Assembly: GCA_009781445.1 (NCBI GenBank)
Contig: WQYD01000002.1
Location: 17,792 to 81,791 of the forward strand
Direction of reading: 5' to 3'
From: Bacillota bacterium
GTDB taxonomy: Bacteria; Bacillota; Clostridia; Christensenellales; DTU072
Length of the DNA stretch: 64,000 nt
The translations under genes were made by a program, and so were the position numbers. Below the pieces are notes generated by a model. It was not told the origin of the DNA. It did not search any database and worked only from the letters and a program-made list of their open reading frames with translations. Shown here piece after piece: positions 1 through 64,000 of this stretch. Every line of letters starts with the position of its first letter. Position 1 is the first letter of the stretch.

Positions 1-1
1 T

Positions 2-1399
2 CAGTGCTTTGGCGGTGGCACGGCGGGGCGCGGTGTGGTGAATAGGGACAGGCAATTTGTGGCAGAAAAATTAAGCACGCTTTCACGCGCGTTTTATGAT
101 ATTTCGGATATTTTGCACATAGAGGAAAGAGAGGCAAGAGAAAATGAGAACATTGAAAGGCTTTCGGGTGAGGTTAAAAATATTTGTTGCGGAAGTTGCC
201 CCCAATCAGATATTTGCAATTCACCGCCAAGGCGCGCGGAAACGGGCGCGGTGATTTCTGCCCTTGTTAGTGCTTCGCTTGATAACGGCAAAGCAACTAT
301 TCTTGACACACCCCCCTTTCTAACCGCACGGTGCAAAAAGATTCATTCTTTAATCACCGCCACTAACGATATTTCCGAAAGGCACAGAGAAACAATCTCT
401 CAGCGCGAATCCTTAAACAAAGGGCGGAAAATGATTTCGGGGCAAATGTACGGCGTGGCAAATGTACTTCAAGAACTCAAAAAGAATGTGGAAAAACCGC
501 TTTCGTATAACACGGAAAAAGAGGCAAAAATCCTTAACGCTTTAAGCGGTAGAAACATTGGCGCAAGCGAAGCGTTTGTTTATGAAAGCGAAAAAAATGA
601 TATTAGCGTGAGTGTTAGCGTGCGTGAATCAGACGCGGAAAAGGCAGTGCTAAAAGAAGTAATAAGTGATATTTTGGATACCGAAATGTACATTTCGGCA
701 ACCGAAAAGCAGATAAAAGGCATGGTAACGGTTCACCTTGAAAAGGCTTCCGCGTACCGCGTGGTGTACGGTGATAGAACTCTTTCAAAAGTGGAAGGCG
801 AGGTGGCGGGGGATAAGCACCGCGCGGTAAAAATAGCGGAAGATAAGGTTATGCTTATTCTTTCAGACGGCATGGGAAGCGGTAGCAGTGCCTCTTTGGC
901 TTCGGGCTATGCGGTTAGCTTAATTGAAAATTATTATAAGGCGGGCTTTAATCATAAAACGGTGGTTTCCTGCGTTTCGGGCTTGCTTAGCTTAAGAGAA
1001 AAGGAAGATTTTAGCGCGGTGGATATTGCGGTTTTGGATACGGCTAACGGCACTGCCGATTTTATTAAAATGGCAGGCAGAGAAAGTTTTATCGTTCACA
1101 AAGGAACGGTGGAAGTAATTGAAGGGGGTTCGCTTCCGCTTGGGATTCTTGATTTAACCCCCGAACCGCTTTTTGAAAAGCGCAACCTTTCGCACGGCTG
1201 TTTTATCGTAATGGTTTCAGACGGGGTTATTGATAAAATCGGCAAAGAAAGCCTGATTATTCTTTTGCAAGATTTAAAAACAAACAACCCCGATACCGTT
1301 GCCGATATTATCATTAAAGAAGTTTCCCGCCTAACCCTATCGCACCCCGAAAGCGAACGCGATGACGCAAGCGTACTTGTTGCCAGAATCTTTAAGTAA
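2..1399 (+). CDS. spoIIE: Stage II sporulation protein E (SpoIIE), C-terminal part; 5' end lies upstream of the window
   Basis: The frame is open from nt 2 with no upstream stop. It carries a PP2C/SpoIIE phosphatase signature (VMLILSDGMGSGSSASLASGYAVSLIE ... DDASVLVARIFK). The expected N-terminal membrane region is missing, so the CDS is truncated by the window edge. Confidence 0.8.
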   Translation, partial: QCFGGGTAGRGVVNRDRQFVAEKLSTLSRAFYDISDILHIEEREARENENIERLSGEVKNICCGSCPQSDICNSPPRRAETGAVISALVSASLDNGKATILDTPPFLTARCKKIHSLITATNDISERHRETISQRESLNKGRKMISGQMYGVANVLQELKKNVEKPLSYNTEKEAKILNALSGRNIGASEAFVYESEKNDISVSVSVRESDAEKAVLKEVISDILDTEMYISATEKQIKGMVTVHLEKASAYRVVYGDRTLSKVEGEVAGDKHRAVKIAEDKVMLILSDGMGSGSSASLASGYAVSLIENYYKAGFNHKTVVSCVSGLLSLREKEDFSAVDIAVLDTANGTADFIKMAGRESFIVHKGTVEVIEGGSLPLGILDLTPEPLFEKRNLSHGCFIVMVSDGVIDKIGKESLIILLQDLKTNNPDTVADIIIKEVSRLTLSHPESERDDASVLVARIFK

Positions 1400-1446
1400 T
1401 TCAGAGTGATAACAAATCCCCAAGGTTTTTTAAACGCTCTGCGCAG

Positions 1447-1475
1447 TTGCCTTTTTTTACTAAATCTTATATAAT
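1447..1475 (+). promoter_or_regulatory. Sigma-A-like promoter for truA (TTGCCT-17 nt-TATAAT), 6 nt upstream of the GTG start
   Basis: TTGCCT is at 1447-1452 and TATAAT at 1470-1475. Only TATTGG separates the -10 box from the GTG at 1482, and there is no Shine-Dalgarno. Confidence 0.4.
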
Positions 1476-1481
1476 TATTGG

Positions 1482-2213
1482 GTGAGATATAGGTTGGACA
1501 TTGAATATAAAGGCACGGCGTATTGCGGTTGGCAGAGGCAGAAAAACGGCGTAAGTGTGCAAGAATTGATTGAAAACGCGCTTGAAAAGGTGCTTTCAAA
1601 GAAAACCGTGATTCTTGGCAGTGGCAGGACGGACGCAGGCGTACACGCGCTTGGGCAGGTGGCGCATTTTAATGCGGAAACTCATATTTCGCCAAGGGGC
1701 ATTATGTGCGGTGTTAATTCCCTGCTTCCCACAGATATCAGCATTAAAAAATGTACGGTTGTTGACAATGCGTTTCATGCGCAATCCTCTGCAAAAAGCA
1801 AGGTTTACGCATATAAATTTTATATTTCGGATACGATTTGCCCCTTAAAAGAAGATTTTGCCGTACGCGTTAAGCCACCGCTTAACATTGATTTAATGCG
1901 CGAAGCGTCTGCCTTTTTGCTTGGCACGCATGATTTTAAAGCATTTTCTTCCACAGGAATGAAACCGATTTCCACAATCCGCGAAGTGCTTAGCCTTGAA
2001 ATCAATCAAAACCAAGAGGACATTGAAATTAAAATTGAGGGCAACGGATTTTTATATAACATGGTGCGCATTATTGCAGGCACGCTTATTGAAATAGGCA
2101 AAGGCTTTAAGCCAGTAAGCACGGTAAGCGAAATGCTAAGAACTAATAACAGAAGATTGGGCGGAAAGACTTCACCGCCAAAGGGATTAGTGTTGATAGG
2201 GGTTTATTATTGA
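1482..2213 (+). CDS. truA: tRNA pseudouridine(38-40) synthase TruA
   Basis: 243-aa ORF with the N-terminal IEYKGTAYCGWQRQ and the catalytic-Asp motif GSGRTDAGVHALGQV, both typical of TruA. Confidence 0.9.
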   Translation: MRYRLDIEYKGTAYCGWQRQKNGVSVQELIENALEKVLSKKTVILGSGRTDAGVHALGQVAHFNAETHISPRGIMCGVNSLLPTDISIKKCTVVDNAFHAQSSAKSKVYAYKFYISDTICPLKEDFAVRVKPPLNIDLMREASAFLLGTHDFKAFSSTGMKPISTIREVLSLEINQNQEDIEIKIEGNGFLYNMVRIIAGTLIEIGKGFKPVSTVSEMLRTNNRRLGGKTSPPKGLVLIGVYY

Positions 2214-2310
2214 AATATAAAATATAAAATATGAAATATAAATTGAGGATTCTAAATCTCACTCAAGAGTAATGACGACTTACAACTTACGATTTACGAA
2301 TGTTGGAATT
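2214..2310. repeat. Modular heptamer-array intergenic repeat (two modules, reverse orientation)
   Basis: The array AAATATA/AAATATG x4 is joined to the reverse anchor GGATTCTAAATCTCA (2247-2261). A second array (ACTTACA ACTTACG ATTTACG) then ends in GTTGGAATT. Confidence 0.85.
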
Positions 2311-2502
2311 GTTTATTATAACTCTTATCTAAAGCAATTAATTTCTAATCCTAAGATAAAATAATTCATTAATTTATATTTTCGTTTTGCCATAAAGTAA
2401 AATTTTGGTAAATTTCCCGATTCAAATCTTAATATTTTAGGGCGTTTTTCATGATTTTTGCCACAATTTACCATTTTCCTTTCGTGCGCGCATATATTGC
2501 TA

Positions 2503-2531
2503 TTGCACGCACGCGTAACCTGTGATACAAT
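2503..2531 (+). promoter_or_regulatory. Candidate extended -10 promoter for the 2,433-aa surface protein gene
   Basis: TTGCAC (2503-2508), a 17-nt spacer ending in TGA, then TACAAT (2526-2531). This would give a 5' UTR of about 200 nt containing the repeat modules at 2569-2693. Confidence 0.3.
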
Positions 2532-2568
2532 AAAAGTACCGCACGGGGGGCGGATTGTTTGCCAACCC

Positions 2569-2693
2569 TGCGCGCGTAGCACGCTACGCGCAATTAAGAA
2601 TTAAGAATTAAGAATGCAGAATTAGCGCGCTATGCGCAATTAAGAATTCAGAATTCAGAATGCAGAATAATGGATTCTAAATATCATTATTAA
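2569..2693. repeat. Modular heptamer-array intergenic repeat (two AATTMAG-type arrays plus reverse anchor)
   Basis: GC hairpin GCGCGTAG-cacg-CTACGCGC, then AATTAAG x3 and AATGCAG. A second array (AATTCAG x2, AATGCAG) is fused to GGATTCTAAATATCATTATT, the reverse complement of the anchor (2672-2691). Confidence 0.85.
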
Positions 2694-2737
2694 AAAAATC
2701 CCCTATTATGCGCAGTGCGCTGAAAAAGAGGTGAACT

Positions 2738-5700
2738 ATGAAAACAAACACAAAAAGAAGATTATCAGCATATTTACTGCTTGGCTTAGGGCTGTTTATT
2801 TGCTTTACGCTGTTATTTACCATGGGGGTGTTTAGCCTCGGACGGGTTATGCCCGAAATTTTTGATAGAGAAGATATTGAAGCGGTTCACGCTTTCCCTA
2901 ACGATCCGCCAGATAATGACGATAATAACAGAAGTATAGTTACCGCCGCTACAGGAACTACGGGCTTAAGCACAATCGCCGCTTCGCACCAAGGCGAAAC
3001 GCTTGCAAACACTAATGCGAACAGGCAGGCGGATTCAGCGTGGGCAAACAGGAAGTGGGCGCACGCCGTGGTAAAATATACACATAATACTACATTTAGC
3101 GGAAATCTGTTAACTGCAGTACAGCAAGGCAAGGTAACAAATCTAAAGGTAGACATAAGGGTAACTTTCCGCGGGCAGGAATCAGGAAGCAACCGCCAAA
3201 GTAGTTCATACCAAGGGCAGGTTCAGACATTTACCATGGTTGGTAGCACAGCCACGAGTGATAACACAAGAAGTTCAAGCAAGAACGGCAGTTCGGACAA
3301 TATCGCAAACAACGCAAATGAAGAAACGCACACGGTTTTCAATAAAGCCCCCACCGCAACCCTTACGGGCTTAAGGTTTGAATTTTGGAGTTATAAGAGA
3401 ACCGAAACTAACAACAGTGTGTTCGTGGCGGGCAACACAGGAAGAACTGCAAACGCATGGCTTCAAGTTCACCAAGTAACCTATACATGGACTTATAGAA
3501 ATGTGGCGTACACTTTCAGCCCCACAGTAGGCGGTGCGGTAAGTAGCACTTCGCAGAATGTGGCCGTTACAGGAAACGGCTCAGCGGTTACAGCAAACCC
3601 ACAAGAAGGCTATTATTTTTCTAACTGGTCAAGCACAATTGCAGGGTATAACAATATAGTCACAAGAACAATTACCCCCACCGTTGCCACGGAATTAACG
3701 CACAACAACACAACCGTTACCGTAAATGCTAACTTCGTTGCGCTCACTTGGGTTAACGGCACAGGCGCAAACATATCGTACACCTATAACGGCACTGCCC
3801 GTGCGCCCTATGCGCAAAAGCCTGCGGGAAACTTTACTATAAAGCACTTTTATTGGGCTTTAACAGCCACAACCTCTTGGGCATGGACTGCAAACAGTAA
3901 AAGAGAAAGCACGCTTGAAAACCCAAGCGCAATAATGCCCACCCAAGCGGGAACTTACTATTACAGTGCGGAAATCGGGCATTCAAGCCACCCTGGGGTA
4001 GTGTACGGAACAACGAGGGCAGTTGAGATTATCATAGGCAAGGAAACACCCGCCACAGATATAATGCCCGAACTAATTATACAATTCGGGCAGGAATTTC
4101 CTGATTTTGCAAGGGGGGATTATAGGTTTGTTGCCACAGCAAACAGAACCATTATTATACCCGGTGAACTTGCTTGGATAAGCAAACCTTCCGCACCCAA
4201 CGCTCACGCAAGGCGGGATTACGCGGTGCGCTTTACCCCAGACGATACGAATAATTTTAACACGATAACCGCAACCATATACGGAACGGTGGATAGGGCA
4301 ACACCTATTAGAATGAAGGACGAAGAAGGGCTGTTCTTTAGGGGGACGATAGACTTCGGGCAAAATAAAAGCAATCTTGCTTCATGGCTTCAGTACCGAA
4401 ATCCGCATAATAGCGCGGTGGTAATAGGCGCGTATAATGACGGCGGTTTGGCAACCTACCCGCAAGTTTCGCTTTTGGGCGGAAGCGTGGTGAACGGGCA
4501 GGGCAATTACACCTTTACCCCTAACGACACAGGAAATTATAATCCAGTGTCAATCGTGCCTTATGAATATATGGTTAACCCTGTTTCACCGAACATTACG
4601 GGCGTTTCTGCCCCCGCAATCTTTTACGGAAGCAGATTGCCTTTGGTAACGGCAACGGCATATAATCCTTACCATGTGGGAAGCCCTGATTGGCTTTTAA
4701 CAGTGGAATACGGTTGGATTGGCGTTTCACGCATGGTTTTTGCCCCCGGCACTAATAATTCTCAGCTTATTCCGCAGGTTAGTTCTTCGGGAACATATGA
4801 CGCAAGCTATTTAGTTACAGGAACTGCGCCAAGCAACAGCCACGGAAATGAAAATTACAAAAGTGGCAGAGTTAATGCCACGCTTACCGTGAACCGCACC
4901 ACCCCCGAAAGAACAGGGTTAATTGACACCACCGTCAGCGCAAACGCAATTTTCTTTGAACAACCGCTTTCAGCTTCTGTGCCAATCGGAACTGCTAACA
5001 ATCCGCACTTATCTGAATATGGTGCTACGGCTGGCGTTTGGGGCAGTTGGGTTTGGGATCTTGATTTAATTAGCCCCTCAATCGGCAGTCCGAGGATATT
5101 AGATATAGGAATGCCGAGGGTAAATGAATCAGGACGGCACCCAGTTCGCTTTATCCCCGCCGATAATGAATGGCAAAACAGTGCTAATTACACCACGGAT
5201 TTAACAGATACGGCACAGCTTACGGTGAATAGGATTTCGCAAGAAGTGTTCTTCGGGCAGGGCGATCGTTCCTTCCTATCACTTAACGAAGGGCTTGCAT
5301 CGTACAATTATTCAACTAACGCGGAAGGAAACCTTTACACCACTTACGAAACTTCCTCAGTGCCAAAAACTTTAACCCTTCAAGTGCTAACCACAGGGCT
5401 TTATTCCCCAAGGGGAATAGTTGGCGGTGAGCAGGTGAGAACACCGCTTGAAATCCATTTTGTGTCATCGGGGCAGGCAACCACAGCTTCCACTGTGCGC
5501 ATAATGCGGGTGGAACACATTGAAATAGACGGAATCTTATATAGCCTTAACACTTATAACATAATTATTGCAGGCGTTGTAAACACAGGGACTTTAATGC
5601 TTGAATTTAGCCAACGCGATTCAAACGCAGGGCAATTAGGAACACCCACACTTCCGATTAACACGAATGCAGACGGCAACTATAACAGCTTTACTTTAAC

Positions 5701-8700
5701 CACAAGATTCTCACTCTTTATTAAAAACGAACAAACGGTGGAAGGGTTTGAGGACACCGCCCTCACTTACGGTGATCCAGCGTACGGGTTTAATAATCTT
5801 GATTTAAGTTCGGGGCAGATTAATTACACATTTACCGTGATAAGCGGTAACAGCGTTATTGAGGTTATGTCTAACAGAAACATAAGGATTCTATCCGCAG
5901 GAACGGCAGAATTAAGGCTTCAACAAGCAGGACTCATTTTGGAATCCGCACTAACAAGCGCGTACCTGCCCGTGGAAAAAACAATTACAATCACCGTGAA
6001 CCCTGCACCCCTAACAATTGAGGTTATAGGCGCAAGCATATTATACGGTGAGGAATTTACCACAGGTGAGGAAAGGTTTAACCTAACAGGGCTTGTGAAT
6101 AACGATAATTACGAAACTTTGGTTTCTTGGGGATTAACCACCACATATAATTCTTTAACAATGCGCAATGTGTACGGTGCATATTCCATTGTGCCTTTCG
6201 GAATTGAAGCCAATGAGAACTATGCAATCACTTATACGGGGGCAAACTTGGCAATAAGCCGTGCAACCGTTATAGGCACAGTAAGCAACCATTCCATTAG
6301 TTACGGTTCTCAAATTCCCGAAATCGGTATCCTTTACGAGGGGTTTGCATACGGCGAACACTTTGGGCATAACGATGTAAGGCGAAACGGTGAAATAGTT
6401 AATGCGCCCACGGTAAGCCTTCAAGGTTATGTACGCTTTTCAAGCGTAGGCTTGTACGCGATTACTATAAGCGCGGTGGCAAACAGTGATAATTACATTT
6501 TTAACATGGCTTCCACCGCAATGCTAACCGTAACCACAGTTGCCCCTGTGATAGAAATCACCCCAGATTTTGAGGAAGTTATAGTGGAAGGCGTGGTGAT
6601 AGGCGAAAGGCTTAACGGCGCATATGTTGAGATTTTCGGATTAACAGGCGGTACGGCACCAGAGGGAATTTTCACCGTTGAATATTCCGTGTTTGATATT
6701 AACAACCCCACCAATTATGATTGGAAATCTGATATTCCCGAAGAAATCGGAACTTATTTAATCAAAGTTTCGTACTTTGCCACATTCGGCGAAAATTATA
6801 GCGACTTTGAACAAATCGTGGGTGTTTCGCTAAATGCGTTTAAGCCAAGGTTTGTTTACGAAGCGCAAAGCTATGTGTTCACAGGCTTAAGCATTATGCC
6901 TATCGTGGGCATTTACGAAGATCCCGCTTTTGGTGATAACACACCCAAAGGGCATATTGAACTTGAGTTCTCAACTAATAACGGCGAAACATGGACTTCG
7001 GACGAACCAAGAAATGTGGGAATTTACTGGATAAGGGTTATTTATATCCCCCGCGAAACAGGTGATAACTATAAGCAGGAAGAATATGACGAATTTTGCT
7101 TAAACGGCGAAAGAATGCTGTTTGAAATAACCCCCTCTTCGGGCGCAACAATAGTGCTTAACGGCGTAAGCAGGGAATATGACGGAAATCAGCAAACCGC
7201 AGGCTTAGCCCGCGCTTACGGAATCGGCAGTGATTCAAACATAGTTATTGCGGATAATCAAAACTTGTTTAGCTTTTATTACCTTAACGCAAGCGGAAGT
7301 TGGGTTAGCCAAGCCCCCACAAATGCAGGCAGATACCGCGTAAGAGTGGTTTTCCTTGGGCTAACAGGCGGAAACTATTCCGAAACAGAAAGCATATTTG
7401 AGGATAGCTGGTTAATTATAAGCAGGAAAACAGGCATTCTTTACGAATCCTTAAACGATTCTGATATTATCAGCGTGAACGCGGTTTATTCTAACACACC
7501 TCACGGCATAGGCACAATCGGTGCGCTTCAAGGAATTACAGGCGGAAGTACGCCCACAGGAACTTTGATAGTGGAATATAGGCTTCAAGGCGTGCAAAAC
7601 CCAATCGGTTCGGTGCAACCGCCTGTGAACGCAGGGGTTTACGATATAATCGTAAGGTATGTTACCATTGAGGGCGATAATTACGCTTCAGGTACAAGGG
7701 AATTTATAGGAAGGGTAACGATTACCCCCGCATTCGTTAATTCAATTACGGCAGGCGCGCCTATCAGGGCATCTTACACTGGTTTCGCCCATTCAGTTTC
7801 GCGTGCAAGCGTGGTGGTGGAAGCGTTTGGTGTCCGCGTGGAAAATCCCGATATCAGGATAGAGTACTGCAACGGATTGGGCGTTAACTTCTCAGCGAAC
7901 GCACCTGTTAATGCGGGAACTTACAGCGTGAAGATTATCTTCCTTGGCAGTAATAACATTTTGGGTAGCGAAGAAACGCTTATCGGGCATATCGTGATAG
8001 CCAAAATTACCCCGCAATTCCAAGTTACGCGCAGGGAATACGAAGCAGGCACGCCTGTGCAGTTGCAACTCACAGATATAACCGTGGCAGGTGTGCGCGG
8101 TCAAACGCCAAGCGGTAACATTTCAAATATTGAATACCGCCTTGAGGGAACTTCACTTTGGACGGTTTCGCCCCAAGCGGTAAGCGGTAATTTTGATATC
8201 CGCTTTAAATTTGAGGCAGACGAAGGCAATTATCTTAATGTGGAAAATAGCTTGCATTTATCCGCAATCACAATCAGAAGGCTTGCGCCTATTATTTCCC
8301 TTGTGTCTACCCAAACGGTGGAAAAGGTTTATAACGGTTTGGGCGAAATGCCGATTGGTTTAGAGGCATATATCACTAACATTCCTAATAATGCGGAAGT
8401 AAGAGGTTCGTTTGTGTACACATTCAGCCTGCGCGGGGCTAACAGCTTTAGCGCGAATATCCCCGTGAACGCAGGTAATTACGATGTTAGAGTGCGCTAT
8501 ATTGCAAACGAAAACGGCGATATATTCACCACTTCACCCATTGCGTTTGAATTTAGGAATGCGGTTCAAATCCTCAAAGCAATCGTGGCGGTTACCCCCA
8601 ATGCAGGCTTTAAGATTTATGACGGTTCACCTATTCAAGGAATATCGTTTACTAACGGCGCACTAATCGGCGGTGGCACAACTAACAGGTTCACAGGTTC

Positions 8701-10039
8701 GCTTACCGCAGGTTCTACCGCGAATGTGGGGCTATATGCAATCACAATCGGTTCACTTAGGGTGGAACACAGGGTTGGTGATAGCGTTTACGAAAATTAC
8801 CAAATCGTGCTTACGCAGGGCGTGCAGTACGAAATAAGGAAAAGGGAAGTGGAACTTTCATTCCCAAGTGTGCAAACATTTATTTATGACGGTTTAATGA
8901 AAGTGATTTCCATAGAGGTAAGAGTAAGGGAAAACGGCGTGCTAACTAGCCTGCCCGAACAGGATCTGCGCGTGCTAACGCAATATTCCCAAGCAGGCAC
9001 GGCAGGTTTTTACGAACCCATAAATGTGGGCAAATTTGTGGCTACTGCGGTGCTAATCGGCAATTTATCTCTAAATTATTCGCTTCCCTCAGTTATTTCG
9101 CAAGAGTACGAAATCCTTAAGGCGGAACTTGAGGGCGTTAGGCTTGTTGGTGGCGGTGTGCGCCAGTACAGGGGTTCTGCTTACCAATTTATCCTTGAAA
9201 GCGATAGGGTTAACCTTAATGCAGACGGCGTAACGATTTCGTTTAACAACCCCACAAGTTACACGAATGTGGGCATTTATTCAGTTATTGCCACAATAAA
9301 TGTGCCTAATTATCACGAACTTCAGTTAGGTGCGTCTCTCACAATCACAAGGCGCGAATATGATATTTTGGTGTTCCCCGAAACTGAAAACTTGGTTTTC
9401 GGTGAAGATTTCCCCGAACTTATCTATTACACCAGCCTTGGCGAAACCTTTACAGGGCTTGTGGAATTCAAGCGCGGTGCAGGCGAAATACCCACCCCCG
9501 GATTAAGGGAATACGCATGGACATTCACCCCCACGGACATTGCAAACAATGTGCCTCAAACGGGTTCTGTTTGGCTTAATGTGAGAAAGGCGGAATTGCC
9601 GATTTCAAATATCGTCAGCGATATTGTGCTTGACAGCAAAAAGGTAACAAGTTTTAACGATATTCAAAATATTATCCTTGAAAACCATGAAGAATTAAGC
9701 AAACTTGGCGATCTCACAATTTATATCTTGGATTCCCAAGGCAGAACGGTGAAAAGTTTCACTTATTCTTCGGTAACAAACGCTGTAAACACAAGCACGG
9801 GTGCATCTTCCACAAATACCCAACCAGCAGATTTTTGGAATCTTAAACCGGGCAATTACACGGTTCACCTAATGTGGGCAGGCACTGAATATTACGAATC
9901 CACAGGCATAACAATAAGCCTAAGCGTACCTGATAACAATAACAACGCGCTTTGGTACATTGTTGCAGGAATCGCAATAGCCGTTCTTGGCATTATTTCG
10001 GGAATCGTGTTTGCGTACAAGTTGAGAAGAAGGAGATAA
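2738..10039 (+). CDS. Giant cell-surface protein with a List-Bact (Flg_new)-like repeat and many MBG/YDG-type repeats; N-terminal signal anchor and C-terminal TM plus RRRR tail
   Basis: 2,433-aa ORF with an AGAGGTG Shine-Dalgarno. The N-terminal hydrophobic stretch is LSAYLLLGLGLFICFTLLF. ANPQEGYYFSNW is a List-Bact-type motif. Repeated (V/I)Y(D/N)G ... NAG(T/I/R)Y ... NY motifs recur about every 90-100 aa. The C-terminus is LWYIVAGIAIAVLGIISGIVFAYKLRRRR. Confidence 0.85.
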   Translation: MKTNTKRRLSAYLLLGLGLFICFTLLFTMGVFSLGRVMPEIFDREDIEAVHAFPNDPPDNDDNNRSIVTAATGTTGLSTIAASHQGETLANTNANRQADSAWANRKWAHAVVKYTHNTTFSGNLLTAVQQGKVTNLKVDIRVTFRGQESGSNRQSSSYQGQVQTFTMVGSTATSDNTRSSSKNGSSDNIANNANEETHTVFNKAPTATLTGLRFEFWSYKRTETNNSVFVAGNTGRTANAWLQVHQVTYTWTYRNVAYTFSPTVGGAVSSTSQNVAVTGNGSAVTANPQEGYYFSNWSSTIAGYNNIVTRTITPTVATELTHNNTTVTVNANFVALTWVNGTGANISYTYNGTARAPYAQKPAGNFTIKHFYWALTATTSWAWTANSKRESTLENPSAIMPTQAGTYYYSAEIGHSSHPGVVYGTTRAVEIIIGKETPATDIMPELIIQFGQEFPDFARGDYRFVATANRTIIIPGELAWISKPSAPNAHARRDYAVRFTPDDTNNFNTITATIYGTVDRATPIRMKDEEGLFFRGTIDFGQNKSNLASWLQYRNPHNSAVVIGAYNDGGLATYPQVSLLGGSVVNGQGNYTFTPNDTGNYNPVSIVPYEYMVNPVSPNITGVSAPAIFYGSRLPLVTATAYNPYHVGSPDWLLTVEYGWIGVSRMVFAPGTNNSQLIPQVSSSGTYDASYLVTGTAPSNSHGNENYKSGRVNATLTVNRTTPERTGLIDTTVSANAIFFEQPLSASVPIGTANNPHLSEYGATAGVWGSWVWDLDLISPSIGSPRILDIGMPRVNESGRHPVRFIPADNEWQNSANYTTDLTDTAQLTVNRISQEVFFGQGDRSFLSLNEGLASYNYSTNAEGNLYTTYETSSVPKTLTLQVLTTGLYSPRGIVGGEQVRTPLEIHFVSSGQATTASTVRIMRVEHIEIDGILYSLNTYNIIIAGVVNTGTLMLEFSQRDSNAGQLGTPTLPINTNADGNYNSFTLTTRFSLFIKNEQTVEGFEDTALTYGDPAYGFNNLDLSSGQINYTFTVISGNSVIEVMSNRNIRILSAGTAELRLQQAGLILESALTSAYLPVEKTITITVNPAPLTIEVIGASILYGEEFTTGEERFNLTGLVNNDNYETLVSWGLTTTYNSLTMRNVYGAYSIVPFGIEANENYAITYTGANLAISRATVIGTVSNHSISYGSQIPEIGILYEGFAYGEHFGHNDVRRNGEIVNAPTVSLQGYVRFSSVGLYAITISAVANSDNYIFNMASTAMLTVTTVAPVIEITPDFEEVIVEGVVIGERLNGAYVEIFGLTGGTAPEGIFTVEYSVFDINNPTNYDWKSDIPEEIGTYLIKVSYFATFGENYSDFEQIVGVSLNAFKPRFVYEAQSYVFTGLSIMPIVGIYEDPAFGDNTPKGHIELEFSTNNGETWTSDEPRNVGIYWIRVIYIPRETGDNYKQEEYDEFCLNGERMLFEITPSSGATIVLNGVSREYDGNQQTAGLARAYGIGSDSNIVIADNQNLFSFYYLNASGSWVSQAPTNAGRYRVRVVFLGLTGGNYSETESIFEDSWLIISRKTGILYESLNDSDIISVNAVYSNTPHGIGTIGALQGITGGSTPTGTLIVEYRLQGVQNPIGSVQPPVNAGVYDIIVRYVTIEGDNYASGTREFIGRVTITPAFVNSITAGAPIRASYTGFAHSVSRASVVVEAFGVRVENPDIRIEYCNGLGVNFSANAPVNAGTYSVKIIFLGSNNILGSEETLIGHIVIAKITPQFQVTRREYEAGTPVQLQLTDITVAGVRGQTPSGNISNIEYRLEGTSLWTVSPQAVSGNFDIRFKFEADEGNYLNVENSLHLSAITIRRLAPIISLVSTQTVEKVYNGLGEMPIGLEAYITNIPNNAEVRGSFVYTFSLRGANSFSANIPVNAGNYDVRVRYIANENGDIFTTSPIAFEFRNAVQILKAIVAVTPNAGFKIYDGSPIQGISFTNGALIGGGTTNRFTGSLTAGSTANVGLYAITIGSLRVEHRVGDSVYENYQIVLTQGVQYEIRKREVELSFPSVQTFIYDGLMKVISIEVRVRENGVLTSLPEQDLRVLTQYSQAGTAGFYEPINVGKFVATAVLIGNLSLNYSLPSVISQEYEILKAELEGVRLVGGGVRQYRGSAYQFILESDRVNLNADGVTISFNNPTSYTNVGIYSVIATINVPNYHELQLGASLTITRREYDILVFPETENLVFGEDFPELIYYTSLGETFTGLVEFKRGAGEIPTPGLREYAWTFTPTDIANNVPQTGSVWLNVRKAELPISNIVSDIVLDSKKVTSFNDIQNIILENHEELSKLGDLTIYILDSQGRTVKSFTYSSVTNAVNTSTGASSTNTQPADFWNLKPGNYTVHLMWAGTEYYESTGITISLSVPDNNNNALWYIVAGIAIAVLGIISGIVFAYKLRRRR

Positions 10040-10048
10040 AAGTACAGC

Positions 10049-10240
10049 CAGCGCACAACGCACAGCGCACAATGAAGGAATTTTTTATTTAGGTACGAAG
10101 TACAAAGTACGAATTATGGATTAGTTAACCATATAATGAGATTTAGAATCCACCATTGTGCGCTGTGCGTTGTGCGCTGTGCGCTGACATAATGGGATTT
10201 AGATTCCAACCCTGCAACCTGAATCCTGCAACCTGCAACC
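10049..10240. repeat. Modular heptamer-array intergenic repeat cluster (4 modules) between convergent genes
   Basis: Reverse GTGCGCT-type array (10049-10083), reverse TCGTACT-type array, anchor ATATAATGAGATTTAGAATCC (10131-10151) with a GTGCGCT array, then anchor CATAATGGGATTTAGATTCC (10188-10207) with a CTGCAAC array that ends at the stop codon of the next gene. Confidence 0.9.
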
Positions 10241-11185
10241 TCAATCAATCATTTCTTTCAATGCATAATATTGCCACAAAAACACTTCTTTAAGCCCTGC
10301 GGTTTGCAAGGGCTTTTTGTTATAGGCTTTATCTATGCGCTTGAAAACTGCTTTTCCGCCTCTGAAGGGAATGCGCAGGAAGGTTTTGTAAAGTGCGTAT
10401 TTAAAGGTGTGGGGTTCTAAGGTTAAAAAGCCGTCATATCCGCGGTTCTTAATTAAATCGGTAAGGATTTCTTTGTAAAATCCTTCACCAAGCCCAAGAG
10501 GTACTTCAATTTTTTCGGGCGAACAATCCTTAATATGAACATAGGCAATATAATCCTTTAGTTCGTGGTAGGCTTCAAGCGCGTTCACGCCTGATTGCAC
10601 GAAGTTAGAAGAATCGTAAGCTTGCTTAAAATTATCGCAGTTAAGCGCGTTAAGGATTTCAAGGCAACGCGCAGGGGTATCGCCGTAAATGCCCTTTTCG
10701 TTTTCGTGAAGCAGGATAATATCCGTGCCTTTAACCAAATCAAGAAATCCGCTTAATTTTTTAAGAACCACAGGAAGCATTTCTATATACGCGTTTTCGC
10801 TTAAATTCCCTGCCTCTGCTTCCTTAAAGCCGTGCATTTTTCCGCCCTCACTGCCTGTAAAAAATGAGAAAATGCGGATAAATTTGCAATCGTTATCCTT
10901 GGCAATTTTAATCATTTCGCCAAGTTTCTTTAATTGCTTTTCATAGCCCAAGTCGTCATAAACGCCGATTTTGCCGATTCCTGTGCCAAGTGAGGAAATT
11001 TTAATGCCGTTTTGCGCCAAAAGGGGCGAAACTGTTTGCTTAAATTCTTCCGCAGTAAAATCTGTGATATTTTTACCGCTTATCCCTCTTAGGCAAATAT
11101 ATTCCTCATTAAGTTCTTTAATCAGCTTAATTTGTTTATTGATATTTCCAAAAGCCTCGTCATAAAATCCTGAAATCTTAACCAT
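10241..11185 (-). CDS. Sugar phosphate isomerase/epimerase (xylose isomerase-like TIM barrel)
   Basis: The ORF reads MVKISGFYDEA ... with the start moved to the ATG at 11185, which follows GAGGGGA. The layout is typical of the AP-endonuclease-2/xylose-isomerase-like TIM barrel family (FIRIFSFF, HENE, LEPH motifs). It is the last gene of the uronate operon. Confidence 0.75.
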   Translation of the reverse strand: MVKISGFYDEAFGNINKQIKLIKELNEEYICLRGISGKNITDFTAEEFKQTVSPLLAQNGIKISSLGTGIGKIGVYDDLGYEKQLKKLGEMIKIAKDNDCKFIRIFSFFTGSEGGKMHGFKEAEAGNLSENAYIEMLPVVLKKLSGFLDLVKGTDIILLHENEKGIYGDTPARCLEILNALNCDNFKQAYDSSNFVQSGVNALEAYHELKDYIAYVHIKDCSPEKIEVPLGLGEGFYKEILTDLIKNRGYDGFLTLEPHTFKYALYKTFLRIPFRGGKAVFKRIDKAYNKKPLQTAGLKEVFLWQYYALKEMID

Positions 11186-12341
11186 TATTGTTCCCCTCAT
11201 TTTCAATTTTTTTGTTTAGTTCTGTTAAAAACAAATCTTCATTTAGCGGTAAAGAAATTTCCTCTTTAAGCCATGAGGATAGATAAACCGCATTGGATAT
11301 AGTTAATCCGTTAATGCCCTCAATGCCTTCTGCAATAAGTTTTTCGCCCTTAAGAACCGCAAGGCTGAAATTTCTAAAAATGTTAATGTGTTGCCCCACA
11401 ATGCCCAAGCGGTAAGCATTTTTAAGCGTGCCAACCTTCATTTTTATCTTTTTACTGGGGAAAAGCATGGGAATAAATGTTTTATTAGTTTCGTTAAACA
11501 AAGGTTCGGGGGTTTTAAGTTTAACAAATGTTAGCTTTTCTTTTAAAAGATTTTGTTCAATCACAAGTTTTCCGCCGTCCCCGTCAATTTCCAAGCGGTT
11601 CGTCCCTGGGCAATCATGCGTGGAAGTTACAAATACACCGCTTGCGCCGTTTTCAAATTCCGCATAAAAGGTAACATCGTTTTCCACGCTGATATTTCTG
11701 TGCATTCCCTCTTTGGCATAACCGCGGATGGTTACGGGCATACCTGCAAGCCACTGAAATAAATCTATTTGGTGGGGGCATTGGTTAATCATAACGCCAC
11801 CGCCTTCGCCTGCCCAAGTTCCGCGCCAACCGCCCTGATCATAATAGGCTTGCGGTCTGTACCAATTTGTGATTACCCAATTTATCCTCTTAATTTCGCC
11901 CATTTCACCGCTTGCAATAATGCGCTTGGCTTCTTGGTAAAGGGGATTTGTGCGTTGGTTGTACATTATTCCGAATTTAAGATTCGGGTTTTCTTTTGCA
12001 ACCTCATTAAGCTGAGTTACCGCCTTTGTGAAAACGCCTGCGGGCTTTTCAATAAGCAAATGCTTGCCCGCTTTTAGCACTTCCGCACCGATAACAGGGT
12101 GATCATAATGAGGCGTTGCAACCACAACCGCGTCCACTTCGGCGGATTTCAAAAGTTCTTTATAATCCGAAAAGGTTTTCACGCCCTTAAAACTTGCTTC
12201 TGCCGATTTTAGCTTTTCGCTATCGGTATCGCACACCGCGGAAAGCACGCCGTTTTTATCATAGCCCTTAAATAGTTTTTTTGCGTGCAAAAAACCCATT
12301 TTGCCTATGCCTATAATTCCGTATCTTACCTTATTGTTCAT
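11178..12341 (-). CDS. Gfo/Idh/MocA family oxidoreductase
   Basis: N-terminal Rossmann motif VRYGIIGIGKMG and the EKP motif (LLIEKPAG). The start is placed at the ATG at 12341, preceded by AAGGAGG; the longer ORF-track start lacks a Shine-Dalgarno. Confidence 0.85.
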   Translation of the reverse strand: MNNKVRYGIIGIGKMGFLHAKKLFKGYDKNGVLSAVCDTDSEKLKSAEASFKGVKTFSDYKELLKSAEVDAVVVATPHYDHPVIGAEVLKAGKHLLIEKPAGVFTKAVTQLNEVAKENPNLKFGIMYNQRTNPLYQEAKRIIASGEMGEIKRINWVITNWYRPQAYYDQGGWRGTWAGEGGGVMINQCPHQIDLFQWLAGMPVTIRGYAKEGMHRNISVENDVTFYAEFENGASGVFVTSTHDCPGTNRLEIDGDGGKLVIEQNLLKEKLTFVKLKTPEPLFNETNKTFIPMLFPSKKIKMKVGTLKNAYRLGIVGQHINIFRNFSLAVLKGEKLIAEGIEGINGLTISNAVYLSSWLKEEISLPLNEDLFLTELNKKIENEGNNNG

Positions 12342-13455
12342 TTTGCCTCCTTTCGCTAAGTAGCTTTTCATATTGTTCATTATCCATTGGAAATGTGATT
12401 TTTTTGCCCGTCCATGAGGACGCATATATTCCGTTAATTATATTAAGCGCGCTTAACCCCTCTTTTGCAGGGGCGATAAGTTTTTCACCGCTTGTTAAAT
12501 GCTTTGCAAAATTTTGGATTATATTAAGCTGTTGCCCGAAAGCAAGGTATTTTATCAGCCCCAAACCGTATCTAAATTTTTTAGTTTTTGTGGCGATAAC
12601 CGCGCCGTAGCCAAAGTTTGTGCGCTTGTTATGAATATCTTCCGCCCGTGCAAAAAGCGTTCTTTTCATGCTAAATTCAGAGGCGCAGACATTACCCTTG
12701 CTTCCTGCAATTTCAAGCCTGTTTACGCCTTTTAACTCATGCCCCGAAGCCACAAAAGAACAAAACACGCCGTTTTTAAATTCAATTATGGCTACTGCGT
12801 CATTTTCTGCGGTGATATTTCTGTTCACGGTGGCAATATGCGCTTCAACTGCAACCGCCTCACCGAATATCCATGTTAAAATGTCCAATTGGTGTACACA
12901 TTGATTTATAAGTATGCCACCGCCCTCACCCGTCCATGTTCCGCGCCAGCTATCGTGGCGGTAATATGCGTCCGCACGGTACCAATTAGTTATGGTAAGG
13001 GAAATGCGCTTAATGTCCCCAAGCCTTTCGTTTAAAATATCCGTGCGGATTCTATTATATATAGGATTAGTCCGTTGGTTATACATTATTGCCACAGGGA
13101 CATTAGGGTTTGAGTTAATGGTGCTGATTAGGCTTTCTGCGTCCTTCGCCGTTACGGCAAGGGGCTTTTCAATAAGAACCGCCACGCCTGCGTTAATAAA
13201 AAAGTTTGCAATTTCAGTGTGAGAATAATGAGGGGTGGCGATAAGAACTGCGTCAGGCTTGCAATTTTCAAGCATTTCTTTATAATCAAGAAAACCTTTC
13301 ACGCCCTTGTGCTTTTTGCAAAATTTGTTGATTTTTTCTTGGCTTATATCGGCAACGGCGGTAAGCGTAAAGCCCTTAGCACGCCCTGCGTAAATATTAT
13401 TAGCGTGCCTTTTTCCCATGCGCCCGATTCCGATTACCGCAAAACTCTTCTTCAT
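12331..13455 (-). CDS. Gfo/Idh/MocA family oxidoreductase (paralog)
   Basis: FAVIGIGRMGKRH Rossmann motif and VLIEKPLA, with an AAGAGG Shine-Dalgarno. About 35-40 percent identical by eye to the downstream paralog. Confidence 0.85.
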   Translation of the reverse strand: MKKSFAVIGIGRMGKRHANNIYAGRAKGFTLTAVADISQEKINKFCKKHKGVKGFLDYKEMLENCKPDAVLIATPHYSHTEIANFFINAGVAVLIEKPLAVTAKDAESLISTINSNPNVPVAIMYNQRTNPIYNRIRTDILNERLGDIKRISLTITNWYRADAYYRHDSWRGTWTGEGGGILINQCVHQLDILTWIFGEAVAVEAHIATVNRNITAENDAVAIIEFKNGVFCSFVASGHELKGVNRLEIAGSKGNVCASEFSMKRTLFARAEDIHNKRTNFGYGAVIATKTKKFRYGLGLIKYLAFGQQLNIIQNFAKHLTSGEKLIAPAKEGLSALNIINGIYASSWTGKKITFPMDNEQYEKLLSERRQNEQ

Positions 13456-13522
13456 TCTAAACCTCTTTTCATTTTAACCATTGAACTTTCCTTCTTTTTA
13501 AACCCTTAAACCTTCGTTCATT

Positions 13523-14335
13523 CTAAACCCCTGAAAACGCGGAAAATCCGCCGTCCACAGGAAGCACAACCCCTGTAACAAATCCGCTTTCGCTATCATT
13601 TGCCAAAAAATCCACCGCGCCAAGCAGTTCTTTTGCTTCGCCGAACCTGCCCATTGGTGTGTTTTTTAGGATTTTATCCGAACGCGCCGTTAAAGAACCG
13701 TCTTGGTTAAATAAAAGTGTCTTGTTTTGCGCAGTGGCAAAGAACCCAGGGGCGATTGCATTTACGCGGATTCCGCTTTTCGCAAAATACACGGCAAGCC
13801 ATTGCGTAAAGTTTGAAACCCCTGCTTTAGAAGCGGAATAGGCAGGAATTTTGGTAAGCGGTGCAAAAGCGTTCATGCTTGATATGTTAATAATTGCACC
13901 GCTTTTTTTGTCTGCCATGCTTTTTGCAAAAACTTGCGTGGTTAAAAATGTACCCATAAAGTTTAAATTGAACACAAAATCAACGCCGTCCTTCGTCAAT
14001 TCAAAAAAACTTTTTGCTTCGCGTTCGTACATTTCGCTATCGGTGGTAGCCATGGGGTTGTTACCGCCTGCGCCGTTAATTAGCACAGTGCAAGCCCCCA
14101 AATCCGCCGTAATTTTATCCCTTGCGCTTTCAAGCGAAGCCTTATTCAGAACATCGGCTTCGTATCCTTTGGCGGTAAATCCCTTTTGGTTCAATTCGCT
14201 TGCCAATCTGCAAACGCTGTCGCCGTTTTTGTCTATAAGTGCCACTTTATCACCGTTCATTGCAAAAAACCGTGCAATTTCACCGCACAAAACGCCACCC
14301 GCGCCCGTTATAACAATTACTCTTTCTTTTTTCAT
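13523..14335 (-). CDS. SDR family oxidoreductase, probably the SDR-type D-mannonate/fructuronate oxidoreductase
   Basis: VITGAGGVLCG (TGxxGxxG) and YSASKAG (YxxxK). It sits next to uxuA/uxaC, as UxuB-type SDRs do in Firmicutes. Shine-Dalgarno AGGGGGA. Confidence 0.75.
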   Translation of the reverse strand: MKKERVIVITGAGGVLCGEIARFFAMNGDKVALIDKNGDSVCRLASELNQKGFTAKGYEADVLNKASLESARDKITADLGACTVLINGAGGNNPMATTDSEMYEREAKSFFELTKDGVDFVFNLNFMGTFLTTQVFAKSMADKKSGAIINISSMNAFAPLTKIPAYSASKAGVSNFTQWLAVYFAKSGIRVNAIAPGFFATAQNKTLLFNQDGSLTARSDKILKNTPMGRFGEAKELLGAVDFLANDSESGFVTGVVLPVDGGFSAFSGV

Positions 14336-14355
14336 AATTATTTCCCCCTGAGGCT

Positions 14356-14500
14356 TAATTCAGAATTCAGAATTCAGAATGCAGAATTATGGATTAATTA
14401 ACTAATGAGATTTAGAATCCAACCCTGCAACCTGCATCCTGCAACCTGCCCCCTCAATAATGATATTTAGATTCCATAATTCGTACTTCGTACTTCTTAC
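14356..14500. repeat. Modular heptamer-array repeat cluster (3 modules) inside the uronate operon
   Basis: Reverse AATTCAG x3 plus AATGCAG array ending TTATGGATT; anchor ACTAATGAGATTTAGAATCC (14401-14420) with a CTGCAAC-type array; anchor AATAATGATATTTAGATTCC (14456-14475) with a TCGTACT-type array that abuts the uxuA stop. Confidence 0.9.
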
Positions 14501-15526
14501 TTAGCACCCTTCCCATAACCCCAATATATAAGTCGCGCCAAGCGCCCTGTCAAAAAGTCCGTAGCCGAACTTTCCTGTTTCGCCCCAAATCATTCTGCCG
14601 TGATCGGGGCGGATATATCCGTTAAATCCGCTTTGCTTTAATTCTTTCACTATTTCTGCCATATTTAGGCTTCCGCACGCGCTTGGGTGCGCGGTTTCGG
14701 TAAAATCCTTTTCATTGATAAGTTTAATGTTTCTTAAATGCGCAAAATGGATTCTTCCTTTTGCAATGCGGATAATTTCGCTTAAATCATTATCGCGCCC
14801 TGCGCCCAACGAACCTGCGCAAAAGGTTATGCCGTTATTAGTGCAATCCACCGCGGATAAAATCCTCTTTATAGAGGCTTTTCCTGTAACAATGCGGGGC
14901 AAGCCGAAAATTCCCCAAGGGGGATCGTCTGGGTGAATTGCCATATTTATGCCAACCTCTTTTGCCACGGGGATTACCTCACGCAGGAAGTTTTCAAGGT
15001 TTTTAAAAAGCCTTTCTTCGCTAATATCCGCATATTTATTTAAAAGTTCTTTTAATTGTTCCTTTGTGTAAGATTCGTCCCACCCCGGAAGTGAAAGCCC
15101 GCTTGTTAAAGGGTTCATATTAAGCACGGTTTCGTGATTATACGCAAGCGCGTGCGAACCGTCCTCAAGAGGCGAAGAAAGTTCGCTTCTAAGCCAATCA
15201 AACACAGGCATAAAGTTATAGCAAACGCATTTAATGCCAAATTTTGCAAGCCTTCTTAAATTTTCCTTATAATTCTCAATATATTGTTTTGCAGTCGCAA
15301 GCCCAAGTTTAATATCCTCATGCACAGGCACGCTTTCAATAACCTCGCAGGAAAGCCCCTTGTTGTGGCAGGCGGTAACAAGCCTTTTAATGCTTTCTTC
15401 AGCCCACACCGTGCCAACAGGCGTGTCATAAACGGCGGTAACCACGCCGTGAATGCAAGGTATTTGGCGAATCATATCAAGGGTAACCTTATCCGATTCG
15501 CCGTACCACCTGAATGTCATTTTCAT
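14501..15526 (-). CDS. uxuA: Mannonate dehydratase UxuA
   Basis: MKMTFRWYGESD N-terminus and overall UxuA-like sequence. The ATGA start/stop overlap with uxaC suggests translational coupling. Confidence 0.9.
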   Translation of the reverse strand: MKMTFRWYGESDKVTLDMIRQIPCIHGVVTAVYDTPVGTVWAEESIKRLVTACHNKGLSCEVIESVPVHEDIKLGLATAKQYIENYKENLRRLAKFGIKCVCYNFMPVFDWLRSELSSPLEDGSHALAYNHETVLNMNPLTSGLSLPGWDESYTKEQLKELLNKYADISEERLFKNLENFLREVIPVAKEVGINMAIHPDDPPWGIFGLPRIVTGKASIKRILSAVDCTNNGITFCAGSLGAGRDNDLSEIIRIAKGRIHFAHLRNIKLINEKDFTETAHPSACGSLNMAEIVKELKQSGFNGYIRPDHGRMIWGETGKFGYGLFDRALGATYILGLWEGC

Positions 15527-16857
15527 AGCTTAAGTTCCCCCTTCATGCCGTAGTAAGATAATTGCCTTGCAGTATCGTAAATTACTTTTTTATTTTCCTT
15601 TTTATACCGCGAAAGAAAATCAGCCAAAATTTTTCTAAAGTAAATGTGGCGGGAATAGGAAAGAAAACTTCTGCTATCCGTAAGCATCCCAGGGACGGCG
15701 GATATGTGCGAAAGTTCACTTACGCTTTCTAAGTAATTTTCTATTCCTCTTTTGTGATCGTTAAACCACCACGCTATGCCGAGGCGCACTTCACGAAATG
15801 AACCGATTAGCGAAATTAAAGGATAATAGTCGGTTGGGTTTAACGAGTAAATAATGGTGTTTGGGATACCGTTATTTGAATTAAGGTAATTCAAAACGCA
15901 ATTTATTCCGTTAAGATTAAATCCAACGCCCACCGTATCGCAACCTAAGTCCGTGCCCACATTTTTAAATAAAACCGCATTAGTATTGCGAACCACATTA
16001 ATATGCCACTGCGCTGTAAACCCAAATTCCTTGCTTTTTTCAAGCCAAAAGATATACATATAATCACGGAAGTTTGAGTAGTCTGTGCTATCCGCTTTGC
16101 CTGCAAGTATTGCCTTAAATGCTTCGCTTGCCTTATCACGGCTACCTACTGCAAGAGGAAAATGCGCTATACCAAGATCAGAAAACACACAACCGCATTC
16201 CTTAAAAAAAGCCATGCGGTTTTCCACCGCACCCAAGAAACCCTCAAGGCTTTTTATGCTTTTTTCCGTTACTTCTTCAAGCCTTTTTAGATACGGAAGA
16301 AAATCCTGCGGAACGGGGGCAAAAAGCCTATCCGCACGGAACGAAGGGGTAACCCTTGTTCTAAAGTTTTTATCTTCCTTAATAAGTTTGTGATATTCAA
16401 GGCTATCGCATGGATCGTCTGTGGTGGCAACGAATTCCACCTTACACTTATTTAAAATCTTTCGTGGTGATAAACCCTCTTTTTCAATATATGTATTTGC
16501 CAAATTTAGAATTTTATCTGCGTTTTTTGGCAAAAGAGGTAGCTTTATACCAAAAAACTGCAGGAGTTCCAATTCCGCCCAATCCTTTAAGGGGTTGCCG
16601 AACGCGTTATGAACCGCTTCCGTGAACGCTTTAAACTTCAAACTAAAATCCGCATTGCCTGTTATCAATTCTTCAGAAACGCCAAAAGCACGCATTAACC
16701 GCCATTTGTAATGATCGCACTCAAGCCACATTTTGGCAAGGCACTCAAAGGGCTTATCCTCATAAATCTCTTTGGGGCTTAAATGGCAATGGTAATCAAT
16801 TATTGGCAAGCCCTTTATGCGGTTATAAATTTTTTTTGAAAAAGCGGAACTAATCAT
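15523..16857 (-). CDS. uxaC: Glucuronate isomerase UxaC
   Basis: LPIIDYHCHLSPKEI motif near the N-terminus and a length of 444 aa. ATGA overlap with kdgK. Confidence 0.9.
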   Translation of the reverse strand: MISSAFSKKIYNRIKGLPIIDYHCHLSPKEIYEDKPFECLAKMWLECDHYKWRLMRAFGVSEELITGNADFSLKFKAFTEAVHNAFGNPLKDWAELELLQFFGIKLPLLPKNADKILNLANTYIEKEGLSPRKILNKCKVEFVATTDDPCDSLEYHKLIKEDKNFRTRVTPSFRADRLFAPVPQDFLPYLKRLEEVTEKSIKSLEGFLGAVENRMAFFKECGCVFSDLGIAHFPLAVGSRDKASEAFKAILAGKADSTDYSNFRDYMYIFWLEKSKEFGFTAQWHINVVRNTNAVLFKNVGTDLGCDTVGVGFNLNGINCVLNYLNSNNGIPNTIIYSLNPTDYYPLISLIGSFREVRLGIAWWFNDHKRGIENYLESVSELSHISAVPGMLTDSRSFLSYSRHIYFRKILADFLSRYKKENKKVIYDTARQLSYYGMKGELKL

Positions 16858-17903
16858 CTTTGCACCCTTCCGCTTCCGCCGTTTTTAATCAATTCCTCAA
16901 CCTCTGCCACCGAAGTTATATTAAAATCACCGTGGATTGTGTGCTTGATTGCAGAGGAAGCCGTGGCAAATTCGGCGGAAAATTCGGGGCTTTCGCCGTT
17001 TTTAAGCGCGTAAATCAAACCTGCCACGAAGCTATCGCCACCGCCTATGCGATCCGTTATCGGTTCAATGCGGTATTCCTGCGATAGCGCGCACTTGCCA
17101 CCGCGTGCAAGCACCATACCGCGCCATGTGTTCACGGTGGCGGAAATGCTTCCCCTTAAAGTAAAAGCGATTGTGTTAAGAGAGGGAAATAATTTAAAAA
17201 GCGTTTCGCCAAGGTTTTTATAGCCGTCTAAAGAAAGCACGCCTTTATCTGCGTCCGCGCCTTCCGCTTCCAGCCCTAAGCACATTTTTGTGTCCTCTTC
17301 GTTTGAAATCAGCACGCTAACGAATTCCATAAGCGGTGTCATAACCGCTTGCGCCTCTTTGGTTGTCCATAGTTTTTTGCGGTAATTAAGATCGCACGAA
17401 ACGGTGATATTTTTCTTTTTCGCAACCTTTAAAATTGATAGTAATGCCGTTAAAGCGTTTTTAGATAATGCAGGTGTGATTCCTGTAAAATGAAACCATG
17501 AAACACCGTTTAAAAGATTATCCGCGTTTAGTTCGGATTCGTTTATAGAGTTAACGGAAGCACCTTTTCTATCGTAAATAATTTTACTTGGGCGCATTGC
17601 CGTGCCTTTTTCGCAAAAATAAATGCCCATTCGTTCGCCACCGCGCAAAATTAAAGAAGTGTCTACACCGAATGATTTTAAATCACGGATACATTTTTCG
17701 CCAATGTCATTATTGGGAAGTTTTGTAAAAAATGCGGTGCTTTCGCCAAATTGTGCTAAGGAAACCGCCACATTTGCTTCGCCACCGCCAAAGCACGCCT
17801 CATAATATGAGGTTTGCAAAAATTTTAAGCCGTTCGGCGGTTGCAATCTAAGCATGATTTCGCCGAATGTTAGCACCTTACCTTTCATACCTTTCTCACT
17901 CAT
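16854..17903 (-). CDS. kdgK: 2-dehydro-3-deoxygluconokinase (PfkB family) KdgK
   Basis: PfkB motifs (VLTFGEIMLRL; C-terminal GGGDSFVAG). The start is placed at the ATG at 17903, which forms an ATGA overlap with the eda stop, matching the other junctions of this operon. The alternative start at 17888 is not excluded. Confidence 0.8.
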   Translation of the reverse strand: MSEKGMKGKVLTFGEIMLRLQPPNGLKFLQTSYYEACFGGGEANVAVSLAQFGESTAFFTKLPNNDIGEKCIRDLKSFGVDTSLILRGGERMGIYFCEKGTAMRPSKIIYDRKGASVNSINESELNADNLLNGVSWFHFTGITPALSKNALTALLSILKVAKKKNITVSCDLNYRKKLWTTKEAQAVMTPLMEFVSVLISNEEDTKMCLGLEAEGADADKGVLSLDGYKNLGETLFKLFPSLNTIAFTLRGSISATVNTWRGMVLARGGKCALSQEYRIEPITDRIGGGDSFVAGLIYALKNGESPEFSAEFATASSAIKHTIHGDFNITSVAEVEELIKNGGSGRVQR

Positions 17904-18499
17904 TTCTTTGCTATTGCCACCCATTTTTTAATTTCTTCCGCACTTAAAGCCGTAAGTTTTGCGCCCGCACCCACCGCGCTTGCGCCTGCGTTAAGCCAAT
18001 CCGCCGTGTTTTCTTTATCCACACCGCCCGTAACCATAAATTTTGCTTTTGGAAACACAGGCTTAAGAGATTTTAAGATTTCCATGTTTCCGGGAAAAAG
18101 TTTTAAAATATCCACACCGCATTCAAGTGCCGTTTGCGCTTCGCTTGCCGTGTAAATCCCCGGAATATACGGCACTGAATATCTATTGCACAGCTTTGCC
18201 GTTTCCGCGTTAAGGCAGGGGCTTACAATAAATTCCGCGCCCGAAAGGATTGCAATCCGCGCCGTTTCCGCGTCAAGAACAGTGCCTGCGCCAAGCAAAA
18301 CCCCCGTGCCTTTAAGTTTTAGGCTTAACTCTTTAATAATTTCGTCCGCAAAAGGCACGGTAAAAGTAACCTCAATTACCTTAATTCCGCCCGCAATGCA
18401 GTTCGTTGCAGTTTGCAACGCGCTTTCCTTGCTTTCGCCCCTAATCACCGCCACAAGTTTTGCCGATATAATGCCGTTAATAATGCTAAATTTATCCAT
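17900..18499 (-). CDS. eda: KDPG / 4-hydroxy-2-oxoglutarate aldolase Eda
   Basis: 199-aa ORF with KLVAVIRG ... GGIKVIEVTF ... KLFPG ... the Eda/KHG aldolase pattern. It is the first gene of the operon. Confidence 0.85.
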   Translation of the reverse strand: MDKFSIINGIISAKLVAVIRGESKESALQTATNCIAGGIKVIEVTFTVPFADEIIKELSLKLKGTGVLLGAGTVLDAETARIAILSGAEFIVSPCLNAETAKLCNRYSVPYIPGIYTASEAQTALECGVDILKLFPGNMEILKSLKPVFPKAKFMVTGGVDKENTADWLNAGASAVGAGAKLTALSAEEIKKWVAIAKK

Positions 18500-18505
18500 G
18501 ATTAA

Positions 18506-18536
18506 ATTATATCACAAGAAAGCGTTTTGTGATATA
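18506..18536 (-). promoter_or_regulatory. Extended -10 promoter (TGATATAAT) overlapped by a perfect 10-bp inverted repeat (TATATCACAA-9 nt-TTGTGATATA); candidate operator of the uronate operon
   Basis: On the minus strand TATAAT (18511-18506) lies 6 nt from the eda ATG (18499) and there is no Shine-Dalgarno. The IR arms are at 18508-18517 and 18527-18536. Confidence 0.4.
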
Positions 18537-18547
18537 CTGTATTAAAT

Positions 18548-18586
18548 AATCCATAATTCTGCATTCTGAATTCTTAATTCTGAATT
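18548..18586. repeat. Heptamer-array module (AATCC + ATAATT + CTGCATT CTGAATT CTTAATT CTGAATT)
   Basis: Same array family as at 14356, 22251 and 2641. It lies in the eda/galE divergent region, directly upstream of the galE Shine-Dalgarno. Confidence 0.85.
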
Positions 18587-18600
18587 AAAAAGGTGGTTAA

Positions 18601-19599
18601 ATGAATAGCATTTTAGTTACAGGCGCAAGCGGTTATATCGCTACTCACACAATCGTTGCTTTGCAAGAGGCGGGTTACAGCATTGTGGGGATTGATAATT
18701 TTTCTAACAGCACAATTGAAAGCATTGTGAACACAGAAAAGATTACAGGCAAGCCCATAAAGTTCTATGAGGGCAATGTTTGCGACACTTTGGTTTTAGA
18801 AAAGATTTTTACCGAAAATAAAATTTACGCGGTTATTCATTTCGCAGGGCTTAAGGCGGTGGGTGAAAGCTGTCAGATTCCGCTTAAATATTATCAAAAT
18901 AACTTGGGTTCAACTTTTTCGCTAATTGAAACCATGATTAAGTTTAATGTGAAAAGGCTTGTGTTCAGTTCAAGCGCAACCGTGTACGGTTCACCCGAAA
19001 AGTTGCCGATTACCGAAGATTCCCCCCTTTATACCACCAATCCTTACGGTGCAACTAAGCTAATGATTGAAAACATATTAAAAGATATTTATTCTGCCGA
19101 TAAAAGTTTTAATATCGCGCTACTTAGGTATTTTAACCCTGTGGGGGCGCACAAAAGCGGACTAATTGGCGAAAATCCGCGCGGAATCCCTAATAATTTA
19201 ATGCCTTTCGTGGCGCAAGTGGCAAGCGGAAGGCTTGAAAAGTTAAGAGTTTTCGGCGGTGATTATGATACGAAGGACGGCACAGGCGTAAGAGATTACA
19301 TTCATGTGGTGGATCTTGCTTTGGGGCATGTTTCCGCGCTTAAAAATATTGAAAAATTCGGCGCAGACGCGATTAACCTCGGCACAGGCACGGGATATAG
19401 CGTGCTTGATATGGTTAAAGCGTTTGAAAAGGCAAGCGGTGTAAAAATTCCTTATGAAATCACTGCAAGGCGCGCAGGTGATATAGCCTCTTGCTATGCC
19501 TCACCCCAAAAGGCAAAAGAACTACTTGGTTGGGAAGCGAAACTAACGCTTGACGATATGTGCGCAGACGCTTGGAACTATACGAACAGAACGCAATAA
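18601..19599 (+). CDS. galE: UDP-glucose 4-epimerase GalE
   Basis: ILVTGASGYIATH nucleotide-binding motif, YGATKLMIE (YxxxK) and DYIHVVDLALGH. Shine-Dalgarno AAAGGTGG. Confidence 0.9.
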   Translation: MNSILVTGASGYIATHTIVALQEAGYSIVGIDNFSNSTIESIVNTEKITGKPIKFYEGNVCDTLVLEKIFTENKIYAVIHFAGLKAVGESCQIPLKYYQNNLGSTFSLIETMIKFNVKRLVFSSSATVYGSPEKLPITEDSPLYTTNPYGATKLMIENILKDIYSADKSFNIALLRYFNPVGAHKSGLIGENPRGIPNNLMPFVAQVASGRLEKLRVFGGDYDTKDGTGVRDYIHVVDLALGHVSALKNIEKFGADAINLGTGTGYSVLDMVKAFEKASGVKIPYEITARRAGDIASCYASPQKAKELLGWEAKLTLDDMCADAWNYTNRTQ

Positions 19600-19625
19600 A
19601 TGCCTATTGCATTTCTTGCGTTCTG
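19587..19625 (+). terminator. Two-tier hairpin spanning the galE stop codon (possible terminator, no clear U-tract)
   Basis: CAGAACGCAA pairs with TTGCGTTCTG (10 bp), with an inner AAATGC/GCATTT stem. Confidence 0.3.
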
Positions 19626-19838
19626 CTGAGGGGGCAACCGTTCGTAATTACTCACCGCCTGCCCCCTCTCTTGCCGATAAATCGGCAACATTCACCCCTT
19701 GGCGCGGATTTATTCACGGCTAAAGCCTAAAATCCGATAGGTGGAAAACAAAAAAGTGCGATTTTTTGTTTTTCCTTTGCTACCTCAAAGAAATAAAGAC
19801 GATTTGCAAGAAACATAATTTGTGATAGTTAGCAAAAA

Positions 19839-19870
19839 GCGGAACAGTTTAGCTGTTCCGCTTTGTTGTT
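19839..19870. terminator. Bidirectional rho-independent terminator
   Basis: GCGGAACAG-tttag-CTGTTCCGC is flanked by an A-run upstream and TTTGTTGTTT downstream, so a U-tract is present on both strands. Confidence 0.6.
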
Positions 19871-20070
19871 TAGCCAAATATAGAACTTGCGACAAGGAAA
19901 ATCGCACTTTTCCGCTGTCGCCCCTTAAGGCTTTAAGACGCTGTGTGGCGCAAAAGCCCGAAAAGGGGTGAATTTTACTTTGCATAAAGTAAAAGAGGGG
20001 AAAATCGGCGAGTATCACGAGTATTTTTCCTCTCAACATAACATAAAGAAAATTAAAATTTTTATTTATG

Positions 20071-22176
20071 TTATGAAAGCGGGTGAATGAGTTGCCTGCT
20101 GTTATTGTGGTAATTGTTCCATGCTGTGCGGTACACCGAAAGGTACGGTAGCGGTACAAATATTAAAAATTCCGTGTTGTTGCCTGTTCCTGCGCCTATT
20201 GTAATTGAATCTCTTTCGTGATTGCTTGCGCTTACTTGCTTTCTTACTTCGTTTGCAAAAGCGGTTTCTGTGGGGAAATCTTCCCTCTTTATGTTCAAAT
20301 TATCTGTAAATGATATTGACACATTCGCCACATTTTTGCCCACACTTGAGTGAATTGAATATGTTTCAAAAAGATCAGTCTTGGCAGGGAAGACTATTTG
20401 CGCAAGGTTGGGCAAATCAGCAAGCGCGTGGCGCGCAACTTTCACAATTCTGTAGCTATGGATACCGTTAAAGATATCAAGTTCGCCTTTTAGCTGTTCT
20501 AACCTCTTGCTTAAAGTATCTGGCATATCAAGGCGCGAAGCCTGCGCGTTGTTAAATTTATATAAAATCACACGCATTTCACCGCTTGCCAAATGCGGTG
20601 CAATAAATAAATCGGTGTCGTTTTGCAAATCTCTAAAGTAAATTTGGTTAATATATGAATTACCGAAAGCGTTTCGGTATTCCGTAAGCAAAGCCCTTGG
20701 CACGCTTAACACAAGCCCAGGGGCAAAAGCGGATTGCCCTAAACGGGGCGGAACGGTTCCGCTAAACGATATATAGCCCTTATTTGTGCCGTTTGTTTGC
20801 GAAAAACTGCTTGAAGGGAACGCTGAACCACCTATAAGCACGATTTGAGGGGGAATTGTAACCTCAAAATTGTTTGACGGCGGGGTTAAAACGCATTCCA
20901 CCACTACGCGGGGTTCGCCGTTTTTATCTTTAAGGGTAACAAGATTAGTTCCGTTTTGGCGGGCTGTGGTTCTTTCTGCCGTGTACCAGCTTGTTCCTCT
21001 GAATGCGTCAAATTGAAGTTCATTAACCTTATCCGCGTTAACCACGGTGGCAAGCCTTTGGGTATTTAAAAACGCTTCGCGTTCAATCACGGTTATTTCG
21101 CTTAAATCCACCCTTGAAATGTAAGTATTTGAAAAAACTCTTGCATTTAACCTTACGATTCCGATAGGAAGTTCTGCAATATCAATCTTTTTGCAGTTTA
21201 AAAACGCTTCCGTGCCAAGAGATTCCAAATTTTGAGGAAGTGAAAGCCCCTCAAGGTTCTCACAGTTGCTAAAGGCGTTTCTTTCAATGTGCTTTAGCTT
21301 GCTACTGCCGTCAAAATCAAGCGTTTTTAGCGTTCTAAGGTTAAAAAACGCGTATTCTTCTATTGTTTCCACGCTTTCGGGAATCACAATCCACTCTATC
21401 TTTAATGAGATTTCATTGCCGAACCTATCTTTTGGATTAAAAGCCCTTGAAGCTATGCCCTTAATCGGCTTACCGCTGTCGCTAAATTCGGGAATTTTAA
21501 CCTCTGTGTAACCGACTGTGGGGAACATTAGCCCCAACACAAAGGTTTCGCCGTTAACTTCCTTATATAAAAGTTCGGGATTATTGTTTTTCGGCACCCA
21601 TTTTGCATAAAGGGTTATATTTTCAAGAATAACTGTGTTTGCAAAGTTAAATTCCGTTTCCGTGCCTAAATCCGAATCAGTGTGCCATGAGGCAACCGCT
21701 TCGCCACCGAATTCAACATGCATGGGTGCGTCTGCCTTGCCCCCTGGGTTCACAAGCTGATCCGCCACACCGCCTTTCCCGAATGTGTGAAAGATTACCT
21801 TAAATTTATCTAAAGGATCAACCGTGCCACCCTCTGTGGGGCGGTTTAAAAAGATATTCACGGTAGCTTCAGCCCGTCTTTCCCCGCCCGAAACCGCATA
21901 GATTTTTACAATAAAATTGCCGTTTCGCACAGCTTTTAGGGTTTTTCCGTCATTTTGCACCTCAAGAGTACCCTCTGCCCCGCTTTCAAGGCGGTATTCC
22001 GCCTGCTTGGGTTTAATTTGCATACTTGGAATCAGTGTATCAGTTTCATTTAAATAAATGTTATAAACGGCATGCGAAAAGCGTATCTCGCGTGCAACCC
22101 CCCCGCAACCTGCAATAACGAAAATAATGAGTAAACTTGTTATTAATACGAAAAAAACTCTTAACGAGGGCTTCAT
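20071..22176 (-). CDS. Surface lipoprotein with Big_2-like, List-Bact (Flg_new) and BspA-type leucine-rich repeat domains
   Basis: The start is placed at the ATG at 22176, giving MKPSLRVFFVLITSLLIIFVIAGCGG (lipobox IAGC). ITLYAKW is a Flg_new hallmark. The IPESVETIEEYAFFNLRTLKTLDF pattern is repeated, as in BspA-like LRRs. Confidence 0.8.
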   Translation of the reverse strand: MKPSLRVFFVLITSLLIIFVIAGCGGVAREIRFSHAVYNIYLNETDTLIPSMQIKPKQAEYRLESGAEGTLEVQNDGKTLKAVRNGNFIVKIYAVSGGERRAEATVNIFLNRPTEGGTVDPLDKFKVIFHTFGKGGVADQLVNPGGKADAPMHVEFGGEAVASWHTDSDLGTETEFNFANTVILENITLYAKWVPKNNNPELLYKEVNGETFVLGLMFPTVGYTEVKIPEFSDSGKPIKGIASRAFNPKDRFGNEISLKIEWIVIPESVETIEEYAFFNLRTLKTLDFDGSSKLKHIERNAFSNCENLEGLSLPQNLESLGTEAFLNCKKIDIAELPIGIVRLNARVFSNTYISRVDLSEITVIEREAFLNTQRLATVVNADKVNELQFDAFRGTSWYTAERTTARQNGTNLVTLKDKNGEPRVVVECVLTPPSNNFEVTIPPQIVLIGGSAFPSSSFSQTNGTNKGYISFSGTVPPRLGQSAFAPGLVLSVPRALLTEYRNAFGNSYINQIYFRDLQNDTDLFIAPHLASGEMRVILYKFNNAQASRLDMPDTLSKRLEQLKGELDIFNGIHSYRIVKVARHALADLPNLAQIVFPAKTDLFETYSIHSSVGKNVANVSISFTDNLNIKREDFPTETAFANEVRKQVSASNHERDSITIGAGTGNNTEFLIFVPLPYLSVYRTAWNNYHNNSRQLIHPLS

Positions 22177-22183
22177 TAAGTAT

Positions 22184-22212
22184 AGTATACGGGGTTTTAA
22201 GCAAAATAGCAA
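22184..22212 (-). promoter_or_regulatory. Candidate promoter TTGCTA-17 nt-TATACT, 7 nt upstream of the LRR lipoprotein ATG
   Basis: The minus strand reads TTGCTAttttgcttaaaaccccgTATACTatacttaATG, with no Shine-Dalgarno. Confidence 0.4.
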
Positions 22213-22220
22213 GAGAATTT

Positions 22221-22340
22221 TCAGCGCACAGCGCACAGCGCACAATGAAGGATTAATTCAGAATTAAGAATTCAGAATGCAGAATTATGGATTAATTAAC
22301 TAATGAGATTTAGAATCCACCATTGTGCGCTGTGCGCTGA
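22221..22340. repeat. Modular heptamer-array repeat cluster in the divergent promoter region
   Basis: Reverse GTGCGCT x3 array (22221-22247), reverse CTGAATT-type array, linker TTAATTAAC, and anchor ACTAATGAGATTTAGAATCC (22299-22318) with a GTGCGCT x2 array (22321-22340) complementary to the first array. Confidence 0.9.
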
Positions 22341-22367
22341 AAACCCTGAAGTTGTGCCAAATAGTGC

Positions 22368-22397
22368 CGTATTCGGTTGCTATAGCAACCGAATACG
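22368..22397. other. Perfect 13-bp stem-loop (CGTATTCGGTTGC-tata-GCAACCGAATACG) of unknown role
   Basis: Seen directly and followed by CACTTTT. It lies between the divergent LRR and giant-operon promoters. Confidence 0.5.
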
Positions 22398-22475
22398 CAC
22401 TTTTAACACAACGCACACCCACCGTTCACACCCCCTCTTTTGGTGTAATTATAGTAAATACTATCTCTTACCTGC

Positions 22476-22504
22476 TTGACACTCTTATATATATATAATA
22501 AAAT
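22476..22504 (+). promoter_or_regulatory. Candidate sigma-A promoter of the giant operon (TTGACA-17 nt-TAAAAT)
   Basis: TTGACA is at 22476-22481 and TAAAAT at 22499-22504, about 68 nt upstream of the ATG at 22572. Confidence 0.45.
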
Positions 22505-22571
22505 ATAAGCGTGCGCTACGGGGGCGCACCTTAAAATGTTTGCGAATATAGCGGATTCGCAGGAGAAATTA

Positions 22572-25500
22572 ATGAGAAACACAAAAAAACTTTTCAAATA
22601 CATAGCCTTGGTTTTGGCTCTGGTTGCGGTACTCAGCGTTATCGCAGGTTGCTCAAGGCTTGACGATGCGCGAAGCGACCCTGCGGGGAATATTCAGCAA
22701 ACCCCCACCGATCCCCCTTCTACCGACACGATTAATGTTGTAAGACCTACCGCCGCGCGCAACGCTATGAACGCGGCACTTCGCAACAGAACGAACAAAT
22801 ACGCCCCGAAGAACAATTTGCCCGAATGGTTCGTGATAGATTTGCAAATGGACTTTAGGATAGACAGATACGGCACCCCCTTAGTGCAAACCCCCACCTC
22901 AAGTTCGTCTATCAGGGTTATTTTGCAGGCGAATGTACATATTTTAAACAATAACTTCAGCGAACTTAAGCTTGAAATTTATAACAGAATTCCCACCACA
23001 ACGCAAACTTTTGCCCTTTATTATCTTGAAAAATCAGCCTACATTGAATTAGGCGCGCCCCAAGACAGGCAAAATTTTTACATAGAAGAAATTAACTTAT
23101 CCGAAGCCCTCGGCATGGTGGGCTTTATGCTTGCGGATATGGGCATAGATCCTGCTCAAATCTTTGCCGCAATGATGATTAGCACGCAAGCCACCTTAGT
23201 TCCCACGGGAATAGCGTTCTTGGATGAAGGTTTAATGGCGATTGTCGCAACGCAGATGTTTGATGCGGGGCCGAACAGTGCGCGCGAAAGAATCCGCAAT
23301 TCAGGCGGAACGGAAACGCGTGATTATGGGCTAAGGCTTACTCTTGCAGGGCTGCTTAACATGGTTGACGGCATGGATTTACTGGGCATTAAGATTGACC
23401 TTAAAAATATTTGGGGTATAATGGGCTTGCCGAATCTTGATCCGCTTTTAAATGAATTTATAGGCACGGACATAGGCGAAATCCTTAGCTTCTTGCGAAA
23501 TTCAGAGGACGCCTATATGTGGATGCTAACAAGCATGGAGGACGATGTTCCGAGGACGGAATGGAATGCGTCCGCGGGGCAACACCAAATCGTGTACGAC
23601 GGCGCAGGGCAAGCGGTTACGCACAAAGCCCCTGTGTACACGGGAATTGCGATAAACTTACCCGGCAGGAAAAGCCCCACTTATCCTAAGGGGCAATTTG
23701 ACATTGATATTTACGCGCCCTCGGTAAGGGCGTCCATGGCGGATAGAAAGACGCAAATTTGGTTTCCTGACAGGCTTACCGAAAGCGCAAAAGGCACTTC
23801 GTACCAAAAAGCAGGGCTTGGAAACCTTGAAATTGAGGGCGAATTCAGCATTCAAAGCGATCCTAACGGTGTAATCCGTTTAAATTCCGTACTCGGAACT
23901 ATGATTGATTTGGGCGGAATAGGCGAAATTCCGCTATATTTCCCCAAAGAAGGTGCGGTTTACACCTTCACAATGAATTTAAAACTCGCGCTTGATTTCT
24001 TTAATCCAAGCGGTACGCGCGCGGAGGCAATTATTTATTTTAACGATACGGATAACCCTCAGAACAAGCAACCCTTCCTTGCGCTGTCTATTGTTAACAA
24101 TAGGCTAATGATTGATTGTAGCAAACTTATAGATTTCGCAACTTACAAACAGCAAGCCCCCAACTTCGGGCAGGGGCAGGTTCCCCCTATTCCGCCGTGG
24201 CAGATTTTGCCTAACATTTCCATGGAATTTAGCATAAATTCCCTGCTTGACGGGCTTTTAGGCGGGCTTTCAAACATTTTAGATCCTAACTTTATCCGCT
24301 TGCCTATTGCACCGCAGAACAGCGCACCGCAGAACAATGCGGAAGAGGAATCGGGCGGGCTTGATATAATGCTTCTTATAAGCATTTTGGCAGGGCATTA
24401 CCAAGTGTATCCGCAAAGCGGAACTGAGAATTTAGTGCGCGTGTTTGTGGATAACAAGGGCATTAACGACATTCTAAGAATGCTTGGCATGGATGTGGGC
24501 AGTGGCGGTGTCGGCTTTTCTGAAATTGAATTTTCCATGTTTTCTAACGATCCGCTCAATACGATTGTTTTGCGCGCAGGCGTAACGGAAGAAGTTGATG
24601 TGGTTTTAAGGCTTACAAAATTCGGCTGGTTCAAACGCCCTGTGTTTGAAAACGCTTACATAAGCGATCTTGCGTTTGTGAACCTTGATGACGAACGGAT
24701 TCAGTTTATTAACCTTGAGGCTTCGGGATATTTCCAATTCGGAATCAATGAAACCAGTAGCGGAATCGTGCTTGATTTAGACGATATCGTGGGGGATATT
24801 CTTAGCAATGTAATGTTCTCACTCGGCGTAACCGAAAGTGCGGATTTCACGATAAGATATGATCTTAAAGCAGGAATTAACTTTAGAAACGCGCTTGAAT
24901 CGGGCTTATCCATAACTTTTTATATAAGCGATTTGCCCTTCCTCACCATTTATTTTGAAGCATCCTCGGATACGCTGTTCCTTGATTTTTCAAACCTCTC
25001 AAATTTGAAAACAGAGATAACCGCGCTTGCTTCCATAGGCACGATTGATAACATTAAGATAACAGGCGTGGGCATAAGTTCAATCTTAAGTTCGCTACCG
25101 CTTATAGGGGACGGCGGTTCAAACGCACCCAAAAATGCACCGATTCACCTATCTTCCACCCCTCAAGGCGTGGCGGTGGACGCACTTCTTAACTTAATTC
25201 TTGGCGCAAATCCCCTTTACTTCGCGCTTGCGAACGCAGATGCCGAAAATGAACCTGACGGCGGATTTGATTTAATGAGTTTGCTAATGGATGTTTTAGG
25301 GCAAGGCATAACGGTTGAGATCAATGACGAAATTAAATCCCTAATTATCCGTGCAGACGAAGATTTGCTTACAATCCTCGTTGCCATGCTTGGCGCAACG
25401 GCGAATATGCCCAAAATTGCATTTGCAATGAAACTTCAGCTTATCGGCGTGGGCGATCTTGACGATAACGGCTATATAAGCGTACACTTCAAGCTGTTTG

Positions 25501-28076
25501 ATGACGGCGCGGAAACGGCAATGCTTTTTGCGGATATCGTGCTGATTCAAACGGTAAGAATCCCTATTTCACGCACAGCCCCCGTTTATTTCCCCGGTTC
25601 GTTCACCCCTGGGGAATTTAAAGAACTTGACGATTATCTTGCTTCGCTTGTCCTTGCTTTCCACATTGAAGGCAACATTTCGGTGCTTGCGCCCGATAAT
25701 GATATTTACGAATCCGAACTTGTAAACGGAATGCTTGCAGGGATACTTCCCATGCTTGCAGTACGCTTCGGAATAGACGGCTTTTCAATAAACTTGCAGT
25801 ACGAACTGAAAATGATTGCGCATATTTCCGATGTTTTGGCAATTTTTAACGCAATTTCAGGCAGTGGCGAAGTTCCCGAACATTTAAATACCGAACTTTC
25901 AATCACCCTTTCGGATTTGGATTACGGCGGACGCGTGTTCGGGCTTTATATAATAGATAACAATGTTTATTTAGAACTTGATTACTTCGGTGTTGAAAAT
26001 GTTTCACTCAAAGGGGCAGGTTTATTCTTAAACGAACTGTTTAAAATGTTTGCCTCAGACGAAAGTGAACCTATAAATAAAGACGATCCCGAAAACCGTG
26101 CAATGTACCCCATTCCCTCTAACGGCGCAAGGTTTGGCACAGGCGCGGACGCGCTTCAAGGCATTGTGGTTCTGCTTTCGCCCGACAGAGTTGCTTTACA
26201 TATCGGCAAATCCGCAATTTCCGCCGTTCTCGCGCTAATGTTTGAGGATGGTTTACCCCTTGAAATCCACGGCATAAATCTTGCCGTTGATGTTTCAAGA
26301 GGCATAGCGTTAAGCATAAGCGTGGGCATTGAGGTTTTTGAAATCTCGCTTTCGCTTAGCGATTTATTTGTTTTATTTGAAAAAGATAAGCACATTGCAG
26401 GTAGCAATTATCCTGTGATAATGCTTCCTAACGATAGATTCCCCGTCCCAAGCGGGGACGGCGGAATGCCCGAATATGTGTACATTAAGTTTGAAGGCGA
26501 AATGTTTATAAGGGCAGATCAAACCGAATACGGTGACGATAGGATAATTATAAACACAAATATAAACCTTACCCCCGCCGTTAAAGCAATTTTCGGTGAG
26601 GATATTGATCTCATTGCATACCTTGAAATGCTTGGTGTGGTTGAGGGCAGAATTGCCATTGTTATTGAAGCCTCTTTAAATTTAACGCACTTTGTGAGAA
26701 GCGCGGCGCGGATTGAACTTTATTCGGGGGATACCACCCAAAATAACCGCATTTTAAGCGCGCAGTACAGAGGGCTTGAGAGGATTGATCCCGAAACAGG
26801 CGAACCAAGGGTTTACGGCGATTTATTTATAGATACAGACGCATTTGAACTCGGCAAACTTTGGGTGCAGGATGTGGGCGCGCTTATAAATGTGTTCCTT
26901 GGGCTTGAGGACAGGGATTTTGAATGGGGCGACATTGTGGGCGGTAACCCTTCCGCACCGCGCTATTCCCCTCTTTCTTCGGACGAAGTTATGGCTAAAA
27001 ATTACCTTGATATAATGTTTATCAGGGGCGGAATTTCGTTCGCGCTTACAAAAGGCTTGCTAACAGGCTTAATGCTAAGCCTCGGCGGATTTGATTTAAC
27101 CGAATTCTTTGAAAATGTGGGCGGACGCGATGAGGTTGTGTACGGCGAAATTCTAATTAGCCCCATAACCCTTGCACTCGGTGTTCACCTTGGCGGAATT
27201 GAAGCGGGGCTTAACCTCGGCAGGCCTGAATTAGTGTTTGAAAGGCTTGTGCCGATGCCCAGCGATATAGACGAATATACCCTGCTTTTAAGCCTTGAAA
27301 GGCTAAGCATAACCCTTAGCGGTGCTATTGATTTTGCGATTATTTCTGATCCTAACGGCACATATTTTGATCACATTGTGTTTGAAATAAAAGAAATGCT
27401 TGCTTTGTCAGGCACTTTTGATCAAGCACTGCTTGACAGTTTGCTGAACTTTGGCATAATCCTTCAAATTATTGCAGATTCATTCGGTGATACGCGCTTT
27501 GGCGGTGTTCTTAATTACGAAATAGAAGTTCATGTTAACTTGCTTGATATAATAGACGATTTATATCTTGCATTAAGGCTTTTTGTGTTAGACGGTGATT
27601 TCCGTACAGACATTTTGGGGCTTTATATAATGCCCGATCCCCGTGAAGGCGCAGGGCTTACCCTGCTTCTTGACGCGGAATTCCTTGGGATTGAAAAAAT
27701 CCGTGTTAACGATGTGTTCGGCTTTATTTCCGCATTCACAGGGGAAGACGGTTTAGAAAACGAACCAAACGGCACTGCCCCCAAGAACAGCGGTTTACCG
27801 CAACTGCCAAGAAACGCTTCCGCACCTGAAATTCTATCCGCCAATGTGCTGATAAGAATAGCCTCAGATCCTGCCCAAATCGCGCTTAACAAAAACGCGC
27901 CTATTCTCATAAGCATAACCGAAAGCGCGTTTTCCGCGTTGCTTGAATTTATGGATATGGGAAGCATTTTAAACCTGCTTGGGGTGCATAAGCCGTGGGC
28001 AGAAGTTTCGCTTGCAAGCGGTGATAGCCTGCTTTCCTTGGGCTTGGGCTTAAAGATTTGCTTTCGCTTACGGTAA
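22572..28076 (+). CDS. Giant modular lipoprotein, part 1 (signal peptide plus modules 1-6); probably the N-terminal portion of a protein of about 8,560 aa
   Basis: The ATG at 22572 follows AGGAGA. The signal reads MRNTKKLFKYIALVLALVAVLSVIAGCS (lipobox IAGC). It contains six copies of the unnamed module of about 300 aa (hydrophobic-Y/F-hydrophobic-D core at 23040, 24108, 24978, 25968, 26826, 27669). It stops at 28074-28076 in the middle of a module. Confidence 0.75.
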   Translation: MRNTKKLFKYIALVLALVAVLSVIAGCSRLDDARSDPAGNIQQTPTDPPSTDTINVVRPTAARNAMNAALRNRTNKYAPKNNLPEWFVIDLQMDFRIDRYGTPLVQTPTSSSSIRVILQANVHILNNNFSELKLEIYNRIPTTTQTFALYYLEKSAYIELGAPQDRQNFYIEEINLSEALGMVGFMLADMGIDPAQIFAAMMISTQATLVPTGIAFLDEGLMAIVATQMFDAGPNSARERIRNSGGTETRDYGLRLTLAGLLNMVDGMDLLGIKIDLKNIWGIMGLPNLDPLLNEFIGTDIGEILSFLRNSEDAYMWMLTSMEDDVPRTEWNASAGQHQIVYDGAGQAVTHKAPVYTGIAINLPGRKSPTYPKGQFDIDIYAPSVRASMADRKTQIWFPDRLTESAKGTSYQKAGLGNLEIEGEFSIQSDPNGVIRLNSVLGTMIDLGGIGEIPLYFPKEGAVYTFTMNLKLALDFFNPSGTRAEAIIYFNDTDNPQNKQPFLALSIVNNRLMIDCSKLIDFATYKQQAPNFGQGQVPPIPPWQILPNISMEFSINSLLDGLLGGLSNILDPNFIRLPIAPQNSAPQNNAEEESGGLDIMLLISILAGHYQVYPQSGTENLVRVFVDNKGINDILRMLGMDVGSGGVGFSEIEFSMFSNDPLNTIVLRAGVTEEVDVVLRLTKFGWFKRPVFENAYISDLAFVNLDDERIQFINLEASGYFQFGINETSSGIVLDLDDIVGDILSNVMFSLGVTESADFTIRYDLKAGINFRNALESGLSITFYISDLPFLTIYFEASSDTLFLDFSNLSNLKTEITALASIGTIDNIKITGVGISSILSSLPLIGDGGSNAPKNAPIHLSSTPQGVAVDALLNLILGANPLYFALANADAENEPDGGFDLMSLLMDVLGQGITVEINDEIKSLIIRADEDLLTILVAMLGATANMPKIAFAMKLQLIGVGDLDDNGYISVHFKLFDDGAETAMLFADIVLIQTVRIPISRTAPVYFPGSFTPGEFKELDDYLASLVLAFHIEGNISVLAPDNDIYESELVNGMLAGILPMLAVRFGIDGFSINLQYELKMIAHISDVLAIFNAISGSGEVPEHLNTELSITLSDLDYGGRVFGLYIIDNNVYLELDYFGVENVSLKGAGLFLNELFKMFASDESEPINKDDPENRAMYPIPSNGARFGTGADALQGIVVLLSPDRVALHIGKSAISAVLALMFEDGLPLEIHGINLAVDVSRGIALSISVGIEVFEISLSLSDLFVLFEKDKHIAGSNYPVIMLPNDRFPVPSGDGGMPEYVYIKFEGEMFIRADQTEYGDDRIIINTNINLTPAVKAIFGEDIDLIAYLEMLGVVEGRIAIVIEASLNLTHFVRSAARIELYSGDTTQNNRILSAQYRGLERIDPETGEPRVYGDLFIDTDAFELGKLWVQDVGALINVFLGLEDRDFEWGDIVGGNPSAPRYSPLSSDEVMAKNYLDIMFIRGGISFALTKGLLTGLMLSLGGFDLTEFFENVGGRDEVVYGEILISPITLALGVHLGGIEAGLNLGRPELVFERLVPMPSDIDEYTLLLSLERLSITLSGAIDFAIISDPNGTYFDHIVFEIKEMLALSGTFDQALLDSLLNFGIILQIIADSFGDTRFGGVLNYEIEVHVNLLDIIDDLYLALRLFVLDGDFRTDILGLYIMPDPREGAGLTLLLDAEFLGIEKIRVNDVFGFISAFTGEDGLENEPNGTAPKNSGLPQLPRNASAPEILSANVLIRIASDPAQIALNKNAPILISITESAFSALLEFMDMGSILNLLGVHKPWAEVSLASGDSLLSLGLGLKICFRLR

Positions 28077-31000
28077 CCGTGAATACCCCCGTAATGGAAG
28101 TTAACGGTAGCCTTGACACATTTATTGTGCATAACGAACAAGGCAATATCGTGGGCGGTGTTATTAACGACACAAGTTTTTACACTATAAACGAAAATAA
28201 CGAAGTTATAAAAATCAAAGTTGAAATTTCGGGTGAACTTTACTTTAAAGCAGACGATACCGTGGGCGCGGTTATAGACGATAACGGTGATTTAATTCCC
28301 GGCACGGAAATTGATTTATCAAGAGTTATCCAAACCATACTCACGAACACAGAAATCGGCGTGGTGCTTAAAAACGCTGGCTTTGAAGATAAAAAACTTG
28401 GCTTTACCCTTAAGGCTTCTGTTAACATTATGGATTTAATCCTTAACGGAACGGAAGCTATGGAACGCATGGAAGTGGTGTTCATAATAGACGCGTACGA
28501 AGGCAGTACCATTACCGCCACAATAGCGGTTTATATTGAAAGAGGAAACCTTTATGCAGATTTTGCCGATATTAACCTTGGAAAACTGCGCATAGATAAT
28601 GTAATGGACTTCCTTGGCGATCTCTCAGGCGGGCTGGGCGGGCTTATGGGCGGTTCGCAAACCGCAGGGCAAGTGAACGCACCGCGCAGTTCGGCGTACA
28701 GCATGGCGGAAAGGGGCGCAATGGCACGCATAAGCCTGCAACTTGGAAATAACCACGGATTAGTGGTGGCAATCTGTAGCGATGTTATTGCGGTAATGCT
28801 TAACGCATTTGCGATTCCTCAGCTTGAAAATGAAAAATTAGGCGATTTATTTAACGAAATAACTTATAATTCTTTCCGCCTGCAAATTGATGTGGCGCAT
28901 AGTGCCATGGCAGGGCTTAAGCTAAATTTGGGGCAATATGAAGTAGGCGTACAGCTTAACGAAGTTACCCTTCATTTCAGGCGTACGGAAATGAGTGAAC
29001 TTGCACGCCCTGTTAGAGATAGAGATACGGGCGAAATCCTTATAGCAGGATTTGAACCTAACGATTATTTACCTTTAAGCCTTAGCGCAATTCACATTTC
29101 CGTTTCCGCATTCTTCGGTTGGGAAATGGATGACGGCACAGATTTCAACCTTGCCGAAGCATTGCAAGGGCTTGATATTATGGGCTTAAAAATTGAACCT
29201 ATTCTTAAAATTATAGGCGCGCTTGGCGCAAAGTTCAGGCTTGATGTTGATCTCAATTTAAATCTTGCCGACTTAATGAATGACGCCATTCCTTTTGAAC
29301 AAAGGTTCAAGAGTTCGTCTATGAGGATTCAAATGCACGAAGTAAGCACAGGCGAAGCTATGTATGTGCTTGCGATTCACTATGTAAACGGGGACTTATA
29401 TATTGATTTAGAGGCTTTCGGTATCCAAAAGGTGCTAATTGAGGATGCCGTAGATTACTTTATATCATTTTACTATAACCTAACAGGCACGCCCACAGGT
29501 AACACGGCAGTTCCTATGTACAGCGCAAGCGGTGCGCGCAATATGCCCAATGTGAATGCTGTTGCTTCGTATATTAACCTAATTTTCTGCCCCGAAGGAA
29601 TCGTGCTTAATGTGGGTTCGGCAGCTTTATTTGCCGTGCTAAGAATGATGTCGCTTGACATTGAAAGCTACATTGATCCAGTGGGTTACATTGATATTAA
29701 CGCAACTCTATTCGGTGCGGAAGATGTGTTTGAACTTGAGTTCGCGCTTTATTCCAAGCAATTGAATTGCAGTGAAGCGCACACGCACGGCGCGCTTTGC
29801 AATAACGCTGTTAAGCTTTTCCTATCCTTTAGCAATTCTTACGAAATCAGCTTCGGCATTTTGGATAGGCACATTATCACACCGCCAAGCGGTTATCACC
29901 GCATTGAAACAAGCGCGCCCACCTTGGGCATAGGCACAAAAATTGTGTTTGAAGCCTTTGCTTCTGAGGACGGCGAAATTCTTAACCTTTATAGAGAACC
30001 GCTTGAATCCTTGGTGGCGAATCTGCTTTCGGACATGGAATTTATAACAGAGGATTTTTTAAGTTTCATTCAATCCATCGCAATCACCATTTATTTCGGT
30101 GTGGTTCAAGAAACGCACGCGGTTTTTGAAATGGATATTTTAATTAACCTAAATGTTCTTGATCCTTCGGGCATTAACTTACAAATCACCATGTTCGTGG
30201 TTTCCACAGACGCGATAACAAAGCAGGAAACACGCACACGGATAATGCAATTTAACACTTACTTTGAAAATCTTTACATTGATCTTTCGCCCATAGGCGG
30301 GCCTATGTTCTATGTGGAAGAATTTGTGCCTATGGTTCTTGGGGGGCTTGACGGACTGCTTGGCAACCTGTTCGGCGGTGATGAGGACGGCGCAGATCCA
30401 AGCGCACCGAACAATGCACCCAAAAACGAACCAAGCACACCTTACGGCATAAGAATGCCTCTTGAACTTCAAATTAACGAAACAGGTTTATTTGCTTACG
30501 CTTACAAAGAAGCGTTTAACGCAATCCTAACAATGTTAAAAATGGAAGAGCTTGCAATGTTTGATAAAATCACCCTTGATTTGCACGCGATTCCTGAAAA
30601 CAACGCACTCACCCTCGGGCTTGGCATAAGCATTCGGGACACGGGCAGAGATGTAGACGATATCAGCATAGGTTTTGACTTAAAGGGCTGGCGGGTAAAC
30701 TTTGAACCTTGGGGCGAAAACACCTTGATTATTCCCAACCCCGATAAGTACGAAATCGGGCTTAGCGAAGTTCAAACCATTAAATTATCCTTGCAATTTG
30801 AAGTGGGCTTTAGCCTTGACGAAGGAAATATAATGCTTGAAGCCCTTTACGAAGTGTTGCTTAATCCGCAACTCACAGGGCTAACTTCCACCCTTCCTTA
30901 CGCTTTAAGCCTCGGCAACCTCGGGGATACCCTTGTGGTTGATCTTGACGCTATTGTTGAGATAGACGATTTTGCAAACCTCTTGAACACGGTTCAATTA

Positions 31001-34000
31001 AGAATATCCGTTTATTCTAAATCAGATCCGCATAGTTTCAGAATGGATATTTATTACCACCGCGGTAACCTTTATGTAGACGGACGGTTTATAGGGTTAA
31101 CCCAAGTAAAAGTAGACGACTTCATGGGATTTATTGAATTCTTCGGCAATATGTTCGCTGGCGGTGGCGAAGAGGACGAAGAACTTTCAAATAGTGCTTC
31201 CCTTGCAAGCAAGGTTTTGGCACTTGAAAGCAAAATGAAAAATGCGCCTGCAAACACACCAGCGTATCAATCCGCCTTTGATCAAGCCATTCACAGAATG
31301 TACATGATTGAAATTCTGCTTGGCGCGGAAACTGGGCTACTTGTTCAAATGGGCGCGAAAATGTTTGAGCTTGCGCTTCTTGCGCTTGGGCTTGAACTTG
31401 ATCCTATGTCAATGCTTGCAGGAATCGTGGCAGGACTGGACGATATTCCTGATGACGACAGAGAGGAATATATTAAGGAATATCTGCAAAACCTCGGCAT
31501 AAACACGGATATTATTCAAGTAAGTGAGTTGCTTTTAAAGATAGCTAACCCCGAACTTAACTTAAGGGTTACCCCTGATTTAAATGCGTCAATCGGCTTT
31601 AAACTTACGGGCTTTGTGATGCACGATTGCAGAAAGAACAACATTTGCGCAGGCACGCTTTGCACAGAGTACGGTGTGGTGGAAGCAGACGGCGGTTCTC
31701 TTGGAATGCACCTTGGCATAAATCTTCCTGCCACAAGGCTTTCCTTCTTTAGGAAGAAAACTCACTCTTCAGCACCCCCCGCGGATTTAATTTCTCAAGC
31801 GGAAATTGCACAGTACACAAACTATTCTGAATTAAGCGTGTACACAGAAATCAATATGAGTGCCACGCTTGAACTGCATGACGGCAGAATCACGGCAGAC
31901 GGGCTTATCGGCGCAGCTTTCCAAATCTTGGGGCTTCCGGGTGCGCTTGAAACGGACATCGTGTTTGCAGGCGGTTACGAACAAATGATTATAGAAATCA
32001 ACGGACGGTTGGGCATAGACTTTAAAAAACTTATGGATCCCACTCTTCCGCAAAATGTAAGGCAAAACGCGCTTGTTGCCTCACTTGAAATTTCTTACCA
32101 TATTATTGATCAACACGGCAAAGATAAATCCGATTCATATTATAGCCACACGCTTGCAAGCGCGTACTTTATAGATAACAATGTGTATTTAAGCATAAAG
32201 CTGTTTGATTCGGTGGTGGATGTGGTTCTGCCTGATATAGACATTGCCACATGGATGTTTGAATTCTTTGGCATTGCAAAATCCGAAGAGGACGGGGACG
32301 GCAACCCCATAAGCGGTTACGGTTCGCCTCAAAGCCTTCAAAACGCTTCAAAATCCCCCTTGCACGCAATGGGTGAGGGCTTTAAGGCGGTGGGCGCAGG
32401 GGTAAATAATTTTGATACCATTAGTTCGGTTATCATGCTTAATTCAAGCGGATTAACAATTTTATTAACCCAAAACCTGCTTGTGGATGTGCTTGAATTC
32501 CTGCGTTCGGTAATGCGTGCTTCGCAATCCGCCACAGGGGAAGCCATGCTTGATTTAGAGGGCGTGGATTTCAGGGCGATTCTTGACGAAGTTTTAACAA
32601 GTGCGTCCCTTGGCGTAGTGTTTAATGAAAAAGACGGATTTGCCGTTAAATTTAACCTGTTTAAGGATCAAGAAACGCGTTCTTTCGGCAATTCCATGTA
32701 CCAATCCGCAGGATATGACATTACGCTTTCACTGCTTCATAACACAGCGTTTTCCACGCATAGATCGGATTACGATTCCTTCTATCACTTCCTCACAGTG
32801 GGCAATATAGCCGTTGATCCCGAACACCCCGATTATTTCAACATGGTTGAATATAAACTTGGTTGCTTTGATATCACCGATGTGGCATGGCGCATTACAA
32901 TGCAGGTAGAATTCTTTTTGGGTGCAGACTTCAGGGCTTTCTTACTTAATTGGTCAGGGCTTGTGTCTGCCATTGATCCCACTTCCGCTTTCTATATTCA
33001 GTTCCTTGAAAGAATGAGTGGCGATGTTATCTTGAGATTGCATTTATCCACGCTGTTCACCGAAATCGGCAGATTCGCGCTTGATTTGATTCTTGAATTT
33101 GTGGATGGGGACGGCAATGAGATTATGACGCTGTTCTTCGTGGGCAACTTGGACAGGACTGGAAATAACCCCAATTATGATTACAATAACATTGATCCCA
33201 AGCTATATTTAAGGCTTGCAGGCGTGCCTGATCAAGATATTGAACCCATTGGAATCGCGCTTGACGCTGATTCGTTCATGCACTTTGCAAACCTTAACTT
33301 AAGAGATTTCTTTGACGCCTTTAAGGTGGACGAAAACGGTGCTTCCCCCGCTTCCTTACAGTTTCAGCCCGATCCCGATAATGACGATGAGGGCGATGCA
33401 GTTGCCGCATGGTGGGCAACACTTCTTGAAAGCGTTGTGTTTAACAAGGGGCAAATCGTTATCGTGGTTGCAAAAACCGCACTTCAAACGATTGCAAGCG
33501 AACTGCTTGGCTTGCCGTTTGACGAAATCGGCAGGGTTTCGCTTACCATTGATATGATAGCAGGGGTTATTCAAATAGACTTATCCCTTGATAATCAAAG
33601 AGATGTGGAAACAAGCGATCTTTACAGTGGCGGAATAAGCTATTCCACATTCGGCGGTAACCATTGGATTGATAAGGATTATATGAACGATCCGTCCTTA
33701 GTGCAACCGATGCAGGACGCAGTTAACCTCACAATAGCTTCCTTTAACACACAAAGAAACGGATTACCCGCACACATAGTGCTTGCGGAAATGACTGCTA
33801 ACCGCTATAACATTTGGAACCAAAGTTTTGCAAGCGCAGTGGGATTCACTAAGGCTACCGAAGAAAGGTTCTATAACGGCAGAATAGTAATTATCACGCA
33901 CATTGAAAATGAAGCCCTTGGAATGCGCGGTGCGCATATGCGCTTAAGTAACGGGCTTGTGGTTATGCTTTTCCAAGAGGAAACAGAGTTCCCAAGTAAT

Positions 34001-37000
34001 ATTTCAAGGCGCATTACGATAAATGAACTTGATGTGGGAATCCTTGCGGTTTCCGAAATCACTTATGCACGCCCCGAACAGTTTATTCCGCAGTTGATTG
34101 ATCCTGCTTTCCCTGCATTTGATCCCGGAATCGGCGGTTGGGAATTTATAACCTCATTTGCAAGCGAATACACCAAAAAGTATGACGATAATGCTACCAC
34201 AATGAAAGATGTTTATTACTTCCTTTACGGCGGTGTAACATTTGAAATGATTTCGGAATATGTGAAACTTCTTGAAAGGGCAGACTATTATTGGATGCGC
34301 GATCACGCGGGCGTTTGGCACCTTGAAAAGAATAAAACCGTGTTCCAAGCTAATTGTGCAGTTTGCGCAGGTTGCTTAAATTATGAAGCCTGCTTAAGCC
34401 CGATAATTGTAAGCGGAAAGGGCGAAAGCATAAATGTGCTTATTAAACTTATTTGGAATGAAGCAAGCGGTGTTCTTCAAATGGCTGTGTACGATAACAG
34501 CAGTATGTTTAACTTCAAGTTCGGCATGGCTTCCATAAATGTGAAACTTGCCGTTCAAGATATCTTCCGCGCGTATGTTCCTTATGCTTATAAGGACGAT
34601 TTTACCCAATACTTTGATTACTATTTCAGCCCCTTTAACAGCTTTAAATGGGAATTTGAAACTGGAATTGAATTTACGGCAGACGACACTATCGGCGGAT
34701 TCTTTGATGCCACTTCCCTAATAGGAATGGTGGTGGGCATGGTGCCTGCGCTTTCTGCGTTCGGGCTTGAGGATATTGCTTTCGGAATCCAACCGGGTGA
34801 GGCGTTAAGCGTGAGAATAGGCTTAACCCTAAGAATGTTTATAGACTTTAAGGATCTTGAAAAGCTAAATCTTCAATTAAGAATGACTTATCAAGGTAAC
34901 GAAGTTATGCTTATTACCTACCAAGGCAGGATTAACAGCCAAAATGAGGAAGAAAGCACGCTTTTTGTGGATTTAACAGGGTTATTCACACAAAACCCCG
35001 ATGCCACTTCTCACGCAGTAGCCTTTAAGATAGAAGATGTTATGCTTGCAGGGCTTGTGAAAGGCATGATGGGAAGCATAAATCTTAGCGGAATCGGTTC
35101 TTCGCTTTCGGATATGATTGGCGGAATCGTGGGCGGTATCGGCGCAGACAGCAATAACAGCGCAAATAACGGTGCAAGAAGTGCTTCGCAAAATTCCGCA
35201 AGAGGGGAATATTTACCGCTTGAAGATATTATTGATTTATCACAAATCACATTCGGAAACGCGCTTTTACTTCTAACCATGGCAAGCAACAATGTTACGC
35301 TTGCAATCACAGGCGCAATGGTAGTTTCCGCTATGCAGTTCTTATCGGGCGGGGATATGAGTTTACCCATGTTCAATAACCTTGAAATCGGTTATGCAGA
35401 AAATGTAATGGAAAGAACCTATTACAGCGAAATTACCGAAAGGGATTCCACTACCACGCATAACACCGAAAAACTTAAAGCAGTTGCCACAAGAAAGGCG
35501 GATAGTTCTGCCGTTCTTGTGCTTGCAAAGAGGGCTAATAATATTTGGCTTAATGCTGAAAGGCTTGAACTTAGCAACATAACCGAACAGCTTACTTACA
35601 GGGGCAGGGTTTGGGGTTCAGTGGCAGGGCTTTACGATCTTTGGATAGGCGCGCCTGATTTTGTGAGGCAGGTTACCGCAATTTATTCCTACCCTGCGGA
35701 TGCAGGTTGTGCGGGCTGTTCGGATTGCACTGTGTACCACATTGTGTTCAGGGCAATAACCGATGCCACTTGGGAAAATTACTTAAAATCACTTGAAACC
35801 GCCTTTGTGGTTGAAAGCAAAGTAGAGGGCAGAGATTTAGCAGGGTTAATGCTAAGGCTAACAAACGATACCCCTTATGAACAAGCATTCCGCTTGGGGC
35901 TTAACTTTAGAGGCGGATACTTTGGCTTCGGCACAGGAATCACTAACAGGATAACCGTTGCCGATGTGGAAAGATATGAGGATATTTCAAGCCTTAAAGA
36001 AATAGGGCTTACGCTTGACGCGGAATTAACAATAAGAACAAGAACCCCCGAAAATGAAAAATCCGAACAGATTCAAATGCTTGAACAGCTTATTGAAATC
36101 ATGCTTGGCATGGCACCGGGGGCAATTGATCTTGACTTGCAGGACAGCACGGTTATCTTTGGATTATCACTTCGCCTTTATTCAAATATCGGCCCGATAA
36201 CTTATCCAGACGGAACTGCCTATAAACAGTACGAAGCAACCACGCTTCAATTGATAATAACATTTAACGATTCACCGCTTTTCGTGATTTATTACTATGC
36301 AACCTCTAACACCGTATATATTGATTTAGATGGTTTGGGGCTTTTCCGTTCCGCAATTAACGGTGTGGATTTAATGGCAATCCTTGGCGGAATGCTTAGC
36401 GGATTCGTGGGTGAAAACGGAATAGACTTAACTTCGCTTTTAATGGGCGGTGGCGGTGAAGAGGATTCCGAAGAAAGCGGTTCAGGCACCCAAAACCCTG
36501 CAAGCCCTAAGAATTCGGCACTAAACCAAGAACTTCTAACTGCACAGGATTCCGCGCTTGTTAGGGTGCTTTTCACTAACGAAGGCTTTACAATTAACCC
36601 TAACGCAATGTCTTTAGCTAAATTAGTTACTGGCATTATGCCTGATATCGGCCCGCTTCTTCCTGCGTTCCCCGATATAAGGATTTCCACAAGCGTGGCT
36701 TCGGGGCTTAATAACCTTTCCGCAAGGATAAGGGTGGATAACCTTGGCAACCGCGTGCAGATTGATGTGGCGGAAGACGGCTTCCTATTCGCCGTGGGCG
36801 GTGCTTCAAGAAGATTCCGTGTGCCTGAATTAAGCGAAAGCCGTTTGAACACATTCGGCGGAATCGTGGGCGCAACCCTTACGGCAAATAATCAAGGTGC
36901 TATGGTTATGGATATTGACACCGTAGCCCTATTATCCACAATTGTAGATACCATTATGGTTAGGAACTTAACCATTTATCTTGATCACAGGGCAGATTAT

Positions 37001-40000
37001 TGGTATTTGAGAAACTTAAGGTTTGATATTCCTAAATATATTAACGGCCCTACCTATTTCGGCACGGATATGTTTGCAGGCTACCAAAAGGCGGATCAAC
37101 CTTTCGGGCTTTATCCGTTTGCAAATGTGGATCTTGGTTGGCTTGAAAATATCCCCCTCTTGGGCGGATTGGCAGGCCCGCTTAAGAACCTTGGTATAGG
37201 CTTAGATTCCTATTCACCTATGCTTATTAAAAACGGCTATAGGCGCATAAGGCTTCAAGTAACCAAAACCCCCAATAACGCAATTGAGGCACGGATAGAA
37301 CAGCTTACCGCAGTTCTCGGCATAGATAACCTTATCCCAAGCCCCGAAGAAGATTGGATTCCCATGCGTGCAAGCGCGTTTATATCGGATAACATTGTGC
37401 GCCTAAGGCTTGGCACTGCGCTTGTTCTTGATATATCGGGCATTATTGAATGGCTGGGCGGAATAATCGTGAGGGCAGTGGGCGGAATCTTCGGGCCTCT
37501 TGGTTCAACCATTTCAGGATTGGCATGGTCTGCTTTCGGCCCATATATCTCTCAATGGCTGGCTGGGCTGGTGGGCGATATTTCGGGCTACGGCAACCCC
37601 TTAGCTTTAGGGCAGATTATAGACGATATTACGGGTGGCGGTATAGAAGTATTTAGAATGTTTATGCCTGATCTCTTAAAGCCAGACAGTGACGAAAGCC
37701 AATATGATTACGGCACGCTGTACGGCATGGTTACAGGCAGGGACGGCGCACCCATTCAAGGCGCGCGCGTAACCATTTACACAGCAGGCGCGCTTATTAC
37801 CTCAGGCGCAGGCTATAGCGGTGGCGGTTCTGTGTACACCACCCTCACGGATAAGGACGGATATTATGCGTTTATCAATGTGGGTGCAGATGAATATATT
37901 ATCCAAATTTCAAAGATTGGTTACGCAGATTTAACCATGGCAGGGGACGGCGAATTAGACGAAAAGGTTAATGTACGCCCCTTTACCACCCACCCTGCAA
38001 TGCGTTCGGATTACATTTTGCGCCAAGAAAGCGAAATGGAAATCTTTACCGATATCACAATAGTGGTTCGCGTGCAAAGTTCGGCAGGTTCAGGCACTGT
38101 ACCCAATGTTCCTGTGTATCTTGATAACGGCATTACCCCTCTTGGAAGCACAGACTCAAGCGGTTTGCTAATCAGAATGATAGGCACGCTTTCAGAAGGG
38201 GTTTACAAAATTGCAGGAAGCAGGCACTTTATCAGGCTTGGTAACGGACAACGCGAAGAATTTACCATAACAAGCGCGGATAACGGCAGGCAAATTCAAA
38301 TTAACATAGTGTACGCAAACCCCGGTTCGGGCATTATTGCAGGAAGGTTAATGACATATAACCGCGAAAGCCTGCTTAACGGCACGGCAGGGCTTAGTGA
38401 ACTTCAAAGGGTAAGGGCAGGCGCTTCCATGCTTGTGGGTGCGTGGAATAACGAACTTACCGCAATGGGCATAACAGGCGAACAGGGCATAGTTTGGGGT
38501 TCAATTCCCGCCACCAGAGAGTATTATAAGGATAGCCAAGGCGTTATTTATGCGGTTATTCCAAATACCACCAAAGCACAGCTTGACAGCGCAAACACCG
38601 CTACCGCAATGGGTGGCAGGTATAATGCAAGAACTTCAAACCATGTTACTGGCGGAATCAATTACAGAAACGGCATAATTTACGAAAGCCGTTACTTCCC
38701 TCAATCCCAAGTGGCGGTTATGGCATTTAAGCGGGCAGAATTGGTGTCTATCAACCCTGCCGATGTGGAAATTTGGCTAACCATAAACGGAAACCTTTCT
38801 TCGGGCAATAACCTTAACTCAAGCACAAAAACCATAATGCAATCCCATTCGCATAACGGCTTATCAAATAGGTTCTGCGTTTCTAACTGCGAAAACGCTT
38901 GCGCAAACCCTCAAGATCAGAATTGGTGCCAAAAAGGTGAGGGCGATAGGATTGAAGCCACCGTTATCCCAAGGAATTATCTTGTGTACGGCGAAAGAAA
39001 CGGGCTTTTTGAGGAAGCACCGAATGTGGACGGCAACGGCTACTTTGAGATTAGAGATTTAGCACTAAACACAAACTATATGCTTAAAATCCGTTCGCGG
39101 ATTTATAAGAACCAAGACGGGGTTCGCCCGTGGGTAGCCACGAACATTAACATATTAGCAACTGAAGCTTACCGCTTAGCAGGCGGGGACGGCATTATTA
39201 TCCTTGAACCGCGCCCCCCTCACTGGACAGAACAAGAGGAATCAGACGGCGGTATGCTTTCCGCAGTGGGCAACATGATTTCAAGCGTGAGAATCCGCTT
39301 GGGTGCAGATATATTGGATAAAGGCTATAACAGCAACGATATCGGCATTCCAAGAACAACTTACGATTACCTCAATTCATTGGGCAAAGATGTTCTTGGC
39401 ACACTAATGAACACAATCCCCGGAATACTTGAAGCAATCCTGCCCAATGTTCCTTTCCTTGGCACTGTTACTGGTTGGCTAACCGGTTGGGGTTCGGGGC
39501 AACTCGGCACAGGGGACAAGAGTGCTTATCTTGACGAAAAGAATATGCCCACTTTCGTGCCTTGGTCTCATTACATTACAGGCTATAAGAAAGGCGCGCA
39601 GGATAGGTATGACGGCGTAACTTACATTGAAATTTGGCTTAACCCCACATTCATTACAGGAATGTTTGATATGGTTCACGGAATGCTGTTCCCCATGATG
39701 GGCATGGAACCGATTTCGCAAGATCAACGCTGGACGCAAGGTTCAACAAGCAGAGTGCCAGACGGCGTAACAGGCACAGGCGGATTCCTTGGAATCTCAC
39801 GCGATCAAAATATTGATAACTTTAAATATAACGGCGCGTTTAATGAATTAAACGATCTTGTGGTAAACCACCCTAACGGCGCACTCTTTAATTATAGGGA
39901 AGAGGCTTACAGCGGTAACAGATCGGAAACCCGTGCATTAGGCATGATTTATGATTATGTGTACCCCACAAAGGAAGCGTATACCATGAATATGCGTGCC

Positions 40001-43000
40001 TCTTCCGCCTCAATTCCGGGGGGTGTGGTAAGTTTTGCCATTAACATGGCATTTGATATGATCCCTGATTTCTTCCAAAATGACTTCCTGCGCATGGTAA
40101 TTCAGTACGCAGCGGGTGCGTTCCTTGACGAACAATTGGATATGGTTTCCCGCCTTATATCCCACCTTGTGCCGTTTGTATACCCTTATTCCATGATGGA
40201 AGAAAGGCATTTTGAAAATTCGCCCTTAATGCAGAATTCGGTTTCGTCTACCACAAGCGAAAGTGTGAAAACCAATGTGGCACAAGTTTTAAGGAATGAA
40301 GGCATTGTTCCTAACGGACAACCCGATTTAGCAGGCAATATCGTGGTGAATCCCGCGCCCAACACGGCGAATCCTCACCTTGGGCATATTTCGGATTCAA
40401 ATGAACTTCTTAACGGAACTTACCGTGAAGTTGATTTCCACGATAGATCGGTTTACGCAAAAGTAACCTTAAACACTGATTCAAACGCTATGTTTGAAAG
40501 GCTTAACTTATTTATTAACGGTGCTTCGTACAAATTTAACGAAAATGAAAGAGGCAACAAAACCCTTCCGGGTGAAACCTTGGCTACTTACACGCCTTAC
40601 ATTATCGGTGAGAATATGTACGCGCCTAACGCAACCATTATGCGTGCGGATACCATAAGGTATGAGGTTAATTCAGAGGGCATAAGCGTGCCGATTGCTT
40701 CGCACAGGGTGGCGCATAACGCAATCAATAAGTGGATTCGTTCAAATGTGGTTAATTCTTTCGTAATCGTAAAGGATTATCAGTACAGTACAGACGAAAA
40801 TATGAACACCACAAGAAGGCTTATCGCAGTAACCTATATCCGTGATGTTTATGGGCATTTTGATGCGGAAGAAGGGTTTACGGATTGGGAATTTAGCGTT
40901 GCCACATTCACACGCGCTGAAAACCAAGGCGGTAGAGGCTTAACCGTGCAAGATGCAGAACTTGCCATGAGCCTATATTCCGCTAAAGACGATTTCTTCT
41001 ATGAAATTGATTTCCACAATTCAGGAATCCGCTTAAGGCATGTGCTTCCTGTCCCTGCTGGCGGTGGCGGATTTAAACTTGTGAAGGATTCGGGGGGCGG
41101 GCCGATTTGGGACGGTGACGAATCCAAACCAATGACGATGCCCTCTAAGATTATATTTAACGATCCTTATAATCCAAGAGATTTCACCGCAATCGGCGGA
41201 ACATGGGCAGGCGCATTGGGCGCACGGCATAACCTTGACGAAAACGGCGTTTATAGCGAAGATTCCGTTACCGATATCTTACCCAACCGCTTTATGGCAA
41301 ACTTCAGGGACGGCGATGCCTCTGATTCCTCAGGTGTGCAAATTTACTGGGATTTCTCACTGGTAGATTTCACCCCCACAAGGGAAGCAAAGCAATCCTT
41401 TATTGTGGGGCGTGTGGCTAACCAAATCGCAGGCGTGAACAGCATGGGCGAACTTTCCATAATCCATGCGGAAGTTCTTGGCGGTATGGTGGTTAACCCC
41501 TCAAGCACCTTAAACCTGAATGCAGACGGTTCGGCAGTGGATACAAATAACACCAAGCAAGCAATCAAACTTGACGATATTGATCCGCTTAAATTTGATT
41601 TGGCACAGTATATCAAAAATCTGCCGTCCTCATTTGATTACACTTATGCAATGGTTTATGAGGTAAACGGCAATAAACAGCAAATAAACGGCAGTGATGT
41701 TCTTTACAGGCGGTATATCTTTAATGATTTAAAATGGGATTTATCTCAAACCGATTTCAACTATGAGGGCAGAGAAAGCTATGCAAGGCTAACTTATAGC
41801 TTTATAAGAAGTTCGGACTATGGGCATGAACCCACCCCTGTAACCATAAATGTTCCTATTAGATTCATAAATAGGGAAATTAAAGGAATCACCGCACCTA
41901 TTCCAAGCGGAAACGGGCTTAACATTATGCTTGAAGAAGGGTTTGACGGCTTAGGTAATCCTATCATTCGCAGTGTAATGGAATTTAACCCCTTACAGCA
42001 CAACGATCCAAGGGGTTCTATTGAAAGGCTTCTTGGACTCAATGTGGATGTACTTTGGGGCAACGGGCAAACTTCACCGTGGCAGGTGCTTGGAATCAAT
42101 GCTAACGCTTTCAGCAATTATGATTCAAGCAGGCACGAAATGCAGGAAATCCCTGTGTACTTCCTATTTGAGGACGAACTTGGGCTAACCCAAAGGGTGG
42201 AAATCACCGTACGAATCCTTTCCAAGACTATTGATCAAGGCTTAACGGATATCGGCTACGGCGAACTTTACCCCGATCCTATGTATAATAGGGTTAAAGA
42301 TATTTATCCGTTTGCTAATAATGGGCTTGAACTTCCCACTTCGTTTGAAGCGGTTTACACAAGCGGATTAAGCGAAACGCTTTTTGAGGGTGCTGATTTT
42401 GAGTGGGACACTGAGGACATTTCCGCATTAACCTATAGGTTTAGCGGAACTGAATCCCTTCTACCGTTCAAGATTTTCCCCATAAAGGCAATAATCGGCG
42501 GTTCTTCGCAAAGCAGGCAGGTTATAACCGTGTACGCAAGGGTGTTCCAAATGATTCCCCGCATAACGGCGAACCCAATTGTTATTAACCCTTACGGCAA
42601 CGGCGAAGTTCCCAATACGCTTAACCTTGACTTTAGCAATGTGGGCGGAATGCACGGCGCAGGAAACTTCTTTAGTAAGCCTATAAGCAATGTGTACTAC
42701 CTCTTTAACGATTCAAGGGCGCACATTGATTATGACACAAGAGTGATAGGCGGAATTTCCTATAAGCATAATATTGTGTTTAACAATATGTCCTTTGCTG
42801 GTGAAGATTATCAAACGGATATCCTGCTTTATGACGAAGTGTTCGGCAGGTTTACTATTAGAAATGTACCTCTTCATATCCGTGCCACTGAAATAAGCGG
42901 TATGGAACTGCCTGCAAGCGTAAAGGTTAACCAATACTTTGCAAAAACCGATATTGATAGCTTGCTTGCCCACGAAGATGTGAAACTTGTGGTTTCCTTA

Positions 43001-46000
43001 GAATCTTCCGCAGGCGCAACCCCCGATAAGGTGTCAAGGGCATTCTTTGATATTATAGGTTGGGAATATTTCCACGGGCATGACGGCGGGCTTGCTTCTA
43101 ATCCCCATGCAGTTCCGCTTTCCTCTTGGATCACGGTAACTGTGAGGTTTAAGAGTACAGGAAGAACGCAAACATTCAATGTGGATTTACTCTCTCACCT
43201 TAATAACCTTTCGGTAAGAGGGCTTAAAACAGAGTCAGAATCTATAAACAATCCGTTCATAACCCAAGGCACAGGCGGAAGTTTCGTGTACACGGTTAAT
43301 GATCCCAGAAACTTCACATTCCCCGATTTATTAGAAGTTTGGTTTGAGGATAATGCAGTCAATGGAAACGCGGAAGTAAGCAAATTAGTACCCGTAACCT
43401 TTGATTTGCGTACCCAAAGGGACGATTTCTTTAAACTTCCCTCTATAGAAGGCACAATAAGAACGGGTACTCACGCATTAAACTATAAGGAATTTAATGT
43501 GATATTTGTAAACCAATCCGTGCGTACCGTTCAAAGCGTTGAGTTTTTATCGGGCAGTAACCCCTATAATCCTGATACGCTTTACGGATTTGACGAAGTG
43601 CCTTTGCCCACGCACGCAAGGGTTAATTTCGCGGGTGGCAGTTCTCTCACATTTGATAACTTAAGCTATCTTAATATCAATGCGCCAAGTGCAAACGGCG
43701 GAACATTTACTGCCACCGTGCTTATCGGCGACAATGTGTTCGGCTATATTGAAGCACCTCTAAGCGTAACCGTACTTCCTGAAACCATTGTGGAATGGCG
43801 CATTGGAAACTTTAATGAGGTTAACGGCGAAATTAAAAATGTTAACCCCTATCTTAATGTTAGAGAACAGCTTGAAAATGAAATCAGCCCCAGCCTAACG
43901 GTTTATACCTCAAGGGGCAGAGTGCTTACGCTAAACACTAAATATCCTGATATTCCTTTAAGCTACCTGCAAGAAACAACTCACAGAGTAAGTTTTGAAA
44001 TCGGCAGAACATTCACGGTTAATAACTTCGGATACCCCCGCGGAACGCAAACCGCGTACGAATATGACGCGCGCGAAACCTTTATAATCAATGTAACGGT
44101 GGAAGCAAGGGTTGCTGAGGGTATTGAATTTATTGATTCTTTCGGCGAAGCGCATTCAGTGTTTGTGGGCAATGTTTATAATAAGATTGACTTCCCAAGC
44201 CAAATCACCGTTGTGTTCAGAGGCACAGAACCTATGGTTCTTGATGTGGTTTGGGATACTTCGCGCGTGTTCTACTCATTTATCGGCGGTAACTATTCGG
44301 TAAGGGCGCATATCGGCGAGGTTGGCACGGCTAATTATCAATGGTTTGATGTTCCCGTGAGAATAATGCCCTCATACCTTATAGCCATTGAACTTGAAGG
44401 CGGATTTAATTCCGATATCTTTGTTCTTGACAATGACGGCAAGGGCATAAAAGGTTTATTAGTTGATCCTCTTGTGGGCTTTAAGGGCTTGCCCGAAACC
44501 GTGGGCGCAGTGCTTAACGATAACACAGGTAAAGCGTATAGCGCGCTTGTGGAATGGCACTATTCAAGAATTAGGGATAGAGTATCCATGAACGGCGTTG
44601 CTTTAAGCGAAGAATTGATGCTTGTGGCAGAAATTTATGTGCTTGAAGAGGTTAACGGATTTATGATTCGTTCTGCAAGGCAGTTTATTGAAATCCCTGT
44701 GGAAGTTATTGATAGAACTGTGGTTGAAATAGTGGCAACCTTTAAGCAGGGCGATCTTGCCCCCATAGCTTTATATAGGGACGGCGATGTGGTTAACAGC
44801 TTCACACTTAACCCTTACCAAAGGGCGTACAGCGAAATGTTTGATTCGCCTGACTTTGCTTACTTTGGCAAAATCACCTTAACAGTGAAAGACGGCGCGG
44901 GTACAAAGCAAGTGGAAGTAATGCTTAACCAAGCAAGCCAAAGGGCAACGGATACGCGCACAAACAGCCTCGTAAGCCAAAATAACCTTTACAGTGGCAG
45001 AGATATTCTCTTAAGGCTAAGTTTTAACGCAGGCGAAACCGATTCCGCTTCGCGTGGGGCAGAATTCAATATGCAACTAAGCGTAACGATTCTTGATATG
45101 AGTTATGCTTCGGGGCTTGCTAAAGACGCTTACTTCGTGGATATTTACGGCATTGTAAACCAAATCTTTATGAACGGCGAAATGCGCGAAGTTACCGCGA
45201 ATTGGCAGTTTGTAAACGAAAACCGCACTATCACAGGTGCTTCGGGTGAAACGCACCTTGTATCCGTTACCTATAACGAAAGCGATGTATTGTGGACGCT
45301 TGATTCGCGCGGTAATAGGGATAGGGAAATCAAATCAGGCAGTGGCACAGGCTATTTAAGAGTTTCTATCGGCAATCAATTCGGCGGATATGAGCAAGTT
45401 CTTGTGCCTGTACATTTCATTGATAGGGAAGTTGTTTCCTTATTTAACCCCGAAACCACACCTTACTTCGGGCAGTTCAGAACTTCGCCCACAAGCCCGA
45501 TTACGGTTCAAGGCTTTATCTTTGATCCGTTTGAAGCGTACGATATAAGCGTTTATCCGCAAAAAGGCACAATTTCATTCGCAAACCAAATTGTGGAATG
45601 GGGCATGGTAGGCGGAACGCTTGGCGCGTACGGCTTTACTATTGAATGGAATGATTCCTCTGTGGCACGCGTTGTAAGTGGCGGTTCGGATTCAACCGTT
45701 ACAGCACACATTACTTCGGTAAGCACAGGAATAAGCCAACGCGTTTCATTCAGGGTTAAATTCCTTAACCGCACCGTGGTGGGTTATGACGAACTTCTTA
45801 AATCGGATACTCTTCTTGAACACTTCTTTATTGAACCTTATAAGTATCTGAATGTAAACGATATATCAAGAGCGATTGCAGACGATATCTTTAAATCCGC
45901 AGGAAGTTCGTTCAATGTCCGCTTTACCGAAGGGCCGGATATCCGCTTCACATTCGGTGGCAAGGCTTCTAACTTCACGGTTGATCCTAATAATACTTGG

Positions 46001-48256
46001 GATTGGAATAATAGCTTAAACGATATGAGCTATTATGTAACCCAAGCCAAGAATCAACACGGTGCTTGGGAATGGCAGGGCGCGGAAAATCAGCTAAGGC
46101 GTTTAGTTACGCTTAGTGAAGCGGAAATTGATTTAGATATCACATTTACCCTTGACCAAACAAGACCCTTAAGTTTTAAAGGCAATAATGTTCGCTTCTT
46201 CGTATCAATCCCCGGATTCGGGCTGGGCAGAAACGGCAGGCAATTTGCTTCCTGCGAAGTGCAATCTTACGAAGCCTATATTATGGATGTGCTTTGTTGG
46301 GACGAAACCACGCACAGCTATGTGGATTATTACACATGGCTTACAAATAACACAGAGGGGCTTATAGGTTCGTTCGGAAACTATATCACCAAAGTCCCCG
46401 GCAAGGATTATAGCTTTGATATATCCAACCCCTATGCGTTTATCATGCAGGGCGGTGCAAAAATGCCTGAAAAGGTTCAGCTTATCACAGGAACTGAAAA
46501 CGGGCAACGCGTTATGGATGCAAGCGGGCAAGCAGTAAATTGCATTTACAGCGATATAGAAGTGTTCTGGACGGGTAGCCGTGGCGGTTCTGCCACAATT
46601 TACTTCAACCGTAGCCTTGTGCGCACAAGTTTCCAAATTGAAATGGATAATCAATCCTTTAGCTTTGAATTCCATGTTATTCCGTGGGTGCTTGAAGCCA
46701 CCACGCTTTTCAACGAATCAAGCACTTACAGCGTTAACCAAGTGGTTCTTCTGCCCAATCAGCAAGCCGTTAGTTCGGATTACCGTACGGATAATCCTAA
46801 TAGAAGAGGCGTTCTTTCCGTAACAAACGGTGAGGAAACGGATACTTACACATTGCAATTCCCTAACGGACAATCGCACACATTCAGCAATGTAACTGGT
46901 GGCGGTTCGTATATCAATGATTTTGCTAAGTGGAGCTTTGACGATGTGAACTTCTATTCAAACAGAGCGCAGTACGCCACTATGACGCTTGGCGGAAGGG
47001 GCGGACAGCAGATTTACTGGTACTTTGGCGTAAGCACACACGAGCTTGTGAATGAAACCATGCCCAAAACCATTACGCTTGCCACAGGCGCAGGGGTGGC
47101 GCAGTCTTACACATTGCCGTCTGCTTACCGCCAACTAATGGCAAACCAGTACTCTTACGATAACAACCGCTTAATCCCGATTAGTTACACAGGCGGTTCG
47201 CCGAGGTTAAGACCTTCGGATCGCAATCAGCCCGATAGCAAGGGGGAATTCTTCTCTAATAATCCTAACCCAAGGCCCAATGTAACGCTTTCGGGCTACA
47301 CGGTAACCGCGCAAAGCAATAATACTTACAACGGCGGTGGCGCAAATCCGTTCTATTCGTTCATTACCCCTGCCACACCGCACCCGGATCCCAAGCGGAA
47401 CATGAGTAGCCAAAACACAAGCGATCATAACGGTATTACCACTGCTTCAGGCGCACCTATGTTCGTGGAATGGCGTGCCACAAGCCACAGGGCATACCCT
47501 GCTTCCTATGAGGAAGTGGGTGGCGAAGTTTGGTTTATCACCTATAAACTTCCCGAAGTGCAGTATCCAAGTTCAATACCCACAGAAGCCTTTAACGGCG
47601 CGCTTGTGAACACCTTAACGCAGGACGGCGGTGGCGCATTCCTTATCCACCCGTCCTCACTTTATGTTTACTCTGAATTTAGGGCAAGGATAGACGGGCA
47701 TTTCTATAGCTACGAAGGCACGCTTGCACAAAGCATGGAAGGCGCACTAATGAATGATGACGATCCGCGTGAGGGCTATCAAATTCCGCAAATGGGCATG
47801 GCAAGACCGCACTTAGTGTCTGAGGGCAATAGTACCGAAATCCACTCACAAGTTCCCATATTAACAATTAACCAAGGTTCGCAGTTTAACACTCTTAACT
47901 TACCGCAAATAGCTTTAAGGTGGAATAGGCTTGCCACTTCGCATAATTGTGGCACTATAAGCATTGGTGGCTGTAGCGGTTGCGGTGCTTGGATTGCAAA
48001 CAATTGGAATATGGCACCGCTTGTGTACGATCTTGTGTACACAGTTCCTTGGGAAAGGGCTACGGTTTACCGTGGTACGCAAATCAGCCCCGGCAATATG
48101 CTTGCTGGCGGGGTTACCGCCATTAACACGGGCATTCCTAACACGCAATTCTTAATAGTTGCACCCATGATATTTGCAGGAAACCGCCAAATGAATGTGG
48201 CAGTGCAGATAAATATTAAGAATTACACTGAAAGACCGCCAAATTACTGGGTGTAA
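28058..48256 (+). CDS. Giant modular surface protein, part 2 (modules 7-14, carboxypeptidase-regulatory-like domains, at least 10 degenerate Big_4-like Ig domains)
   Basis: 6,732-aa ORF in the -1 frame relative to part 1, open from 28028. Only a TTG start is available, with no Shine-Dalgarno, no signal peptide, and no C-terminal anchor or LPXTG. The module cores continue at 28553, 29399, 30275, 31073, 32185, 33205, 34964 and 36317. Confidence 0.75.
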   Translation: MLSLTVTVNTPVMEVNGSLDTFIVHNEQGNIVGGVINDTSFYTINENNEVIKIKVEISGELYFKADDTVGAVIDDNGDLIPGTEIDLSRVIQTILTNTEIGVVLKNAGFEDKKLGFTLKASVNIMDLILNGTEAMERMEVVFIIDAYEGSTITATIAVYIERGNLYADFADINLGKLRIDNVMDFLGDLSGGLGGLMGGSQTAGQVNAPRSSAYSMAERGAMARISLQLGNNHGLVVAICSDVIAVMLNAFAIPQLENEKLGDLFNEITYNSFRLQIDVAHSAMAGLKLNLGQYEVGVQLNEVTLHFRRTEMSELARPVRDRDTGEILIAGFEPNDYLPLSLSAIHISVSAFFGWEMDDGTDFNLAEALQGLDIMGLKIEPILKIIGALGAKFRLDVDLNLNLADLMNDAIPFEQRFKSSSMRIQMHEVSTGEAMYVLAIHYVNGDLYIDLEAFGIQKVLIEDAVDYFISFYYNLTGTPTGNTAVPMYSASGARNMPNVNAVASYINLIFCPEGIVLNVGSAALFAVLRMMSLDIESYIDPVGYIDINATLFGAEDVFELEFALYSKQLNCSEAHTHGALCNNAVKLFLSFSNSYEISFGILDRHIITPPSGYHRIETSAPTLGIGTKIVFEAFASEDGEILNLYREPLESLVANLLSDMEFITEDFLSFIQSIAITIYFGVVQETHAVFEMDILINLNVLDPSGINLQITMFVVSTDAITKQETRTRIMQFNTYFENLYIDLSPIGGPMFYVEEFVPMVLGGLDGLLGNLFGGDEDGADPSAPNNAPKNEPSTPYGIRMPLELQINETGLFAYAYKEAFNAILTMLKMEELAMFDKITLDLHAIPENNALTLGLGISIRDTGRDVDDISIGFDLKGWRVNFEPWGENTLIIPNPDKYEIGLSEVQTIKLSLQFEVGFSLDEGNIMLEALYEVLLNPQLTGLTSTLPYALSLGNLGDTLVVDLDAIVEIDDFANLLNTVQLRISVYSKSDPHSFRMDIYYHRGNLYVDGRFIGLTQVKVDDFMGFIEFFGNMFAGGGEEDEELSNSASLASKVLALESKMKNAPANTPAYQSAFDQAIHRMYMIEILLGAETGLLVQMGAKMFELALLALGLELDPMSMLAGIVAGLDDIPDDDREEYIKEYLQNLGINTDIIQVSELLLKIANPELNLRVTPDLNASIGFKLTGFVMHDCRKNNICAGTLCTEYGVVEADGGSLGMHLGINLPATRLSFFRKKTHSSAPPADLISQAEIAQYTNYSELSVYTEINMSATLELHDGRITADGLIGAAFQILGLPGALETDIVFAGGYEQMIIEINGRLGIDFKKLMDPTLPQNVRQNALVASLEISYHIIDQHGKDKSDSYYSHTLASAYFIDNNVYLSIKLFDSVVDVVLPDIDIATWMFEFFGIAKSEEDGDGNPISGYGSPQSLQNASKSPLHAMGEGFKAVGAGVNNFDTISSVIMLNSSGLTILLTQNLLVDVLEFLRSVMRASQSATGEAMLDLEGVDFRAILDEVLTSASLGVVFNEKDGFAVKFNLFKDQETRSFGNSMYQSAGYDITLSLLHNTAFSTHRSDYDSFYHFLTVGNIAVDPEHPDYFNMVEYKLGCFDITDVAWRITMQVEFFLGADFRAFLLNWSGLVSAIDPTSAFYIQFLERMSGDVILRLHLSTLFTEIGRFALDLILEFVDGDGNEIMTLFFVGNLDRTGNNPNYDYNNIDPKLYLRLAGVPDQDIEPIGIALDADSFMHFANLNLRDFFDAFKVDENGASPASLQFQPDPDNDDEGDAVAAWWATLLESVVFNKGQIVIVVAKTALQTIASELLGLPFDEIGRVSLTIDMIAGVIQIDLSLDNQRDVETSDLYSGGISYSTFGGNHWIDKDYMNDPSLVQPMQDAVNLTIASFNTQRNGLPAHIVLAEMTANRYNIWNQSFASAVGFTKATEERFYNGRIVIITHIENEALGMRGAHMRLSNGLVVMLFQEETEFPSNISRRITINELDVGILAVSEITYARPEQFIPQLIDPAFPAFDPGIGGWEFITSFASEYTKKYDDNATTMKDVYYFLYGGVTFEMISEYVKLLERADYYWMRDHAGVWHLEKNKTVFQANCAVCAGCLNYEACLSPIIVSGKGESINVLIKLIWNEASGVLQMAVYDNSSMFNFKFGMASINVKLAVQDIFRAYVPYAYKDDFTQYFDYYFSPFNSFKWEFETGIEFTADDTIGGFFDATSLIGMVVGMVPALSAFGLEDIAFGIQPGEALSVRIGLTLRMFIDFKDLEKLNLQLRMTYQGNEVMLITYQGRINSQNEEESTLFVDLTGLFTQNPDATSHAVAFKIEDVMLAGLVKGMMGSINLSGIGSSLSDMIGGIVGGIGADSNNSANNGARSASQNSARGEYLPLEDIIDLSQITFGNALLLLTMASNNVTLAITGAMVVSAMQFLSGGDMSLPMFNNLEIGYAENVMERTYYSEITERDSTTTHNTEKLKAVATRKADSSAVLVLAKRANNIWLNAERLELSNITEQLTYRGRVWGSVAGLYDLWIGAPDFVRQVTAIYSYPADAGCAGCSDCTVYHIVFRAITDATWENYLKSLETAFVVESKVEGRDLAGLMLRLTNDTPYEQAFRLGLNFRGGYFGFGTGITNRITVADVERYEDISSLKEIGLTLDAELTIRTRTPENEKSEQIQMLEQLIEIMLGMAPGAIDLDLQDSTVIFGLSLRLYSNIGPITYPDGTAYKQYEATTLQLIITFNDSPLFVIYYYATSNTVYIDLDGLGLFRSAINGVDLMAILGGMLSGFVGENGIDLTSLLMGGGGEEDSEESGSGTQNPASPKNSALNQELLTAQDSALVRVLFTNEGFTINPNAMSLAKLVTGIMPDIGPLLPAFPDIRISTSVASGLNNLSARIRVDNLGNRVQIDVAEDGFLFAVGGASRRFRVPELSESRLNTFGGIVGATLTANNQGAMVMDIDTVALLSTIVDTIMVRNLTIYLDHRADYWYLRNLRFDIPKYINGPTYFGTDMFAGYQKADQPFGLYPFANVDLGWLENIPLLGGLAGPLKNLGIGLDSYSPMLIKNGYRRIRLQVTKTPNNAIEARIEQLTAVLGIDNLIPSPEEDWIPMRASAFISDNIVRLRLGTALVLDISGIIEWLGGIIVRAVGGIFGPLGSTISGLAWSAFGPYISQWLAGLVGDISGYGNPLALGQIIDDITGGGIEVFRMFMPDLLKPDSDESQYDYGTLYGMVTGRDGAPIQGARVTIYTAGALITSGAGYSGGGSVYTTLTDKDGYYAFINVGADEYIIQISKIGYADLTMAGDGELDEKVNVRPFTTHPAMRSDYILRQESEMEIFTDITIVVRVQSSAGSGTVPNVPVYLDNGITPLGSTDSSGLLIRMIGTLSEGVYKIAGSRHFIRLGNGQREEFTITSADNGRQIQINIVYANPGSGIIAGRLMTYNRESLLNGTAGLSELQRVRAGASMLVGAWNNELTAMGITGEQGIVWGSIPATREYYKDSQGVIYAVIPNTTKAQLDSANTATAMGGRYNARTSNHVTGGINYRNGIIYESRYFPQSQVAVMAFKRAELVSINPADVEIWLTINGNLSSGNNLNSSTKTIMQSHSHNGLSNRFCVSNCENACANPQDQNWCQKGEGDRIEATVIPRNYLVYGERNGLFEEAPNVDGNGYFEIRDLALNTNYMLKIRSRIYKNQDGVRPWVATNINILATEAYRLAGGDGIIILEPRPPHWTEQEESDGGMLSAVGNMISSVRIRLGADILDKGYNSNDIGIPRTTYDYLNSLGKDVLGTLMNTIPGILEAILPNVPFLGTVTGWLTGWGSGQLGTGDKSAYLDEKNMPTFVPWSHYITGYKKGAQDRYDGVTYIEIWLNPTFITGMFDMVHGMLFPMMGMEPISQDQRWTQGSTSRVPDGVTGTGGFLGISRDQNIDNFKYNGAFNELNDLVVNHPNGALFNYREEAYSGNRSETRALGMIYDYVYPTKEAYTMNMRASSASIPGGVVSFAINMAFDMIPDFFQNDFLRMVIQYAAGAFLDEQLDMVSRLISHLVPFVYPYSMMEERHFENSPLMQNSVSSTTSESVKTNVAQVLRNEGIVPNGQPDLAGNIVVNPAPNTANPHLGHISDSNELLNGTYREVDFHDRSVYAKVTLNTDSNAMFERLNLFINGASYKFNENERGNKTLPGETLATYTPYIIGENMYAPNATIMRADTIRYEVNSEGISVPIASHRVAHNAINKWIRSNVVNSFVIVKDYQYSTDENMNTTRRLIAVTYIRDVYGHFDAEEGFTDWEFSVATFTRAENQGGRGLTVQDAELAMSLYSAKDDFFYEIDFHNSGIRLRHVLPVPAGGGGFKLVKDSGGGPIWDGDESKPMTMPSKIIFNDPYNPRDFTAIGGTWAGALGARHNLDENGVYSEDSVTDILPNRFMANFRDGDASDSSGVQIYWDFSLVDFTPTREAKQSFIVGRVANQIAGVNSMGELSIIHAEVLGGMVVNPSSTLNLNADGSAVDTNNTKQAIKLDDIDPLKFDLAQYIKNLPSSFDYTYAMVYEVNGNKQQINGSDVLYRRYIFNDLKWDLSQTDFNYEGRESYARLTYSFIRSSDYGHEPTPVTINVPIRFINREIKGITAPIPSGNGLNIMLEEGFDGLGNPIIRSVMEFNPLQHNDPRGSIERLLGLNVDVLWGNGQTSPWQVLGINANAFSNYDSSRHEMQEIPVYFLFEDELGLTQRVEITVRILSKTIDQGLTDIGYGELYPDPMYNRVKDIYPFANNGLELPTSFEAVYTSGLSETLFEGADFEWDTEDISALTYRFSGTESLLPFKIFPIKAIIGGSSQSRQVITVYARVFQMIPRITANPIVINPYGNGEVPNTLNLDFSNVGGMHGAGNFFSKPISNVYYLFNDSRAHIDYDTRVIGGISYKHNIVFNNMSFAGEDYQTDILLYDEVFGRFTIRNVPLHIRATEISGMELPASVKVNQYFAKTDIDSLLAHEDVKLVVSLESSAGATPDKVSRAFFDIIGWEYFHGHDGGLASNPHAVPLSSWITVTVRFKSTGRTQTFNVDLLSHLNNLSVRGLKTESESINNPFITQGTGGSFVYTVNDPRNFTFPDLLEVWFEDNAVNGNAEVSKLVPVTFDLRTQRDDFFKLPSIEGTIRTGTHALNYKEFNVIFVNQSVRTVQSVEFLSGSNPYNPDTLYGFDEVPLPTHARVNFAGGSSLTFDNLSYLNINAPSANGGTFTATVLIGDNVFGYIEAPLSVTVLPETIVEWRIGNFNEVNGEIKNVNPYLNVREQLENEISPSLTVYTSRGRVLTLNTKYPDIPLSYLQETTHRVSFEIGRTFTVNNFGYPRGTQTAYEYDARETFIINVTVEARVAEGIEFIDSFGEAHSVFVGNVYNKIDFPSQITVVFRGTEPMVLDVVWDTSRVFYSFIGGNYSVRAHIGEVGTANYQWFDVPVRIMPSYLIAIELEGGFNSDIFVLDNDGKGIKGLLVDPLVGFKGLPETVGAVLNDNTGKAYSALVEWHYSRIRDRVSMNGVALSEELMLVAEIYVLEEVNGFMIRSARQFIEIPVEVIDRTVVEIVATFKQGDLAPIALYRDGDVVNSFTLNPYQRAYSEMFDSPDFAYFGKITLTVKDGAGTKQVEVMLNQASQRATDTRTNSLVSQNNLYSGRDILLRLSFNAGETDSASRGAEFNMQLSVTILDMSYASGLAKDAYFVDIYGIVNQIFMNGEMREVTANWQFVNENRTITGASGETHLVSVTYNESDVLWTLDSRGNRDREIKSGSGTGYLRVSIGNQFGGYEQVLVPVHFIDREVVSLFNPETTPYFGQFRTSPTSPITVQGFIFDPFEAYDISVYPQKGTISFANQIVEWGMVGGTLGAYGFTIEWNDSSVARVVSGGSDSTVTAHITSVSTGISQRVSFRVKFLNRTVVGYDELLKSDTLLEHFFIEPYKYLNVNDISRAIADDIFKSAGSSFNVRFTEGPDIRFTFGGKASNFTVDPNNTWDWNNSLNDMSYYVTQAKNQHGAWEWQGAENQLRRLVTLSEAEIDLDITFTLDQTRPLSFKGNNVRFFVSIPGFGLGRNGRQFASCEVQSYEAYIMDVLCWDETTHSYVDYYTWLTNNTEGLIGSFGNYITKVPGKDYSFDISNPYAFIMQGGAKMPEKVQLITGTENGQRVMDASGQAVNCIYSDIEVFWTGSRGGSATIYFNRSLVRTSFQIEMDNQSFSFEFHVIPWVLEATTLFNESSTYSVNQVVLLPNQQAVSSDYRTDNPNRRGVLSVTNGEETDTYTLQFPNGQSHTFSNVTGGGSYINDFAKWSFDDVNFYSNRAQYATMTLGGRGGQQIYWYFGVSTHELVNETMPKTITLATGAGVAQSYTLPSAYRQLMANQYSYDNNRLIPISYTGGSPRLRPSDRNQPDSKGEFFSNNPNPRPNVTLSGYTVTAQSNNTYNGGGANPFYSFITPATPHPDPKRNMSSQNTSDHNGITTASGAPMFVEWRATSHRAYPASYEEVGGEVWFITYKLPEVQYPSSIPTEAFNGALVNTLTQDGGGAFLIHPSSLYVYSEFRARIDGHFYSYEGTLAQSMEGALMNDDDPREGYQIPQMGMARPHLVSEGNSTEIHSQVPILTINQGSQFNTLNLPQIALRWNRLATSHNCGTISIGGCSGCGAWIANNWNMAPLVYDLVYTVPWERATVYRGTQISPGNMLAGGVTAINTGIPNTQFLIVAPMIFAGNRQMNVAVQINIKNYTERPPNYWV

Positions 48257-48295
48257 CCGCTGGGTAACGGACAAAAGAAATAACTTAGGGCAATC

Positions 48296-51200
48296 ATGCT
48301 TAAAGGAATAAACAAGAAAATTAAATACGCACTTATCTTCGTGCTTTTGCTTGCTTCGTTCGTAGTTCCTTTAACCGTGCCTGCCATTTCACATTCTTTA
48401 GGGGAAACGGCTTTGGAGGCAACGCCTGCCTACGGTGCAAGCGTTGAGGGAGCCAAAGGTTTAAGTGGCCTCTTCGGAAGTAATTCCGAAGAGGTAACTC
48501 AAACCGAAATTAACAATTTTGTAATTTACATTTATTTCAGCAATGAAAGCCCCTCAGTTTTTGATAATTTCATTTCAAATCAAGATGAGTTTTTTAACGG
48601 CGAAAATTCGCCGTATGATTATTTCAGCGAAGTCACATATGACGCTTTAAGCGTTTATTCGGTTTTGCCAAAAATGGATAACGGGGCTACATATTTGCAC
48701 CAAGCAAGCAACACCCGCACGCATTATGATGTCCGTGATAATAATTCTATAAATAGGCGCACGCGTGAAGCAGAACTTTTGTTTTCAGCCACATATTCCG
48801 CCATGAATTATTTTGATACCGAGGGCTTAACGCTTGGCACAACCACAAACGGGCAATATATTGATTCCGTTACCTATGTAATCAGCGGTTTGCCTGCAAG
48901 CGGTGATAATGCTTGGGGCGGGCTTTTGTGGCCTCACGCTTGGGATTTAAATTCGCTAAAAGGCAATTACAGTGGCAGTGTGCCTATTAACAATATAAGG
49001 ATTGGCGGTTTGCCTGTAAAAGATTTCGCGCTTGTGTTTGCAGATGAGGCAAACACGCGTTCCACGCTTATTCATGAAATTTGCCATGTGCTTGGCGCGC
49101 CCGATCTTTATACTTATAGTGATGCTTATGATTATGTTTCCGTGGGAAATTGGGATATTATGCACTGGAACAAAACCCCACCGCAATATCCCTTAACCTA
49201 TATGCGCGAAACATATTTGGGCGGTTTGGGTGCAAATCAAGTGCAAACCGTAACGAACAGCGGGCATTTTTCCTTAAAACCCGTTACAACCGCGCAAAAG
49301 CAAGATATTCTTGCATATAAGATTCCCACCGCCGATCCTAACGAATTCTTTTATGTGGAACACAGAAACAAAGAGGCTTCGCAGTATTACGATACTGTTT
49401 TAGACGGTTCGGGGCTAATTATTTACCGTGTGCGCTTGGGCGTTAAGGACGGAAACGCGCAATCAAGGCTAAGAAGCACACAATACCCGTACGAGGTTTT
49501 TATCTTCCGCCCCTCTGTTTCAAATCTTCCTGATAATTTTAGAAGAAGCCAAGAGGATATAAAGCACGCGCACCTTTCACCCAATAACAGCCGTTTTAGT
49601 GCCGTGGGCAAAAGCCTAACCGAACGCCCAGCCACGGCAGGCACTTACGATTACGGCACGCTTTTCCTAACAAACGGCGCGAACAGCGGAATCAAGATTA
49701 ACGCTTATGCAATTTCAAATGATAGGCTTGATTTTACCATTAGTCTTAACGGAAGCGATATTCCCATTGATTTACCCCCCGAAGAAATTATTTTAAACCA
49801 CCAAACCATAAATATCGCCCTTGGTGTGAATGAAAATGATTTTGTACTTAGCGGTGAGGTTTTACCAAGCGTTACCCAGCATAAGAACATTATATTTGTT
49901 TCCTCAAATGAATCCGTGGTTACAATTTCACCAAGCGGTGAGATTACGGGAATATCTGAGGGAAGTGCGGTAATAACCGCGTATGTTGAGGGATATGAAG
50001 AAGTTTTTGCCACTGTAGAGGTTACCGTAAGCAACCTTAAGGAACTTGAAGCTATTGAGTTTTTTTGGGACAGTTTAACCGTTTATAAGGATTCGGATAT
50101 TTCCCTAATGCTTAAATACCTGCCCGAACCTGCGGATATAAGCGGTTGGATAGTAACCTTTTCCACAGCGAACCACGCAATTTGTGAGGTGGATTCCCTT
50201 TCAGGTAAGCTACTTCCGCGTTCGGTAGGCACGGTAATTATAACCGCCACGGCTGTGAAAGACGGAAGCACTTTAACCACCCAAATTGAAATAACGGTAA
50301 TTGATTCAAGCCCGATTTTTGATTACACGGTAAGCTGGGAATTTTACAGCGAACCAATTAAAACCTATTTGTTCGGTGAGGGCTTTAAAATCGGCGGTTC
50401 GCTTCTTTTAACCAAACTTAGCGGGGGTTCGGTGGTTCACGAAATCCGCCCCCAAGATTTATATATCTTTAACACAAACGCACTTGGCACTTCAACCGTT
50501 ACATTGCGCGTTGTGCCTGCGGGTGAGGAAAGTCGCCCCCCGATTGAGATTCCGTACACCATAACCGTAGTGGACGGGGTTGGCGGTATAAGGGCAAATT
50601 TAAATAAAACCGTGTACGACTTTGGTGAGGATATAAATTTACTTGCCGAACAAAGCGGTTTAATTCTTGTTATGCTTTCGGGCAAAGAGGAAACTTCGTC
50701 CCTTATTCTTGCCGATATTATTGGTTATCAAAAGTTCGTTTTGGGATTCCAAACAATCATAATCAAGTACACAAACCCCGTAACAGGTGAGTTTTTTGCG
50801 GAACAAACCGTAAATGTTACCATTAACACGGCAGAACTTGTGATCACCCCCACAGGGGCAGACGAAGGCGGTGTTTTCCGCTATATCGCGGGTTCACCCC
50901 TTGGCATAATCGGCTTTGGAATTGATGTGGTTTATAAAGGAATAAGCCACACGGCATTTAATGGCGATACCACAAAAAACATTTGGTTTATCCTGCCCCC
51001 TTCTTATTATATGACGGCAGGCACTAACACATTTGCCGTGGAAGTTAGAATCAAAAGCACCGTAGCCCTTGGCTTTATGAACATAGGGCCTATCAATGTT
51101 ACCGCTGAGGGCATGGGCGTAACGGCGGTGGAAGTTAAGGGTGGCGGTGAATATCTTTTTGGCGAAAATATTAACGATATTCACCTTTTAATAACTCTTG

Positions 51201-52825
51201 ATTCGGGCGAAAAGATTTCGTTTTACCCCGAAACGCCTGAATATGATAAAAACCTTACCGATATCTTTCAGCCCTATAAATTTAGGTACGGCGGTGTGGA
51301 ATATAGCTTTAATATAATTATTTATGATAATCCGATAAGTTTTTTACCAATAAGTAGCCAAACAATTAAATTCGGCGAAACCCCAAGTATCACCGTTTCT
51401 GTTTTGCTTGCAAGCGGAAAGAATAAGGTTTTAACCACGGAAGAATTTGTGTTAAGTTATGATAAATCCCTTGGCACAAAGCAAGCACAGGTTACATTAA
51501 GCGGAACAAAATTTACTATTCCGCCCCTAAATTTCACCCTTACAATTACCGATGCCGTTAAAACGATAACTCAAATAACAGGGATAAATACTCAGGTGCG
51601 CTTCGGTGATATTTTCAGCTATCATTCGGTGTTTAAATTAACCATGCTTTCAGGCGCGGAAGAAGAAACTGAATTTTCACTAAATACCTTTGAAATTATA
51701 AATGCGCTTGATAGCTTTGTACTTGGAATGCAAACCGTGAAAATTAAGTTTAAGGAAACTAACGCGGAATTTTCTTATGAGGTTTTTGTTAAAGATTTCG
51801 TGGCAAGTTTAAGCGTAAGCACTGCGTCTAAAAGCCTTTATATTATCGGCGAAGGCTTGGTGATTTTTGTAACTAAATTTTGGGCTACGGGCTACGAAGA
51901 AGCAATGTTCTTAAGCGAATACGATCATGATTATGATATTACGGATAGGCGGATAGGAAACCGCACGGTTAAAATTTGGCTAAGGGAAGATAGTAGCGTG
52001 TTTGTGAACTTCCAAATTGAGGTTGTGGATAAGGTTACCGCCGTGAATATCGTGAATGAGGGCTTAAAGAAAGAATTTGAATTCGGCGAAGCGTTTTCAT
52101 TCCTTGGCACAGTGGTGGCTACTTTCGGCGCAGGCGGAAGCAAAACATTTACCCACGAAAATATAAATGAATTTAACATTAGCTATAAGCACACGCAAGC
52201 AGGGCTTCAAAATATCACATTTGAATTGGGCGGGGTTCACTCACGCACCATGACGGTGTCTGTTAAACCGCCAAATAACAGCAATATCCTTTCGCTGTCC
52301 GAGGACGCGGACGCAGGGGTTAAAATCAACCACGGCACAGGTGGCGCACCGCTTATCCTGCTTCCCAAATTGGCAGGTTCTTTAGAACTTTTAAGTTTTT
52401 TTGTAACGCACACAGGAATTTATAGGGTTTCTTTTGCAGATTCAAGCGGTAATCTTTTGAGTAGCACGCAGGAAATCAAGGTTTTGCCTGTGGGCGCGCA
52501 CCTTGTGATTGAAAACCTAATGGGCGAAATTGTAAGAAAGTATAGGTTACATATCCACGGCGATGCCAACAATGACGGTGTGTTTGACGAAAATGACTTG
52601 GTGCAACTAATGCGCAGATATTTAATCGGGGACGGCATACTGGAAGTGAACGATTTTTCGGGCAACGGCACATTTGAATTAACTGATTTAATTAAGTGGG
52701 CAAGGCGCGCGTCAGACGAAAAGACGGCTAACTTACCTCAAAACGGTAACCGCCAAGAAGTAACGCTTATCACCACAAATGTGAGGAAAAATGACAAGGG
52801 GGGCGAAAATGAAAGCGAAACTTAA
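48296..52825 (+). CDS. Secreted M6-like (immune inhibitor A-type) zinc metalloprotease with Big_2 and Big_3-like Ig repeats and a C-terminal dockerin
   Basis: Signal peptide KYALIFVLLLASFVVPLTVPAIS. HEXXH motif in TLIHEICHVLGAPDLY (49073-49087), with GLLWPHAW upstream, as in M6-family domains. Two Big_2-like units and about 7-8 Big_3-like units (Y.FGE....G). Dockerin: DANNDGVFDENDL ... DFSGNGTFELTDL (52552-52710). Confidence 0.8.
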   Translation: MLKGINKKIKYALIFVLLLASFVVPLTVPAISHSLGETALEATPAYGASVEGAKGLSGLFGSNSEEVTQTEINNFVIYIYFSNESPSVFDNFISNQDEFFNGENSPYDYFSEVTYDALSVYSVLPKMDNGATYLHQASNTRTHYDVRDNNSINRRTREAELLFSATYSAMNYFDTEGLTLGTTTNGQYIDSVTYVISGLPASGDNAWGGLLWPHAWDLNSLKGNYSGSVPINNIRIGGLPVKDFALVFADEANTRSTLIHEICHVLGAPDLYTYSDAYDYVSVGNWDIMHWNKTPPQYPLTYMRETYLGGLGANQVQTVTNSGHFSLKPVTTAQKQDILAYKIPTADPNEFFYVEHRNKEASQYYDTVLDGSGLIIYRVRLGVKDGNAQSRLRSTQYPYEVFIFRPSVSNLPDNFRRSQEDIKHAHLSPNNSRFSAVGKSLTERPATAGTYDYGTLFLTNGANSGIKINAYAISNDRLDFTISLNGSDIPIDLPPEEIILNHQTINIALGVNENDFVLSGEVLPSVTQHKNIIFVSSNESVVTISPSGEITGISEGSAVITAYVEGYEEVFATVEVTVSNLKELEAIEFFWDSLTVYKDSDISLMLKYLPEPADISGWIVTFSTANHAICEVDSLSGKLLPRSVGTVIITATAVKDGSTLTTQIEITVIDSSPIFDYTVSWEFYSEPIKTYLFGEGFKIGGSLLLTKLSGGSVVHEIRPQDLYIFNTNALGTSTVTLRVVPAGEESRPPIEIPYTITVVDGVGGIRANLNKTVYDFGEDINLLAEQSGLILVMLSGKEETSSLILADIIGYQKFVLGFQTIIIKYTNPVTGEFFAEQTVNVTINTAELVITPTGADEGGVFRYIAGSPLGIIGFGIDVVYKGISHTAFNGDTTKNIWFILPPSYYMTAGTNTFAVEVRIKSTVALGFMNIGPINVTAEGMGVTAVEVKGGGEYLFGENINDIHLLITLDSGEKISFYPETPEYDKNLTDIFQPYKFRYGGVEYSFNIIIYDNPISFLPISSQTIKFGETPSITVSVLLASGKNKVLTTEEFVLSYDKSLGTKQAQVTLSGTKFTIPPLNFTLTITDAVKTITQITGINTQVRFGDIFSYHSVFKLTMLSGAEEETEFSLNTFEIINALDSFVLGMQTVKIKFKETNAEFSYEVFVKDFVASLSVSTASKSLYIIGEGLVIFVTKFWATGYEEAMFLSEYDHDYDITDRRIGNRTVKIWLREDSSVFVNFQIEVVDKVTAVNIVNEGLKKEFEFGEAFSFLGTVVATFGAGGSKTFTHENINEFNISYKHTQAGLQNITFELGGVHSRTMTVSVKPPNNSNILSLSEDADAGVKINHGTGGAPLILLPKLAGSLELLSFFVTHTGIYRVSFADSSGNLLSSTQEIKVLPVGAHLVIENLMGEIVRKYRLHIHGDANNDGVFDENDLVQLMRRYLIGDGILEVNDFSGNGTFELTDLIKWARRASDEKTANLPQNGNRQEVTLITTNVRKNDKGGENESET

Positions 52826-53336
52826 AGTTTTACTAATTATATTGTTGCTTGCCGTGGTAGTTTCTTCCCTAACTGCCTGTTTTGAAGAAAAATCCTCAAA
52901 TAACAATAACAACAAGGGCGGTAGCACAGAATTCGGGCTATCGTTTGATTACCAAAAGCCCAATGATTTTTTCAATATAAAGGTGGATAATCTTAACCGC
53001 CACTTTTCGGGTGAACAAAAAATTTACGGAATAAGTTTCAAAATTAAATTTAACGGGGCGAACTTTAATACCCTTAACCCCCTTGTGCCGTCCTCAGATT
53101 TCTTAACCCAAACGGATTGGGACGCACAAAAAGGAATGCTAAGCGTGGTAATTATATCAAAAGACGGCTATACCCCGATAACCGAATCCGCGCTTACCGC
53201 AGGCATGATAGTGCGCATAAGGTTCACCCGCATTCAAGGCGTGGCAGTTAACACCCTTTCCCTTGAAGCCCTCACCCTTTCAGACGGGGTTAAGGATATT
53301 ACGAGGCAAGGGGCGGTTAGTTTTAATCTTAATTGA
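52809..53336 (+). CDS. Small lipoprotein with a cohesin-like domain (candidate anchor for the dockerin of the upstream protease)
   Basis: The ATG at 52809 follows AAGGGGGG. The signal is MKAKLKVLLIILLLAVVVSSLTAC (lipobox LTAC), followed by a Ser/Asn linker. The beta-rich body (IYGISFKIKFNGANFNTL ... GMIVRIRFTRIQGVAVNTLSLEALTLSDG) resembles the cohesin strand pattern. The fold assignment rests on resemblance only. Confidence 0.55.
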   Translation: MKAKLKVLLIILLLAVVVSSLTACFEEKSSNNNNNKGGSTEFGLSFDYQKPNDFFNIKVDNLNRHFSGEQKIYGISFKIKFNGANFNTLNPLVPSSDFLTQTDWDAQKGMLSVVIISKDGYTPITESALTAGMIVRIRFTRIQGVAVNTLSLEALTLSDGVKDITRQGAVSFNLN

Positions 53337-53520
53337 AATTAAGATTAAAATGCGTAACGCATGAAGATATGAAGACGCTACGCTTGTGAAGACGGCTTCG
53401 CCTTATGAAGTGCAGGCAAGCCTGCATGGTGGATTATTATATATAAATATTCCGCAATTCGTACTTCGTACCTTGTACTTCGTACTTCTAAATAATGATA
53501 TTTAGAATCCGCCACTATAC
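53337..53520. repeat. Composite intergenic repeat: short hairpin/ATGAAG units, TCGTACT-type array, anchor plus ATACCCT array
   Basis: TGCGTaACGCA and TGCAGGcaagCCTGCA hairpins are interleaved with (T)ATGAAG(A) x4. Then ATTCC GCAAT TCGTACT TCGTACC TTGTACT TCGTACT, followed by anchor AATAATGATATTTAGAATCC (53491-53510) and ATACCCT ATACCCC. Confidence 0.8.
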
Positions 53521-53632
53521 CCTATACCCCAAAAAAACAAATTCACTCGGTAGCATAAATTCGGTGGCGGAAATGTATTCGCCCGCTTCAACTGTTTTAC
53601 ATTAAAAACTTAGAAATTTTTTAGCCAACCTA

Positions 53633-53661
53633 TTGACATACCCTATTGAATAGGGCATAAT
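53633..53661 (+). promoter_or_regulatory. TA-module promoter (TTGACA-17 nt-CATAAT) with a perfect palindromic operator CCCTATTgAATAGGG in the spacer
   Basis: TTGACA is at 53633-53638, the palindrome at 53641-53655 and CATAAT at 53656-53661. The toxin ATG is 6 nt downstream with no Shine-Dalgarno. An extra half-site CCTATTGA sits at 53628-53635. Confidence 0.55.
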
Positions 53662-53667
53662 ATATAA

Positions 53668-54015
53668 ATGAAACGACTTTTTGTTAGCACAAGCATATTT
53701 GATAAGGATTGGGAATTTCTTAACCTTAGGGATAAAGAACTTAAATTGCTACAAGAAACTATATTGTACGACCCAAAGCAAGCGCCAGTAATTCAAAAAA
53801 CGGGCGGGCTTCGCAAAATGCGCTTTCCGCTTCCAAACAGGGGCAAGAGCGGAAGCATTAGGGTGATTTATGCAGACTTTGAAGAATTTGAGATTACTTT
53901 CCTAATTACGGTTTATGCTAAAAACGAAATGGACAATATTAGTGAAGAGCAAAGGGTAAAACTAAAACGCTTGTATGACGAACTAAAGAATGTTTTAAAA
54001 GGGGGCAGAAAATGA
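53668..54015 (+). CDS. Type II toxin, RelE/HigB-like (toxin-first gene order)
   Basis: 115-aa ORF with GGLRKMRFPLPNRGKSGSIRVIYADF ... ITFLITVYAKNEMDNISEEQ, the pattern of RelE-superfamily (PF06296-like) toxins. It overlaps the antitoxin by 4 nt. Confidence 0.75.
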   Translation: MKRLFVSTSIFDKDWEFLNLRDKELKLLQETILYDPKQAPVIQKTGGLRKMRFPLPNRGKSGSIRVIYADFEEFEITFLITVYAKNEMDNISEEQRVKLKRLYDELKNVLKGGRK

Positions 54016-54314
54016 ACATAGGCGATAAAATACAAAAAGGGCTTGAAGAAGCAATAGAATTTGCAAAAGGCAACACAAAATTAAAAACAACAACGCGCGC
54101 AATACCAGATGTTAGGTGTTTTTCTGCTACCGAAGTAAAAGAACTTAGGGAACATTTGGGTTACACGCAATTTGCTTTTGCAAAAATGCTTGGTGTTTCA
54201 AATAAAACCGTTGAAGCATGGGAAAGCGGGAAAAACACACCAAGCGGTTCGTCAAGCCGTTTATTAGAATTGTGGCAAAACAGCCCCGATATGATGATTA
54301 GGGCTTTCGCATAA
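54012..54314 (+). CDS. XRE-family HTH antitoxin (HigA/MqsA-C-terminal-like)
   Basis: 100-aa ORF. LREHLGYTQFAFAKMLGVSNKTVEAWESGKNTPSGSSSRLL is a classic XRE helix-turn-helix. It is translationally coupled to the toxin. Confidence 0.75.
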   Translation: MNIGDKIQKGLEEAIEFAKGNTKLKTTTRAIPDVRCFSATEVKELREHLGYTQFAFAKMLGVSNKTVEAWESGKNTPSGSSSRLLELWQNSPDMMIRAFA

Positions 54315-54480
54315 AGCGCATTAAATGCGTTGCAGTTAAATTCACTTCGTGAGTGAAATTTGCCTTACGGCAAGTGTAGGATAAAATCCCAAATAGAACC
54401 CCAAAGGGGTGAAATGTGCATAACCCCGTGCAAGCGGTAGCGTAGCACGGGGCAAGACAAAGAAACACGGATAGAAACAC

Positions 54481-54519
54481 AAAACCCCCCTTTCTGCCGT
54501 TGGCAGAAAGGGGGGTTTT
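54481..54519. terminator. Strong bidirectional rho-independent terminator
   Basis: AAAACCCCCCTTTCTGCC-gt-TGGCAGAAAGGGGGGTTTT is an 18-bp perfect stem with T-runs on both strands. Confidence 0.75.
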
Positions 54520-54553
54520 GATTTGTGTGGGTTAGCTGTGCAAATCGCGCCTG

Positions 54554-54700
54554 CCGTGGGTTTCACCCACGGTTATGCATATCCTGCCCGCTACGGGGCA
54601 GTTACGGATATATAGTATGTTGGCTTGCTTTCCGCTTTGATGTGCCGTGGGTTGCACCCACGGTTATGCACATTAAGCCCCCATGGGGCTTTATGCGATT
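54554..54700. repeat. Hairpin-type intergenic repeats (GC hairpin plus TTATGCA-like tail), 4 units
   Basis: CCGTGGGTttcACCCACGGTTATGCATAT (54554-54582) and CCGTGGGTtgcACCCACGGTTATGCACAT (54645-54673) differ at 2 nt. Each is followed by a second hairpin (CTGCCCgctacgGGGCAG TTACGGAT; AAGCCCCcatGGGGCTT TATGCGATT). Confidence 0.8.
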
Positions 54701-54704
54701 AACT

Positions 54705-54890
54705 AATAATGAGATTTAGAATCCGCCATGTTTCTCGTTTATCGTTTCATGTTTCACTTTTCATTTGGGGCTTAATGCGGATAAATCAATAATGAGATTT
54801 AGAATCCACCCCTGCAACCCGAATCCTGCAACCTGAATCCTCAATAATGATATTTAGAATCCACCATTGTGCGCTGTGCATTGTGCGCTG
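54705..54890. repeat. Modular heptamer-array repeat cluster (3 anchor-plus-array modules, direct orientation)
   Basis: Anchors are at 54705-54724 (GTTTCAT-type array), 54787-54807 (CTGCAAC-type array) and 54843-54862 (GTGCGCT-type array). Confidence 0.9.
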
Positions 54891-54894
54891 TGAG

Positions 54895-55449
54895 TTATTT
54901 AATGCTTTGCATTAAATAAACAAATTCACTTGGCAACATAAACGGCACAGCAGAAAGATAAGTATCTACTTCAGTTGTTTTTTGGAAAAGGCTTTCAAAT
55001 AGCTTTAAATCTGTGTTAAAAATTATTGTGTTTGCTTTGGGGATTGCGTACGCTTCCAAGAGTTCCACGATTTCTTTAATAATCTTGCCTTTATATAAGG
55101 AAAGAGAATCTTCCTTTAAAAAGTTTATTACCGTGGTTTCCGAAAAGGGTTCTTCGCCGTTAAGCAGTGTAACGCTTGCCGTATTATCCTTTATTGTAAC
55201 TTCTATATTCGCGTAGTCAAAATCCTGCTTGGGAAAGGTTTTAAAAAGAATTTCATAATTAAGTTTATTGCAAAAATCCTTATCGCAGGCAAGGCGGATT
55301 CCGCTTTCGGTTTCTTTATCTGTTAAAAACTTTTTATCAAGACGCGAAATCGGCAGGGCAGGGCAGATAATTTTGCACCTTCCGCAAACCCCCGTGCCAC
55401 CGCAGGGCAGGGCTATACCCTTATTTAAAATATCTTCTTTAAGTTTCAT
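54895..55449 (-). CDS. 2Fe-2S ferredoxin-like domain protein
   Basis: 184-aa ORF with a Cys motif PCGGTGVCGRCKI ... IRLACD resembling plant-type/RACo-type [2Fe-2S] domains. The C-terminal part is unassigned. Confidence 0.55.
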   Translation of the reverse strand: MKLKEDILNKGIALPCGGTGVCGRCKIICPALPISRLDKKFLTDKETESGIRLACDKDFCNKLNYEILFKTFPKQDFDYANIEVTIKDNTASVTLLNGEEPFSETTVINFLKEDSLSLYKGKIIKEIVELLEAYAIPKANTIIFNTDLKLFESLFQKTTEVDTYLSAVPFMLPSEFVYLMQSIK

Positions 55450-57110
55450 TAGGGAATAGAGGGAACATGAGTTATGGTTACATTTGTGTAATCAACTTCA
55501 ACATTGGGGGCGGTTTCGGTGCTACTTATCTTAAAAGTTTCGGGTTTGCCGTCCTCACCGAATTCCGCCACGCAATCGGGGCAAAGGCAATTTGGCACTA
55601 CGAATGCGCCTGTGCGGGTTGTGCCGTTAATGTACATATAGCCCGTTTCAAGATTATGTGGCAGTAAAACCGAAACATTATCTTCAATTATAAGGTTATT
55701 GCCGTTTAAATCAAGGTTAAAAACCCTTGTGAATTGAGAATCTTCGGGGATAGTAATTGTTATCGGCGAACCGCTACTTACAAACCTTATTGTGGAATAA
55801 GTGCTTCCAAGCAAAGAATTCACAAGCGCGGGGGTTAAATCAAAATCCGCACTAACTGTGTAATGATAGGTTAAATGAACAAACGCATTAGGGTTGCCCG
55901 AAGCGGCTTGATCAATAACCTCTGAGGGGTTTAGGTTAAACACAACGGCTTTTCTCTCAGGATCGGTAACCGCAGTGTTATAAATGCCAAGTTTGTTAAG
56001 TTTATATAAACTTGCGTCCGTGGCGGCGGAAGTAATCGCGTTGGGTAAATCCTTAAGCCTTGTGTTGCTTGGGATAAGCCCTATTAAACCTGTGTCTGTA
56101 TCGTCAAAAATATCGGCAACGGTAAAGCCCGAAACCGCGTCATTAAGCGCGTCCGCAGTTAAAAATGTTCCGCTTAAAGCCCTCAAAATCGGTTCTTTGG
56201 TAAGATCGTCTTTATCCACATTTAAAAGTTCGCCGATTGTGGTGCTTGCCAAAACGCCCTCAAGTTCCTTATCAATTTCCAAAACCTTTTTATTTTTAAG
56301 TTTGGAAATGATAATGTGGGTATCGGAAGCGTCTGTGTCAAATACTTCCGAAACAAGCAGATTTGAAATATCGCTTGAAAGGTTAGCAATCTTAGAATCC
56401 GCAAGCGCGTTTAAAATTAGGGGGCTTTCGGGATAGGGCTTTATATCTATAACTTGCTTTAGCATTAAATCGTCAAGCAAGTCGTCTGCATTTGCAAGTT
56501 CGGATAAGGTTTTCTTGCCAAAAACCTGCATAACCGCCACAGAGGGGGTGCGCCCACCAAGTTCGCAATCTTCATTATCGTGGGTGCAATCTTCAATCTC
56601 ACAATCGTAAACCACTGAAATAAACCTATCAAGCGCAAAATCATGAATATCTTCAAATGCGTGCAGAACCTTTTGATCTAAAAATACAGGATCACTGAAC
56701 AGGGGGATTTCCGAATCCACAAATCCTATAAAATCAAAAAGCGCACCAACCGTAAACGCGTTAATTATATTGTTAGGAAGTTCTGCAAATGTGCCTTTCA
56801 CAAAATCGTTTGCGTCTATCTTAATTGTGTCTGCAATCATGCGCGATAGAATTTTAACCCCTGCGGTTTCCTCAAACTCTTCTATCGTCATTTTATCAAT
56901 TCCGCCAAAGGCTTCCAAGATTCCAAGCGCAACGCCAAGCGCGCTTAATTTCCGTTCTTCTTCAGTAAAAGTGCCTTTCATTCCAAGCAAATCTTCCACA
57001 TCGCCCACGCTATATCTTGTGAGGATTATGTAACCAGCAAAAGCCACCCCGCCTATAACGAGGGTAATTCCCACCACTATTCCTAATAGAAAAATCAGAA
57101 ACTTGCGCAT
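55449..57110 (-). CDS. Membrane-anchored hypothetical protein
   Basis: 553-aa ORF with a single N-terminal TM (FLIFLLGIVVGITLVIGGVAFAGYIIL) and no recognisable motif. It is co-oriented with and tightly packed against its neighbours. Confidence 0.6.
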   Translation of the reverse strand: MRKFLIFLLGIVVGITLVIGGVAFAGYIILTRYSVGDVEDLLGMKGTFTEEERKLSALGVALGILEAFGGIDKMTIEEFEETAGVKILSRMIADTIKIDANDFVKGTFAELPNNIINAFTVGALFDFIGFVDSEIPLFSDPVFLDQKVLHAFEDIHDFALDRFISVVYDCEIEDCTHDNEDCELGGRTPSVAVMQVFGKKTLSELANADDLLDDLMLKQVIDIKPYPESPLILNALADSKIANLSSDISNLLVSEVFDTDASDTHIIISKLKNKKVLEIDKELEGVLASTTIGELLNVDKDDLTKEPILRALSGTFLTADALNDAVSGFTVADIFDDTDTGLIGLIPSNTRLKDLPNAITSAATDASLYKLNKLGIYNTAVTDPERKAVVFNLNPSEVIDQAASGNPNAFVHLTYHYTVSADFDLTPALVNSLLGSTYSTIRFVSSGSPITITIPEDSQFTRVFNLDLNGNNLIIEDNVSVLLPHNLETGYMYINGTTRTGAFVVPNCLCPDCVAEFGEDGKPETFKISSTETAPNVEVDYTNVTITHVPSIP

Positions 57111-57113
57111 ATC

Positions 57114-58001
57114 TTATGTTTGGGGTAGGGCAAGCATACCACTGCTTGCAATAGCTTGATAAATAAAGTTAATTTCAGAAATTTGCTTCATTATATAGGT
57201 GTTCTCAAGCCCTGTGGCAATAACATCTACGCCGAAGAGGTTCGTAAGCACTAAGAGTACGGTGTTAATAATCAGCACCACAAGGAAACCGATTACCGCG
57301 CCTACCACAACGCCGAGTGCCTTATTTAAGAAGTGCGCAACATAAAGGTGGCTGATTGCTTTCTTTAAAAGTTTGTAAAGCGAGAACCAAAGTATCTGGA
57401 AGATAATTGAAAGGATTATAAAGAAAACCGCGCAGAAAATGTAATAAGTTATTGTATCCGAAAGAACATCAATAACGAAGAGGGATTTTTCCGCACCAGA
57501 GGACGCGCTTTCATTTGCTTCCGCCTCTGCCTTTAACGCTAGTTCCGCACGCGGTGCAACAATATTGTTCAGCACAACTTCGTAAATATTCTTATTTATC
57601 ATGCTTGCGTCTTTCGCGTGCTTTTCAACCAAGGTGCTGAAAGGACGGCGTTCGCCGTTATCGTCCCACACAAGCCCTATAACTTTTTCGCCCAAAGAGT
57701 TTTCCGATTCGTTAACCACATAGTAAAGCGAAATCTGCCCGCTGTTTTCAAGTTCAATCGCACCGCTTAAAGGATTGGCGAGTGCAAGGCTGATTTTATC
57801 GTCTATATTAGTTTTGGGGGTAACAAAATTAGTTAAAGGCCCAACGCAGAATGTGGCAATAACAATAATGATAATTGTGGCAACTAAACCGCGAAGTTGG
57901 TTAACAAAGCCCTTCTTAACGCCCACGAGCAACGCGCTTAATATTACTAACCCCGCAATAAGATCAATAACTATTCCAACCACCAAATTTGTGTCCATCA
58001 A
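57114..58001 (-). CDS. CvpA-family membrane protein
   Basis: N-terminal VVGIVIDLIAGLVILSALLVGVKKGFVNQL and multiple TM helices match the CvpA pattern. The start is either TTG at 58001 (9 nt after GAGGA) or ATG at 57998. Confidence 0.65.
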   Translation of the reverse strand: MMDTNLVVGIVIDLIAGLVILSALLVGVKKGFVNQLRGLVATIIIIVIATFCVGPLTNFVTPKTNIDDKISLALANPLSGAIELENSGQISLYYVVNESENSLGEKVIGLVWDDNGERRPFSTLVEKHAKDASMINKNIYEVVLNNIVAPRAELALKAEAEANESASSGAEKSLFVIDVLSDTITYYIFCAVFFIILSIIFQILWFSLYKLLKKAISHLYVAHFLNKALGVVVGAVIGFLVVLIINTVLLVLTNLFGVDVIATGLENTYIMKQISEINFIYQAIASSGMLALPQT

Positions 58002-58159
58002 GACTGAGTATCCTCACATTTGTGCATCGGCAAATTTCGCCGTACAAGAATTATAACATATAGTTAATATAATATGCAATACTTAAAGTTAAAGAATATA
58101 TAACTGTATATAAGGGAAAAGTTGGTGTATACAGGGTAAAAATTGGCAATAATCAGGCA

Positions 58160-58618
58160 ATGGAAAATTTGCCCGTTATCATTTGCATAGGTTCGTCTGC
58201 CGTATCGGGGGATAGCTTAGGCCCTCTTGTGGGGGATTTGCTAAGAGAAAAGCATAATGTTAAAGCATTCGTGTACGGTTGCACAGGACGCCCCGTAAAC
58301 GGCATAAATTATGCAAAATATGCGGAATATATCAAAAAAACACACCCAAACAGCCTTATTGTGGCAGTGGACGCCTGCGTGGGTGACGCCGAAGATATCG
58401 GAAAAATCAAAATATCCAAAAGCGGAATATCCGCAGGCGGTGCGCTTAATAAGAAACTTGGCAAGATAGGCGATGTGGGAATTCTTGGAATTGTAGCCCA
58501 AAAAAGCGGTGATAATTTATCCGCGCTTATGGAAGTTCCCTTCATGCGGGTGGATTACATGAGTTCGCTTATCGCAAGGCGCATTGCGTGCGCTGTAGGC
58601 GCGGTAGAATTGCGATAA
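58160..58618 (+). CDS. yyaC: Putative sporulation protein YyaC (DUF1256 protease-like)
   Basis: 152-aa ORF. VIICIGSSAVSGDSLGPLVGDLL matches the YyaC family N-terminal motif. AATAAT lies 6 nt upstream of the ATG and there is no Shine-Dalgarno. Confidence 0.7.
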   Translation: MENLPVIICIGSSAVSGDSLGPLVGDLLREKHNVKAFVYGCTGRPVNGINYAKYAEYIKKTHPNSLIVAVDACVGDAEDIGKIKISKSGISAGGALNKKLGKIGDVGILGIVAQKSGDNLSALMEVPFMRVDYMSSLIARRIACAVGAVELR

Positions 58619-58709
58619 GGAAAACCGCTATTCACTTGCAACCGTGTTTGCACTGTGGTAAAATTATTAAAACAATATTTTGCGGTTAATCCGCGTTACG
58701 AGGAAGCTA

Positions 58710-60791
58710 ATGAACAATAATAAAAGAGCAGTTTTTGTTGTGGCACTGATAGTGGTAGCTGTTATACTGCTTGTGATAATAATCCCGTCCACAAGGGCTA
58801 AAGTTGATGTTATTTCTTACAGCGAAGTAATTGAAAAACTTGATCCTGCTTACACCCCCACCGCCGAAGATAAAAACGGCGATATTATTAACGATAGGAT
58901 TATAGGAATATACTTCACTTCAAGCTACGAAATCAATGTGCTTTATGCAAAAGACATAGCAAATCTTGACGAATTTAAAAAAGGCAATAAGCCCTCTGCC
59001 AAAAGCATGGTTACCTATAGGGATAACCTTATGCGCACGGTGGAAAATCTTTACGAGGGTGATTTAGAAAATCTTCCCTTTATCCGCTTGAATGATCCCA
59101 ATGCTAACAGCTTTTTAAGCTATCTTTTCCCTGTGTTAACGCTTGTGATTTTGCTTGTGTTGGGTGTGGTGATATTCATGTCTATCCGTGGCGGAAAGGG
59201 CGGAAACACCGCAATGTCTTTCGGAAAATCTAAAGCAAGAGTGGCTTCACAAATCAAGATAAGGTTTAACGATGTGGCAGGCGCGGAAGAAGAAAAGGAA
59301 GAACTTAAAGAAATCGTGGAATTTCTAAAAACCCCAAAAAAGTTCCGACAAGTGGGCGCACGGATACCCAAAGGCGTACTTTTGGTGGGAAGCCCCGGCA
59401 CAGGCAAGACGCTTTTTGCCAAAGCAGTGGCAGGTGAAGCCAATGTTCCTTTCTTCTCAATAAGCGGTTCAGACTTCGTGGAAATGTTCGTGGGTGTTGG
59501 CGCATCAAGGGTGCGCGATTTGTTCGCCCAAGCAAAAAGAAACCAACCTTGCATAGTGTTTATAGACGAAATTGACGCAGTGGGCAGAAAGCGCGGTGCA
59601 GGGCTTGGCGGTGGCAATGACGAACGCGAACAAACGCTTAATCAGCTACTTGTGCAAATGGACGGATTTGACGAAAATGAAAGCATAGTTATCATGGCGG
59701 CAACCAACCGCGCCGATGTTTTAGATCCCGCACTTCTTCGCCCCGGCAGGTTTGACAGGCAGATTTATGTGAATATGCCCGATGTGGCAGGCAGAGAAGG
59801 AATCTTCCGCGTTCACAGCAAAAATAAGCCTTTGTCGGCGGATATTGATTTTAAAAACCTTGCAAGAATCACCACTGGTTTCAGCGGTGCGGATATAGAA
59901 AACCTTTTAAACGAAGCTGCGATTCTTGCCGCGAGGGACGATAGGCAAATTATCCTAATGAAGGATATAACCGAAGGTATCAATAAGGTTATCGCAGGAC
60001 CTCAAAAGCGTTCGCGCGTTATAACGGAAAGGGACAGACGGCTAACAGCCTATCATGAAGCTGGGCATGCAATTGTGGCAAGATGCTTAAAATATTGTGA
60101 CGATGTGCAGGAAGTTTCCATAATTCCGCGCGGAATGGCAGGCGGTTACACCCTTTCACGCCCCAAAACAGACGATAATTATATGACTAAAAACCGCTTA
60201 AATGACGAAATTGCCATGATGCTTGGCGGTAGGGCGGCGGAAGAGATTATTATTCAGGATATATCCACAGGCGCGTCCTCAGATTTAAAGCGTTCCACAG
60301 GAATCGCAAGGCAAATGGTTGTGGAATGGGGTATGAGTGATGAGCTTCCCAATATCTTCTTCGGCGGTGAGCAGGAAGTATTTATAGGAAGAGATTATCA
60401 AACCCAAGCACTTTACAGCGAAAGCGTGGCTTCTGTAATTGATAGGGAAATGCGCAAGATAATTGATTTAAATTACGGCAGAGCCATTAGAATCCTTAAA
60501 GAAAAGGTGGAAATCATGCACAGCCTTGTAAAGCTGTTATTTGCCCACGAAACCATTTACGGTGACGAACTTGATCTAATCTTAGAAGGAAAATCCGTTA
60601 GCGAAGTTACCGAATATATAGGCGAAAAGAAGCGCGAACAAGAGCGCATAGCCGAAGAAAGGCGCAAAGCAATAGAGCTTGCAGAACAAGCCTTGCGTGA
60701 AGCCAAAGCACAAGCGGAACTTCAAGCCACGCTTAAGAATATGCAGGTAGCAGTGAAGCAGGAAAGCCAAGACGAAGAAACTAAAAACTAA
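58710..60791 (+). CDS. ftsH: ATP-dependent zinc metalloprotease FtsH
   Basis: Walker A GSPGTGKT, Walker [12 protein letters not shown] region, and HEAGHA zinc motif. The start is set at the ATG at 58710 after GAGGAAG. Confidence 0.95.
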
Positions 60792-61050
60792 TCAGCGCAC
60801 AGCGCACAACGCACAATGAAGGAATTATTTTTCAGCGCACAACGCACAGCGCACAGCGCACAATGAAGGATCAATTAACTAATAATGAGATTTAGAATCC
60901 ACCCCTGTATCCTGCACCCTGCAACCTGCATCCTCAATAATGATATTTAGAATCCACCATTGTGCGCTGTGCGCTGTGCGTTGTGCGCTGACATATAATG
61001 AGATTTAGAATCCATAATTTGTATTTCATATTTCATATTTTATATTTTCT
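60792..61050. repeat. Largest modular heptamer-array repeat cluster (2 reverse arrays plus 3 anchor-and-array modules)
   Basis: Reverse GTGCGCT-type arrays are at 60792-60826 and 60832-60870. Anchors are at 60881-60900 (CTGCAAC type), 60936-60955 (GTGCGCT type) and 60994-61013 (CATATTT type). Confidence 0.9.
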
Positions 61051-61117
61051 CTTAACTTTCAGTAATAATCCGTCCACTTACGAAATAAGATATAATAAAC
61101 ATTCCGGAGGTTAATTT

Positions 61118-61603
61118 ATGAAGGCTAATAAAAAGAAAATTATAGTGCTTGTGTCTATGGTGTTGCTACTTGTGGGAACGGGCGTATTAAATTATTTTCT
61201 TAACACTAATGTCCCTGTAAACAGCGGACAGGGCAGCGGTAGCAGCGTAACAGTTCCAACATTTTTTGAAATGTTCAGAAGCGAAAGGGTGGTAACGCGT
61301 CAAGCGGAAATTGATGCGCTTAACGAAATTATAGACGCCACCAACTCAACCGAAGCTATGATAGACGAAGCGCGCGAAATCAAAATGGCACTTGCACGAT
61401 CCATTGATACCGAATTCGCTATTGAAACGCTTATCAAGGCAAAAGGTATGCCAGACGCGGTTGTTACCATAACTAAAAACAATGTGTATGTTGTGGTTCA
61501 AAAAGCAGAACTTTCGCTTGAAGAATCCATTCAAATCCTTAACATTATCACCACAGAAACGGATTACACAGCAGAAGACATTGTGGTTTACCCTTATGTT
61601 TAA
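61118..61603 (+). CDS. SpoIIIAH-like sporulation protein
   Basis: N-terminal TM, then FFEMFRSER ... ETLIKAKGMPDAVVTITKNNVYVVV ... DIVVYPY, which aligns by eye with the C-terminal YscJ/FliF-like domain of B. subtilis SpoIIIAH. Shine-Dalgarno GGAGG. Confidence 0.6.
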   Translation: MKANKKKIIVLVSMVLLLVGTGVLNYFLNTNVPVNSGQGSGSSVTVPTFFEMFRSERVVTRQAEIDALNEIIDATNSTEAMIDEAREIKMALARSIDTEFAIETLIKAKGMPDAVVTITKNNVYVVVQKAELSLEESIQILNIITTETDYTAEDIVVYPYV

Positions 61604-61623
61604 TGCTTGAAGCTAAAGCTATG

Positions 61624-61668
61624 AAAATTCCGCCCTGCAAAAATGATTGCAGGGCGGAATTTTTTAAT
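61624..61668 (+). terminator. Rho-independent terminator
   Basis: AAAATTCCGCCCTGCA-aaaatgat-TGCAGGGCGGAATTTT followed by TTTAATT. Confidence 0.8.
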
Positions 61669-61692
61669 TCAGAATTCAGAATTATGAATTAA
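61665..61692. repeat. Short heptamer-array module (AATTCAG x2 ending TTATGAATT)
   Basis: Same array family as at 14356 and 2641, in reverse orientation and without a full anchor. Confidence 0.6.
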
Positions 61693-61705
61693 TTCTAAAT
61701 TCATT

Positions 61706-61733
61706 TTGAAATTAACTTCCGATAGTTTATAAT
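61706..61733 (+). promoter_or_regulatory. Candidate hisS promoter TTGAAA-16 nt-TATAAT, 8 nt upstream of the ATG
   Basis: TTGAAA is at 61706-61711 and TATAAT at 61728-61733. No Shine-Dalgarno precedes the ATG at 61742. Confidence 0.45.
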
Positions 61734-61741
61734 GGATAATA

Positions 61742-63004
61742 ATGAATATCCCCAAAGGCACTAAAGATGTACTGCCACAAGATAGCCATAAGTGGCAATT
61801 AATTGAAAACACCGCACGATTTGTGGCGGGGGTTTTTGGTTTTAAGGAAATTAGGACGCCCACTTTTGAACACACTGAGGTGTTTTTGCGCGGTGTGGGT
61901 GAAACCACGGATATCGTGAATAAGGAAATGTATACCTTTCTTGATAAGGGGGATAGAAGTATCACCCTAAAGCCTGAAGGCACGGCAGGTTCGGCGAGAA
62001 GCTATATTGAGAATAATTTGGGCGAGGTTTTGCCTAAGCCGTTAAAAATGTTTTACATTACGCCTGTGTTCAGATACGAACGCCCCCAAGCAGGACGGTT
62101 GAGAGAACACCACCAATTCGGCGCGGAAAGCTACGGAAGCGGAAGTGCTTATGCAGACGCCGAAGCCATTTTGCTTGCAAAATATTTTCTTGAAAGCCTT
62201 GGGATTACCGCCCTTGAATTAAATATTAACAGCATTGGTTGCAAATCCTGCCGTGCTGAATATAACGGTGCGCTTAAGAAATATCTTGAAAGCCGTCTTG
62301 CCGATATGTGCGCGCAGTGCCGTGAAAGGTTTGAAAAAAATCCTTTAAGAATCCTTGATTGCAAAAATGATTCTTGCAAAAAAATTACAGCTTCAGCACC
62401 CCAAACGCTGAATTTTCTTTGCGCGGATTGCGGTGAACACCACAAAAAACTTAAAACCGCGCTTACCGCTTGCGGTGTTAAATTTTTAGAAAACCCCAGT
62501 ATCGTGAGGGGGCTTGATTATTACACACGCACGGTGTTTGAATTTATTTCAACTTCAATCGGCGCGCAAGGCACGGTGTGCGGTGGCGGAAGATATAACC
62601 ACCTAATTGAATCCTTGGGCGGAAAAGAAACCCCTGCGGTGGGGTTCGGAATGGGAATTGAACGCTTGATTATGGTGCTTGAAAGCCTAAATATTCCTAT
62701 CGGTGAGGAACTTAAGCCCGATTTATATATCGCGCCTCTTGGCGGTGAAAAGGAATATCTTAAAGCGTTTACCCTTGTGAAAGAATTGCGCGATAAGGGG
62801 ATTTCCGCCGAAACGGACATTGCGGAAAGAGGGCTAAAAGCCCAAATGAAATTTGCGGATAAGATAGGGGCGCGCTTTGTGATTGTGCTTGGCGAATCCG
62901 AAACTTTAAGCGGAAAAGCAAAAATTAAGGATATGCAAAGCGGAAACGAAACGGAAGTTTCCCTAAAAGATATAAGCGGAATATTAACCGTAGTAAACAG
63001 CTAA
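61742..63004 (+). CDS. hisS: Histidine--tRNA ligase HisS
   Basis: PKGTKDVLP N-terminus, class II aaRS motifs (YITPVFRYERPQAGRLREHHQFG; GGGRYN), 420 aa. Confidence 0.95.
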   Translation: MNIPKGTKDVLPQDSHKWQLIENTARFVAGVFGFKEIRTPTFEHTEVFLRGVGETTDIVNKEMYTFLDKGDRSITLKPEGTAGSARSYIENNLGEVLPKPLKMFYITPVFRYERPQAGRLREHHQFGAESYGSGSAYADAEAILLAKYFLESLGITALELNINSIGCKSCRAEYNGALKKYLESRLADMCAQCRERFEKNPLRILDCKNDSCKKITASAPQTLNFLCADCGEHHKKLKTALTACGVKFLENPSIVRGLDYYTRTVFEFISTSIGAQGTVCGGGRYNHLIESLGGKETPAVGFGMGIERLIMVLESLNIPIGEELKPDLYIAPLGGEKEYLKAFTLVKELRDKGISAETDIAERGLKAQMKFADKIGARFVIVLGESETLSGKAKIKDMQSGNETEVSLKDISGILTVVNS

Positions 63005-63063
63005 TAATTTGGCAATAATTAAGAAAACAATAAATAAATACCGTAAACTTTAAGGAGTTAAAA

Positions 63064-63387
63064 ATGAATAACGATATTAAAATTTTAACAGACGCGAACT
63101 TTAAATCAGTTACTGGCGAAGATAAAGTTTCGCTTGTGGATTTTTGGGCGCCTTGGTGCGGGCCTTGCAGAATGCTTACGCCCACGATAGATCAACTTGC
63201 TGTGGAATTCGGCGATAAGGCAAATATCTGCAAAGCCGATGTAGACATTGCGGAAGAAACCGCCAAAGAATTCGGAATCATGACAGTGCCTACTTTGATG
63301 ATTTTTAAAAGCGGTAAACTTTTGGAAACAATGGTGGGGCTTAGGCAAAAGGCACAAATCGCCGAAGCAATTAGCAAGCATATTTAA
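63064..63387 (+). CDS. trxA: Thioredoxin
   Basis: 107-aa ORF with the WAPWCGPC active site and an AAGGAG Shine-Dalgarno. Confidence 0.9.
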   Translation: MNNDIKILTDANFKSVTGEDKVSLVDFWAPWCGPCRMLTPTIDQLAVEFGDKANICKADVDIAEETAKEFGIMTVPTLMIFKSGKLLETMVGLRQKAQIAEAISKHI

Positions 63388-63425
63388 AAAATAAAGGCAA
63401 AAAATAATAAACTACGGAGAAAATC

Positions 63426-64000
63426 ATGCTAAACATAGGTTTAATTAAGGAATTTGACCAAGAAGTTCACGCTTCAATGGTAAAAGAGCTTGAAAGGCAA
63501 GAAAACAATATTGAGCTTATCGCAAGTGAAAACTTTGTTTCGCCTGCGGTTATGGCGGCGGCTGGTTCGCATTTAACCAATAAGTACGCAGAGGGCTACC
63601 CCTCAAAGAGGTATTACGGCGGTTGCAAATTTGTGGACGAAGCCGAACAGCTTGCCATTGAAAGGGCAAAAGAACTCTTTGGCGCGGAATATGCCAATGT
63701 GCAACCGCATTCAGGAAGTTCGGCAAACTTTGAGGTTTATTACGCGCTTATGAATCCGGGGGACACTGCCATGGGCATGAACCTTTCGCACGGCGGACAC
63801 CTCACGCACGGAAGCAAAGTCAGCGTAAGCGGAAAGTATTTTAATTTTGTGCCTTACGGTGTGGACGAAACTGGCTACATTGACTATAACGAAGTTTTGA
63901 GAATTGCCAAAGAATGCAACCCGAAAATCATTGTGGCAGGTGCGTCTGCTTATCCCCGTGCCATTGATTTTAAAAGATTAAGAGAAATTGCAGACGAGGT
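63426..64000 (+). CDS. glyA: Serine hydroxymethyltransferase GlyA (3' end beyond the window)
   Basis: The ATG at 63426 follows GGAGAA. The translation [14 protein letters not shown] ... [39 protein letters not shown] is canonical SHMT. There is no stop before the window edge, so it is absent from the ORF track. Confidence 0.9.

Follow-up and report, generated by a model that had tools for sequence, protein, structure and literature searches.

In an uncultured Clostridia genome, the two adjacent open reading frames ORF1 (1,834 aa) and ORF2 (6,732 aa, counted from the TTG at 28058 to the stop at 48254-48256) are very probably the two halves of one 8,561-aa lipoprotein gene, interrupted by an unprogrammed net loss of 1 nt within positions 28037-28055 of the window (the whole stretch of DNA that was analysed, 64,000 nt). 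A first-pass annotation of the window proposed that a -1 frame change interrupts a single ORF of ~8,560 aa, and this is borne out by seven homologues that are continuous over the junction, five of them collinear over the full length. The gene is one of a small family in Clostridia/Christensenellaceae MAGs, and the protein would be a giant surface protein that is anchored as a lipoprotein and composed of weakly similar modules of ~290 aa. The cause of the break is most likely an ordinary mutation or an assembly error and not programmed recoding. The features that are discussed below are included in Table 1.

Table 1. Positions of the ORFs, the junction and the associated sequence features in the window.
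Feature	Coordinates	Strand	Description
ORF1	22572..28076	+	First 1,828 residues of the giant protein, followed by a six-codon out-of-frame tail (ICFRLR) and TAA; start ATG 22572, stop TAA 28074-28076
Lipoprotein signal peptide with lipobox (…VIAG/C)	22572..22652	+	Sole export signal of the fused protein
Stops TGA TAG of the -1 (ORF2) frame	28022..28027	+	TGA 28022-24 and TAG 28025-27; 5' limit for any frame switch
Overlap of 49 nt	28028..28076	+	Both frames open
CTTGGGCTTGGGCTTAAAG	28037..28055	+	LGLGLK in both frames; stretch to which the homologues confine the frame switch (missing base or slip)
C TTA AAG	28049..28055	+	Non-canonical heptamer, one base from U UUA AAG; only conceivable -1 slip site
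Weak hairpin	28061..28100	+	12 pairs, one bulge, -9.2 kcal/mol; begins 5 nt past AAG; non-significant
ORF2 frame	28055..48256	+	Residues 1829-8561 of the giant protein, TAA 48254-56; one CarboxypepD_reg domain

The ORF lengths and frame limits that were given in the first-pass annotation were reproduced, including a -1 frame that is open from 28028 until its stop at 48254-56, the ORF1 stop and the overlap. Fusing the ORF1 and ORF2 frames results in a protein of 8,561 aa. An open frame of 6,732 codons that begins, in DNA of 43.6% G+C, within the last 16 codons of ORF1 is not random, and the observation is far beyond chance. The ORF1 start codon is preceded by an AGGAG Shine-Dalgarno sequence. 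The ORF1 product has the same sequence as MCL2629994.1 in the database ('MAG: Firmicutes bacterium'), for which an exact-product look-up found no encoding contig on record. The products of both ORFs are encoded on one contig only, a MAG contig of 95,329 bp that NCBI and IMG share.

That the two ORFs were formerly one is evident from the homologues. Seven were found (five complete, with lengths of 7,125-7,826 aa, and two partial), and the nearest relative has ~36% identity. The five complete homologues are single ORFs that are collinear with ORF1 plus ORF2 from the lipobox to the C-terminus, and a lipobox like that of ORF1 is present at the N-terminus in all five. This is the opposite of a consistent split with a good ribosome-binding site for the second ORF, which had been named at first pass as the outcome that would count against a broken gene. 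In BLAST, individual HSPs begin at fused residue 13-21 and extend to residue 2807-4289, spanning the junction (1840/1841). The homologue P0003 (7,809 aa), which is a single ORF in two independent assemblies, aligns with the fused protein over residues 13-4289 and 4431-8512 (two HSPs); P0005, P0006, P0007 and P0009 align likewise, and the junction always lies inside one HSP. The multiple alignment is gapless at the junction and contains the conserved motif GLKDLL...P, with the window reading ...GLGLK/DLLSLTVTVNTPVMEVNG where P0003 reads ...KFNLKDLLAIKATIENPVLEING. The junction peptide that was first proposed, ...GLGLK-DLLSLTVTV..., thus fits the family consensus GLKDLL without a gap, and as LGLGLK is encoded in both frames this agreement does not single out the AAG codon.

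The position of the break was determined by tblastn with P0003, P0005, P0006 and P0009. The HSPs in frame 1 end at 28055 and those in frame 3 begin at 28037, so that the two sets abut and overlap at 28037-28055 and localize a net 3n±1 change to this stretch. A codon comparison with P0003 was considered for narrowing this further: P0003 has CTT AAA GAC where the ORF2 frame of the window has CTT AAA GAT, which might point to a lost base upstream of CTTAAA, e.g. TCC(C)TTGGG. This placement was rejected because synonymous sites are saturated at ~34% identity. A further homologue, in L004, has two breaks caused by frame changes of this type, neither at a homologous site and one of them in an A5 run; since these breaks are at unrelated places, breaks in the family are sporadic and not site-specific. 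A homologue search with the fused 900-aa junction and the 8-sequence alignment was empty even for proteins known to be present and is therefore uninformative rather than a sign of absence, and the 8-sequence alignment was too divergent for making scan patterns. Genome and metagenome scans with the window's own peptides gave no match, and scans with a second homologue alignment returned the P0003 contig again and nothing else.

The modular structure of the protein also continues over the junction. The modules were compared using an iterated profile and MAFFT and are only weakly similar to each other; their starts are at fused residues 1255, 1542, 1841, 2122, 2419 and 2678. The two module cores that had been noted on either side of the break (27669 and 28553) are at the same profile position, which agrees with the earlier description of a module period (~290 aa) that is unbroken at this point. 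The first half of a conserved inter-module motif, I..P..I.L..G.SA..AVL..M / ..L...V...VFE...SL, is encoded in the ORF1 frame and the second half in the ORF2 frame. A tblastn search of the junction DNA with the gene's own modules gave no matches, the modules being too divergent. An AlphaFold2 model of the junction module (8 sequences) has a mean pLDDT of 51.9, which is too low for a fold search; the model hints, with low confidence, that the junction is located in a turn between two adjacent beta-strands.

ORF2 lacks the signals of an independent gene. The first-pass annotation stated that ORF2 has only a TTG start and no Shine-Dalgarno sequence. The latter is correct for every candidate start, and there is no promoter-like site ahead; the former is not, as GTG 28079 and ATG 28094 are also in frame, and one gene caller chose ATG 28094. 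Unlike ORF2, the next gene, at 52809, has both a Shine-Dalgarno sequence and a lipobox. The lipoprotein signal of ORF1, MRNTKKLFKYIALVLALVAVLSVIAGC, is the sole export signal, as had been described: the ORF2 N-terminus is not hydrophobic, and ORF2 has no signal peptide and no LPXTG motif. With regard to the domains that had been assigned to ORF2, a CarboxypepD_reg domain was found by Pfam (E = 7.8e-9) and Big_4 was not (threshold E <= 0.01). A PDB profile search, NCBIfam and Rfam gave no matches.

These observations bear on the possibility that the split gene is a stable two-gene arrangement in which ORF2 is translated from the TTG, GTG or ATG codon by termination-reinitiation at the ORF1 stop. 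The start codons are at most 20 nt from this stop, but the product would have neither a signal peptide nor an anchor, and the homologous region is extracytoplasmic in the relatives. Some real genes of the window likewise have no recognizable Shine-Dalgarno sequence and ORF2 is intact, yet the arrangement is present at this site in no homologue, and the break is inside the conserved module motif, between two strands that are predicted, at low confidence, to be adjacent. Such an arrangement is considered highly improbable.

The first-pass annotation left three alternatives, namely programmed -1 frameshifting, a pseudogene-type lesion and an assembly indel, and the first of these is the least supported. 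Programmed or 'compensatory' -1 frameshifting would occur at C UUA AAG with tRNA-Lys moving from AAG to AAA, perhaps aided by the hairpin, and would yield mainly the 1,834-aa lipoprotein and, as a minor product, the 8,561-aa protein. A slip at the A_AAG of the overlap (expected ~0.05 in 16 codons) yields the family consensus GLK-DLL exactly, the 0-frame stop is six codons past the site, and ORF2 is open throughout. However, the T TAA AGA that had been pointed out is present in an overlap that has no X XXY YYZ heptamer, as had also been noted, and only C TTA AAG is found, at which the P-site tRNA-Leu would re-pair poorly from UUA to CUU. A canonical heptamer is found no nearer than ~27967 (T TTA AAC), upstream of the stops in the -1 frame. 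Similar motifs are common in the fused gene: canonical heptamers occur in frame 35 times, A_AAG occurs in frame 27 times, and (C/T)TTAAAG is found in frame at three further sites, namely CTTAAAG at 30683 and 37679 and one TTTAAAG, all in ORF2. The slippery-looking motif at the overlap is not significant. The spacing of the hairpin is suitable, but the hairpin is weak: its z-score is -1.64, with 11 of 200 shuffles folding equally well, and that of its 82-nt context is -0.65. There is no match of at least 4 nt to AAGGAGGTGA, which would be an upstream Shine-Dalgarno-like stimulator, in 28038-28054, and no Rfam frameshift element in 27950-28250 at E <= 10. Additionally, the shift is absent from all of the homologues found, all seven (closest ~36% identity) being unshifted at this site, and another family member is broken elsewhere. 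It is thus very unlikely that the site is programmed. A variant in which the deficit is real and fixed, and hairpin-aided tRNA-Lys -1 slippage at C UUA AAG sets the ratio of the 1,834-aa and 8,561-aa products, is very unlikely.

Programmed -1 sites are used by dnaX, whose frameshift site is A AAA AAG, and also by IS elements. A non-canonical A_AAG precedent is provided by B. subtilis cdd, which shifts at CGA AAG (reference B18 in PMC5009743). The site described here resembles these bacterial sites in having an A-site AAG after A, a nearby 0-frame stop and a possible hairpin 5 nt downstream. It differs from them in that there is no tandem-slippery heptamer and no Shine-Dalgarno-like stimulator, the structure is non-significant and the site is not conserved in homologues. 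A split cellular gene that is expressed by -1 frameshifting from two ORFs has been described in Sulfolobus solfataricus (fucA1, PMC1616953). Like fucA1, the lipoprotein gene is a non-mobile cellular gene with two ORFs that overlap in the -1 frame and whose fusion matches full-length homologues; for fucA1, however, there is a canonical heptamer (A AAA AAT) and the frameshifting was proven experimentally, neither of which applies to the giant lipoprotein gene.

Another way in which the frame could be restored, in some cells or transcripts, is phase variation at a contingency locus or transcriptional slippage. Tracts of 7-9 nt or more are needed for slipped-strand switching and for slippage of RNA polymerase. 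Surface proteins are typical targets of phase variation and a short tandem repeat, (CTTGGG) x 2.5, is present at the break, but the unit of this repeat is 6 nt, so that a change in copy number preserves the frame, and no homopolymer in the overlap is longer than 3 nt, far under the required length. This explanation is exceedingly improbable.

Under the preferred reading, one nucleotide (net) would be missing within 28037-28055, and translation from the ORF1 start would thus halt six codons on, at the TAA at 28074-76. The loss may be a true 1-nt deletion of recent origin in the population that was sampled, or a sequencing/assembly indel, and these two are indistinguishable because one MAG assembly alone holds the sequence. 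If the lesion is real, the cell would make a truncated 1,834-aa lipoprotein, and the remaining 6,733 codons, which lack a ribosome-binding site, a promoter and an export signal, would be essentially untranslated save for trace spontaneous slippage or reinitiation. As ORF2 is intact over 6,732 codons, a real lesion would be very recent, or ORF2 would still be under selection. A simple homopolymer sequencing error does not readily explain the break, where the longest run is 3 nt. Long-read homopolymer noise was also considered as the cause and is unlikely, because the window has ~370 runs of 5 or more and no other broken gene; the Pfam-scanned housekeeping genes are all full length (17/17).

In strains Mu50 and N315 of S. 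aureus, the gene of the giant surface protein Ebh is divided by a frameshift into ebhA and ebhB (PMC3868527). There, as here, a Firmicute has its largest surface-protein gene in two adjacent ORFs and relatives have one intact giant ORF. There is no sequence relationship to Ebh and no Ebh domains are present here, where the anchor is the N-terminal lipobox. The ebh split was verified in isolate genomes, whereas the present split comes from one MAG assembly alone.

For annotation, MCL2629994.1 and MCL2629995.1 should be regarded as the parts of a single interrupted lipoprotein gene (8,561 aa), and ORF2 is not to be taken for a cytoplasmic 'carboxypeptidase-regulatory-domain protein' in its own right. 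It is common for giant genes to be reported as fragments in MAGs, as in the second family member that is broken twice, and frameshift-aware curation is therefore necessary when giant proteins are counted or their sizes are summarized. If the shift were programmed, which the evidence does not support, it would be a rare instance of recoding on a Firmicute chromosome; if the deficit were real, fixed and dependent on slippage, the programmed or compensatory frameshift would have evolved recently, within a gene that is among the largest in bacteria. The junction peptide expected of the fused product is ...SLGLGLKDLLSLTVTV..., also given as ...SLGLGLKDLLSLTVTVNTPVMEVNGSLDTF..., and the frame-0 product ends in ...GLGLKICFRLR.

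ORF1 and ORF2 together make up a single gene for a giant lipoprotein, disrupted by the net loss of one base. The first-pass annotation had proposed a single ORF broken by a -1 frame change, and this is borne out by collinear single-ORF homologues, a gapless alignment at the junction, and modules that continue across it. The frame layout described there agrees with the sequence. A start of ORF1 at 22536 is possible but ATG 22572, with an AGGAG Shine-Dalgarno sequence, is more plausible and gives 1,834 aa up to the stop TAA at 28074-28076. The -1 frame is closed upstream by TGA 28022-24 and TAG 28025-27, is uninterrupted thereafter to 48254-56, and shares 49 nt of open frame with ORF1. ORF2 has 6,732 aa when counted from TTG 28058, and fusion of the two at K/D yields 8,561 aa. 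TTG was earlier taken to be the only start of ORF2, but GTG 28079 and ATG 28094 are in the same frame, and the latter is used in one public gene call. The domain assignment held in part: Pfam gave one CarboxypepD_reg domain (E = 7.8e-9), and Big_4 was absent from its matches.

A 1,200-aa stretch of the fused sequence, run exhaustively with phmmer against 1.84 billion representative proteins, recovered the window's own products (P0001 for ORF1 and P0002 for ORF2, called from ATG 28094) and seven real homologues, five complete and two partial. By BLAST, each complete homologue is collinear with the fused protein all the way from lipobox to C-terminus (P0003: fused 13-4289 with 1-3991 and 4431-8512 with 3991-7726). 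Orthologues had been suggested as the means of distinguishing a single ORF from a split; the complete homologues are single ORFs, the junction falls inside one HSP for each, and P0003 is one ORF in two independent assemblies. All of them open with a lipoprotein signal resembling that of ORF1. The multiple alignment has no gap at the junction (window ...SGDSLLSLGLGLK|DLLSLTVTVNTPVMEVNG; P0003 ...GESQEFIALKFNLKDLLAIKATIENPVLEING), which speaks for exactly one nucleotide being missing on balance. With tblastn against the window DNA, five homologues gave two abutting HSPs, in frame 1 ending at 28055 and in frame 3 beginning at 28037 (28049 for P0004). The 19 nt common to both, CTTGGGCTTGGGCTTAAAG, code for LGLGLK in either frame, and on this comparison the missing base or slip point lies in 28037-28055, with no finer placement.

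Homologues of the fused protein and other features of the window
Feature	Coordinates	Length	Description
P0003		7,809 aa	complete homologue
P0005		7,826 aa	complete homologue
P0006		7,267 aa	complete homologue
P0007		7,125 aa	complete homologue
P0009		7,376 aa	complete homologue
P0004, P0008			partial homologues
Secreted protein	2738-10039	2,433 aa	large; MBG_2 domains
LRR protein	20071-22245		BspA-type
Secreted protein	48296-52825	1,509 aa	large; Big_2/Big_3 domains
Hairpin	54480-54520	19 bp	perfect; within the 570-nt non-coding stretch

The fused protein is built of ~290-aa modules that are mutually ~20% identical. Module starts in an iterated profile fall at residues 1255, 1542, 1841, 2122, 2419, and 2678; this regular spacing means that the phase is unbroken over the junction at 1840/1841, as the earlier reading of the module period had it. 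In a MAFFT alignment of the modules one conserved motif spans the break, with its first half, IRIASDPAQIALN...ITESAFSALLEFM, supplied by the ORF1 frame and its second half, DLLSLTVTVNTPVMEVNGSLD, by the ORF2 frame, and the motif as a whole matches uninterrupted copies elsewhere in the protein.

The start scan and signal search also agree with the first-pass annotation that ORF2 lacks a Shine-Dalgarno sequence and signal peptide. Among candidate starts within the first 150 codons, none had a Shine-Dalgarno match longer than 4 nt, nothing resembling a promoter lies ahead of ORF2, and its N-terminus showed no hydrophobic segment. Only at the beginning of ORF1 does the fused protein have a signal-like segment; an LPXTG motif was not found. 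Signal peptides of their own are encoded by the two genes that follow, at 48296 and 52809, and the latter also has a G-rich Shine-Dalgarno sequence. As judged from these sequence signals, ORF2 is not an independent gene.

Programmed -1 frameshifting at the junction, left as an alternative in the first-pass annotation, is very improbable. The overlap contains C UUA AAG, where tRNA-Lys moving back by one base, from AAG to AAA, would yield the consensus GLK-DLL; slippage at A_AAG is known in bacteria, as in B. subtilis cdd, where the site is CGA AAG (cited by PMC5009743). The expectation of A_AAG in the overlap is ~0.05, which is suggestive at most and would be higher if other motif types were counted. 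However, this heptamer differs from X XXY YYZ, of which the overlap has no example, as noted earlier, and slippery-looking in-frame motifs are common in the gene (35 canonical heptamers and 27 A_AAG, plus two further CTTAAAG and one TTTAAAG). Of the hairpins downstream, the best (28061-28100, -9.2 kcal/mol) was equalled by 11 of 200 shuffles, the folding z of the 82-nt context is -0.65, no SD-like stimulator was found upstream of the site, and no Rfam element matched. None of the homologues has a shift at this site, and the homologue on ENA scaffold_537 has two -1 breaks of the same kind at unrelated positions. None of the features that define a programmed site is well supported here. The longest run is 3 nt and the tandem unit 6 nt; the lack of any long tract rules out phase variation and transcriptional slippage.

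The interruption of the single gene could be a real lesion or an artefact. Both products are on a single 95,329-bp MAG contig, identical in NCBI (FWD49_00550/…) and IMG, and no independent assembly carrying them was found. All 17 housekeeping genes scanned by Pfam span their profiles end to end, and no break occurs in the 20-kb ORF2 or in a 7.3-kb ORF, even with ~370 homopolymers of at least 5 nt; generic long-read noise is therefore unlikely, the rest of the window being clean. A real deletion, very recent or polymorphic in the population that was sampled, is in our view slightly more likely than an assembly error. An analogous interruption of a giant surface gene is S. aureus ebhA/ebhB (strains Mu50 and N315; PMC3868527). 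For annotation, this means treating the two database entries as a single disrupted gene.

The family comprises lipobox proteins of 7,100-8,600 aa in Clostridia/Christensenellaceae MAGs (window 22572-48256 and P0003-P0009), with no Pfam, NCBIfam, or PDB match beyond the one CarboxypepD_reg domain; its modules are beta-rich, with an AlphaFold2 pLDDT of only 52. Fragmented records recur for the giant genes of this family. The scaffold_537 gene (ERZ16268175; locus L004) is broken at about 511-577 of that locus, within an A5 run (GATAAAAACGG), and at about 11750-11860. Breaks in the family are sporadic.

A large Big_2/Big_3 protein gene is downstream of the giant gene both in P0003 and in the window, where the large secreted proteins and the BspA-type LRR protein together constitute a large-surface-protein cluster. 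A 570-nt non-coding stretch (54320-54895), for which Rfam gave no match, is rich in repeats and hairpins, including a 31-nt direct repeat in three copies, a 38-nt repeat in two, and two 14-nt tandem pairs. Additionally, two small overlapping ORFs (53668-54314; 115 and 100 aa) resemble, on inspection by eye, a putative HigB/RelE-type toxin with an XRE-HTH antitoxin.

Follow-up and report, generated by a model that had tools for sequence, protein, structure and literature searches.

Oriented heptamer-array units form a mosaic repeat family at gene boundaries in a sporulating Clostridia-type bacterium

Introduction

What is the repetitive DNA that occupies positions 60792..61050, between ftsH and a spoIIIAH-like gene, in the 64,000-nucleotide stretch of bacterial DNA analysed in this study (referred to as the window), and how may it have come to be there? 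A first-pass annotation, made from the sequence by a model, had described it as part of a dispersed, modular repeat family in which a conserved 20-nt anchor is joined to tandem heptamers, and had considered the 7-nt period unusual. Intergenic heptamer arrays, however, have a record that goes back to 1990 in cyanobacteria and was later extended to Xanthomonas, Geobacter, and Beggiatoaceae; their origin and function are unexplained. Long heptamer simple sequence repeats include the STRR of Calothrix and Nostoc, GGGAATC in Xanthomonas, and GGGGAYT in Nostoc (PMC4692102, PMC2700814), and the heptamers GGGACCG and MTYCTGA of Geobacter are quoted from Mrazek 2007 in PMC4679880. The period by itself is therefore not without precedent, since such arrays recur in bacteria (PMC4692102, PMC4679880, PMC2700814). 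Three features found here are not described for those systems, namely a head in fixed register with the array, a strict polarity, and arms that copy each other's variants, and these give a vague class of 'simple repeats' a defined structure whose rules can be tested. The family is genuine, an unusual form of a kind of repeat that is poorly understood, and its function and mobilisation are both putative.

Results and Discussion

Reality and extent of the repeat family

The anchor AATAATGAKATTTAGAWTCC matched 13 times in the window at no more than three mismatches, and never in 100 shuffles. Twelve matches are on the plus strand (10132, 10188, 14401, 14456, 22299, 53491, 54705, 54788, 54843, 60881, 60936, and 60994) and one is on the minus strand (2672-2691), while a profile search added a degenerate fourteenth copy (2245-2261, minus strand, E = 0.003). 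The 14 copies counted in the first-pass annotation were thus recovered along with most of their coordinates, two of which (10131 and 54787) are each off by one (10132, 54788). Period-7 arrays of 2-6 copies were reported by TRF at every site at which tandem heptamers had been proposed. In an X-drop scan of the window, period 7 gave 19 arrays and each of the other periods from 2 to 13 gave none or one. All 19 fall within the 3,853 intergenic nt that constitute ~6% of the window, as do all 26 units, and 500 shuffles gave period-7 arrays at an average of 0.016 per shuffle, never more than 1. The clusters occupy 10 gaps of the window and sum to ~1.31 kb, in keeping with the ~1.3 kb first estimated; ~14 chromosomal clusters are present in the 80 kb examined. 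The compact genome thus appears invaded, with ~1/3 of its intergenic DNA taken up in the window, stop codons overlapped, and in-frame linkers placed between fused ecfA genes. Overall, the proposal of a dispersed modular repeat family holds beyond chance (anchors, 13 vs 0; arrays, 19 vs 0.016).

An assembly artefact was ruled out by the agreement of independent assemblies and samples. A separate ENA assembly has the same sequence across clusters C-F and the right two thirds of cluster K, and its contig ends just past cluster F; elsewhere it probably differs from the window by an indel in a giant gene. Across the ENA, Logan, and window data, all sequences of this organism are identical. Logan contigs begin exactly at array edges, two other runs giving contigs that start at the edge of cluster L, and the contig of another run begins inside the array of cluster G. 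The repeat units are where assemblies of this lineage fragment. Copies were also found beyond the window, as had been suggested for checking: clusters are present to its left, and a 1-kb contig from another JGI metagenome (L019) carries 3.5 tandem units. This was the sole metagenome contig returned for a two-anchor pattern, which shows that the lineage is rare.

Anatomy of a unit

Each unit is oriented and consists of a head ending in TCC, ~3-5 tandem heptamers, and a short, type-specific tail. The arrays start directly after TCC in 7-nt register and their first heptamer is degenerate, so that the '4-6 nt linker' thought to follow the anchor is really this first heptamer. The short head has a AATAATCC-like or AATTCC form, and the long head (20 nt) is the short head plus a 12-nt block, GAGATTTAGAAT. 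The conserved 20-nt anchor is real, but the universal head is the short form, to which 12 nt are added. Among the genomes sampled the long head is confined to this one, where its 16 copies, 12 on the plus strand and 4 on the minus strand, are 85-100% identical, whereas the attached arrays differ at most positions. GC skew merely tracks gene orientation here, and the 12:4 bias is not assignable to the leading or the lagging strand. The joints of the form ATG(N0-3)GGA(A/T)T that had been thought to link cassettes without a full anchor turned out to be mostly opposite-strand units, mostly with a shortened head; the one placed at 18548 is a forward unit with a short head.

At least nine heptamer types are present: TGCGCTG, CCTGCAA, TTCTGAA, TTCGTAC, ATATTTC, GTTTCAT, CTATACC/CCTATGC, CGTAAGT, and TCTCGTC. 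They are joined by one-base intermediates (TTCGTAC > TTCTTAC > TTCTTAA > TTCTGAA), CCTGAAT units occur within CCTGCAA arrays, and a type-2 array with CCTC followed by a T-type anchor is a recurrent neighbour combination. The arrays are thus in-register continuations of the head rather than interchangeable, freely shuffled cassettes. Tails are recurrent as well (AAAAAG in type 3, CCTC-AAT in type 2, and CTGA(A/C)A in type 1), and the first heptamer of type 1 is strand-specific, being ACCATTG on the plus strand and TTCATTG on the minus strand in 11/11 units. No GTAG/CGTC tag is visible at the heads or tails.

The spacings of successive anchors across clusters E, F, J, and K are 55-58 nt (55, 56, 58, and 55), and those in L019 are 55 and 48 nt. 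A degenerate CRISPR-like or other processed array, with 20-nt repeats at 55-58 nt spacing and 35-nt 'spacers', would show such regularity, and yet this reading is hardly credible: the 20-nt repeat is shorter than the 23-50 nt of CRISPR repeats and is not palindromic, the 'spacers' are heptamer arrays of low complexity that are found again at other loci rather than unique, the repeats number at most 3-4 per locus and are spread over 10 gaps, no cas gene or domain was found among the scanned proteins of the 80 kb, and no Rfam CRISPR-DR matched. Integron attC sites were also considered and rejected.

The clusters of the window are as follows.

Cluster K (focal), 60792..61050, between the ftsH stop (60791) and the spoIIIAH-like gene (61118): five units, two reverse, then three forward
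K, 60792-60828, minus strand: unit L1a, CAGCGCA x3 + CAATGAAGGAATT
K, 60833-60880, minus strand: unit L1b, CAGCGCA/CAACGCA x4 + CAATGAAGGATC, then the centre AATTAAC
K, 60881-60935, plus strand: type 2 unit, long head + ACCCCTG + CCTGNAN x4
K, 60936-60990, plus strand: type 1 unit, long head + ACCATTG + TGCGCTG x4
K, 60994-61050, plus strand: type 5 unit, long head + ATAATTT + ATATTTC x4
Cluster E, 10049..10241, convergent gap between a 2433-aa gene (stop 10039) and the gene at 10241-11206 (minus strand): two reverse, then two forward units
E, 10049-10090, minus strand: type 1 reverse; 10093-10127, minus strand: type 4 reverse
E, 10132-10186, plus strand: long head + type 1; 10188-10241, plus strand: long head + type 2
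Cluster F, 14354..14502, within a minus-strand uronate operon, from uxuA to an SDR gene (start 14335): one reverse, then two forward units
F, 14354-14400, minus strand: type 3 reverse with short head, its end 19 nt upstream of the SDR start in the mRNA sense
F, 14401-14455, plus strand: long head + type 2; 14456-14502, plus strand: long head + type 4
Cluster H, 22222..22339, divergent gap between an LRR_5 gene (minus strand) and the giant gene at 22536 (plus strand): two reverse units, then one forward
H, 22222-22254, minus strand: type 1 reverse; 22255-22298, minus strand: type 3 reverse; 22299-22339, plus strand: long head + type 1
Cluster J, 54705..54892, plus strand: three forward units
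J, 54705-54770, plus strand: long head + type 6 (GTTTCAT-like)
J, 54788-54842, plus strand: long head + type 2; 54843-54892, plus strand: long head + type 1 (TGCATTG variant)
Cluster I, 53445..53531, plus strand: two forward units upstream of a relE/HTH pair
I, 53445-53488, plus strand: short head AAATATTCC + type 4 (TTCGTAC x4); 53491-53531, plus strand: long head + type 7 (CTATACC x2)
Cluster G, 18544..18586, plus strand: single unit, short head AATAATCC + ATAATTC + TGMATTC x4
Cluster D, 2577..2691, minus strand: two tandem 46-nt copies of a GC-rich 15-mer + type 3 array, 5' of the 2433-aa gene
Cluster C, 2211..2320, minus strand: two reverse units directly after the truA stop
C, 2211-2264, minus strand: type 5 array + degenerate long head (TTGAGTGAGATTTAGAATCC)
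C, 2270-2320, minus strand: type 8 array (CGTAAGT-like) + short head AAACAATTCC
Cluster L, 61666..61712, minus strand: single reverse type 3 unit (AATTCAG x2.5) with a variant long head (reverse complement AATGAATTTAGAATTAATTC)

In cluster D, TRF gave a period of 46 with 2.0 copies at 91%, and the second copy carries a perfect long head (2672-2691, minus strand, 0 mismatches). The unit of cluster G has a near-identical counterpart at L027:6722-6775. Two observations concern the surroundings. To the left of cluster J lies a ~300-nt string of GC-rich hairpins (54392-54700). Beside cluster H, the NCBI start of the LRR_5 gene is at ~22023 (minus strand), and the true start lies 74 codons downstream of the TTG start of the ORF, as shown by P0230; a homologue search with the LRR_5 protein returned no paralogs from other contigs of the same MAG.

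Polarity and inverted pairs

A single unit, with its head and direct heptamers, has no self-complementarity; only inverted pairs between units were found. Within clusters the heads face inward and the arrays outward, with eight orientation switches of this kind and none of the opposite (sign test, p ~0.004). Orientation switches at most once per cluster, from reverse to forward units and without alternation, and the centre and head motifs are conserved (GGATT-AATTAAC-TAAT...). A reverse and a forward unit of the same type, heads inward, therefore make a long inverted repeat. These long hairpins were missed in the first-pass annotation.

The inverted arms are 26-48 nt long and 92-100% complementary, the outer arms are often exact complements that give stems of 26-35 bp, and the hairpin clusters fold with z of -8.3 to -10. 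In cluster K, the arms 60824-60871 and 60952-60999 (48 nt, 92% complementary) are perfectly matched over a 33-nt core, the variant unit CAACGCA/TGCGTTG included, and the fold reaches -93.5 kcal/mol as RNA (z -10.0; DNA z -9.9). In cluster E, the arms 10049-10079 and 10149-10179 (31 nt, 94% complementary) both carry the CAACGCA variant, and the fold is at -81.3 kcal/mol (z -9.5). The arms of cluster H are 26 nt long and 92% complementary, 20 nt of them perfect (-51.8 kcal/mol, z -8.4). Only pairs of type 1 and type 9 give strong stems, and the mRNA-sense fold of cluster F is weakly structured (z -2.5). That the two arms of one locus carry matching rare variant heptamers is as template switching predicts. 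In cluster M, a variant heptamer is common to both arms and offset by one unit.

It may be supposed that the reverse-forward hairpin is itself a mobile unit, REPIN- or MITE-like, moved as ssDNA in trans by a Y1 enzyme (IS200/IS605, RAYT-type) or by another transposase encoded elsewhere in the genome, the heptamer arms being the hairpin that the enzyme needs. The arms are like terminal inverted repeats and very stable as ssDNA hairpins, the units have defined heads and tails, and hairpins with identical variant units occur at the separate loci K and E. Transposons that move as ssDNA show strand bias, and here type 1 hairpins have a single chromosomal orientation (ACCA arm plus, TTCA arm minus, 11/11) and long heads are 12:4 in favour of the plus strand. 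Nevertheless, this reading seems rather unlikely. No target-site duplication or constant flank was found at the cluster edges, nor the MITE combination of terminal inverted repeats, target-site duplication, and constant interior; the interiors of K, E, and H differ, those of K (centre + type 2) and E (type 4 reverse + centre) completely so between identical arms. Many units are single or head-to-tail without a partner (G, I, J, L019), and one enzyme would have to accept at least nine arm sequences. No transposase, and no Y1 enzyme either, was detected among the proteins scanned, which cover most, not all, of the genes in the 80 kb; this agrees with the earlier statement that the window has none.

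Another explanation is that the stems are selected at the RNA level as RNase III sites, 3'-end stabilisers, or insulators of transcription and translation between genes, with compensatory selection keeping the arms complementary. REP/BIME elements have such RNA roles in enterobacteria, very stable stems of 26-35 bp lie right after stops or between cistrons, and the paired variant heptamers in both arms resemble compensatory changes. Selection of this kind appears very unlikely, however, since strong stems are limited to the type 1 and type 9 pairs, cluster F folds weakly in the mRNA sense, and single or tandem units have no partner. No U-tract follows the stems, no terminator was called, and a scan for promoter and terminator consensus within cluster K gave nothing above chance. 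In addition, a conserved 2x2 mismatch pairs better on the strand opposite ftsH, the variant in cluster M is out of register by one unit and fits copying between arms better, and the conserved heads sit in loops. Long perfect stems after essential genes (ftsH, nifU) likely affect mRNA fate.

Position relative to genes

Arrays touch or overlap five stop codons. In cluster E, the last bases of the array run into the stop codon of the minus-strand gene 10241-11206; in cluster F, the last heptamer overlaps the uxuA stop (14501-14503); in cluster C, the truA TGA (2211-2213) is part of the first heptamer; and only 2 nt separate cluster J from the stop codon of the gene 54895-55449 (minus strand). The intrinsic terminator of the spoIIIAH-like gene is followed at once by cluster L, which also abuts a hisS promoter-like TTGAAA..TATAAT. 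The modules had been described as always intergenic, which is true within the window, but a single uninterrupted ORF 6-7 kb to its left contains two short-head clusters, in frame and free of stops, exactly at the ecfA1/ecfA2 and ecfA2/ecfT junctions as judged by NCBIfam domain ends. In the larger of them only the frame in use is open, and in the smaller one other frame is open too; the stop-free rate in shuffles of the two was 0.19 and 0.018. The predicted ecfA1-ecfA2 peptides at issue are QNSEFRIQNEGNIDNNSTPMPYALCPMPSPIPS and RDERRETRDEIRNNN... Coding mini-ORFs were rejected as an identity for the arrays, as a period of 7 is no multiple of 3 and arrays are stop-free in some frames only.

Type 3 units lie at ribosome-binding sites in 3 of ~10 cases, all in sense orientation and ending at the site (18544-18586; 14400-14354 on the minus strand; L027:6722-6775). 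In the first, the tail AAAAAG enters the ribosome-binding site of an epimerase gene (ATG 18601). The arrays could be viewed as cis-acting, 3-5 contiguous heptads serving as cooperative sites for a DNA-binding protein or an RNA-binding translational regulator and the head as a nucleation or positioning site. There is a Firmicute precedent in the parS/operator heptads of pSM19035 (PMC9499535), TAACTGA heptamers stand just upstream of starts in Beggiatoaceae (PMC4679880), and an exclusive 7-nt period with a conserved head is easier to understand if something measures heptads. Even so, a cis-acting role for the family is unlikely: at least nine heptamers of no evident relationship could be served only by many proteins or by a reader blind to sequence, and units are associated with no one gene class, their positions including 3' ends, convergent gaps, the interior of an ORF, and, in antisense, an operon. 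Furthermore, arrays differ at a comparable hisS-upstream site of two related genomes, no heptamer type matches WATCACW, and no candidate binding protein was found.

Host and taxonomic distribution

The host is an uncultured, spore-forming bacterium of gut type that has SpoIIIAH-like and SpoIIE proteins; the proteins most similar to its own come from Clostridia/Christensenellaceae MAGs. In the nearest relative (HisS 72% identical), arrays occupy 5/7 gaps; one of them, 'AATTCC ACCACTA TTCAATA..', has the same build of head and array, with other heptamers and without the 12-nt insert. The relative L026 has an AAACTG array that ends within a few nt of a start codon in sense orientation. Five more distant relatives, ~62 kb in all, have no arrays. 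In genome contigs, an 18-nt form of the anchor gave at least 17 single chance matches in unrelated phyla, none with heptamers among the matches listed; a scan of viral contigs gave two chance matches and no sign of phage origin, and plasmid similarity was limited to low-complexity matches. A search of Rfam, which had been proposed as a check, matched no family: the window had 0 hits at gathering thresholds, the E-value mode over 60750-61780 gave only matches far below threshold, and the flanking loci gave RNase P RNA and tRNA only. No description of this repeat family, and no report of such a heptamer system in sporulating Bacillota, was found in the literature. The family is lineage-specific, with rapid turnover and a narrow distribution.

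Comparison with known repeat systems

The resemblance to STRR is considerable. Both are short tandem heptanucleotide arrays that are nearly all intergenic and of several types per genome, some inverted pairs are able to form stem-loops, length and sequence vary between close relatives, and the taxonomic distribution is sporadic. The units examined here are tandem and head-to-tail with a 7-nt unit, intergenic, of several types, and in part inverted pairs, but STRR proper are plain arrays with no conserved flank in heterocystous cyanobacteria, whereas here the host is a sporulating member of the Bacillota, every array is joined in register to a conserved head and a defined tail, the heads-facing polarity is strict, and modules also occur in frame at gene junctions. 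The Geobacter heptamer MTYCTGA resembles the ATTCTGA type of this genome.

The REP/BIME mosaics and REPINs of enterobacteria and pseudomonads likewise consist of small repeats outside genes, crowded between cistrons and at 3' ends (PMC3116915, PMC3733652), in mosaic clusters of few motif types and conserved linkers, with inverted pairs that form long hairpins and at which contigs break. The modules share the extragenic location, the two ecfA-junction clusters excepted; however, a REP unit is itself an imperfect palindrome of about 20-40 nt with its own stem-loop, whereas the single unit here is not palindromic and hairpins arise only from two opposite units, orientation switches once per cluster rather than alternating, and a GTAG/CGTC tag is not visible. 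The scanned proteins, from 80 kb of this incompletely sampled genome, include no RAYT.

Very small mobile dispersed repeats of 21-27 nt, named SDR, were reportedly described in Nostoc by Elhai et al. in 2008. The 12-nt block GAGATTTAGAAT is similar in being like a tiny insert in some copies of an otherwise identical context, and it is not found in the nearest relative; it is shorter than the SDR as reported, and would represent either an insertion or a deletion between AAT repeats.

The omega/ParB RHH protein of plasmid pSM19035 uses parS/operator sites of 7-10 contiguous 7-bp repeats, with one dimer per heptad, at least four heptads needed, and direct and inverted arrangements both functional (PMC9499535). 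Contiguous 7-bp repeats in a Firmicute setting are common to both, and at least four units matter there where 3-5 are typical here. In that system, though, one consensus, WATCACW, serves six plasmid sites, at the protein's own promoters (PMC9499535), whereas here at least nine heptamers, each with its own consensus sequence, lie in ~14 chromosomal clusters in 80 kb, at unrelated housekeeping loci with no common gene context. In Beggiatoaceae, TAACTGA forms direct repeats of 2-6 copies that are mostly intergenic, and translational regulation has been proposed for them (PMC4679880). Many of these repeats end within a few nt of the start codon in the sense orientation, as do the type 3 units and the AAACTG array of L026, but they are of a single heptamer, have no conserved head and no hairpin clusters, and belong to another phylum (PMC4679880).

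A proposed scheme for origin and maintenance

One possible scheme, given about an even chance of being right, holds that the family is a lineage-specific, BIME/STRR-like selfish mosaic that has settled at gene boundaries throughout the DNA examined of a sporulating Clostridia-type bacterium, its diversity arising by slippage and its homogeneity by template switching. The anatomy, polarity, register, hairpin potential, and restriction to boundaries and to few taxa are observed, and slippage, template switching, selfish spread, and any RNA effect are inferred from them. Units would be copied whole and pile up round a centre, heads in and arrays out, and whole units as well as the 12-nt head insert would spread by a putative copy process. 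The bodies would diversify and vary in length by replication slippage, which has been proposed to account for the excess of heptamer repeats that prokaryotes show in general. Hairpin-templated template switching, a mechanism described for quasipalindromes (PMC7202029), may keep both arms of a locus alike. Selection would purge only insertions that damage genes, which would leave clusters abutting stops and ribosome-binding sites, and in frame and stop-free where genes overlapped. The side effects would be BIME-like, with RNA or DNA stems of 26-35 bp at 3' ends and between cistrons that could act as stabilisers, processing sites, or roadblocks.

Several observations weigh against this selfish mosaic. 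Under pure neutrality, a conserved long head with divergent arrays needs either a very recent spread of the head or selection. All assemblies of this organism are identical and show no insertion polymorphism, so that mobility is inferred, and no mobilising enzyme is known. Simple slippage and drift do not predict the strict polarity, the strand-specific first heptamer of type 1, or the 12:4 bias of long heads, and the type 3 units at ribosome-binding sites could mean function.

The arrays could, instead of being passive microsatellites, be made or maintained by a dedicated machinery that counts in sevens from the TCC head, which would account for the in-register start, the exclusive 7-nt period, the heads-facing polarity, and a conserved head with divergent bodies. 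It might be a polymerase or recombinase that is primed by the head and works reiteratively, or else a cooperative, RHH-like heptad-binding protein whose footprint selects the period. Such machinery is quite unlikely; if it existed, the anchored system would provide the first mechanistic handle on heptamers as the dominant long simple repeat of prokaryotes.

Detection of the anchor and the heptamer arrays

The repeat family is real and has more structure than the first-pass annotation had described. The anchor pattern AATAATGAKATTTAGAWTCC matched the window 13 times at three or fewer mismatches, compared with no match in 100 dinucleotide-preserving shuffles, and the count of 14 copies made earlier was completed by a degenerate one at 2245-2261 (-), recovered by a profile built from these copies. 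In coding regions the profile search gave a single look-alike above noise, at 25695 (E = 0.006), without heptamers after it.

Heptamer arrays were found at every place where they had been reported, with a period of 7 given there by Tandem Repeats Finder. Our own scan detected 19 arrays of period 7, 14 of its multiple 14, and 0 or 1 for each other period from 2 to 13. All 19 period-7 arrays sit in the window's 3,853 nt of intergenic DNA (a figure that takes in one over-extended ORF corrected to the true start of NCBI protein P0230), and 500 shuffles of the intergenic pieces gave a mean of 0.016 such arrays and a maximum of 1. The clusters amount to about 1.31 kb, in line with the earlier estimate of 1.3 kb, or about one third of the window's intergenic DNA.

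Sequence examined

The total sequence examined was 80 kb: the window, 7.3 kb to its left (contig L031) and 9 kb to its right (L018/L027), both extensions being reached via look-up of window proteins. The window genes are ordinary chromosomal ones, namely truA, ftsH, spoIIIAH-like, hisS, thioredoxin and a uronate-catabolism operon (uxuA, uxaC, kinase, KDPG aldolase); giant surface proteins are encoded as well. The next relative of the SpoIIIAH-like protein is just 56% identical, and the remoter matches include some annotated as MAGs of Clostridia or Christensenellaceae.

Across all overlaps the ENA contigs match the window base for base. Window 22536-48256 is a single 8573-aa gene in the ENA annotation but two overlapping ORFs in the window, 22536-28076 (1846 aa) and 28058-48256 (6732 aa), which implies a putative 1-nt indel or frameshift near a CTTGGG x2.5 repeat at 28037-28051. 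Because of this implied 1-nt difference, the two assemblies were taken as independent. ENA and Logan contigs start or end exactly at repeat clusters. An assembly artefact was excluded.

Structure of a unit

When each copy is read on the strand where its head leads, the head ends in TCC at its 3' end and the heptamers begin with the very next base in every copy. The first heptamer is degenerate (ACCATTG, TTCATTG, ATAATTC, ACCCCTG, GCCATGT, GCCACTA, ACCCCTA or ACCTCTC); since its last 3-4 bases recur in the next 3-5 units, the linker of 4-6 nt proposed in the first-pass annotation is merely this first heptamer. The body is followed by a recurrent tail that depends on its type: CTGA(A/C)A for type 1 (TGCGCTG), CCTC-AAT for type 2 (CCTGCAA) and AAAAAG for type 3 (TTCTGAA).

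Heads occur in two lengths. The short forms are AATAATCC, ACTAATCC, AATTAATCC or AATAATTCC-like, and the long head, which is the 20-nt anchor, is the short form with GAGATTTAGAAT added between two AAT triplets. The sites described as cassettes lacking a full anchor and joined by ATG(N0-3)GGA(A/T)T do hold members of the family, but most are opposite-strand units, nearly all short-head (-), while 18548 is a forward short-head unit. The window holds 26 units, of which 14 lie on + and 12 on -, and the 80 kb as a whole holds 36; the long heads show a strand bias of 12:4.

Arrangement of units and predicted folds

Units within a cluster are laid out as <- <- followed by -> ->, with heads toward the centre and arrays outward. 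In the 80 kb all eight orientation switches are heads-facing and the converse was never seen (sign test, p ~0.004). As a rule the centre is GGAT(T/C)-A(A/G)TTAAC, then a long head; in cluster N, on the right extension (L027), it is a string of GC-rich hairpins of about 220 nt, and alignment placed a second copy of that string directly to the left of cluster J (54705-54892), which consists of three forward units. Long inverted repeats arise wherever a cluster's outermost reverse unit matches its outermost forward unit in type, and the predicted folds of clusters K, E, H and B are far stabler than those of shuffled sequences.

Inverted repeats and predicted folds of the clusters
Cluster K (60792-61050, after ftsH): 60824-60871 / 60952-60999, 48 nt, 92% complementary, perfect 33-nt core
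Cluster K: predicted RNA fold -93.5 kcal/mol, z -10.0; predicted DNA fold z -9.9
Cluster E (10049-10241): 10049 / 10149, 31 nt, 94% complementary; predicted RNA fold -81.3 kcal/mol, z -9.5
Cluster H (22222-22339): 22229 / 22314, 26 nt, 92% complementary; predicted RNA fold -51.8 kcal/mol, z -8.4
ecfA cluster (left extension): AGAGACG / TCTCGTC, 31 nt, perfect complementarity
ecfA cluster B (left extension): predicted RNA fold -76.3 kcal/mol, z -8.3
Cluster F (14354-14502): predicted RNA fold z -2.5

The weak fold of cluster F is explained by its arms, which differ in type. Rare variant heptamers are common to both arms of one locus, as with CAACGCA/TGCGTTG at K and E; the arms of cluster M, on the right extension, share the variant CAATGCA/TGCATTG, offset by one unit. 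In type 1 the first unit depends on the strand, being ACCATTG in five of five + copies and TTCATTG in six of six - copies, and therefore a 2x2 internal loop is conserved.

Position relative to genes

Arrays touch or overlap the stop codons of truA (2211), the gene ending at 10241, uxuA (14501), ftsH (60791) and nifU (L027:5366). Three genes have a type 3 unit that runs up to their ribosome-binding site. The class A RNase P RNA gene (L027:6098-6421, 273.6 bits) has a type 1 array fragment upstream and a terminator downstream, followed at once by a reverse type 3 long-head unit.

Beyond the left edge of the window, a single uninterrupted ORF, L031:103-1782 (window ~-7160 to -5480), joins ecfA1 and ecfA2 and contains two clusters. 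According to NCBIfam, ECF ATPase 1 ends at residue 182 and ECF ATPase 2 occupies residues 218-489/500, so that the clusters coincide precisely with a linker of 33 residues and a C-terminal tail of 59 residues; this tail reaches the ATGA overlap with ecfT. Both clusters are free of stops in the frame used, and none of the five other frames of the larger cluster is open; shuffling left the clusters without a stop at rates of 0.19 and 0.018. These junctions are read as tiny ancestral gaps, as in the compact, array-free relative L030, that received boundary insertions of which the gene-compatible ones alone survived. The clusters would thus place repeat-derived low-complexity peptides in an essential transporter ATPase.

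Distribution

The family continues outside the window: long heads at 66261 and 67335 (window coordinates), to the right, flank nrdR and the RNase P RNA gene. Another JGI metagenome holds a long head on a 1-kb contig, with 3.5 tandem type 2 units that stop about 20 nt short of a gene start. In the nearest relative found (L026, 14.4 kb; HisS 72% identical), heptamer arrays occupy five of seven intergenic gaps, again directly after stop codons; one is built alike ('AATTCC ACCACTA TTCAATA TTAAATA ...') and in one cluster the heads face each other, the heptamers being otherwise different and the 12-nt block absent. At the same threshold, five more distantly related genomes (about 62 kb in all) gave no array. 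Therefore, the heptamer habit is a narrow-clade trait, and the 20-nt anchor is confined, among the genomes sampled, to the source genome.

Comparison with known repeats and possible origin

The first-pass annotation had recognised no named family, and likewise no Rfam family matched at gathering or relaxed thresholds. A plasmid similarity search and a viral contig scan gave no counterpart, and a literature search returned no description of such elements in Firmicutes. CRISPR-like arrays were excluded. Intergenic heptamer arrays as a class are known, yet without explanation. Among long simple repeats, heptamers are the commonest in many prokaryotes, and polymerase slippage has been proposed (Mrazek 2007, as summarised in PMC4679880). 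Named examples include Calothrix STRR, Xanthomonas GGGAATC and Nostoc GGGGAYT, inverted pairs included (PMC4692102), Geobacter GGGACCG and MTYCTGA (PMC2700814), and Beggiatoaceae TAACTGA, which adjoins start codons (PMC4679880). REP/BIME and REPINs (PMC3116915) have a similar mosaic, hairpin-forming organisation hugging 3' ends; however, their defining unit is palindromic, whereas a single unit here is not.

What we infer of function and mobility comes from 80 kb of a single uncultured genome. The favoured explanation, with about an even chance of being right, is a mosaic repeat family that is selfish or close to neutral. Units would be copied whole and their bodies altered by slippage, a process supported both by types linked through one-base intermediates and by the differing arrays at a comparable site of the nearest relative. 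Arms may be homogenised through template switching at quasipalindromes; this mechanism is documented (PMC7202029) and would also explain the out-of-register variant in cluster M. Selection would trim away whatever harms genes.

This favoured model leaves four observations unaccounted for: a strongly conserved head, the heads-facing polarity of clusters, a first unit that differs by strand, and the 12:4 bias of long heads. For this reason three rivals are retained. Transposition of an ssDNA hairpin by an enzyme encoded elsewhere is rather unlikely. It is doubtful that the arrays are binding sites for a heptad-reading protein, for which the cooperatively bound heptads of the omega ribbon-helix-helix system (PMC9499535) offer a functional precedent, although that system has one single consensus. 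RNA elements under selection for their predicted structure appear quite improbable.

Other repeats and neighbouring features

A second dispersed repeat, the GC-rich hairpin string of about 220-300 nt, lies at window 54392-54700 and L027:6510-6720 (reverse strand), with hairpins such as AACCCCAAAGGGGT, CCCCGTGC..GCACGGGG and TGCCGTGGGTTNCACCCACGGTTATGCAYAT, the last occurring twice in the window copy. At one position each copy has a perfect hairpin of unrelated sequence. No Rfam match was found for the string.

An identical 35-nt segment, AAATTCATTTTGAAATTAACTTCCGATAGTTTATA, occurs at window 61697-61731 and L031:3811-3845; in the window the hisS-upstream -35, TTGAAA, lies within it, as does most of the -10, TATAAT, and the 16-mer ATTCATTTTGAAATTA is also present at the hisS promoter of L026. 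Other short direct repeats stand ahead of genes encoding surface proteins and small hypothetical proteins (window 22340-22400; L027:8860-8940; L027:7230-7330). GTGCCAAA motifs, spaced by ~11-12 nt, precede an LRR_5 gene and the giant gene, and TTCCACAAAAAGTRCA is found three times ahead of a 147-aa gene; both are possible regulator binding sites. Directly upstream of the DUF1256 gene (58160) is a 21-nt direct repeat, TGTATACAAGGGAAAAATTGG x2, 80% identical (window 58105-58146). The short gap between two - strand uronate-operon genes (window 13441-13530) holds 17- and 25-nt tandem repeats (TTCATTTAAACCCTTAAACCTTCC x2.5), which are non-heptameric and have no kinship with the anchor family. Finally, a relE-like toxin and HTH antitoxin pair (window 53668-54314) is flanked by clusters I and J of heptamers as well as by the string of GC-rich hairpins; the pair possibly represents a small inserted island.

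Follow-up and report, generated by a model that had tools for sequence, protein, structure and literature searches.

Just downstream of ftsH, two short arrays of a tandemly repeated heptamer face each other as a long, perfect inverted repeat, down to the position of a single variant unit. This arrangement raises the question of whether the arms are kept complementary by selection on a stem, in RNA or as a cruciform, or whether they match because of the way in which they arose, by local inverted duplication or gene conversion. Both readings were put forward in a first-pass annotation that listed three such pairs in the window, the whole stretch of 64,000 nucleotides analyzed here. The host is a spore-forming, uncultured, Clostridia-like Firmicute. 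SpoIIE and a protein with a SpoIIIAH domain are among the products encoded in the window, whose GC content is about 43%, and a class A RNase P RNA lies just downstream of it (contig L051, sole Rfam match there). The nearest HisS homologue is 72% identical, and the next, at 65-67%, are from 'Clostridia bacterium' MAGs.

Hairpin loci in the window

The three loci are composed as follows.

60792-60818, + strand: extra left-type array (TCAGCGCAC AGCGCAC AACGCAC AATG), beginning 1 base past the ftsH stop codon (60789-60791)
60819-60831, + strand: short (S) connector AAGGAATTATTTT, between two left-type arrays
60832-60865, + strand: left arm of the ftsH hairpin (TCAGCGCAC AACGCAC AGCGCAC AGCGCAC AATG); four AGCGCAC-type units, the variant AACGCAC second from the outside
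60866-60957, + strand: loop of the ftsH hairpin, 92 nt, with a connector (60885-60901), a CCTGCAx array (60902-60938) and a connector (60940-60956)
60958-60991, + strand: right arm of the ftsH hairpin (CATT GTGCGCT GTGCGCT GTGCGTT GTGCGCT GA)
60998-61053, + strand: third connector (60998-61014), then a TATTTCA array; end of the mosaic
10049-10074, + strand: left arm of the 10-kb hairpin; three units, the middle one variant, 9 nt past the stop codon of a 2,433-aa gene
10075-10153, + strand: loop of the 10-kb hairpin, with an S connector, a GTACGAA array (10091-10113) and the full connector TTATGGATTAGTTAACCATATAATGAGATTTAGAATCCAC
10154-10186, + strand: right arm of the 10-kb hairpin; four units, the variant second from the loop, one outer unit more than the left arm
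10192-10246, + strand: connector variant and unpaired CTGCAAC array, abutting the 3' end of a convergent gene (10241-11206, - strand)
22218-22247, + strand: left arm of the 22-kb hairpin; three AGCGCAC units without a variant, between divergent gene starts
22255-22319, + strand: loop of the 22-kb hairpin, with an AATTCAG/AATTAAG array and the full connector TTATGGATTAATTAACTAATGAGATTTAGAATCCA
22320-22343, + strand: right arm of the 22-kb hairpin; two GTGCGCT units and GAAAA

The ftsH arms are exact reverse complements at 34 of 34 positions, as first described, and with their flanks they pair over 48 nt at 92% (60824-60871 with 60952-60999). The extra array next to the ftsH stop codon is an alternative partner of the right arm (31 nt at 87%, or 24 nt at 92%). 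The left arm is preceded by GGAATTATTTT, which also precedes the left arm of a fourth pair, located outside the window between nifU and nrdR. At the 10-kb locus, the reported match of 26 of 26 positions (10049-10074 with 10154-10179) was recovered and extends to 31 nt at 94%. The pairing described at 22 kb was likewise found, with 20 of 20 positions in an outer register (22218-22237 with 22324-22343); an inner register gives 26 nt at 92%. Matched variant heptamers in partner arms are thus real at two loci, ftsH and 10 kb. The placement given for the latter, second of three units, is correct for the left arm but not for the right, where the variant is the second of four.

We folded the three loci, a check proposed with the original description, and all gave long and very stable predicted stems. 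The predicted RNA folds have energies of -94 kcal/mol at ftsH (z -10.6), -81.3 kcal/mol at 10 kb (z -8.4) and -53.7 kcal/mol at 22 kb (z -7.1), and at each locus 0 of 200 dinucleotide shuffles folded equally well. Folded as single-stranded DNA, the ftsH locus gave -53.9 kcal/mol (z -11.7), again equalled by no shuffle. A simple scan of the + strand agreed with the earlier statement that the 3' ends of ftsH and of the 2,433-aa gene have no canonical terminator.

A mosaic family of connectors and heptamer arrays

We surveyed heptamer arrays over 80.5 kb, comprising the window and two flanks recovered from ENA contigs. This analysis revealed about 40 distinct arrays (49 overlapping rows), against a mean of 2.1 in shuffled sequence. 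The connector AATAATGAGATTTAGAATCCA has 14 copies in the window where 0.22 are expected. Array length is narrow (3-5 units, 21-35 nt), and all arrays but one lie between ORFs, where they often extend all the way between a stop codon and the ribosome-binding site of the following gene. The heptamers fall into ten or more types, among them AGCGCAC, CCTGCAA, TTCGTAC, AATTCAG/AATTAAG, TATTTCA, TGTTTCA, CTATACC, ACGACTT, CCTATGC and GAGAGAC.

Each module comprises a conserved connector of about 20-32 nt and an array of 3-5 copies of one heptamer, and modules stand alone or in tandem, in either orientation. Right-handed modules read connector-TCCA-xx-array, as in TCCACCATT-(GTGCGCT)n, TCCACC-(CCTGCAA)n and TCCATAA-(TTCGTAC)n. 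Left-handed modules read array-xxGGAWT, as in (AGCGCAC)n-AATGAAGGA and (AATTCAG)n-AATTATGGATT, and the two are often linked via the full connector TGGATTAATTAACTAATGAGATTTAGAATCCA. The elements follow stop codons or lie within operons, and they also occupy spacers of convergent genes and of divergent gene starts; relative to transcription, the connector is in the sense orientation at some loci and in the antisense orientation elsewhere. Further members in the window are listed below.

2211-2725, - strand: two mosaics with minus-strand connectors (2246-2262, 2671-2687) and AAATATA, ACGACTT and AATTAAG/AATTCAG arrays
14354-14502, + strand: operon-internal mosaic without an inverted pair (AATTCAG array, full connector, CCTGCAA array, connector, TTCGTAC array)
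18548-18590, - strand: lone reverse-oriented module of the AATTCAG type, immediately upstream of the ribosome-binding site that serves gene 18601-19599
53451-53533, + strand: TTCGTAC array, connector, CTATACC array
54700-54895, + strand: mosaic without a left arm (connector-TGTTTCA, connector-CCTGCAA and connector-TGTGCGC arrays)
61661-61715, + strand: AATTCAG array, right after a classical terminator hairpin (61632-61665) and upstream of hisS

The region at 2211-2725 also holds a degenerate GCGCAGTGCGCTGA remnant that adjoins the ribosome-binding site of the 2,433-aa gene, and the operon-internal mosaic separates uxuA from the gene of a short-chain dehydrogenase, both genes being on the - strand. 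The final array at 54700-54895, TGTGCGC, is an orphan of the right-arm type, with the variants GTGCATT and GTGAGTT.

Several of these mosaics share sequence with the ftsH hairpin. Its loop is a copy of a dispersed block of about 90 nt (connector, CCTGCAx array, connector) that recurs at 54773-54865, at 14386-14480 and at 3590-3680 of contig L058. Loop and right arm together align with the blocks at 54773-54905, 14386-14480 and L058 3590-3725. The copy at 54773-54865 is followed by the same TGTGCGC array, and the left arm is absent. A second hairpin element, 150 nt long and made of AGAGACG/CGTCTCT units, occurs as two copies flanking ecfA2, which lie 1.8 kb apart, are about 98% identical and have a sharp right boundary.

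Paired and unpaired arrays

Pairing is confined to part of the family. The AGCGCAC/GTGCGCT type has 8 of its 10 arrays in four pairs, three in the window and one beyond, and all four GAGAGAC/CGTCTCT arrays are paired, as two pairs. These six pairs have spacers of 59-92 nt and stems of 20-34 bp. Among nine AATTCAG/AATTAAG arrays surveyed there is one loose pair, with unmatched variants, and none of the CCTGCAA and TTCGTAC arrays is paired. Roughly one third of all arrays, of GC-rich types, are thus paired. The first-pass annotation had held that its reading would fall if most arrays proved to lack a complementary partner and differences between arms proved uncompensated; the outcome is mixed, since about 26 of 40 arrays do lack one, whereas the AGCGCAC family is paired at 8 of 10.

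The fourth AGCGCAC pair, at 5380-5512 of contig L051, lies between nifU and nrdR, 2.2 kb past the window end. Both of its arms carry the variant AATGCAC/GTGCATT, at the second unit from the loop in one arm and the third in the other. Its inner register contains two mismatches and two wobbles, and the RNA is still predicted to fold (-61.7 kcal/mol). The position of the variant unit in each pair, counted in units from the loop outwards, is as follows.

ftsH: 3 and 3, match (unit GTGCGTT)
10-kb: 2 and 2, match (unit GTGCGTT)
nifU-nrdR: 2 and 3, no match (unit GTGCATT)
22-kb: no variant in either arm, trivial match

Two arrays of the same family in inverted orientation owe most of their complementarity to that arrangement, and the informative part is the placement of variant units alone, taken from 3-4 pairs. 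When the eight arms (n = 4 pairs) were re-paired at random, three or more perfect pairs arose with P = 0.018; among the six variant-bearing arms, at least two of three perfect pairs arose with P = 0.067. The likeness of partner arms above chance, in a tiny sample with one counter-example, suggests shared descent or homogenization and is not evidence of compensatory selection. The argument for selection on pairing that had been drawn from co-variation thus keeps its matched variants at two loci and is undercut by the out-of-register fourth pair and by these P values, and the data agree no less well with the alternative named alongside it, local inverted duplication or gene conversion. Overall, the evidence that selection keeps the arms matched is weak.

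Variant units are rarer in paired arms (6 of 44) than in unpaired arrays (34 of 74; P = 0.0003), but heptamer type confounds this contrast, which does not reach significance in the GTGCGCT family taken by itself (P = 0.34). The greater homogeneity of paired arms is what selection for pairing would likewise predict, and it counts against shared descent as the explanation. A longer period is visible in some arrays: CATTGTGCGCTGTG repeats with a period of 14 at 100% at 54865-54892, a period of 14 is also present at 60833-60862, and blocks of the form CATT/CGTT-GTGCGCT-GTG have a period of 14 or 21. The variant units look like slippage products that take in the array junction, a further weakness of the co-variation argument.

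Handedness of the junctions

Over its full length, the nifU-nrdR element matches the 10-kb element in reverse complement, its loop thus being inverted. Beside the arms is a 2x2 internal mismatch that has one handedness on the + strand at every hairpin locus: CACAATGAAGG occurs 5 times on the + strand and 0 times on the - strand, and CCACCATTGTG 6 and 0 times. The TTATGGATT junction of other modules occurs 4 times on each strand. The fixed + handedness goes against random insertion of a symmetric element, which does not predict such a bias. Possible causes are inversion of the loop by exchange inside the mismatch, strand-specific insertion or repair, and a strand-specific constraint.

Turnover and relatives

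The same organism occurs in JGI metagenome 3300010049, and copy number differs between its assemblies. At a locus upstream of SecB, the JGI and ENA contigs are one heptamer unit apart and carry at least four versus two connector-array modules, respectively. The independent ENA assembly ERZ27264051 is identical to the window at the 10-kb and 22-kb hairpins and at both halves of the ftsH hairpin; it breaks at the latter, with one contig running up to 60957 and another beginning at 60851. A single G (an indel) at 28040 distinguishes it from the window, and it is therefore not merely a copy.

A metagenome scan yielded at least two true relatives among the matches listed (L019 and L034, both from JGI 3300010049). 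Scanning genome contigs with a connector 18-mer gave single matches that were due to chance and came without arrays, except on L009, a 202-kb contig from a MAG labelled deltaproteobacterial, where the exact 18-mer lies beside an imperfect AATTCAG-like array hairpin. Two scans of viral contigs gave no matches, and blastn against plasmids and phages returned nothing relevant, the one match being a 33-nt TGTGCGC-like run in a Comamonas plasmid. A paralogue search with the LRR protein had its nearest match at 32% identity. The relative at 72% HisS identity has intergenic heptamer arrays with quite different units, which flank small hairpins, and shares the ATTCCACC junction; in a relative at 67% no heptamer arrays were found in the intergenic regions.

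Comparison with known repeats

For decades, heptamer repeats between genes have been on record from cyanobacteria, Xanthomonas and giant sulfur bacteria, with no accepted origin or function. Cyanobacterial STRR heptamers reportedly come in many types, lie between genes and have conserved elements of 21-27 nt nested among their arrays. Those small elements are said to sit inside one array, whereas the connector described here joins arrays of different heptamers. The phylum and the sequences also differ, and the cyanobacterial repeats are not known to share the pairing or the connector grammar. Among other modular repeats, the pneumococcal BOX is a Firmicute element with a tandemly variable middle module, modules of 45-59 nt and a stable predicted fold, and Rickettsia palindromic elements (RPE) are palindromic repeats tolerated in frame inside genes. 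Neither has a known relationship to the heptamer mosaics in sequence or unit size.

The TAACTGA repeats of Beggiatoaceae form intergenic arrays of 2-6 units that often abut start codons and are patchily distributed across distant phyla (MacGregor 2015, PMC4679880). They share the heptamer theme with the present family, but not pairing or the connector grammar: TAACTGA is a single heptamer, nearly always forward upstream of genes, with 1 inverted repeat in 170 sets (PMC4679880). The closest precedent for paired arrays is Xanthomonas, with 70-75 convergent GGGAATC array pairs per genome that are potential stem-loops or cruciforms; Nostoc has GGGGAYT repeats (Rehm et al. 2015, PMC4692102). Repeat lengths vary among close relatives, whereas the type, single or paired, is conserved, and the function is unknown (PMC4692102). 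The present arrays resemble those of Xanthomonas in being intergenic tandem heptamers, usually of few units, with same-heptamer arrays that are convergent and close together. They differ in that Xanthomonas has one G-rich, quadruplex-prone heptamer, whereas here there are at least ten types and none is prone to form G-quadruplexes (AGCGCAC, GAGAGAC and the others have no G3+ tract). Here, too, a conserved connector joins the arrays into mosaics, and the host phylum is another one.

The closest mechanistic model is provided by REPINs, REP doublets that form hairpins, replicate as one unit and show stronger conservation than singlets do (Bertels and Rainey 2011, PMC3116915). Like REP, BIME and REPIN elements, the present repeats are extragenic, dense and of alternating orientation, occur in tandem clusters and form inverted doublets with a short spacer that fold into long hairpins in single-stranded DNA or mRNA. 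A REP, however, forms by itself a short, imperfect palindrome, has a conserved head sequence and depends on an associated RAYT transposase; in the present family the units are non-palindromic heptamer arrays whose arms do not self-fold and pair only with their partner, and no transposase, RAYT or recombinase is among the Pfam hits of the genes in the approximately 86 kb examined. A MITE would have terminal inverted repeats and a target-site duplication and would derive from an IS in the genome; here the arm ends are conserved (TCAGCGCAC...GTGCGCTGA), and the flanks of the four loci show no direct duplication.

Three other assignments were rejected or found no support. The stems are not intrinsic (Rho-independent) terminators, with loops of 59-92 nt and no T-run after the right arms. 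A CRISPR array is excluded because the stretches between connectors are a few heptamer types, not unique sequences; no cas genes were found among the Pfam-scanned genes of the 86 kb. A scan for promoters formed by the TATAAT-like core of the connector and a TTG of the array was unsupportive, with array spacings of 7, 14 and 21 nt against the 16-18 nt of a promoter. Rfam gave 0 matches at gathering score in the window.

Origin and possible role of the stems

Taken together, the arm pairs are probably hairpin-forming members of a lineage-specific, intergenic mosaic repeat family of the REP/BIME/REPIN kind, and the arms match mainly through shared descent. In this family, array length would change by replication slippage, modules would duplicate in tandem, and composite blocks would be copied to other intergenic sites, for which REPIN- or MITE-like transposition or recombination could serve. 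The case for mobility comes from the dispersed near-identical copies, as no target-site duplications or empty sites were seen. Where a left-type AGCGCAC module (array-AATGAAGGA) and a right-type one (TCCACCATT-array) came to flank other modules, a 20-34-bp stem would result, able to form in single-stranded DNA or in any transcript crossing both arrays. The arms, including the variant heptamer, would match mainly by descent within the locus, possibly with added homogenization by templated repair in the folded strand, and slippage would now and then displace a variant in one arm relative to the other, the nifU-nrdR pair being an example. For the AGCGCAC family this account draws on four pairs. 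If co-transcribed with ftsH or with the 2,433-aa gene, the stems would probably act as REP-like 3' structures, blocking exonucleases or attenuating read-through. By analogy, the stems of the ftsH and 10-kb loci could plausibly have a role at RNA 3' ends, as stabilizer or attenuator; this would be a by-product or secondary use and not the reason for the matching of the arms. Such a role cannot account for everything, given that the 22-kb pair lies between divergent starts, that many arrays are unpaired and that the family fills operon-internal, convergent and divergent spacers.

A rival proposal is that the stems are themselves selected RNA structures (3'-end stabilizers, RNase III or other processing sites, or attenuators independent of a U-tract) that set the relative expression of neighboring genes, with pairing kept by compensatory evolution. 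REPs in E. coli have documented 3'-UTR effects on mRNA, as stabilizers and partial terminators (bioRxiv 10.64898/2026.03.23.713779). The great stability of the stems, the start of two pairs 1-9 nt past stop codons without a canonical terminator, the matching variants at two loci and the homogeneity of paired arms all speak for this proposal. We nevertheless hold it unlikely, given the position of the 22-kb pair between divergent gene starts, the mis-registered fourth pair, the marginal support from co-variation, stems followed by no U-tract and matching nothing in Rfam, and the block at 54773-54895 in which right arm and loop occur without a left arm. A more speculative proposal, which we judge distinctly improbable, is that an active, strand-specific system copies or writes heptamer modules into intergenic DNA of this Clostridia lineage, with the hairpin as replicative or recombining unit and without a RAYT, so that the repeats would not be decaying selfish DNA. 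Hints in its favor are the fixed + handedness, the arrays of 3-5 units, the ATTCCACC junction shared with different heptamers and the near-identical connector with its array hairpin in the deltaproteobacterial-labelled MAG; if true, it would give a handle on the origin of heptamer repeats in general (cyanobacterial STRRs, Xanthomonas, Beggiatoaceae).

The narrow array length and the frequent abutment on ribosome-binding sites or stop codons would also suit putative binding sites of a sequence-specific nucleic-acid-binding protein, a regulator or nucleoid protein, with the inverted pairs incidental, and similar proposals exist for TAACTGA (PMC4679880) and for Nostoc heptamers (bioRxiv 10.1101/2022.06.06.494920). 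However, ten or more unrelated heptamer types would require many binders, the arrays lie in both orientations relative to genes, different heptamers replace them in the nearest relative and no candidate protein was identified, which together leave this reading little probability. The inverse loops of the nifU-nrdR and 10-kb elements, whose junction dinucleotides stay with the arms, and the assembly break at the ftsH hairpin recall recombination sites of small invertible segments, as in inverton-like switches. Yet the two orientations are found at different loci rather than at one, the loops of just 59-92 nt carry no promoter-like site and no invertase or recombinase gene is nearby, and we regard such switching as very unlikely. 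An origin of the perfect inverted repeats in faulty assembly of repeat-rich metagenome data is hardly credible: ENA contigs do end inside repeats and copy number does differ between assemblies at one locus, but the hairpins common to the window and the ENA assembly agree, these assemblies differ by the indel at 28040 and so are not simply the same sequence, and the same architecture recurs at many loci.

A family of the REP/BIME/REPIN kind is the reading that we retain, and the window presents its grammar with unusual clarity, in the form of many heptamers with one connector, pairing in the GC-rich types alone and fast change of copy number between samples. The combination of one connector with many heptamers, and the fixed handedness of the junctions, would be unexpected to specialists. 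The lineage is well suited to testing REPIN-like spread as hairpin units and the tuning of mRNA 3' ends. In practical terms, the repeats break metagenome assemblies and can mislead gene callers, which in this case read straight through three of them. Repeat elements are also present in the ecfA1-ecfA2 reading frame, where they are apparently tolerated in frame.

Orientation and copy number of the array modules

The junction motifs CACAATGAAGG and CCACCATTGTG of the heptamer arrays are found on the plus strand only, at the following positions:

Window 10068, 22241, 60812, 60859 and 10150, 22317, 54861, 60954, plus strand: CACAATGAAGG and CCACCATTGTG
L051 (ENA contig of the same organism) 5406, 5479, plus strand: the same motifs

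Because of this single orientation, the identical AA/AC internal mismatch is present in every hairpin, including where the loop is inverted.

One locus of the organism, upstream of a SecB-like gene, is represented in two assemblies, by contig L019 from JGI metagenome 3300010049 and by L058 3590-3735 from ENA assembly ERZ27264051. The JGI contig harbors at least four tandem connector and CCTGCAx modules (period 48 or 55) whereas the ENA contig harbors two, and one of the modules differs between the two contigs by one heptamer unit.

Repeats and reading frames in and around the window

Window 2577-2668, within a mosaic, comprises two tandem copies (91%) of a 46-nt sequence in which AATTAAG/AATTCAG arrays alternate with the GC-rich near-palindromes GCGCGTAGCACGCTACGCGC / TAGCGCGCTATGCGC. 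A perfect 30-nt palindrome without spacer, CGTATTCGGTTGCTA / TAGCAACCGAATACG, is localized at 22368-22397, 25 nt past the 22-kb hairpin and upstream of the giant surface-protein gene. This 8,573-aa gene is broken into two ORFs, 22536-28076 and 28058-48256, by a one-base difference:

Window 28037-28051 versus L012 (ENA contig, same organism) 12117-12131: GGG in the window, GGGG in the ENA contig

Either the homopolymer is phase-variable or the difference arose through sequencing error.

A second repeat family, TGCCGTGGGTTTCACCCACGGTTATGCA... and GGTTATGCAYATTTCACCCC...GGGGT, is unrelated to the heptamer mosaics and adjoins them:

Window 54330-54700, including a 19-bp perfect hairpin at 54480-54520
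L051 6530-6735
L034 (JGI 3300010049 contig) 480-499 and 4090-4176

Together with mosaics at 53451-53533 and 54700-54895, this family flanks genes for a RelE-family toxin and an HTH antitoxin (53670-54315), a region that may be a small inserted island.

Upstream of the window, a single ORF contains two genes:

L054 (ENA flanking contig) 1-2028, beginning 7.5 kb and ending 5.5 kb before the window: ecfA1-ecfA2 frame

It spans EcfA1, an AATTCAG/CCTATGC element, EcfA2 and then a 150-nt AGAGACG/CGTCTCT hairpin element. The frame stays open from ecfA1 into ecfA2, without a stop codon, and the ENA gene caller reports one 675-aa product. The in-frame ATGs right ahead of the EcfA2 N-terminus come from the CCTATGC array.

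Arrays in other genomes

In L055, a relative with 72% HisS identity, the heptamers differ in sequence (AGTGGCT, ATTATTC, GTGGACG, TAAACTG, TATTAAA), and the arrays flank small hairpins:

L055 797-829, 4816-4895 and 8736-8803: heptamer arrays

As in the window, ATTCCACC precedes one L055 array. Another ends with GAAGGAAA, 4 nt ahead of the SHMT start codon, and the left-junction motif GAAGGA thus appears to double there as a Shine-Dalgarno sequence.

L009, a 202-kb GTDB-representative contig labelled uncultured delta proteobacterium, contains an imperfect hairpin of AATTCAG-like arrays (7596-7720, -38 kcal/mol). It adjoins the exact reverse-complement connector TGGATTCTAAATATCATT. The connector and hairpin may have reached L009 by horizontal spread, may be deeply conserved, or may lie on a contig that was mis-binned. 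The hairpin lies at the 3' end of a minus-strand gene that, by eye, resembles murB.
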